Below, in pieces: positions 1-64,000 of a stretch of DNA of 64,000 nucleotides (positions are counted from its first letter, which is position 1; every line of letters begins with the position of its first letter). This DNA comes from Macrostomum lignano. Its lineage: Eukaryota. The stretch covers positions 124,001-188,000 of the forward strand of contig NIVC01001426.1 of NCBI GenBank assembly GCA_002269645.1, read 5' to 3'. Below the pieces are notes generated by a model. It did no database searches and was not told the DNA's origin. It was given only the letters and a program-made list of their open reading frames with translations. The position numbers and the translations under genes were made by a program.

Positions 1-375
1 AAGGTGAGATTTTTTGTGTGCATTCAAAATCTAGGGTGATATTTTTTGTGTGCATTCAAAATGTAGGGTGAGATTTTTTGCGTGCATTCAAAATCTAGAG
101 TGAGATTTTTTGCGTGCATTCAAAGTCTAGGGTGAGATTTTTTGCGTGCATTCAAAATCTAGGGTGAGATTTTTTGCGTGCATTCAAAGTCTAGGGTGAG
201 ATTTTTGCGCGCCTTCAAAATCTAGGTTGAGATTTTTTGCGTGCATTCAAAATCTAGGGTGAGATTTTCAGAAAGATTCCAAATCTGGTGTGATATTTTC
301 AAAATATTCAAAATCTAGGGTGAGATTTTCAAAAAGATTTAAAATTTCAAATCGATTCGAAATCTAGGGTAAGAT
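1..375. repeat. ~32-bp minisatellite (TCTAGGGTGAGATTTTTTGCGTGCATTCAAAA), degenerating rightwards; probably intronic to the BCL9-like gene
   Basis: Directly visible tandem units. Confidence 0.9.
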
Positions 376-459
376 TTGCGCAAGTCAGACTGATGATCAT
401 TTTAGTGAAATTTTTAAGTAAGAACTACACGCTAGTAATCCTAATCATTTATTTTCCAG

Positions 460-1740
460 CACCCAATGTCGCCGATGTACAATCAGCACTATCATCAGCA
501 GCAGCTTCCCTATCAGCAGCATCACCAGACTCTTCATCATCAACAATATCCCGATTATTATTCGCAACAATCTGTCAGCTGTTATCCGGGTTCGCGTTCG
601 GACTTACCAGATCTGTCGCAGCAGTTCGGCCCCAGCGATTGCGTGAGTCATTATCACTGTTTCTAAGAAAGGGGATTGTACACCTTGTATGAGCGCAGAG
701 AACGCTTGATTAGCTACTGAAGCAAAGAAAGAGTAGTAAGATAAGCGCATTCCAGAAAAATCAATGGCTCGCTAATTCACTGATTTTCCGCAGTTCGCTC
801 CGGCTTCGAATACTCGGCCATCGTATCCTCATCAGCCAGCCACCTGTCAGGCGCTTCATCCTCAGCATCACCAGTCGAGCCCGCAGCTGTACTACCCCAA
901 CCCCAGCGGCGCGCCCGCAGTTCGAGTCTTCACCAGTCACATGGCCAACGATTGCGCCCGCCAGTGCCTGAGCTCGCCAAGTTTAAAGCCGGACAAATGG
1001 CATCAGGCCTGCGTTGAACGAATGACGTCGCAGCAGCAGGCGCCGGCAGTTACGCCTGAACAGTTGCGCAAGCGGGAAGAGAAAATTCAACGAATCAAAC
1101 AGATTGGCCAGTCTGTTGGCCTGTCAGCCGCTGCCGCTGCTGTTGAACAGCCGCCACCGCCGCCCCCTCATTCAGCGGTGTCCTCTGCTGTCCAGTCTGG
1201 AGCGGCGGCCGCAGCGGCAGCGGCAGCGGTGGCAGCGGCTGGGCTGCCGCCGCCTCACAGCGCAGACCAGGCCAGGGCCCAGCAGCAGTGGAAAGACATG
1301 GTCAGGCAGCACTATATGGATAATCCTTATTTAGCTGCCACTTATCAGCAGCATCAGCAGCCGCAGTTCATGCAGCCGCCGCCCACGGCTATGATGCCGC
1401 CACCGCCTCATCATCAGCATCCTCAGCCTCATCAGATGCAGCATCCTAATTCAGCAGCAGCAGCAGCAGCCGCTGCAGCCGCTGCAGCCGCCGCGACAGC
1501 AAACTCTTCTTCCGGTAGCAACAAGCAACAGCCAGCGGCAGCTAAACGGCCCTATAATAACAATAGTAATAATAATAATATGACTAATAACAGCGGTAGC
1601 AATGCACAGCAGATGTACCCAGGCTATCACCAGCCGTATCAGCACCATCAGCAGAGGATGCTGGCTCCGCCTGGTCATCAACCTGCTCAATATGATGCTG
1701 AGCCGATGATGATGATGTACAACCCTCCGCCACCACCACC

Positions 1741-1771
<31 letters not shown>

Positions 1772-2179
1772 GCTGCCCAGCTTCCTCCTCCCGTCCCGCC
1801 GCCGCCTCCGCCTCCGGCAGCGCCGCCAGCTGTCAAGACGACAAAGCGACGCAAAAAGGAGCCGCAGGTGCCACAGCAGCCTCCGCAGTCAGTTGAGCAG
1901 CCGCCACCGCAGCCGCCATCTGTGGTGTCTGAGCCCTGCAAACTGCCTGCCGAGTCCATGCCGCCCTTCGATCACCCGAACCCGCCGCCCCCGCAGCAGC
2001 AGCAGCAGCACCAGACTACAAACTGTTCGTCTCGATCTTCCACTTTAGGCAACATCACTTCGGCTAGCTTAGCCAGCCTAGCCAAGCTGAGCAAAGATGT
2101 ACCAATGGGCGGCGGTCCGTTCCAGTCTATCAGCATGGCCCAGCCGCCTGTGGTGCACCAGCCTCCGCAGCAGCAACAG

Positions 2180-2210
<31 letters not shown>

Positions 2211-2890
2211 CACCTCAGCAGCAGCCGCCAATGGTGGTTAACAACACATTCGTTAATGCCCAAGTGAATGTCCAGCAAATGAATTATCAAACAGTTAACG
2301 GTATGGGCGCACAGGCTCATATGCAGGTGCAACAGCAGTCAACTCAGCCTCCTCAGCCGCCGCCTCATCATCATTATCATCATCATCAGCATCAGCAGCC
2401 GCCGCCCCCGCAGCATCCGACATCAACTGCCGGTGTGCAGATCTCCGCACGCAGTGCGAACACAATCCAGTACATGCCTACTAGTAGTAGTAGTGGTACC
2501 AATGCCACCGCTTCTGCTGCTGCTTCTGCTTCCGCTCCGACGGCTTCATCAGCTGCGACAGCGCAGCCTGCGGCAGCAGCGGCCGCCGCCGCAGCGGCTT
2601 CGGCAGCCGCAGCCGCTGCCACATCCTCAGCTGCCGGCGGGCCACCCTACCAGCAGCAGCAGTACCCGCAGATGTACCCTCAGCATCAGCAGCAGCCGCC
2701 AGTTTACTATCAGCAGCAGCAGTACCAGCACTACCAGCATCAGCACCTGATGTCGCAACGTCAAGTGATGATGGCTTCAGCATCATCTGCTAGTGCTCCG
2801 CCGGACTATGCTCAGCAATATCCTGACTATCTGCAGCAGCCCTACCATCCTGCCCAGCATCCGCCATCATATCCCTACCATGCCATGTAG
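460..2890 (+). CDS. BCL9: BCL9/legless-like beta-catenin/Pygopus adaptor, probably 5'-partial; exons 460(or ATG 466)-642, 794-2890
   Basis: Phase-0 GT-AG intron 643-793 extends ORF 941-2890 upstream, giving VRVFTSHMANDCARQCLSSPSLKPDKWH (HD1-like; human VYVFSTEMANKAAEAVLKGQVETIVSFH) and VTPEQLRKREEKIQRIKQIGQSV (HD2-like; Lgs LTPQQRQHREEQLAKIKKMNQFL). Also ITSASLASLAK, VNNTFVNAQVNVQQ and ANTIQYMP, which resemble motifs I recall from invertebrate BCL9; Q/P/A-rich. ttttccag acceptor at 459 implies upstream exons. Confidence 0.7.
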
Positions 2891-3847
2891 GCGTGTAGCT
2901 CTTGTTATTTTTATTAATAATTATTTTCAAACGAACAAAAACTGCAGCTGCTGGTTTTTATTAACGCGTCGTTAAGAAACTATAGTTGCTAAAAAAGTAT
3001 AATTTCGACTTTTTATTAGTGTATTTACATGATTAGGCACTTATTTGTATAGCACTATTTAAGCGTTTGAACTGTATTTTATAATCATGCTGCTTAATCG
3101 TGTTTTTGCTCTCCTCGATGCTTTTTTCATCTTTTCAATTAAAACAAACATTTTTGCCATTTATTTTTATATATTTAATTAACTACTTATCTTTTGTAGT
3201 TAATCAGTAGTATAATTTCCATTGATTGAGTGCGCGTTGTTTTTTTTAAATCAAAGCAAGGCCTGGCTTGTTTAGTTAATTTTTTATTTTAAATAATTTA
3301 ATAATGAATGAAAAACTCCCTTAACCTACTCTACTAGCAGTAGGCAAGTATAGAATTTTATGAGTAAAAAATCAAACGATTTGTAGAAAAACTGTTTTAA
3401 ATTTTTTCATTCAGTTTTAAAATAAAACAATGCTCCTACTCTGCTTATATCAGTAGTGCGATTCAGGCGTATTTATTTAAACACTATTATTCTGCAAATA
3501 ATATGCAACACATCAACGCATCCTGCTGTTTTTATTTCTATTGCATAAATTTTGTATAGAAAAAGAGTTCGCTTTGCTTTTTCTGCTTTTATTGCTTTTT
3601 ATTCGACACAAAATTCAATCTTTGTACAGTCCATTCTCCTGTACTATAAAAGCATGCATTCTTTTTTGCGTCAGCAACTGCAGCAGAGTTTTAACGTGAG
3701 TAGTATATTTATTATTATTATTATTATTAGTACTACCATTATGACAAAGGCTTATCAAAAATATATAGTTATTTAATTACTTATACATACTCATATGTCC
3801 GTTAAACGAAAAAATTAATTTGGTATAATGTCTCGATTATTCTCCGC

Positions 3848-4220
3848 CGGGGACAGGAGGGACATGTCTCCCCAGTAAAAGCTATGGGAGACATGCCAAT
3901 GAATCTTCCCCCTAACCCCACCTTGTGACTCGTTATGGAAATCAATAGTTTTGCTTCAGGGCGACAAGACAGCGCCTGTGGCGCAAAAAAAGTGCCTGCA
4001 GCGCCGAAATGAGTGCTTGTGGCGCTAAAATGAGTGCCTGCAGCTACAAAATGAGTGCCTGCGGCGCTAAAATGAGTGCCTGCGGCTACAAAATGAGTGC
4101 CTGCGGCGCTAAAATGAGTGCCTGCGGCTACAAAATGAGTGCCTGCGGCGCTAAAATGAGTGCATGCGGCGCTAAAATGATCGCTAACAACACCGATTCT
4201 GAAAAAAATAATGTACATTT
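3848..4220 (-). mobile_element. Truncated copy of the minisatellite-bearing MITE (full copy 38825-39611); 21-bp array ~3985-4185
   Basis: Both unique flanks of the 21-bp array match the reverse complement of the 38.9-39.6 kb copy; terminal inverted repeats not seen. Confidence 0.75.
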
Positions 4221-5535
4221 ACATTTACAATGTAAATAAGTCACGGGCTCGATTCCGCAAGAGATCTGACTCACTTTGGAGCTGGTGTGCAGTCACAGCC
4301 ATGAGAGCCAGACTCCAAAAGACGGGCAGAATCTCATTCCGTTAGTCAGAATGCTAAGCCCAGTTGCATGATTTAAGGTTCTTGTTCAGCTCAAAGTCAG
4401 CTCCTAGCGGTTGAGCACGATATGAGCACATGGGCTGCCGTGGCCCTGCCGTTCCAACCCCTCCTTGCCGCCTCGAACTGTTTCCAGCTGTTTTTAAAAT
4501 CTATCTATCAAGACTCTCCCCCCTTAAAAGCCTTGCTGCTTAGTCATAGCGCGTCTGCGGCACCAGTTGAAATCGGCGTCGAGTGGGGGTTGCGATCGGT
4601 GAACCCTTACAACTGACTGCCGAGTCCTTCCCCTGACTCGGCTTTGGAACAGCTGAAAATGTAAGCTGAGCTCTAGAATAAAGCCACGTGGCATTCAACC
4701 TCTCTCTCTCCCCTTCCTTCTCTCACTCGTTTTGAGCACAAGTCAACTACTGCCTGGCTCTGCATAACCTACGACATATTACTATATAGATGGCGTTCTA
4801 TATAGTAATTCTTATTCTAATACACGCCTGAGCTTGCACGAGCTGAGTGAGCTGAGCAACAAGACCATTGAGCAACATGCTCATGGTGGCCATGCTGCAC
4901 TCACTATGCTCTTATTCACTCATTCGTGTCCATTTTATAAAGTCGCAAGGAGTTTTATACAGTGTTCTACGGCTCTGGACTTGGTTGGGTGTACAACTCA
5001 CTATTCTTATCCTATGCATTTATCTGCGAAAAATTACAATTTACTATATTGTGTACTTTGAGTCAGACTGTAGGTGATGTTTTTATATTTGCATGTGCAG
5101 AACGATGCTTTTTAAAGATTTTTCTTTAGTTCTTTAACAGCTGCTTTGGCTGCTGGCGTTGCCTTTAAGATAGCGCCCCCTCTTGATGGCGCCTACAAAA
5201 TGGTGTCCACAAGATGGCGCTCACAAGATGGCGCCTACAATATGGCGCCTACAAGATGGTCACGGTGTCTGATACTGGCTTTTTTATTAAAGCTTTACCG
5301 GGTCGCCATCATAAACCCGACATATCACAAACCCGAAATGTCATAACCCCGAAAACCAAAATAGTGTTGGACATTGCTAGAACTTTCGGAGTTGTGATTT
5401 TTCGGGTTTGTGATGCCCCCCGCTTTACCCTTTAAAACTTACGTAAATCTGGAATCAGTAACTCTAGATGCCTATTTTTCAAGATCTCCTTGGCCACAGA
5501 GGGGGGTTGGCGGCGACCCCCCCCCGTCTCCTCAG

Positions 5536-5743
5536 CCAATCAGCTGCAGCCAAGTGTGTCGTCGGATTTTGGCATCTTGTGGCTACTGCTAATAGTCAGT
5601 GAGAACAATTAGACCGTGTCTATTGTGCTGGATGTGCGGGGGGGGGGGGTTGGTAGCCCCCTGTGCAGTGAGTTTAAACCGAGGAGTGGGGTAGCACCAT
5701 TTAAACCACGTCACCACAACTCGAATGTCGCGTCACTTATAAA
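5536..5743 (+). promoter_or_regulatory. Putative UPR-responsive promoter of the PDI gene: ERSE-like CCAAT-N9-CCAAG (5536-5554), UPRE CCACGTCA (5706-5713), TATAAA (5738-5743)
   Basis: Exact match to the reverse complement of UPRE TGACGTGG and one-mismatch match to ERSE CCAAT-N9-CCACG, upstream of an ER foldase. Confidence 0.5.
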
Positions 5744-5853
5744 GCGTTAATATTTTTACTGAGTTGAATATCTGCTCAAACTACCTGCTTTCTAACTGGC
5801 TGTCCAGCTTATTCGTATATTTCCATCGCAGTTAAACAAAATCGAATTTAAAT

Positions 5854-8800
5854 ATGCTGTTGGAAAATCAGTCACTGCTAGCCATCCTGCTGCTGCTGCC
5901 CATTCTGGCGCATTCCGTCAGCGCCGAGGCTCTTGACCTCGACGCGGCCAGCTTTCACAAGACTATCGACACCAACGATGGCTCCCTGGTGATGTTCTAC
6001 GCGCCCTGGTGCCCGCACTGCGTCGAGGCCAAGCCGAAGTTCAATAACGCAGCCAAGGAGGTGATGAAAGAGCCTGGCAAAGTTATGGGCATGGTCAACT
6101 GCGATGAAAAGAAGAATCAGGGTAATTTACCGTGTCATGCTTTGGCTAATAAGTTCTTTTCGTTACATATCGGTAGTTACCGTACATTGGACTTCGGGCA
6201 GTGACAAGTGCGTTCTCTCACTCCCACTCTATTCTCTGACACTTCTTCTATTTACCGTCTCTATCTACACACTCTACTCTCTCATGCTTCTACTATCTAC
6301 CTATCTGCCGTCTCTATCTACCCAATCTACTCTCTCACGCTTCTACTATCTACTTATCTGCCGTCTCTATCTACCCAATCTACTCTCTCACGCTTCTACT
6401 ATCTACTTATCTGCCGTCTCTACCTACCCAATCTACTCTCTCACGCTTCTACTATCTACCTATCTGCCGTCTCTATCTACCCAATCTACTCTCTCACGCT
6501 TCTACTATCTACTTATCTGCCGTCTCTATCTACCCAATCTACTCTCTCATGCTTCTACAAGCTAATATCTACCTATCTACTGTCTCTATCTACCAACTCT
6601 AACAATCTCACGATACTACTACACTACCGTCTCTATCTATCCACTCTACGCTCTCACCCTCACTGCCCACCAAAACCTCGCCAGACCTGTGCGCCAAAGA
6701 GAAAATCGAGGGCTATCCGACTATTAAGTTCTACAGCAAAGGCAAGCTCATCCAGGACTTTGAGGATGACAACAGCGAGAAGGCGCTCATCGAATTCATG
6801 AAGAATCCGCCAAAGGAAGGCGAGAAACGGCCGCCGTCGTCTTCGACTGGCAGCGAGAAGGACGACCAGGACTCGGAGCCCGACACCTTGTGAGTTGCTG
6901 CTCTCGTAATTGCTGTTTACGGTGTGTTACCGACATTGTCTTTGGTGTGTTACCGACACTGTCTTCCGTGTGCTACCGACATTGTCTTCGATGTGTTATC
7001 GACATTGTCGTTGGTGTGTTATCGACATTGTCGTTGGTGTGTTATCGACATTGTCTTCCGTGTTCTACCGACATTGTCTTCGATGTGTTATCGACATTGT
7101 CCTCGGTGTGTTACCGACATTGTCGTTGGTGTGTTACCGACACTGTCTTCCGTGTGCTACCGACATTGTCTTCGATGTGTTATCGACACTGTCTTTGCTG
7201 TGTTATCGACATTGTCGTTGGTGTGTTATCGACATTGTCTTCCGTGTTCTACCGACATTGTCTTCGATGTGTTATCGACATTGTCCTCGGTGTGTTACCG
7301 ACATTGTCGTTGGTGTGTTATCGACATTGTCTTCCGTGTTCTACCGACATTGTCTTCGATGTGTTATCGACATTGTCTTCGGTGTGTTACCGACATTGTC
7401 GTTGGTGTGTTATCGACATTGTCTTCCGTGTTCTACCGACATTGTCTTCGATGTGTTATCGACATTGTCTTCGGTGTATTACCGACATTGTCGTTGGTGT
7501 GTTATCGACATTGTCTTCGGTGTGTTACCGACATTGTCGTTGGTGTGTTATCGACATTGTCCTCGGTGTGTTACCGACATTGTCGTTGGTGTGTTATCGA
7601 CATTGTCTTCCGTGTTCTACCGACATTGTCTTCGATGTGTTATCGACATTGTCTTCGGTGTGTTACCGACATTGTCGTTGGTGTGTTATCGACATTGTCT
7701 TCCGTGTTCTACCGACATTGTCTTCGATGTGTTATCGACATTGTCTTCGGTGTGTTACCGACATTGTCGTTGGTGTGTTATCGACATTGTCTTCGGTGTG
7801 TTACCGACATTGTCGTTGGTGTGTTATCGACATTGTCCTCGGTGTGTTACCGACATTGTCGTTGGTGTGTTATCGACATTGTCTTCCGTGTTCTACCGAC
7901 ATTGTCTTCGATGTGTTATCGACATTGTCTTCGGTGTATTACCGACATTGTCGTTGGTGTGTTATCGACATTGTCTTCGGTGTGTTACCGACATTGTCGT
8001 TGGTGTGTTATCGACATTGTCCTCGGTGTGTTACCGACATTGTCGTTGGTGTGTTATCGACATTGTCTTCCGTGTTCTACCGACATTGTCTTCGATGTGT
8101 TATCGACATTGTCTTCGGTGTGTTACCGACATTGTCGTTGGTGTGTTATCGACATTGTCTTCCGTGTTCTACCGACATTGTCTTCGATGTGTTATCGACA
8201 TTGTCCTCGGTGTGTTACCGACATTGTCGTTGGTGTGTTATCGACATTGTCTTCGGTGTGTTACCGACATTGTCGTTGGTGTGTTATCGACATTGTCCTC
8301 GGTGTGTTACCGACATTGTCGTTGGTGTGTTATCGACATTGTCTTCGGTGTGTTACCGACATTGTCGTTGGTGTGTTATCGACATTGTCCTCGGTGTGTT
8401 ACCGACATTGTCGTTGGTGTGTTATCGACATTGTCTTCCGTGTTCTACCGACATTGTCTTCGATGTGTTATCGACATTGTCTTCGGTGTGTTACCGACAT
8501 TGTCGTTGGTGTGTTATCGACATTGTCTTCCGTGTTCTACCGACATTGTCTTCGATGTGTTATCGACATTGTCTTTGCTGTGTTATCGACATTGTCGTTG
8601 GTGTGTTATCGACATTGTCTTCCGTGTTCTACCGACATTGTCTTCGATGTGTTATCGACATTGCCCTCGGTGTGTTACCGACATTGTCGTTGGTGTGTTA
8701 TCGACATTGTCTTCCGTGTTCTACCGACATTGTCTTCGATGTGTTATCGACATTGTCCTCGGTGTGTTACCGACATTGTCGTTGGTGTGTTATCGACATT

Positions 8801-11595
8801 GTCTTCCGTGTTCTACCGACATTGTCTTCGATGTGTTATCGACATTGTCTTCGGTGTATTACCGACATTGTCGTTGGTGTGTTATCGACATTGTCTTCGA
8901 TGTGTTACCGACATTGTCGTTGGTGTGTTATCGACATTGTCTTCGGTGTGTTACCGACATTGTCGTTGGTGTGTTATCGACATTGTCTTCGGTGTATTAC
9001 CGACATTGTCTTCGGTGTATTACCGACATTGTCTTCGATGTGTTATTGACATTGTCTTTAGTGTATTACCGACATTGTCTTTAGTGTATTATCGACATTG
9101 TTTTCGGTGTATTACCGATATTGTCTTCGGTGTATTACCGACATTGTCTTAGGTGGACAGTACGTTGAAATCATTTATTAAAATAATCATAATAAATACT
9201 TGTTTTTACAATGCGCACTACTTTCAGTACTTGATCGGGACCTAGTATAGCTAGTCAGATTATTTAAATTTTTTTAATCCGTTTTAACCATCGCAGCATG
9301 GCCGGCGTGACCTACCTGGGCGCCGGCAACTACTCAGAGATCCTAAATAGCCATGAGTTCGTTCTGGTCTTTTACTATGCTCCCTGGTGCCCGCACTGCA
9401 AGGACAGCAAACCGAAGTTCGAGAAGGCGGCCAAGGATCTGGAAGCCAAACCGGTGGCAGGAAATATCTTGGCGGCGATCAACTGCGACCAGAAGGACAA
9501 CCAGAGTGAGTGGATTGTTGACATTTGGGACAAGTTCTTTGATCTCTGCCGACACTGTGTTTGTTTCTTTGATCTCTGCCGACACTGTGCTTGCTTCTTT
9601 GATCTCTGCCGACACTGTGCTTGCTTCTTTGATCTCTGCCGACACTGATGGTTCTTTGATGTTTACCGACACAGTGCTTGTTTCTTTGATCTCTGCCGAC
9701 ACTGTGCTTGCTTCTTTGATCTCTGCCGACACTGTGCTTGCTTCTTTGATCTCTGCCGACACTGTGCTTGCTTCTTTGATCTCTGCCGACACTGTGCTTG
9801 CTTCTTTGATGTTTACCGACACTGTGCTTTTTTCTTTGATCTCTGCCGACACTGTGCTTGCTTCTTTGATGTTTACCGACACTGTGCTTTTTTCTTTGAT
9901 CTCTGCCGACACTGTGCTTGCTTCTTTGATCTCTGCCGACACTGTGCTTGCTTCTTTGATCTCTGCCGACACTGTGCTTGCTTCTTTGATCTCTGCCGAC
10001 ACTGATGGCTCTTTGATGTTTAGCGACACTGTATTTGCTTCTTTGATGTTTTACCAACCACTGTCTTTAAAGTCGCCACCACTGTTACCATAACATAATA
10101 TTACAGAGCTCTGCGAAGACGAGAAAGTGGAAGGCTACCCCACTATCCGACTGATGAAGAAGCGCGAAATGTGGGCGGAGTTCGAGGACGAAATTGAGGC
10201 CAAACCGCTGTTGGATTTCATCAGCAACCCGCCTAAAGAGAAGGTGCCGCCCACTCCGGTGGAAGAAGAGAAAAAGCCGGGAGAAAGCGGCAAAGAAGAA
10301 TCGGCCGCTGGTGGGCAAGCTGAGAAGCCCGAGGACAAGATGAAGCATGTGACCTACTTGGAGGGCTCTGAGCAGTTCGACGAGTCAATCAAGTCTAACA
10401 AGTACGTCCTGGTGATGTTCTACGCGCCTTGGTGCCCGCACTGCCAGCAGGCCAAGCCCGCGTTCGACAAAGCGGCCGAAGGTCTGGTTGGAGCGCAGGG
10501 CAAAGTGTTGGCGGCCGTCAACTGCGATGTCAAGGCTAATGAGAGTGAGCTTGGGGGGTCATTGCGTGGGTGATTAGAGTAGATGAGTAGACACTCATTA
10601 GAGTAGATGAGTAGACACTCATTAGAGTAGATGAGTAGACACTCATTAGAGTAGATGAGTAGACACTCATTAGAGTAGATGAGTAGACACTCATTAGAGT
10701 AGATGAGTAGGCACTCATTAGAGTAGATGAGTAGACACTCATTAGAGTAGATGAGTAGACACTCATTAGAGTAGATGAGTAGACACTAATTAGAGTAGAT
10801 GAGTAAGCACTCATTAGAGTAGATGAGTAGACACTCAGTAGAGTAGATGAGTAGACACTCATTAGAGTAGATGAGTAGACACTCATTATAGTAGATGAGT
10901 AGACACTCATTAGAGTAGATGAGTAGACACTCAATAGAGTAGATGAGTAGACACTAATTAGAGTAGATGAGTAGACACTCAGTAGAGTAGATGAGTAGAC
11001 ACTCAGTAGAGTAGATGAGTAGACACTCAGTAGAGTAGATGAGTAGACACTTAGTAGAGTAGATGAGTAGACACTCATTAGAGTAGATAAGTAAGCACTC
11101 ATTAGAGTAGATGAGTAGACACTCATTAGAGTAGATGAGTAGACACTAATTAGAGTAGATGAGTAAGCACTCATTAGAGTAGATGAGTAGACACTCATTA
11201 GAGTAGATGAGTAGACACTCATTAGAGTAGATGAGTAGACACTCATTAGAGTAGATGAGTAGACACTAATTAGAGTAGATGAGTAAGCACTCATTAGAGT
11301 AGATGAGTAGACACTCATTAGAGTAGATGAGTAGACACTAATTAGAGTAGATGAGTAAGCACTCATTAGAGTAGATGAGTAGACACTCAGTAGAGCAGGA
11401 TTTTCAACCTTAAAAAACCTCATCTATCCCGCAGAGCTGTGCGAGGACCAGAAAGTCGAAGGCTTCCCAACCTTCATGCTGTTTAGCGACGGCAAGAAGA
11501 GCCAGGACTATGCTGAGGCGCCCATCACGGAGGCTGGCGTCAAGACTTTCATGGAAAAATTGCCCGCCGATGCTGCGGCCAAGGACGAACTTTAA
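5854..11595 (+). CDS. ER protein disulfide isomerase, three catalytic thioredoxin domains (a-a-a; TXNDC5/PDIA5-like), 426 aa; exons 5854-6121, 6685-6889, 9297-9505, 10107-10544, 11435-11595
   Basis: Signal peptide, three (F/Y)YAPWCPHC motifs, GYP/GFP cis-proline loops, C-terminal KDEL-stop; all four GT-AG introns keep frame. Confidence 0.92.
6230..6660. repeat. ~53-bp CT-rich minisatellite in PDI intron 1
   Basis: Tandem units CTACTCTCTCACGCTTCTACTATCTAC... Confidence 0.8.
6915..9150. repeat. 20-bp minisatellite (GTGTTATCGACATTGTCTTC variants) filling PDI intron 2
   Basis: Over 100 tandem units; explains the spurious 700-aa ORFs in three frames. Confidence 0.95.
9535..10040. repeat. 30-bp minisatellite (TTCTTTGATCTCTGCCGACACTGTGCTTGC) in PDI intron 3
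   Basis: Tandem units visible. Confidence 0.95.
10575..11395. repeat. 24-bp minisatellite (ATTAGAGTAGATGAGTAGACACTC) in PDI intron 4
   Basis: Tandem units visible. Confidence 0.95.
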
Positions 11596-12559
11596 TTGCT
11601 CACCAGCCAATCAGAGCGACTCTGGGGTTGAGGTTTCGAACTACCTTGACAGGGGTGGGGTCTATTGAACCAAAAGCTGTGCATTCATTAGAACACTATT
11701 GGCAAAGTTAGATTATATGGATGTCTCTTGGAAATAAATTATTCAAAGGCCGATTTTAAGCATCCAATTTTAACAATATTAACAAAAAGGAAAGTTGCTA
11801 GCATAAAACCGCATCAAGCTCATTATAAAAGTTCAAAGCGATTTAACTTAACTTTCCCCACTACTGACTGATAACCATGTTTAAACCTGTTTATTTCCAA
11901 ATCGCAATAATTCAAAATCATTTTTAGTCTTCCTGTCATTTCCGGGTTTCTCCGCTGCTCTTGCCTCTCTGACTATAAACTGCTAAGCCAGGAGGTACTG
12001 TAGCAATTTTATTGAACCCCTCTTGCCACGTGACTGGCCAGTGAGATCAAGGACGATCGAGTTCGTGTAATTGATAGCCGAAATTAACAAATAATAAATA
12101 TTAAAACTGTTTAAACTGAGTACCTGCAGATGCGACAAAGGACTCTAGTGAATAAAACACGATTGATGTTAGTGTGACTCAATTATTTGTCTTCTTTGTC
12201 ACTTGTAGGAGTATGCAATTACATTAGATCAAATTTAAAAGTTCATTTAGTGTGGCTCAAGAAAATGAATAGCGAACATCGGTCTTTATTTGGGCACCGA
12301 GGCTTGTTTTGAGTCACCCAGCTCGGCCAGGGCCGTTTCATAGCTAGTGTCGCTAGTTTCATCTTGCAAGCGCTCATATTGTTACTGATTTGTAGGTTAG
12401 AGAGAGATGGTAAGCCTTTAGCAGAATCGAGAGGACAAAGTTAATGCTCCAAAGATCTTTGTTCACCTGTCACAGTTTTTGGCCATGGACTGGGGGCAGC
12501 AATTGTCTTGAGCTCTGCCATTCTGGATTAAGTCAAGTGCTCCTAAGCTCAAACTGGCT

Positions 12560-12954
12560 GCAATAGCTATATTAAATTGTCACAGTGTACGACTCTGTGC
12601 ATTGGGTGTAGGCTAACGTGTTGCCGCAGTCGGACTCCCAAACACTACGCAGTTGCTCGTCCAGCCACTGAGGCTTATGTCAAAAGTGATAGACCCATTG
12701 GGCAGATGTGCAGCCGACAGCTCAGCCGCAGCTATTTGCGCGGCGCATCTGAAAGCTGCTGCGTACGGCTGTTCAGTCCAAAGACTGGGGGGTCGCCACA
12801 CACCCTCAATTACCCCAGCTAATGCTGGCACCAAATTTACAGCTGGGTGAACTGAAGCAATGCAGAGTTAAGTGCCGTGCTCAAGGACACAAATGGTTCC
12901 GAGTCTGACCTTATTCAGTATTGAGTCTGACGCTCTAACCATTAGGCTATAACC
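12560..12954 (-). mobile_element. tRNA-derived SINE in the 3' flank of TLR-A (duplicate of 20027-20420)
   Basis: A-box-like TAGCCTAATGG, degenerate B box, then GTGTCCTTGAGCACGGCACTTAACTC...CACCCAGCTGTAAAT typical of metazoan SINE bodies; 3' end approximate. Confidence 0.55.
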
Positions 12955-13045
12955 TTTAGTAGAGATGGTTTGGGATCTTCCAGAAAGTAAAGGTTAGCTC
13001 GCAATTAATTCAAAAATTTTTTTTTCAAAACGATCTCATCCAGCT

Positions 13046-16000
13046 CTAGTCGTCAGACAGAAGCGACTTCGTCCCTGCGGCCTCGGCACCATCAGACTCG
13101 GTCTCGGACTCCTGAGCCCGACGCTCCTGCGACCGTCCCGACACGTCCGCGCCGTCGTACAGCAGCAGTCCCAGCCGGTTCGCGGAGTTGCTGCCGACTC
13201 CGCAGCCGCTGCAGTCTACAATCCGGTCCCGCTTGCACATCCGGTACAGCCGATGCAGCACCTTGCATTCCGGAAATCGCAGCTCGGACTCGCTCAGCTT
13301 CTCCCTCATGACGAGAACGGCCAGAGAGCGGCGGCGCATAAACAGCGACTCGCTGCTCCACTGTGCGCTGTACAGGTTGAGTCTGTTCTCCAGGAAGCCC
13401 CGGCTCAGCACCAGCACGGCGTGTCGGCTCTTGTCGATGGCGGAGGCCGCCTCGTCCAGCATGTTGGACCCGACAGGCGCGTCTCTCTCGGCTTCGTACA
13501 GGCGGAGCCGCAGGTCCGTCTCAAGCTTGAGGACGAGGTCGCCGACCCACTCGGACACCGAGCTGTCCGTCTCGTCGTAGATGAAGCAGGCGCTGCGGAG
13601 GTGGGAGTGGAGTCAGTCAGGTGTGGGATCAGAGCTCAGGGCTGGCTTCATTCAGGAACAATGGCTTAGAAATGTTCAGTAGCAAATTGAGATTTCAAGT
13701 TTACAAAGCCACGAGGGCCAAGCCCCAAGGCACAGAGACTGTGCATGCCTGACCGATTAGAAAGTCAAAGGGCCGCTGTACACCCTGTGTGAGCGTGTGT
13801 GAGTGTTTGCCTGCGTACAGTATTGTGCGATTGTATGTGCTCAGGGAGTCAGTGGAATGGGTAGAATCGCTTCAGCGGTGGTAGTGTGAGGCACAGGGTG
13901 CGCCAACAGCCCGTCGTTCAATTATTGGTATTTATTGAGCTCCACAACTTACTCATATGTCCAGTCGTTCTGCTGCTTCCTGTTCACAATTCCGTTACGA
14001 ATGCCGAAGGCAAGTATTGTGTAGCGCAGCTTCCACCGGTAGCGCAACAGCAGAGCGGTCAGGACAAACACAATCAGCAGGCCACCAATCGATGCGGATA
14101 GAATAAAAATCAGGCGTCGGCTGTAGCAGTCCCACCAGGACAGGCGGAAGTCGATCACTCGCTTGGTAGAGTTCGAGGCTGTGTAGCAGATGGCGTTGAG
14201 CAGCCAATCGCCTTTGCTTTCCAGCTGATATACGGACCACTGCTCTCTGAGCCAATCGGCGAATGGCAGCAGGTTGCACGCGCACCTGAATTGATTGCGA
14301 CCGAGCCTGAGGCGAAGCTTCGGCAGTTTGTCGAATGTTTTTGGATCTATGTTGGCTAGAGGGACCTCCATTAGTTCCAGGTTGCGCAGTGCGGGGGTTG
14401 TTGTGGCAATCAGGTCCACGGGAATGCTTGAGAAGGAATTCCAAGAGACGTCTAGAAGGTTTAAATTTTCAAACTTTCTGTTCAAAATGAATTCAAGTCT
14501 TGCCAGCTGGTTGCCGGAAGCCATTAATGTTTTTAGTGTTGAGAGTTTCGACAGCAGAGCCTTGATAGTTCCATCCGACTGATGGCCAAAGTCGCAGGAG
14601 CTTATGGAGAGACTTTCCAAGCTAGTCAACGGATCAAAGAAGTCACCGCCATGGCACTCTCCGTAATTCAGAAAGTGATCACCAGCTAGGTTAAGTGTTT
14701 TCAGTTTAGAACAGTTTTTAAACCAAGTCTTTCTAAACGGACAGCGTGTGGATCTCAGTTCCACCAGTTTATTCAGGTGCAGCTCGGTAAGATTTGACTG
14801 ATCAACAAATGCATCAGTGAGTGGCTCCGTGTAGCCTGTCTGCGTCAGGCGCAGGGTCTGCAGGCTGGGCAAAATGCCCCGAAACGAAGATGCTTTCAAT
14901 TTCAGTTGTCTATTGTGACTGAGGTCAAGGTAGGTGATTTGACTCAAATTACGGAGCAGGTCCTTAGGCACCCTACTCAATTGATTATTAATTAACCGTA
15001 TGTTTTCTAGTCGAGTCAATTTGTCGAATGCTCGCGGTGGAATGTCCTCGTCCTGCAGGTTGCAGTTCGTAATTGACAGCAGGAACAGCTGAGGACAGTC
15101 GAAGTACTGCTCAGACTGACCAAAGCTCACCGACGAGTGACTTAATGACAATCGACGCAACAGTGGCAGAGCCTTGCACAGTGCGTTGAACTCATCGTAC
15201 GGAAATCCGCGCTTTTTATAGTTAAACTCCAGAGCCAGAGTTCTCACCGCTAGCGGATTCTTGACTTTGGCGATTGCGCGCAGCAGCTGGGGCAGCATGA
15301 TTTCATTTAGTCCAGCGGCAGTTATGGAAATGTCTTTAAGTGTGAAGTTTCGGAATGGCGCGTCTCCGATGCGCGACAGCCGAGTGTTCTGGATGTCCAG
15401 CCTGGTGAAATCGAAGCCACTGAGCTGAGCAGGCGAGTCCAACTCCAACTGGGTGGCGCCATCCGAAATCAGCAGTTCGAGACTGCTCCTGCTAGCCAGA
15501 TTCGTGAATAACAGACTAGAAAATTCCTTATTGGAGTGCGGCAACTTGCCGTGCCAGTGGAACGAGAACGCCGGCGAGCTGGTGTTGAGCACAAATTCTA
15601 ATCGATCGAAGAGCTTTGGCGATCGGATCACGGTGAACTTTTTTAACGCATTCAACTTTAGAAACGATCTCTGTCCGAATCGTGTACCCATTTGTTCTGC
15701 TCCTAGGCTGTCAATTAAAATCTCAGACAGTCCCTTCGGGCAGCAGAATATTTCGGAGAACTCGCCGAGATTCGCAGATAAGTCGTTGTTCCGCAGCGAA
15801 AACGACTTTAGGTTTGGTAAATTCGACAAGACCCGTTTCTCTCTAAACACAAATTTGCACGACGTGCCGATGTACAACTCTTCCAGTCTCCGCCATTGCT
15901 CGTGCCGAAACAGCTCCGATGTGATCTCAACTATCGGCCAAACGGATTCCCTATTGCAGCTGAGTGTTACCATTTTCACTGGACAACTTACAGGATTCAT

Positions 16001-16195
16001 TGAAGCTCCAAGTGCGTCCATGCCAGCCTGACTGAAGCAGTTCTGCATGCCTTTGCACCAGAGTTTTGTGCCGGCATTCCTCAACTCGCAGGAGCATTTC
16101 TCAGGAAAGCTGCAAGGTACCGCGTTGTTGGCGTCCGCTCCCGAAGCCACGAGAAGCAGAAAGCAACTAAAAAGCAGACAAGTTAACCAATTCAT
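13046..16195 (-). CDS. Toll-like receptor A (single cysteine-cluster type), 929 aa; exons 16195-13953, 13592-13046
   Basis: Signal peptide, Cys-rich N-cap, LRRs, LRRCT (NQFRCACNL...W), TM helix; phase-2 intron joins WTY-D-ACFIYD (TIR box 1) and ERDAPVG (box 2). Confidence 0.9.
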
Positions 16196-16935
16196 TCGTC
16201 GCTAAAGTCCAGCCAACAATGTAGCACAGAGTTAGCCTACGGGCAGAAACAGTTTATAAATGCGCGAAGCGATGCTCGATCCGATGAAACAAGTTGTTTA
16301 CGAGTATTACCTCATGTCATGCGTTTTGCGTTAATTTCACCTAAACATATGCGTAGGCAGCGCAACTACTATACTGTTCAAATGCAACCGATTATTGTTT
16401 ATAACTAAGCGTTCATGTTTTCTACCATTTTAAAGTTTCATATCGATTTCTATCAAAGTTGCCATGTTGTTGTGGGCAATTTGGTACAGCACGTGACCGC
16501 GTATGCCAATTTCGAATAAGGCAGGAAGTGCTGCAAGAAGTTTGTAGAAAATCATTAAACAATCGAAACGATTTATAAAAAATCGTCAACTTAGCTGAAA
16601 CCTGACTTTTAAATTGGCCTAGAAGGCTTATTTTTAGTCATCTGTGCCAGCCATATGCAAAGGTAGCTGCGTATAGCTTGTTAAGTAGCGAAGTGCGCAA
16701 TTTATTCTGCTACTGTGGGCCTAAAATTATGCTAGAAATTAGACGCAAATACACATTCTCCCTCGATTAACCTTGAACTAGACGTAAATGTATGCATATA
16801 CATGTCTGCACAGCACCACCGTGTGTCTGCTAATAACGCGAAAGTAATGGCTATAAAAAAGCCAACTTTCTATTCCGACAGCCTTGAAATAAGCGTGAAT
16901 TAAAAAGCCACTAATTTTACTAGGCCAATCGGACA

Positions 16936-19900
16936 ATGTGGCAACTGATTGTGTTGCTTTCAGTTTGCTGCGCCGCTTCGAGCAGAACTTCGCCTGTGCA
17001 GTCTTGCCGCTTCCCAACAAAATGCGACTGCACAATCGAAAGGAAAGATCCCTATCTCATGTGCGTGAAGATGGAGAACTGTCTCAATCAGGCTGACATG
17101 AACGCCATCGCTGCTTCAATCAATCCGAACGTTTGTCCCGTAACCCATTTGAAAATTTCCTGCTCAAAAGAATCCAAAGGCAGGGAAATTGAAATCCAAG
17201 CGGATCTATTCAAGCACTCGAATTGGCAACACCTGAAAGAGCTCACTTTCGGATCTCCGGTTAATTACGTCTTCAAAGAAACAAAGGTTTTAAAACACCT
17301 GAAGAAACTGCGGTACCTGGAGATGCAGTTTATGAACATCGTCACTGACCTTGGTAGACTGTCGGAGACAATGTGCTGCTCCGTCAACTTATCCGAATTG
17401 TACTTTAGAGGTGTCACGATAAAATCACGGGCATCAACTCTTGGTCGGAATTCATTCATTGGCTTTCGGTCTCTTAAAAAGGTGACCATTAATAGCTCTC
17501 CGTCGATGCTGAAGACAATCAAATACCAATTTAATACAACTGCTCCAAGCTTTCAGTTCGAAATTTACGGCAATCTCCCTCATGGAAACTTCTCCAGCAT
17601 CAGCTTGACAAACACTGCTAACCGATCTGGCCTTCATTTGGGCTTGCACGGTGATGATCGTTCATTCCAGCTAGATGCCCCAGCTCAAATCGAAGGGTTC
17701 ACATTGTCCTCATTTTCCATGACTAACTACCATCTGGTGTCTGTCGGTGAGTCACCGTTTGCCGACTTCCAGCTGCAGACGATCGAGATTTCTTCTTCGC
17801 GATTGAATGAGAAGCTGTTGAAGAGGCTGCTGCGAGCTGCAAGCCGAGTCAAGGACCCCGCGCTCTTCAATAAACTCTCCGTCCAGTTCTCCCTGAGCAA
17901 GCCGGGATTCCCGTATGACGACTTCAATCGTCTGTGCGAGTCCTTGCCTTGGATAAGGGAAATATCCATCAGCCACTCACCAATTAGCTTGTCATACCCA
18001 AACAAGCTGCTCAACTGCTCCCAGCTGAGAACACTGTCATTAACCAACACAAAGTTAAATCTGCTGCCACCAAATGTTTTCAGTGGTCTACCCAAACTGA
18101 AAACTTTAGTCCTTACCAACTGCCATCTGTACGAGTTTCCCAAAGAAGCTCTTCGACAAACGCCCAATCTAGAGACGCTAATCATGGAGAAGAACAACAA
18201 CATGGACGTCAAGGCTACCTCACTTCGAGGCATTCTCCCCAACTTGCGCTCTCTGGATTTGTCCTACGCAAGCATATCTGCTGCACTTGTTGATGCTTTC
18301 ATGGATCAGAAGAATCTGACCTACTTAAAGCTAAGCAACCTGCATAACAACGCATGGTGCACTGTCGACAAGACTTGGTTCCGTGGATGCGACAAGCTGA
18401 CGAACCTGGACCTCTCGCAAAACGACATGCTGTCGAAGGCGCTGTGCCATGCAAACGGGTTCCTCGCACCGCTCAGACATCTTCAACACCTCAACTTGAG
18501 AAAGTGTTTAGTCGGCAGACAAACCGATGGAATCATAAAGTCAATGCTGACGAATCTCACCTCACTGAGAACTCTTGACTTGGAAGGAAACGACATCGAT
18601 AAAGTGAAACACATTCTGAGTGTCCGGATGCCCAATCTAACCACCTTGAACCTCGCGAAGAACTCCTTCTCCGAATTTTCGTCAGACCTTTTCATTACGA
18701 GGACACCGAATCTCAAAGTGCTTAAACTTGCCGCCAACCCAATCGTGAGTCTGAGGCCTGCAGCTTTCAATCGAATGCCGGATCTCAGGGTGCTCTTCGG
18801 AGGTAACCAGTTCGTCTGCTCATGCGACTTGGTGAAGTTTACTGACTGGATGAGACAGCAGTACCCGATCTACCAGATTGAGAACAAAGGTTCGTGGCTA
18901 TCCAATGCAATGTGCAACAAGATGCCTAACGGGTCCCATCCAATCAGCAATGTCATGCTGTTGGACTTCCGACTGTCCTGGTGGGACTGCTACAGCAGAC
19001 GGCTGATTGCTGTGTTGTCCTCGGCGATCGGCGGACTGATGGTTGTGTTCGCGGTGAGCAGCGCGGTTTCGAGATACCGCTGGAAGCTCCGGTATGCGCT
19101 GCTAGCGTTCTGCATTCGGCACGGACTCGTGAGAGGGCGGAAGCTGCAGAGCGAATGGACCTACGAGTGAGTTTCGATATTGTGCAAGTAGCTTTCAATG
19201 GAAAAACATTCCCCTTTAGAATGGACTTTATTGGATTTAGGCTAATGTTGAGCTGGTAGATGGTCTGTTCCAAAAACTTTGGTACAACTGAATTGGTAAG
19301 CTCTACGAACTTGGATGATAAAACATGGTAGGTGCGAAGTAAAGCTTTTAGGCTCCTGGACGGTATGGAACCAATGCTTAATTGGCCAGTAATTTGATTG
19401 ATACTTTGATGACCGCCGCAGCGCCTGCTTCATCTACGACGAGACGGACAGCTCGGTGTCCGAATGGGTCGGCGACCTTGTCCTCAAGCTCGAGACGGAC
19501 CTGCGGCTCCGCCTGTACGAAGCCGAGAGAGACGCGCCCGTCGGGTCCAACATGCTGGACGAGGCGGCCTCGGCCATCGACAAGAGCCGACAAGCCGTGC
19601 TGGTGCTGAGCCGGGGCTTCCTGGAGAACAGGCTCAACTTGTACAGCGCACAGTGGAGCAGCGAGTCGCTGTTCATGCGCCGCCGCTCTCTGGCCGTTCT
19701 CGTCATGAGGGAGAAGCTGAGCGAGTCCGAGCTGCGATTTCCGGAATGCAAGGTGCTGCATCGGCTGTACCGGATGTGCAAGCGGGACCGGATTGTAGAC
19801 TGCAGCGGCTGCGGAGTCGGCAGCAACTCCGCGAACCGGCTGGGACTGCTGCTGTACGACGGCGCGGCGTGTCGGGACGGTCGCAGGAGCGTGGTGCCGA

Positions 19901-19971
19901 GGCCGCAGGGACGAAGTCGCTTCTGTCTGACGACTAGAGCTGGATGGATCGTTTTGAAAAAAAATTTTTGA
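16936..19971 (+). CDS. Toll-like receptor B; exons 16936-19166, 19422-19971 (would end at 19937 if a 1-bp deletion near 19868 is an error)
   Basis: Same architecture and intron position as TLR-A; LRRCT NQFVCSCDL; TIR exon nearly identical to A. Confidence 0.9.
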
Positions 19972-20026
19972 ATTAATTGCGAGCTAACCTTTACTTTCTG
20001 GAAGATCCCAAACCATCTCTACTAAA

Positions 20027-20420
20027 GGTTATAGCCTAATGGTTAGAGCGTCAGACTCAATACTGAATAAGGTCAGACTCGGAACAATTTGTGTCCTTGA
20101 GCACGGCACTTAACTCTGCATTGCTTCAGTTCACCCAGCTGTAAATTTGGTGCCAGCATTAGCTGGGGTAATTGAGGGTGTGTGGCGACCCCCCAGTCTT
20201 TGGACTGAACAGCCGTACGCAGCAGCTTTCAGATGCGCCGCGCAAATAGCTGCGGCTGAGCTGTCGGCTGCACATCTGCCCAATGGGTCTATCACTTTTG
20301 ACATAAGCCTCAGTGGCTGGACGAGCAACTGCGTAGTGTTTGGGAGTCCGACTGCGGCAACACGTTAGCCTACACCCAATGCACAGAGTCGTACACTGTG
20401 ACAATTTAATATAGCTATTG
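20027..20420 (+). mobile_element. tRNA-derived SINE in the 3' flank of TLR-B
   Basis: GGTTATAGCCTAATGGTTAGAGCGTCAGACTC tRNA-like head plus SINE-like body; 3' end approximate. Confidence 0.55.
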
Positions 20421-21539
20421 CAGCCAGTTTGAGCTTAGGAGCACTTGACTTAATCCAGAATGGCAGAGCTCAAGACAATTGCTGCCCCCAGTCTATTCCC
20501 CCGTAAAAGTTGACATCTCAGCAATTGAACCAATTGTTACGAGCTAGTACAATGTCATTACAGTAGTACAAAAAGGTTTAATTTTTAAACTGACTACTTT
20601 AAATTGTTGCGACTTTGTAGCTAGCTAATACGCTCGTACGTACTTCATTTGGTTATTAAACTAATAAAAAATGGCTATTACTTTGCTACGAGTAAAGTAA
20701 ATTGTACAAATACCGAAAATTGTACAATTTTTTTAAAACTAGCTATTTTGCGTTACACTACAAGCGTATTTCATCTATTATCGCTGAAATTTCAAAGTTT
20801 TTTACTGCTGACATCGTTTTTGAATGCTTTGACTCGTATGTACATTTTAATAATTATAAAAAGTTGTCTCTTAAAAGAAATTTATCTTTAGGTCAAATCA
20901 TTTCAGTAGCTATCTAATGTAAAATTTAATTTTATCTATTTTTGTAATTAGCTTCTTTGCACAGGTTTATAACTAAAGCTGTTACAAAAATTTGGCCAGT
21001 TAAAATGGTAGGATATATCCACACACATTCCAATTACATGCATGTGTAAAAATTAAAGCAGATAATTATTTATTGATTTTAAAATAATCTCGTAGAATAA
21101 AGGTTATGAAATTAACAAACGTATTGATAGGATTGTCTAATTAGTTAACGATACTAAAAAAAACTATTAAATCAAATTTAATCAGCACCTGAATGCAAAA
21201 ATTGAAACAATATATATTTGAAAAATTTTTAATTTCCCAGAACAATGTTAGATACTTAGCCGATTTTTCGTAAAAAATATTTCTGCCACCAGTTTTGCAA
21301 TTTTCGAATGGGTCAAAACCAATTTTAGAATTAGTTTAGACTCAGTTTAGATTCAAAGTTATTACTAGAAAAGAATTCGTCCGAGGAAAAAAGAAGACAA
21401 CGCGTTTTGCCCTTAAAACAAGATTCTCATGAGTAGTAGCCATATAGTCATGCGACTTCCGTCGAAGAATTGAGCCGTAAGACCTTGCAGGACGTCTATC
21501 TCAACCATCCTGACGCAAAACCGATTTCAATCACCCGAG

Positions 21540-23912
21540 CTAGAGAAGCCACTCGGTCTCGGACTCCTGAGCCCGACGCTCCTGCGACCGTCCCGACACG
21601 GCCGCGCCGTCGTACAGCAGCAGTCCCAGCCGGTTCGCGGAGTTGCTGCTGACTCCGCAGCCGCTGCAGTCTACAATCCGGTCCCGCTTGCACATCCGGT
21701 ACAGCCGATGCAGCACCTTGCATTCCGGAAATCGCAGCTCGGACTCGCTCAGCTTCTCCCTCATGACGAGAACGGCCAGAGAGCGGCGGCGCATGAACAG
21801 CGACTCGCTGCTCCACTGTGCGCTGTACAGGTTGAGTCTGTTCTCCAGGAAGCCCCGGCTCAGCACCAGCACGGCTTGTCGGCTCTTGTCGATGGCCGAG
21901 GCCGCCTCGTCCAACATGTTGGACCCGACGGGCGCGTCTCTCTCGGCTTCGTACAGGCGGAGCCGCAGGTCCGTCTCGAGCTTGAGGACGAGGTCGCCGA
22001 CCCACTCGGACACCGAGCTGTCCGTCTCGTCGTAGATGAAGCAGGCGCTGCGGCGGTCATCAAAGTATCAATCAAATTACTCGCCAATTAAGCATTGGTT
22101 CCATACCGTTCCATAACGTACCAAAGTTTTTGGAACAGACTATCTACCAGCTCAACATTAGCCTAAATCCAATAAATCCGACATTAGCACAATATTTAAA
22201 CTCACTCGTAGGTCCATTCGCTCTGCAGCTTCCGCCCTCTCACGAGTCCGTGCCGAATGCAGAACGCTAGCAGCGCATACCGGAGCTTCCAGCGGTATCT
22301 CGAAACCGCGCTGCTCACCGCGAACACAACCATCAGTCCGCCGATCGCCGAGGACAACACAGCAATCAGCCGTCTGCTGTAGCAGTCCCACCAGGACAGT
22401 CGGAAGTCCAACAGCATGACATTGCTGATTGGATGGGACCCGTTAGGCATCTTGTTGCACATTGCATTGGATAGCCACGAACCTTTGTTCTCAATCTGGT
22501 AGATCGGGTACTGCTGTCTCATCCAGTCAGTAAACTTCACCAAGTCGCATGAGCAGACGAACTGGTTACCTCCGAAGAGCACCCTGAGATCCGGCATTCG
22601 ATTGAAAGCTGCAGGCCTCAGACTCACGATTGGGTTGGCGGCAAGTTTAAGCACTTTGAGATTCGGTGTCCTCGTAATGAAAAGGTCTGACGAAAATTCG
22701 GAGAAGGAGTTCTTCGCGAGGTTCAAGGTGGTTAGATTGGGCATCCGGACACTCAGAATGTGTTTCACTTTATCGATGTCGTTTCCTTCCAAGTCAAGAG
22801 TTCTCAGTGAGGTGAGATTCGTCAGCATTGACTTTATGATTCCATCGGTTTGTCTGCCGACTAAACACTTTCTCAAGTTGAGGTGTTGAAGATGTCTGAG
22901 CGGTGCGAGGAACCCGTTTGCATGGCACAGCGCCTTCGACAGCATGTCGTTTTGCGAGAGGTCCAGGTTCGTCAGCTTGTCGCATCCACGGAACCAAGTC
23001 TTGTCGACAGTGCACCATGCGTTGTTATGCAGGTTGCTTAGCTTTAAGTAGGTCAGAAATCTCGATCGTCTGCAGCTGGAAGTCGGCAAACGGTGACTCA
23101 CCGACAGACACCAGATGGTAGTTAGTCATGGAAAATGTGGACAATGTGAACCCTTCGATTTGAGCTGGGGCATCTAGCTGGAATGAACGATCATCACCGT
23201 GCAAGCCCAAATGAAGGCCAGATCGGTTAGCAGTGTTTGTCAAGCTGATGCTGGAGAAGTTTCCATGAGGGAGATTGCCGTAAATTTCGAACTGAAAGCT
23301 TGGAGCAGTTGTATTAAACTGGTATTTGATTGTCTTCACCATCGACGGAGAGCTATTAATGGTCACCTTTTTAAGAGACCGAAAGCCAATGAATGAATTC
23401 CGACCAAGAGTTGATGCCCGTGATTTTATCGTGACACCTCTAAAGTGCAATTCCGATAAGTTGACGGAGCAGCACATTGTCTCCGACAGTCTACCAAGGT
23501 CAGTGACGATGTTCATAAACTGCATCTCCAGGTACCGCAGTTTCTTCAGGTGTTTTAAAACCTTTGTTTCTTTGAAGACGTAATTAACCGGAGATCCGAA
23601 AGTGAGCTCTTTCAGGTGTTGCCAATTCGAGTGCTTGAATAGATCCGCTTGGATTTCAATTTCCCTGCCTTTGGATTCTTTTGAGCAGGAAATTTTCAAA
23701 TGGGTTACGGGACAAACGTTCGGATTGATTGAAGCAGCGATGGCGTTCATGTCAGCCTGATTGAGACAGTTCTCCATCTTCACGCACATGAGATAGGGAT
23801 CTTTCCTTTCGATTGTGCAGTCGCATTTTGTTGGGAAGCGGCAAGACTGCACAGGCGAAGTTCTGCTCGAAACGGCGCAGCAAACTGAAAGCAACAAAAT
23901 CAGTTGCCGCAT
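21540..23912 (-). pseudogene. Toll-like receptor C: inverted copy of TLR-B with a 524-bp frameshifting deletion; segments 23912-22206, 22047-21540
   Basis: Near-identical to B except that B 17794-18317 is missing (junction GAGATTTCT/GACCTAC, TCT microhomology); first ORF stops after 295 aa. Confidence 0.85.
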
Positions 23913-24444
23913 TGTCCGATTGTCTTATTAAGTCAGGGTTGCTTAAAAAATCGGTAAGTTTTACAAACTAATGCTCTACCAAGCAGAAACAGAGACAACT
24001 GCTTGCATCTTGCTAACTGTAACTTTGGGGCACCTGGCAGGTTCCAGGTGCGCGAAAGCCTATTTATGCGTCAGATGTAAATCAGCGGAAGTTCGCTGCT
24101 TCTATATCTAAACACTCTCATGCGATGCATTGAAGAGAGGTGTAGCTTCACCTTTTTTGTCACGCTGAAGTTTCTAGCCAAGATAAAAGCTTAATTCATT
24201 GTGCCCCCAAGTTGCTATGTTAAGATACGAGCCCTATGTTTATATTCACTGCATAGATCGCCTGGATCTCTGTACTTTATCAAATCTGACTTTCATTTGG
24301 TTTTCATTATATTTTTCGTAATCATCAATTAATATATGTAATTTACAGTATCTTTTCATAATTTATCAGAAACTTAAGTTAGAGGGACAGTAAGTGTAAT
24401 AGCGAATAGCTAGGTGATACATTTAAAACTTATTTAGAACAGCA

Positions 24445-25178
24445 ATTAGCTGGCGAACCCTCTGTAGCTGGCGCCCCCTTTGTAGCTGGCGCCCCCTTTG
24501 TAGCTGGCGCCCCCTCTGTAGCTGGCGCCCCCTCTGTAGCTGGCGCCCCCTCTGTAGCTGGCGCCCCCCTGTAGCTGGCGCCCCCTCTGTAGCTGGCGCC
24601 CCCTCTGTAGCTGGCGCCCCCTCTGTAGCTGGCGCCCCCTCTGTAGCTGGCGCCCCCCTGTAGCTGGCGCCCCCTCTGTAGCTGGCGCCCCCTCTGTAGC
24701 TGGCGCCCCCTCTGTAGCTGGCGCCCCCTCTGTAGCTGGCGCCCCCCTGTAGCTGGCGCCCCCTCTGTAGCTGGCGCCCCCCTGTAGCTGGCGACCCCTC
24801 TGTAGCTGGCGCCCCCTCTGTAGCTGGCGCCCACACTGTAGCTGGCGCCCCCTCTGTAGCTGGCGCCCCCTCTGTAGCTGGCGCCCCCTCTGTAGCTGGC
24901 GCCCACTTTGTAGCTGGCGCCCACACTGTAGCTGGCGCCCCCTCTGTAGCTGGCGCCCCCTCTGTAGCTGGCGCCCACTTTGTAGCTGGCGCCCACACTG
25001 TAGCTGGCGCCCCCTCTGTAGCTGGCGCCCCCTCTGTAGCTGGCGCCCACTTTGTAGCTGGCGCCCACTCTGTAGCTGGCGCCCCCTCTGTAGCTGGCGC
25101 CCACTTTGTAGCTGGCGCCCACACTGTAGCTGGCGCCCCCTCTGTAGCTGGCGCCCCCTCTGTAGCTGGCGCCCCCTA
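24445..25178. repeat. 17-18-bp minisatellite (CTGTAGCTGGCGCCCCCT)
   Basis: Tandem units visible. Confidence 0.95.
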
Positions 25179-25284
25179 GAAGTTACAGCTTAATGCAGGC
25201 GCGAAAATATTCCTCAGGAAAAATACGCTCGTAAGTGAGCCATCCAATCAAAAGTCTTCTGTGTTGAATGTCAGAGACGAATAT

Positions 25285-35935
<10,651 letters not shown>

Positions 35936-36309
35936 TGCTAAACTGCACTGATTTGCTGTGATTTGTGTTGAATTTGTTGTTAGAATAGTACAAGAGCTAA
36001 ATTGAGTTGCCACGGCTCTTATATGCAATCGATTTAGACCAGGGATAATAAATTTGCATCAATAATCTGATTAAAAATGTGCAAGTTTCTCTATTGTTAC
36101 TGCGCCAGTTTTTAGTATAAGTCTGCACATTTTATGTGGTCATAAAATGGGAGAATAAAAGCTCTGGATGAGGCGAGAGTGAAGTTGCTTCAAAAGCCAT
36201 ACAATTTATGACCGCTAGAGCATCGTGGGACCGATTTAATTACAGTACTAGCGATCTGCCACAATAATGTAACAAAACTGCCTTCCTTACTGCAGGAACG
36301 TCCTGAAAA

Positions 36310-37775
36310 TCTGACACCAATTAATTCTGGCGCCCAATCTGACACCAATTAATTCTGGCGCCTATATCTGACACAATGATCTGCCACCAATTAAGTCTGG
36401 CGCCTATAACTGACACAATGATCTGACACCAATTAAGTCTGGCGCCTATATCTGACACAATGATCTGACACCAATTAACTCTGGCGCAATCTGACACAAT
36501 GATCTGACACCAATTAATTCTAGCGCCTACGTCTGACACAATGATCTGACACCAATTAATTCTAGCGCCTACGTCTGACACAATGATCTGACACCTATTA
36601 AGTCTGGCGCCTATGTCTGACACAACGATCTGACACCAATTAATTCTGGCGCCTATATTTGACACAATGATCTGACACCAATTAATTCTAGCGCCTACGT
36701 CTCACACAATGATCTGACACCTATTAAGTCTGGCGCCTATGTCTGACACAACGATCTGACACCAATTAATTCTGGCGCCTATATTTGACACAATGATCTG
36801 ACACCAATTAACTCTGGCGCCTAAATCTGACACCAATTAATTCTGGCGCCTATATCTGACACAATGATCTGACACCAATTAATTCTGGCGCCTATATCTG
36901 ACACAATGATCTGATGCCAATTAATTCTGGCGCCTATATCTGACACAATGATCTGACACCAATTAATTCTGGCGCCTATATCTGACACAATGATCTGACA
37001 CCAATTAATTCTGGCGCCTATATCTGACACAATGATCTGACACCAATTAATTCTGGCGCCTATATCTGACACAATGATCTGACACCAATTAATTCTGGCG
37101 CCTATATCTGACACAATGATCTGATGCCAATTAATTCTGGCGCCTATATCTGACACAATGATCTGACACCAATTAATTCTGGCGCCTATATCTGACACAA
37201 TGATCTGACACCAATTAATTCTAGCGCCTATATCTGACACAATGATCTGATGCCAATTAATTCTGGCGCCCAATCTGACACAATGATCTGACACCAATTA
37301 ATTATAGCGCCTATATCTGGCACAATGATCTGACATCAATTAATTATAGCGCCTATATCTGACACAATGATCTGACACCAAATAATTCTGGCGCCTATAT
37401 CTGACACAATGATCTGACATCAATTAATTATAGCGCCTATATCTGACACAATGATCTGATGCCAATTAATTCTGGCGCCCAATCTGACACAATGATCTGA
37501 CACCAATTAATTCTGGCGCCTATGTCTGACACAATGATCTGACACCAATTAATTCTGGCGCCTATATCTGACACAATGATCTGACACCAATTAATTCTGG
37601 CGCCTATATCTGACACAATGATCTGACACCAATTAATTCTGGCGCCTATATCTGACACAATGATCTGACACCAATTAACTCTGGCGCCTATATCTGACAC
37701 AATGATCTGACACCAATTAATTCTGGCGCCTATATCTGACACAATGATCTGACACCAATTAATTCTGGCGCCTAT
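36310..37775. repeat. 42-bp minisatellite (TCTGACACAATGATCTGACACCAATTAATTCTGGCGCCTATA)
   Basis: Visible. Confidence 0.95.
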
Positions 37776-38824
37776 CTCTACACGCAGCTCACCAGTATGA
37801 TGCCTGGGTGACGCAAGACTTGTAGGCAATCGGAAACGATTAGAAAAAGTTGCCGAGTTGCCAGGCACAGTGAGCTGGTTTTGCACTGCATCTTTCTGAT
37901 GCCTATGAGTTGCCATTTCAATTTGCTTTCACGTGAGCTTTACAGAAAATTAAAAAACGAATCCAATGGTTGTAGCTTAAAAAAAGCAAAATCCCAAAGA
38001 CTTGCAAAAGACAAGCGAGCAGACCTCACAATGGCCCGGCCCTAGTAATTCTACCCCTCTTTTTATACAGTTTTAAGAATATTTTTTCAGCCCAAAACAA
38101 TGCGATGCACGCGGGACTATAGCCCAGGTGGGTTGTATAAAATTTCTTTCTTCAGTTGGCAACAGCAAGGCTTAGCGTGTGTGGCAATTGTTGTGTAAGG
38201 AAGAAGCGTGTATAGGATCAATATTTGAACAGGGAAAGAGGGGCCTGTCCCTCTCGCCCTCCCACCTCTGCAAGCGCAGCGTAGGCAGGACAATACCTTG
38301 AAGCCACGCTGCTACATGTATATGGCAAGAAGAAAATGAGGACCCAGCATTAATGCAGTGTGTGCAGTCAGCAGTTAGCTAATTGCTTCAAGGTAATGGC
38401 CAGCATCTTCTTCTGTTCGTGTAGTTAAATAGCCCCTCAAGCTAACAGAGGCGGGCCAAAGTCAGTTTCCGTTGCTTGTAAGGAAGACCAAGCTGTAAGG
38501 AGGACATGAGGCGACAATACAATGGAACCTGCCTGTTGAATGAGATGAATTCTGGTTAGAGCCTGTTAAGTACTTTAATAGCCGGAAGCTTGACTGCCTG
38601 ACAAAGTAACAAGGTGATGATGGCTACCATGCAGCTACCTGCATAACTATTCGCAGAACTCAGAAGGGCAGTGGGCACCTTTAGGCGACATCATCCTACA
38701 ACCATGGCGCTGAGACAATTCTGCCCATTTGCTGACTCCTGAGACCTGAACACACAACATTCCCAGTGGTATTGCAACCATAAACTAAATCCATTTTGTT
38801 TGTTTGGTAAATTCTCGAGTATAT

Positions 38825-39611
38825 CAGGGGCGTCGCCATGGATTTTATGGTGTAGGGGGGGGGACCAAGCCAAGAATTCAACATGTACATGACTAAATTC
38901 CTACATTTCCATTATTTTGAGAATCGTGTTGTTAACGATCATTTTGACGCCACAGGCACTCATTTTGGCGCCGCAGGCACTCATTTTAGCGCCGCAGGCA
39001 ATCATTTTGGCGCCGCAGGCACTCATTTTAGCGCCGCAGGCACTCATTTTAGCGCCGCAGGCACTCATTTTAGCGCCGCAGACACTCATTTTAGCGCCGC
39101 AGGCACTCATTTTAGCGCCGCAGGCAATCATTTTGGCGCCGCAGGCACTCATTTTAGCGCCACAGGCACTCATTTTAGCGCCACAGGCACTCATTTTAGC
39201 GCCGCAGGCACTCATTTTAGCGCCGCAGACACTCATTTTAGCGCCGCAGGCACTCATTTTAGCGCCGCAGGCAATCATTTTGGCGCCGCAGGCACTCATT
39301 TTAGCGCCACAGGCACTCATTTTAGCGCCACAGGCACTCATTTTAGCGCCGCAGGCACTCATTTTAGCGCCGCAGGCACTCATTTTAGCGCCGCAGGCAC
39401 TCATTTTAGCGCCGCAGTCAATCATGTTGACGCCGCAGGCAATCATTTTAGCGCCGTAGGAGCTACGAGTATATTAGGGCGCCCTGAAGAAACATTATTG
39501 ATTACCACAACGGGTCACAAGTTGGGGTAGGGGGACAGAGCAGTGACATGTCTCCCATAGCTTTTACTGGGAGGACATGCCCCCCTGTCCCTCCCGTTGG
39601 CAACGCGCCTG
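38825..39611. mobile_element. Non-autonomous DNA transposon (MITE, possibly hAT-type) with an internal 21-bp minisatellite (~38945-39455)
   Basis: Imperfect TIRs CAGGGGCGTCGCCAT / reverse complement CAGGCGCGTTGCCAA; flanks CGAGTATAT and CGAGTTATA resemble a decayed 8-9-bp TSD; second copy at 3.85-4.22 kb. Confidence 0.65.
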
Positions 39612-40084
39612 CGAGTTATAATGCCTCAACAAATAAAAAAACAAAAAGCCGGTATTTTGTTACATTTAAAGGTTACTAGCACAAAAAACAGCAATTGAAT
39701 TCTTTTATATATTTTTACTACTCATAGTAGTTGAACAGTTAGGTCTTCGACTAAGTTGAATAAGGAAGACGAAAGGTTTAAATAAATATATAGCAACAGT
39801 TCTATAGATGCCAAATTCGTTGCCTTAAATTTCATATTTTAAACAGCTATTATATTAAATGTAAGTTAAACAAAAGAAATAATTAATTTTTAAACTAACT
39901 TTCAACTTTCAAAATATACGACTGAAATTTCATGCAGAAGAGACGATTGCAAGATAAATAATTGTTGACAAAATTGCTTTTCATTTTCAATTTTTAAAGC
40001 TGCTAAACATTAACAAATAATTCAACTTATGGCTTGATCCATTAATGGCTGATCTATTCATTGGTCATTTTCTAAAACAGGGCA

Positions 40085-42690
40085 TAGATTAGCAATCCAT
40101 TCTGTTCCATAAGACACTAAAAAGATTAGCAATCCATTCTATTCCTCAAGACACCAAATAGATTAGCAATCCATTCTATTCCTCAAGACACCAAATAGAT
40201 TAGCAATCCATTCTATTCCTCAAGACACCAAATAGATTAGCAATCCATTTTGTTCCTTAAGACACCAAATAGATTAGCAATCCATTTTGTTCCTTAAGAC
40301 ACCAAATAGATTAGCAATCCATTCTATTCCTCAAGACACCAAATAGATTAGCAATCCATTCTATTCCTCAAGACACCAAATAGATTAGCAATCCATTCTA
40401 TTCCTCAAGACACCAAATAGATTAGCAATCCATTCTATTCCTCAAGACACCAAATAGATTAGCAATCCATTCTATTCCTCAAGACACCAAATAGATTAGC
40501 AATCCATTCTATTCCTCAAGACACCAAATAGATTAGCAATCCATTCTATTCCTTAAGACACCAAATAGATTAGCAATCCATTCTGTTCCATAAGACACCA
40601 AATAGATTAGCAATCCATTCTGTTCCTTAAGACACCAAATAGATTAGCAATCCATTCTATTCCTTAAGACACCAAATAGATTAGCAATCCATTCTATTCC
40701 TCAAGACACCAAATAGATTAGCAATCCATTCTGTTCCTTAAGACACCAAATAGATTAGCAATCCATTCTGTTCCATAAGACACTAAATAGATTAGCAATC
40801 CCTTCTGTTCCTTAAGACACTAAATAGATTAGCAATCCCTTCTGTTCCATAAGACACCAAATAGATTAGCAATCCATTCTGTTCCTTAAGACACCAAATA
40901 GATTAGCAATCCATTCTATTCCTTAAGACACCAAATAGATTAGCAATCCATTCTATTCCTCAAGACACCAAATAGATTAGCAATCCATTCTGTTCCTTAA
41001 GACACCAAATAGATTAGCAATCCATTCTGTTCCTTAAGACACTAAATAGATTAGCAATCCCTTCTGTTCCATAAGACACTAAATAGATTAGCAATCCATT
41101 CTATTCCTCAAGACACCAAATAGATTAGCAATCCATTCTGTTCCTTAAGACACCAAATAGATTAGCAATCCATTCTGTTCCATAAGACACTAAATAGATT
41201 AGCAATCCCTTCTGTTCCATAAGACACTAAATAGATTAGCAATCCATTCTATTCCTTAAGACACCAAATAGATTAGCAATCCATTCTATTCCTCAAGACA
41301 CCAAATAGATTAGCAATCCATTCTGTTCCTTAAGACACCAAATAGATTAGCAATCCATTCTGTTCCTTAAGACACCAAATAGATTAGCAATCCATTCTGT
41401 TCCTTAAGACACTAAATAGATTAGCAATCCCTTCTGTTCCATAAGACACTAAATAGATTAGCAATCCATTCTATTCCTCAAGACACCAAATAGATTAGCA
41501 ATCCATTCTGTTCCATAAGACACTAAATAGATTAGCAATCCATTCTATTCCTTAAGACACCAAATAGATTAGCAATCCATTCTATTCCTTAAGACACCAA
41601 ATAGATTAGCAATCCATTCTATTCCTCAAGACACCAAATAGATTAGCAATCCATTCTGTTCCTTAAGACACTAAATAGATTAGCAATCCATTCTATTCCT
41701 TAAGACACTAAATAGATTAGCAATCCCTTCTGTTCCATAAGACACTAAATAGATTAGCAATCCATTCTATTCCTTAAGACACCAAATAGATTAGCAATCC
41801 ATTCTATTCCTCAAGACACCAAATAGATTAGCAATCCATTTTGTTCCTTAAGACACTAAATAGATTAGCAATCCATTCTATTCCTTAAGACACCAAATAG
41901 ATTAGCAATCCATTCTGTTCCTCAAGACACCAAATAGATTAGCAATCCATTCTATTCCTTAAGACACCAAATAGATTAGCAATCCATTCTATTCCTCAAG
42001 ACACCAAATAGATTAGCAATCCATTCTATTCCTCAAGACACCAAATAGATTAGCAATCCATTCTGTTCCTTAAGACACCAAATAGATTAGCAATCCATTC
42101 TGTTCCTTAAGACACCAAATAGATTAGCAATCCATTCTGTTCCTCAAGACACCAAATAGATTAGCAATCCATTCTATTCCTCAAGACACCAAATAGATTA
42201 GCAATCCATTCTGTTCCTTAAGACACCAAATAGATTAGCAATCCATTCTATTCCTCAAGACACCAAATAGATTAGCAATCCATTCTATTCCTCAAGACAC
42301 CAAATAGATTAGCAATCCATTCTATTCCTCAAGACACCAGATAGATTAGCAATCCATTCTATTCCTCAAGACACCAAATAGATTAGCAATCCATTCTATT
42401 CCTCAAGACACCAGATAGATTAGCAATCCATTCTGTTCCTTAAGACACCAGATAGATTAGCAATCCATTCTATTCCTCAAGACACCAAATAGATTAGCAA
42501 TCCATTCTATTCCTTAAGACACCAAATAGATTAGCAATCCATTCTATTCCTCAAGACACCAGATAGATTAGCAATCCATTCTGTTCCTTAAGACACCAAA
42601 TAGATTAGCAATCCATTCTATTCCTTAAGACACTAAATAGATTAGCAATCCATTCTATTCCTTAAGACACCAAATAGATTAGCAATCCAA
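40085..42690. repeat. 37-bp minisatellite (AAGACACCAAATAGATTAGCAATCCATTCTATTCCTC), ~70 units
   Basis: Visible; period checked at 40321/40358. Confidence 0.96.
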
Positions 42691-42754
42691 ACACAATAAA
42701 GTCACTGACAGGCCTGTTGCCATGGTTACGCACACAAACCACATATATAGCAAG

Positions 42755-44020
42755 TCACTTAGCCGTTAAATCCGCAACAAATTTAGAAAACGGCTCGGCA
42801 GAATTTAGTTTAGCCAGAAATCTCTTTGAAGCAGCTGCTAAATTGCCGTTAGTGCTACTACTAGCAGTAGCAGCTGATGAGTGGCACTGCAGCACTGACC
42901 AGGCCAGCAGCTGACCAAGGCTTGACTGTTTCGAATCCTCATTCTTGGCCAAAAGTTCGGCCATCAGCTGCTCGGACACTCGCCTACCAGTCTGCAGATG
43001 GTCAGCCAGATCCAGCAGATGCTGATCAACTGGCAGCTTCTGCTTGACAACCAAATTGATAGATTGCAGAGCCAGCAACTCTCCTAGTAGAGGCTGGCCA
43101 GAAAAAGCATTATTAATTAGACAGCAATCGTTATTGAAAGTTTTATCGCTAGTTGACCAGATTAGATCCAAGCAGATGTCTGCCGACATACGCCTAGGCG
43201 GATTAGCCAATGAGAGCCGATGGATTAAACGATTAACAGCCGGAGAAGCTGGCCGAGCGGCCGAACCGTTCAGAACCCGGCCGTGACTGGTCAGGTAAAC
43301 CGAGATACCTTGACGAGACCGGAGCAGCTCTACTAATAGTAGTACAGCCAATGGCGGGCGGCTGGTGGAGCAGTGCAATGCCAAACTGACTGGCGCTGCA
43401 GATGGGGCATGGGATGCTGGAACTGATGATGCAGCTGCTGGCTTGAACAGTTCCGGCTTCTGCGGCGGCGTCTTACTGTAAAAAATATTGAAATCTCTAT
43501 AAGCTTTATCATACACTACTTATTTACTAAGTAGCTTAAAAATCCTTTTTGCTGAGGCAATTCTGTTGGATCCGCTGACTCCTGAGCCACACGTCAACCC
43601 TCCTTAATAAACAAATCTTCAAGAATGCATGACCCAGGCAAACTAGATTTTAAATAAATCCCTCATTTTTAAGCACTTCGTGATAACATAACAACGCGGC
43701 CATTATTTACGATCTAGCTACCTGGAAACAGACTGAATTACAGTCGATTTCACAGCCGCAACAGGCACAGGTTCAACCTCAGCCACACCTGCAGTAGCAG
43801 CCGATAAGAAGTTCCTAACCCTGATCAAAGTTGCCAGGTCGCCACGGAGTCGTTCCAAATAGCAGATATTGATTTCGGTTGCAGCAAATGTGCTGGCATC
43901 GAGTTCAGCTGATTCGGATTCAACTGAAACCAAATTAGGCGCAGTGTACATGCAGGTTGGCAGACTGGCGATTTTCTTGCCCGAGTCAACAAAAGGATGG
44001 CAGGTGTACATGCTGCTCAT
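42755..44020 (-). CDS. AIMP2: Aminoacyl-tRNA synthetase complex scaffold AIMP2/p38, 339 aa; exons 44020-43722, 43475-42755
   Basis: MSSMY.CHPF...LPTCMYTAPNL (human MPMYQVKPY...LPTCMYRLPNV), PPLAVLLLVELL, LDLIWS, LLAWSVLQ, AEPFS match AIMP2 motifs; phase-2 GT-AG intron keeps frame. Confidence 0.75.
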
Positions 44021-44182
44021 TTTCTGTTTGTGATTGCGCTTAAATTTTTAAAATGTATTGGAGACCGGAAAGTGCAGCATGAATTTAAATTCAAAATTGT
44101 GGAATAGTAGACATGAAATACTGAAGATTTTTCAAATAAAATATAGATCAGCAAATCTAATCTATTTATAAAATAACAGCGG

Positions 44183-44985
44183 TAGATTAGCAATCCATTC
44201 TATTCCTACAGACCAGAGATAGATTAGCAATCCATTCTATTCCTACAGACCACAGATAGATTAGCAATCCATTCTATTCATACAGACAAGAGATAGATTA
44301 GCAATCCATTCTATCCCTACAGACCACAGATAGATTAGCAATCCATTCTATTCATACAGACAAGAGATAGATTAGCAATCCATTCTATTCATACAGAGCA
44401 GAGATAGATTAGCAATCCATTCTATTCATACAGACAAGAGATAGATTAGCAATCCATTCTATCCCTACAGACCAGAGATAGATTAGCAATCCATTCTATT
44501 CCTACAGACCAGAGATAGATTAGCAATCCATTCTATTCCTACAGACCAGAGATAGATTAGCAATCCATTCTATTCATACAGACAAGAGATAGATTAGCAA
44601 TCTAATCTATTCATACAGACCACAGATAGATTAGCAATCCATTTTATTCCTACAGAGCAGAGATAGATTAGCAATCCATTCTATTCATACAGACCACAGA
44701 TAGATTAGCAATCCATTCTATTCCTACAGAGCAGAGATAGATTAGCAATCCATTCTATTCATACAGACCACAGATAGATTAGCAATCCATTCTATTCATA
44801 CAGACCACAGATAGATTAGCAATCCATTCTATTCCTACAGACCACAGATAGATTAGCAATCCATTCTTTTCCTACAGACCACAGATAGATTAGCAATCCA
44901 TTCTATTCATACAGACCACAGATAGATTAGCAATCCATTCTATTCCTACAGACCAGAGATAGATTAGCAATCCATTCTATTCCTG
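44183..44985. repeat. 37-bp minisatellite, sister family of the 40.1-42.7 kb array
   Basis: Shared core TAGATTAGCAATCCATTCTATTC; period 37. Confidence 0.95.
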
Positions 44986-45750
44986 ATTTTTTAAACTTAC
45001 CGGAAAAATGAGCATTGCTTTAAATCAGGCAATCCTTTAAATGAGCACTGCAAATAAGCTGAAAAAATCTGTCACAGAATACACCTGTGCTAGATAATAG
45101 TTTAATATACAGCCTGCCAAATACTTTCCATAAATTCCATACTATACACTCACAGAAAGTAAATTCACAGTCAATACAAAACCTGAACTCTTAGTAGATT
45201 ATAAACTGATGCCTATGCAAACAGATACTGCAAGTTTTTAGCAGTAATATAATATATTATATTATATAACTTAAACTAAGACAAACTGGTCGAATAAAAA
45301 AACTTCAAGACCCTCTTTTTCTTGAGAGCGCGTAGAAATGCAAAACTCGTTTGTATTTTGTATTGTCAAACAGTTTCAAAACAGCACGTTTTATGTACAA
45401 CCTCGGCCATTAAATTGTGAGCATGCATACTCACTCGTATTACTTTAAGTAGTGTTGATTATGTCCGAAATTATAGATCAAGGTTGATTTTACTTGAGTT
45501 AGTTGAAAGTAATTAACCTCTACGATTCTACAACTCACATGATCGTGACGCGACTAGTTTTGATTGACTTGTTTACCAACTTGATTGGCCTCTATTATTG
45601 TCTATGGCCGAGAGTGCAGAGACAAAGTGTTACAGAGCCAACTCGAACCAGACAAAAAAATGATATCTATGAGAGATGTCCAAGGACAATCCAAGGGCCC
45701 TATTGTAAGCCCCTATACCACTGACAGAATACCTGATAACGCTGCATAAA

Positions 45751-48595
45751 TTAGTTAAAACTGCCCATAAATTCCTGTTTAATATTGATTTTAACATCGG
45801 CCCCATCCCCGGCGGCAGATTCATTGCTAGCAACAAATTCATCGTAAGCGGAATCGAATTGATGCAGCAACGACTCGGCGCTGGCGTACAGATCCCGGAG
45901 ACCTTCGGCCAGACAGTCGGCAGGTGCAACATCGTCGCTAACCGTAACAATCCTCAGGTGGATCTCTTTAGTGAGAGGATGAGGCACGCTGCATCCAGCG
46001 AAGCTGACTCGCGGATTGCGCATGAGGGTGCAGCGAAGCGCGTTGCCGAGCGTGTGATCCTCGTTGCGCAGTATAAATGTGCACTCGCGATTCGAACCCT
46101 GGACCGTTTAGAAGAGAAAAATGTGCTTGCTGGCATATATTTACAATACAGTATTTTGGTGGTTTCAAAGCAGAGGCCAGCTGAGATCAAATAGCAGAGG
46201 AGAGATAAAATAGGAGAGGAGAGATCAAATAGGAGAGGAGAGATAAAATAGGAGAGGAGAGATCAAATAGGAGAGATGAGATCAAATAGGAGAGGTGAGA
46301 TAAAATAGGAGAGGTGAGATCAAATAGGAGAGGAGAGATCAGATAGGAGAGGTGAGATCAAATAGGAGAGGAGAGATCAGATAGGAGAGGAGAGATCAAA
46401 TAGGAGAGGAGAGATAAAATAGGAGAGGTGAGATCAAATAGGAGAGGTGAGATCAGATAGGACAGGAGATATCAAATAGGAGAGGTGAGATCGAATAGGA
46501 GAGGTGAGATCAGATAGGAGAGGAGATATCAAATAGGAGAGGTGAGATCAGATAGGAGAGGAGAGATCAAATAGGAGAGGAGAGATCAAATAGGAGAGGT
46601 GAGATCAGATAGGAGAGGTGAGATCAAATAGGAGAGGTCAGATCAGATAGGAGAGGTGAGATCAAATAGGAGAGGAGAGATCAAATAGGAGAGGAGAGAT
46701 CAAATAGGAGAGGTGAGATCAGATAGGAGAGGAGAGATCAAATAGGAGAGGAGAGATCAAATAGGAGAGGTGAGATCAGATAGGAGAGGTGAGATCAAAT
46801 AGGAGAGGTCAGATCAGATAGGAGAGGTGAGATCAAATAGGAGAGGAGAGATCAAATAGGAGAGGAGAGATCAGATAGGAGAGGTGAGATCAAATAGGAG
46901 AGGTGAGATCAGATAGGAGAGGTGAGATCAAATAGGAGAGGTGAGATCAAATAGGAGAGGTGAGATCCGATAGGAGAGGAGAGATCAAATAGGAGAGGAG
47001 AGATCAAATAGGAGAGGAGATATCAAATAGGAGAGGAGAGATCAAATAGGAGAGGTGAGATCAGATAGGAGAGGAGAGATTAAATAGGAGAGGAGAGATC
47101 AAATAGGAGAGGTGAGATCAGATAGGAGAGGTGAGATCAAATAGGAGAGGTGAGATCAGATAGGAGAGGTGAGATCAGATAGGAGAGGAGAGATCAGATA
47201 GGAGAGGAGAGATCAAAAAGAAGAGATGAGATCAAATAGGAGAGGTGAGATCAGATAGGATAGGTGAGATCAAATAGGAGAGGAGAGATCAGATAGGAGA
47301 GGTGAGATCAGATAGGAGAGGAGAGATCAAATAGGAGAGGTGAGATCAAATAGGAGAGGAGAGATCAAATAGGAGAGGTGAGATCAAATAGGAGAGGAGA
47401 GATCAAATAGGAGAGGAGAGATCAAATAGGAGAGGTGAGATCAAATAGGAGAGGAGAGATCAAATAGGAGAGGTGAGATCAAATAGGAGAGGAGAGATCA
47501 AATAGGAGAGGAGAGATCAAATAGGAGAGGTGAGATCAAATAGGAGAGGTGAAATCAAATAGGAGAGGAGAGATCAAATAGGAGAGGAGAGATCAAATAG
47601 GAGAGGAGAGATCAAATAGGAGAGGTGAGAAGAAGAGAACAGAATGAGAGAAGAGAGGAGAGAGGAGCGGGGAGGAGAGATGAGAGGAGAGAGGAGCGGG
47701 GAGGAGAGATGAGAGGAGAGAGGAGCGGGGAGGAGAGATGAGAGGAGAGAGGAGCGGGGAGGAGAGATGAGAGGAGAGAGGAGCGGGGAGGAGAGATGAG
47801 AGGAGAGAGGAGCGGGGAGGAGAGATGAGAGGAGAGAGGAGCGGGGAGGAGAGATGAGAGGAGAGAGGAGCGGGGAGGAGAGATGAGAGGAGAGAGGAGC
47901 GGGGAGGAGAGATGAGAGGAGAGAGGAGCGGGGAGGAGAGATGAGAGGAGAGAGGAGCGGGGAGGAGAGATGAGAGGAGAGAGGAGCGGGGAGGAGAGAT
48001 GAGAGGAGAAAGGAGCGGGGAGGAGAGATGAGAAGAGAGAAAAAGAGTAATGGAGAGATAGGAGTAGAGGAGAGAGGAATGGAGAGGAGAGGAGGAGAGG
48101 AGAGAGCTCAGAAAAAGCACAAACATTGAGCGAACTGGATTGCTATTGTGAAGTTATAAAGGACACGAGGGCCGGATAGAGAGGCTTTGCGGGCCGCATG
48201 TGGTCAGCGGGCCGGAGGTTGCCGACCCCTGTTTTATTATGAAGCAACTATGAGTTAGTAGTAAGTTAAGCGCCAACACTTGGACGACTATATTTAACGA
48301 TTATGCAAGTCACGTGACGCCTAGTGACTCAACAGTCGCGTCTCTATTGCACTATTTTGTCATCACAAACCTAAATCAATGCCATCAAAGAATGCCGTTG
48401 TTATTACGGCAACGACCTCATTTTTCAAAACAATCAAAGCAAACTCACCTGCACAGGTATAGCCTCTAATTCTTTCGTAGCTTCATCCTCTAAGCTAGCA
48501 GCACCGGCTGTTTCTTCGGCAGATGAAGCCGCTTTAGCAGCTGCCATCTCCGACTCCAGGATGTCTGCGCTGACTCCTTCCTCTGTGGTGGACAT
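45751..48595 (-). CDS. POLR1D: RNA polymerase I/III shared subunit RPAC2 (AC19), 164 aa; exons 48595-48449, 46098-45751
   Basis: CTFILRNEDHTLGNALRCTLMRNPRVSFAGCSVPHPLTKEIHLRIVT (RNA_pol_L family, closer to AC19 than RPB11); phase-0 intron. Confidence 0.88.
46195..48110. repeat. Purine-rich satellites in the POLR1D intron: 19-bp (ATAGGAGAGGTGAGATCAA) to ~47620, then 29-bp (GAGAGGAGAGAGGAGCGGGGAGGAGAGAT)
   Basis: Visible. Confidence 0.95.
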
Positions 48596-48634
48596 TGCTG
48601 GCTTCAATGCAGCACTGCTGGAAGAGGATTAATC

Positions 48635-64000: not shown

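What the first reader, a model, noticed from the sequence alone, without database searches (positions are those of the whole stretch)
12488..20493. Divergent TLR ectodomains share one near-identical TIR module
TLR-A and TLR-B ectodomain exons are clearly diverged in protein, yet 12488-13596 is an almost exact inverted copy of 19418-20493: the TIR exon plus ~550 bp of non-coding 3' flank. The TIR exon is also visibly GC-richer than the ectodomain exons. This implies a modular receptor system in which sensors diversify while the signalling exon is homogenised by conversion or shuffled in.
Basis: partly seen in the sequence, partly recalled or inferred. Interest (0 to 1): 0.8.

Follow-up and report, generated by a model that had tools for sequence, protein, structure and literature searches.

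The report
Flatworm Toll-like receptor genes sharing one TIR exon
Two old, very different Toll-like receptor genes of the flatworm Macrostomum lignano (plus a broken third copy) carry nearly the same last exon and 3' flank, most likely through recent gene conversion, as is known for vertebrate TLR1/TLR6; the less expected point is that these genes exist in a phylum published surveys say has no Toll-like receptors.

Summary
Window 12485-13602 is an inverted copy of 19412-20496: 1118 aligned columns, 12 mismatches, 4 indels. The tract covers the TIR-coding last exon plus 525-561 bp of non-coding 3' flank, and starts 6-10 nt upstream of the splice acceptor.

The ectodomain exons are anciently diverged. 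They are about 40% identical in protein, and conserved residues share a codon 39% of the time against 37% expected by chance. The TIR stretch has dS 0.077 and 94% identical codons. TIR-exon GC3 is 0.82-0.85 against 0.60.

It is an inverted, 99-100% identical copy of TLR-B with a frame-breaking 521-bp deletion and its own near-identical TIR exon.

Best explanation: recent, probably repeated, non-allelic gene conversion between nearby inverted paralogues. This is known for mammalian TLR1/TLR6 and avian TLR1A/B and TLR2A/B, so a "modular receptor system" is an over-reading of two genes and a pseudogene.

The window is Macrostomum lignano. Published surveys report no TLRs in this species or in Platyhelminthes. 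These genes have a signal peptide, LRRs, LRRCT, one transmembrane segment and a divergent TIR that falls below Pfam's cut-off.

The parts
13953..16195 (-). TLR-A exon 1: signal peptide, LRRNT-like Cys cluster, LRRs, LRRCT, transmembrane segment, juxtamembrane. 747 codons plus 2 nt; donor GA|GTAAGT.
   Evidence: ORF and donor site; Pfam LRR_8 72 bits; hydrophobic segment at residues 693-719 and Cys pattern.
13593..13952 (-). TLR-A intron, 360 nt. It cannot be aligned with the TLR-B intron except for the last 6-10 nt (CCGCAG).
   Evidence: Three-way alignment.
13046..13592 (-). TLR-A exon 2 coding part: TIR domain plus acidic C-tail, stop TAG at 13048-13046. Left arm of the homogenised tract.
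   Evidence: phmmer against PDB hits the TLR2 TIR at E 5.6e-6. The 10 hits scanned in a 1.84-billion-protein library all have strong Pfam TIR domains. The splice junction WTYD|ACFIYDE matches UniProt models P0001 and P0122.
12485..13045 (-). TLR-A 3' flank shared with TLR-B. 561 nt, non-coding, GC 0.48.
   Evidence: 99.6% identical to 19972-20496 and found nowhere else in the window. No Rfam or tRNA match.
16196..16935 (.). 740-bp unique spacer between the two divergently oriented start codons; candidate shared promoter region, GC 0.39.
   Evidence: The promoter function is inferred only.
16936..19166 (+). TLR-B exon 1 (ectodomain, transmembrane segment); donor GA|GTGAGT.
   Evidence: Pfam LRR_8 102 bits; 99.6% identical to residues 438-1173 of UniProt model P0122.
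19167..19421 (+). TLR-B intron, 255 nt. Shared with TLR-C apart from deletions.
19422..19971 (+). TLR-B exon 2 (TIR plus tail). Right arm of the homogenised tract. It carries a 1-nt deletion near 19868 that shifts the tail frame, and a 30-nt in-frame deletion relative to A.
   Evidence: The UniProt model P0122 reads this tail in frame (GADVSGRSQER-GAEAAGTKSLL), so the 1-nt deletion is probably an assembly error or a polymorphism.
19972..20496 (+). TLR-B 3' flank shared with TLR-A, 525 nt.
21540..22047 (-). TLR-C exon 2: third near-identical TIR exon. Identity to A and B ends at about 21544-21551, inside the C-tail. Its 3' flank is unrelated to theirs.
22206..23912 (-). TLR-C exon 1 remnant: inverted copy of TLR-B exon 1 lacking B 17794-18314 (521 bp, frame broken, TCT microhomology at the junction near 23055-23057). 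Probable pseudogene. The copied segment runs to 23931, only 19 bp upstream of the ATG.

Best explanation
The window, from Macrostomum lignano, holds a small cluster of Toll-like-receptor-type genes. TLR-A (minus strand) and TLR-B (plus strand) lie head to head, and TLR-C is a truncated inverted duplicate of TLR-B lying tail to tail with it. A and B are ancient paralogues. Their last exon (TIR domain plus C-tail) and about 0.55 kb of 3' flank form 1.1-kb inverted repeats 5.8 kb apart. These repeats have been made nearly identical by recent non-allelic gene conversion, in which a break in one arm is repaired from the other arm. This probably happened more than once.

The 5' limit of the tract sits where homology ends, at the unalignable introns. 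The 3' limit is the end of the shared flank. New mutations in the TIR exon are filtered by purifying selection, so at least two copies are functional.

Shown: the identity pattern, the dS contrast, the synonymous bias, the uneven divergence along the tract and the third copy.

Inferred: the repair mechanism itself, GC-biased conversion as the cause of the high GC3, and receptor function (ligand binding by the LRR ectodomain, signalling by TIR-TIR contacts).
For: (1) Ectodomain A against B, 738 codons: pS 0.755 (saturated), pN 0.41. TIR, 148 codons: 8 synonymous and 1 non-synonymous difference, dS 0.077, dN 0.003.
(2) Identical codons at conserved residues: 39% in the ectodomain (chance 37%) against 94% in the TIR, Fisher p 1e-30. 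This is the criterion used for vertebrate TLR conversion (PMC3125219).
(3) The non-coding flank is 99.6% identical over 525 nt, so selection on the protein cannot explain the identity.
(4) Divergence along the tract is uneven. There are 9 substitutions in the first 253 nt of the exon and 2 in the remaining ~855 nt (p 5e-5). This suggests at least two events of different age.
(5) 8 of 9 TIR substitutions are synonymous (p 1e-4), which indicates purifying selection since the exchange.
(6) At the 9 sites where A and B differ, TLR-C agrees with A at 4 and with B at 5, although its ectodomain is 99-100% B-like.
(7) Two sites 35 bp apart (A 13340 and A 13375) show all four allele combinations across the window's A, B and C and the C-position copy in UniProt model P0122. 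Neither site is a CpG.
(8) B and C also show patchy identity in exon 1: 11/877 against 0 coding mismatches, p 9e-4.
(9) The same A(-) B(+) C(-) order is read through by the independently annotated UniProt model A0A1I8HEG2 (P0122), which differs slightly in sequence.
(10) GC3 is 0.82-0.85 in the TIR exon against 0.58-0.70 in other exons. Among singleton changes, 8 of 11 are GC to AT, as expected for a sequence held above its mutational GC equilibrium.
Against: There is only one locus and no outgroup species. The classic signature, paralogues closer than orthologues, could not be tested.

The flank is as AT-rich as the background (GC 0.48). Long-term GC-biased conversion over the whole tract is therefore unlikely, and the flank may have joined the tract only recently.

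Conversion between TIR exons as diverged as the ectodomains would lack the homology needed to start. So either homogenisation has been continuous since the duplication or a one-off replacement came first.

The fine-scale variants, including the four-gamete pattern and the 1-nt deletion, could be consensus or polishing errors among near-identical repeats.

The 5' end of the tract coincides with the splice acceptor to within 6-10 nt. Plain conversion does not predict this.
Confidence: 0.7

Rival explanations
1. A single recent replacement or duplication of the terminal exon. One segment (TIR exon plus 3' flank) was copied once from one gene onto the other, for example by replication template switching with microhomology at the acceptor (CCGCAG). 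There has been no recurrent conversion since.
For: The flank is unrelated to anything else and has background GC, as expected for a recent copy. The 5' junction has only 6-10 nt of shared sequence next to unalignable introns. TLR-C shows that segmental inverted duplication does happen at this locus, with a microhomology deletion junction.
Against: Divergence differs about 15-fold between the 5' part of the exon and the rest of the tract. TLR-C's TIR is equidistant from A and B, unlike its ectodomain. All four allele combinations occur at two close sites. No displaced older TIR exon lies downstream of A or B. One weak hit at 38181-38339 (E 0.12) is probably chance.
Confidence: 0.2
2. An assembly or polishing artefact. 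One TIR-plus-flank copy, or the whole TLR-C unit, was created or homogenised by the assembler in a repeat-rich, partly polyploid genome.
For: The window is about one third minisatellite arrays. TLR-B carries a 1-nt deletion that a second annotation of the locus lacks. Variants at the C-position TIR differ between the two versions.
Against: The copies are not identical: 11 substitutions inside the tract and several indels, of which the 9 in the exon are 8:1 synonymous to non-synonymous. Random errors would not give that ratio. The arms are only 1.1 kb long and 5.8 kb apart, which single long reads span easily. The UniProt model P0122 crosses all three TIR copies in the same order and orientation. 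TLR-C differs from B by a 521-bp deletion with microhomology.
Confidence: 0.05
3. RNA-mediated transfer. A cDNA of the last exon (from the acceptor to the poly(A) site) served as the repair template, which would explain why the tract starts at the exon edge.
For: The tract begins within 6-10 nt of the splice acceptor and continues through what could be the 3' UTR.
Against: Identity extends 6-10 nt into the intron. There is no canonical AATAAA/ATTAAA signal within about 90 nt of the 3' end of the tract and no A-tract at its end; only a variant AATATA about 90 nt upstream. The transcript end is unknown.
Confidence: 0.03
4. Strong purifying selection or codon constraint alone keeps the TIR exons alike.
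For: The TIR is usually the most conserved part of a TLR. dN/dS in the tract is about 0.04.
Against: Synonymous sites are 93% identical and the 525-nt non-coding flank is 99.6% identical, while ectodomain synonymous sites are at chance level.
Confidence: 0.01

Closest known systems
Gene conversion between mammalian TLR1 and TLR6 (Kruithof et al. 2007, PMC2077338) and between avian TLR1A/TLR1B and TLR2A/TLR2B (Huang et al. 2011, PMC3125219)
   Same: Neighbouring TLR paralogues keep divergent N-terminal ectodomains while the C-terminal part, including the TIR, is homogenised at the DNA level. Identical-codon use is 96-99% in the converted part against 57-66% elsewhere; here it is 94% against 39%. 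In cattle the tract runs about 200 bp into the 3' UTR; here it runs 525-561 bp past the stop codon.
   Different: Vertebrate tracts start inside the single coding exon (LRR16-19) and include the LRRCT and transmembrane segment. Here the tract starts at an intron/exon edge and excludes the transmembrane segment. TLR1 and TLR6 are described as lying in tandem (PMC2077338); these are inverted (head to head and tail to tail). The ectodomains here are far more diverged (about 40% identity). Recurrence across species is shown for vertebrates and untested here.
Arm-to-arm conversion in palindromes and inverted repeats (primate Y-chromosome palindromes, plastid inverted repeats). This comparison rests on general knowledge and was not tested with the tools.
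   Same: Near-identical inverted arms flank a unique spacer. Intrachromosomal conversion would keep the arms alike, and a crossover would invert the spacer.
   Different: The arms are only 1.1 kb. No evidence for the alternative spacer orientation is available. Here an inversion would swap two ectodomain exons between two equivalent terminal exons.
Single-cysteine-cluster (V-type) Toll-like receptors of other animals
   Same: Signal peptide, LRRNT-like cysteines, LRRs, one LRRCT next to a single transmembrane segment, and a C-terminal TIR with box 1 (YDACFIYD) and box 2 (ERDAPVG). The best TIR relatives are TLRs of insects, fish, oysters, echinoderms and amphioxus, at 24-39% identity.
   Different: The TIR is divergent. 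It scores below Pfam's gathering cut-offs and has no recognisable box 3 (FW). An intron separates the TIR exon. The host phylum is reported to lack TLRs (PMC8609888, PMC10279657, PMC7958881).

Membership tests
Toll-like receptor (LRR - transmembrane - TIR type I receptor; criteria as in PMC8609888) | At least one extracellular leucine-rich-repeat domain | tested here: met
   Pfam LRR_8 72 bits (A) and 102 bits (B) against a cut-off of 27; LRR_4 48 and 73 bits.
Toll-like receptor (LRR - transmembrane - TIR type I receptor; criteria as in PMC8609888) | Single transmembrane segment between the LRRs and the TIR, with an N-terminal signal peptide | tested here: met
   One strongly hydrophobic stretch at residues 693-719 (A) and 689-711 (B), just after the LRRCT cysteines. 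A also has a hydrophobic N-terminus above the cut-off; B's N-terminus (MWQLIVLLSVCCAASS) looks like a signal peptide by eye but did not reach the cut-off. This is a simple Kyte-Doolittle scan, not a dedicated predictor.
Toll-like receptor (LRR - transmembrane - TIR type I receptor; criteria as in PMC8609888) | Cytoplasmic TIR domain | tested here: met
   Pfam TIR 17 bits and TIR_2 17-19 bits fall below the cut-offs of 21.3 and 28. phmmer against PDB gives human TLR2 TIR at E 5.6e-6 over 113 residues, then TLR7, TLR6, TIRAP, TLR10 and TLR1. In a 1.84-billion-protein library the best non-self hit has E 7e-12, and all 10 hits scanned carry Pfam TIR at 57-172 bits. The AlphaFold model (pLDDT 56, about 70 over the first 90 residues) matches TIR structures first: TLR1 at E 5e-4, TLR2 with TM 0.60. 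The alignment behind the model was made of TIR domains, so that test is biased.
Toll-like receptor (LRR - transmembrane - TIR type I receptor; criteria as in PMC8609888) | Expression as one spliced LRR-TM-TIR protein, and signalling through TIR adaptors | not testable with these tools
   The junction WTYD|ACFIYDE appears in UniProt gene models P0001 and P0122. No transcript or functional data could be reached.
Interlocus gene conversion of TLR paralogues (TLR1/TLR6 type) | A sharply bounded segment where paralogues are far more alike than in the rest of the gene, including synonymous and non-coding sites | tested here: met
   dS 0.077 against saturated; identical codons 94% against 39%; flank 99.6% identical.
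Interlocus gene conversion of TLR paralogues (TLR1/TLR6 type) | Within the segment, paralogues of one species are closer than orthologues of different species | not testable with these tools
   No other Macrostomum sequence was retrievable.
Interlocus gene conversion of TLR paralogues (TLR1/TLR6 type) | Evidence of more than one exchange (mosaic tracts, four-gamete violations) | tested here: inconclusive
   Divergence is uneven along the tract (p 5e-5). All four allele combinations occur at two sites 35 bp apart. The latter rests on a second annotation read through an antisense frame, and polishing artefacts are possible.
Palindrome with flip-flop inversion | Near-identical inverted arms around a unique spacer | tested here: met
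   Arms 12485-13602 and 19412-20496; spacer 5809 nt.
Palindrome with flip-flop inversion | Both spacer orientations present among chromosomes | not testable with these tools
   This needs long reads or population data. UniProt fragment P0001 joins a B-type ectodomain to a TIR with the A-type His variant. That fits an inversion but equally fits conversion or another copy.
Modular or cassette receptor system (many sensors drawing on one signalling exon) | Many distinct sensor genes or cassettes attached to the same module | tested here: not met
   The window holds only three units, one of them broken. No other annotated protein with this TIR module was found in the protein collections. The M. 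lignano annotation is poor, so this is a weak negative.

The most novel reading that the evidence does not exclude
The TLR-A/TLR-B pair is a small functional palindrome. The 1.1-kb TIR-plus-flank arms recombine repeatedly, so the 5.8-kb spacer carrying both ectodomain exons and their shared promoter region flips between two orientations. Each orientation yields two intact genes. The conversion that accompanies this keeps one signalling exon common to all copies, including a pseudogene that acts as a sequence reservoir. On this reading these would also be the first bona fide TLRs of Platyhelminthes, which would move the inferred loss of TLRs to after the split of Macrostomorpha.
Probability: 0.15. 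Interest if true: 0.65.

Novelty: new member of a known kind. Interest (0 to 1): 0.5.

Why it matters
Homogenisation of the TIR-coding end of neighbouring TLR paralogues is established in mammals and birds. Finding it in a flatworm, at an intron-bounded exon and between inverted genes, extends a known pattern but does not change it.

The larger consequence is taxonomic. Three publications state that Platyhelminthes lack TLRs, and one of them names M. lignano (PMC8609888, PMC10279657, PMC7958881). They infer an early loss in the phylum. This window carries two intact LRR-transmembrane-TIR genes under purifying selection in the TIR.

Two things probably hid them. The TIR scores below Pfam's cut-off. 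The public gene model (A0A1I8HEG2) is also a chimera that runs antisense through two of the three units.

If the genes are expressed, the loss of TLRs would date to after the Macrostomorpha split. M. lignano is used as a laboratory model of regeneration (Wasik et al. 2015, cited in PMC8609888), and is, from general knowledge not checked here, amenable to RNAi and transgenesis, so TLR function in a flatworm could then be tested directly.

Tried and rejected
No independent DNA of the locus could be fetched.
- The full-length TLR-B search was swamped by generic LRR hits (TLR7, TLR13, chaoptin at about 25% identity) and did not even return the M. lignano cluster. Two narrower searches returned only P0001.
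- The single-sequence AlphaFold model was useless, with pLDDT 42.
- The shared flank looked by eye like a tRNA-derived SINE. ARAGORN and Rfam found nothing, and the flank is not repeated elsewhere in the window. That idea was dropped, though a genome-wide repeat check was not possible.
- There is no canonical AATAAA/ATTAAA poly(A) signal in the flank; the only variant hexamers are ACTAAA and AATATA, the latter about 90 nt from the tract end. Whether the tract equals the transcribed last exon remains open.
- A lenient search for a displaced, older TIR exon gave only one weak hit, at 38181-38339 on the minus strand (31% over 62 residues, E 0.12). It was judged to be chance.
- The apparent A/B mosaic in TLR-C's TIR was reconsidered. 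With three sequences every variable site is a singleton, so the window alone does not prove a mosaic. The four-gamete pattern appears only when P0122 is added.

Full report
**Observation**

A repeat scan of 10-24 kb shows that 12485-13029 and 13147-13602 are 98-99% complementary to 19952-20496 and 19412-19867. BLASTN joins these into one alignment of 1118 columns with 12 mismatches and 4 gap openings.

16917-17793, 18315-19185 and 19360-19868 are 99-100% complementary to 23055-23931, 22187-23057 and 21601-22109. So there is a third unit, TLR-C, which is an inverted copy of TLR-B.

**Gene models**

TLR-A lies on the minus strand.
- Exon 1 is 16195-13953, with donor GA|GTAAGT.
- The intron is 360 nt.
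- Exon 2 is 13592-13046, with acceptor CCGCAG|C and stop codon TAG.
- The product is 929 aa.

TLR-B lies on the plus strand.
- Exon 1 is 16936-19166, with donor GA|GTGAGT.
- The intron is 255 nt.
- Exon 2 is 19422-19971.
- The product is 926 aa.

The two start codons face away from each other across a 740-bp unique spacer. UniProt models for the same species contain the junction ...WTYD|ACFIYDE....

TLR-C (minus strand, 23912-21540) lacks B's 17794-18314. This 521-bp deletion has a TCT microhomology at its junction and breaks the reading frame. TLR-C shares only 19 bp upstream of B's ATG. Its similarity to A and B stops at 21544-21551, inside the C-tail. It is most likely a pseudogene.

**What the proteins are**

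Both intact proteins have the following features:
- a hydrophobic N-terminus (above the scan's cut-off in A only; B's was judged by eye);
- an N-terminal cysteine cluster;
- strong LRR matches (LRR_8 at 72 and 102 bits);
- an LRRCT-like cysteine cluster;
- one transmembrane segment (A residues 693-719).

The exon-2 product matches Pfam TIR and TIR_2 only below threshold: 17-19 bits against cut-offs of 21.3 and 28. Other tests show it is a real TIR.
- phmmer against PDB sequences finds the human TLR2 TIR at E 5.6e-6 over 113 residues, with boxes 1 and 2 aligned. TLR7, TLR6, TIRAP, TLR10 and TLR1 follow.
- An exhaustive HMMER search of 1.84 billion representative proteins gives 24 hits at E up to 1e-3. 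The best non-self hit has E 7e-12 and 34% identity.
- All ten hits scanned carry Pfam TIR at 57-172 bits. Of the 19 hits looked up by name, 7 are named TLRs (fish, oyster, brittle star, crinoid, amphioxus, acorn worm); most of the rest are unnamed or called only TIR domain-containing proteins, including the best hit, from a stick insect.
- An AlphaFold model built on a 16-sequence alignment has low confidence (pLDDT 56, about 70 over the first 90 residues). Its best PDB matches are all TIR domains. The alignment consisted of TIR domains, so this test is biased and only supportive.

**Organism and published context**

The only close database relatives are UniProt entries of Macrostomum lignano.
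- A0A1I8HD87 (P0001) is a 190-aa fragment.
- A0A1I8HEG2 (P0122) is a 1670-aa model.

tblastn maps P0122 onto the plus strand of the window. It runs antisense through TIR-A and ectodomain A, sense through TLR-B (99.6% identity over 736 aa), and antisense through TIR-C and ectodomain C. It is therefore a chimeric mis-annotation. It also shows that a second, slightly different version of the locus has the same A(-) B(+) C(-) layout.

The neighbouring genes are ordinary metazoan genes: thioredoxin/PDI-like, MYCBPAP, Rpb11-like, CS-domain and WD40.

Published surveys state that TLRs are absent from M. lignano and from all Platyhelminthes examined (PMC8609888; PMC10279657; PMC7958881). The first of these started from a TIR HMM search of predicted proteins. 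A sub-threshold TIR and a chimeric gene model would explain a miss.

**Is the shared module more than selection?**

Nei-Gojobori counts for A against B:
- Ectodomain, 738 codons: pS 0.755 (saturated), pN 0.41.
- TIR, 148 codons: 8 synonymous and 1 non-synonymous difference, dS 0.077, dN 0.003.

Identical codons at conserved residues:
- Ectodomain: 39%, against a chance expectation of 37%.
- Last 73 codons of exon 1: 52%, not significantly different from the rest of the ectodomain.
- TIR: 94% (p 1e-30 against the ectodomain).

The 525-nt non-coding flank is 99.6% identical and occurs nowhere else in the window. Selection alone is therefore excluded. The DNA was copied recently.

**Fine structure of the tract**

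Identity begins 6-10 nt upstream of the acceptor. Further upstream the introns cannot be aligned.

Inside the tract there are 11 substitutions (the twelfth mismatch lies in the intron at 13599).
- 9 fall in the first 253 nt of the exon.
- 2 fall in the remaining ~855 nt (p 5e-5).
- 8 of the 9 in the exon are synonymous (p 1e-4).

This argues for purifying selection on the TIR and for at least two exchanges of different age.

At the 9 sites TLR-C agrees with A at 4 and with B at 5. With three sequences this amounts to a star-like relationship, and it contrasts with C's B-like ectodomain.

Adding the C-position copy read from P0122 gives all four allele combinations at two non-CpG sites 35 bp apart. 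This indicates exchange among copies, or possibly polishing chimeras.

B and C are also patchy in exon 1: 11 mismatches in 877 nt against none in the coding part of the next 871-nt arm (p 9e-4). Homogenisation is therefore not special to the TIR. It acts wherever homology exists.

B's tail carries a 30-nt in-frame deletion and a 1-nt deletion near 19868. P0122 reads the tail in frame, so the 1-nt deletion is probably an error or a polymorphism.

**GC content**

TIR-exon GC3 is 0.82-0.85. The ectodomains have 0.60-0.61 and other exons in the window 0.58-0.70 (z about 7). Of 11 singleton changes among the three TIR copies, 8 are GC to AT. This fits a sequence held above its mutational equilibrium, for example by GC-biased conversion. 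The flank has background GC (0.48), so any such bias has not acted on the flank for long.

**Explanation and rivals**

- The best-supported reading is recent, probably repeated, non-allelic gene conversion between inverted paralogues 5.8 kb apart (confidence 0.7).
- A one-off replacement of the terminal exon is the main rival (0.2). It handles the AT-rich flank and the sharp 5' junction well. It handles the uneven divergence and the four-gamete pattern poorly.
- An assembly artefact is unlikely (0.05). The copies differ in a selection-shaped way, single long reads can span both arms, and a second annotation reproduces the layout.
- An RNA-templated transfer (0.03) and selection alone (0.01) are poorly supported.

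**Comparison with what is known**

The pattern matches the gene conversion described for mammalian TLR1/TLR6 (PMC2077338) and avian TLR1A/B and TLR2A/B (PMC3125219). It matches down to the identical-codon criterion and to extension into the 3' UTR in cattle.

The differences here are an intron-bounded tract that excludes the transmembrane segment, inverted rather than tandem gene order, much older ectodomain divergence, and a pseudogene as a third participant.

**Verdict**

The evolutionary phenomenon is a new instance of a known kind. The existence of LRR-transmembrane-TIR genes in a flatworm said to lack TLRs is the more noteworthy result and deserves transcript-level confirmation.

Noticed in passing
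window 13046-16195 (-) and 16936-19971 (+): Two intact LRR-transmembrane-TIR genes in Macrostomum lignano. Published surveys report no TLRs in this species or in Platyhelminthes (PMC8609888, PMC10279657, PMC7958881). The TIR scores below Pfam's gathering cut-offs, which probably explains the miss.
   Followed up: partly
window 11476-26091 (+), UniProt A0A1I8HEG2 (P0122): The public 1670-aa 'TIR domain-containing protein' model is a chimera. It strings together antisense reading frames of TLR-A and TLR-C with the sense frame of TLR-B, so TLR-A is not annotated as a protein at all.
   Followed up: yes
window 21544-23931 (-): TLR-C is an inverted, 99-100% identical partial copy of TLR-B with a 521-bp frame-breaking deletion (TCT microhomology) and only 19 bp of upstream sequence. 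Its 5' ORF (295 aa, signal peptide plus N-terminal LRRs) could in principle encode a soluble LRR protein. Of 8 coding differences from B in this part, 6 change the amino acid.
   Followed up: partly
window ~19868 (+): A 1-nt deletion in TLR-B shifts the C-terminal tail frame. The UniProt version of the locus reads through in frame, so this is probably an assembly indel or a polymorphism.
   Followed up: partly
window 13592/19422 (exon 2 starts): The homogenised tract starts within 6-10 nt of the splice acceptor, although the 255-360-nt introns offered plenty of room for a boundary elsewhere. This may be chance (roughly 3-8%) or a limit set by loss of homology. It is unexplained.
   Followed up: partly
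window 13984-14157 vs 18959-19132: The last ~70 codons of exon 1 (LRRCT end, transmembrane segment, juxtamembrane) are more alike between A and B than the rest of the ectodomain: 61% aa, 67% nt, pS 0.55. This could be an older conversion tract or plain constraint. The identical-codon excess (52% against 39%) is not significant.
   Followed up: partly
window 38181-38339 (-): A weak TIR-box-like tblastn match (31% over 62 aa, E 0.12) in a short ORF-less stretch between satellite arrays. Probably chance, possibly a decayed TIR relic.
   Followed up: partly
whole window, e.g. 6920-9155, 10573-11395, 24447-25177, 30931-32618, 36337-37783, 40084-42689, 46182-48040, 48639-50602, 58108-59752: Roughly a third of the window is long, well-conserved minisatellite arrays (periods 18-273 nt, up to 83 copies), plus a (GTA)n run of 182 copies at 26422-26966 and a (TAGA)n run at 59793-60326. 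Several arrays have extreme strand skew, for example GC skew 0.6-0.8 at 46-48 kb.
   Followed up: no
window 3984-4193 vs 38926-39460: The same 21-nt satellite family occurs in inverted orientation at two places 35 kb apart, at 87-90% complementarity.
   Followed up: no
window 5836-10570 (+): A thioredoxin/PDI-like gene with at least three WCPHC-type exons. Its introns are filled with the 92-nt, 30-nt and 24-nt minisatellites, which produce long spurious ORFs.
   Followed up: no
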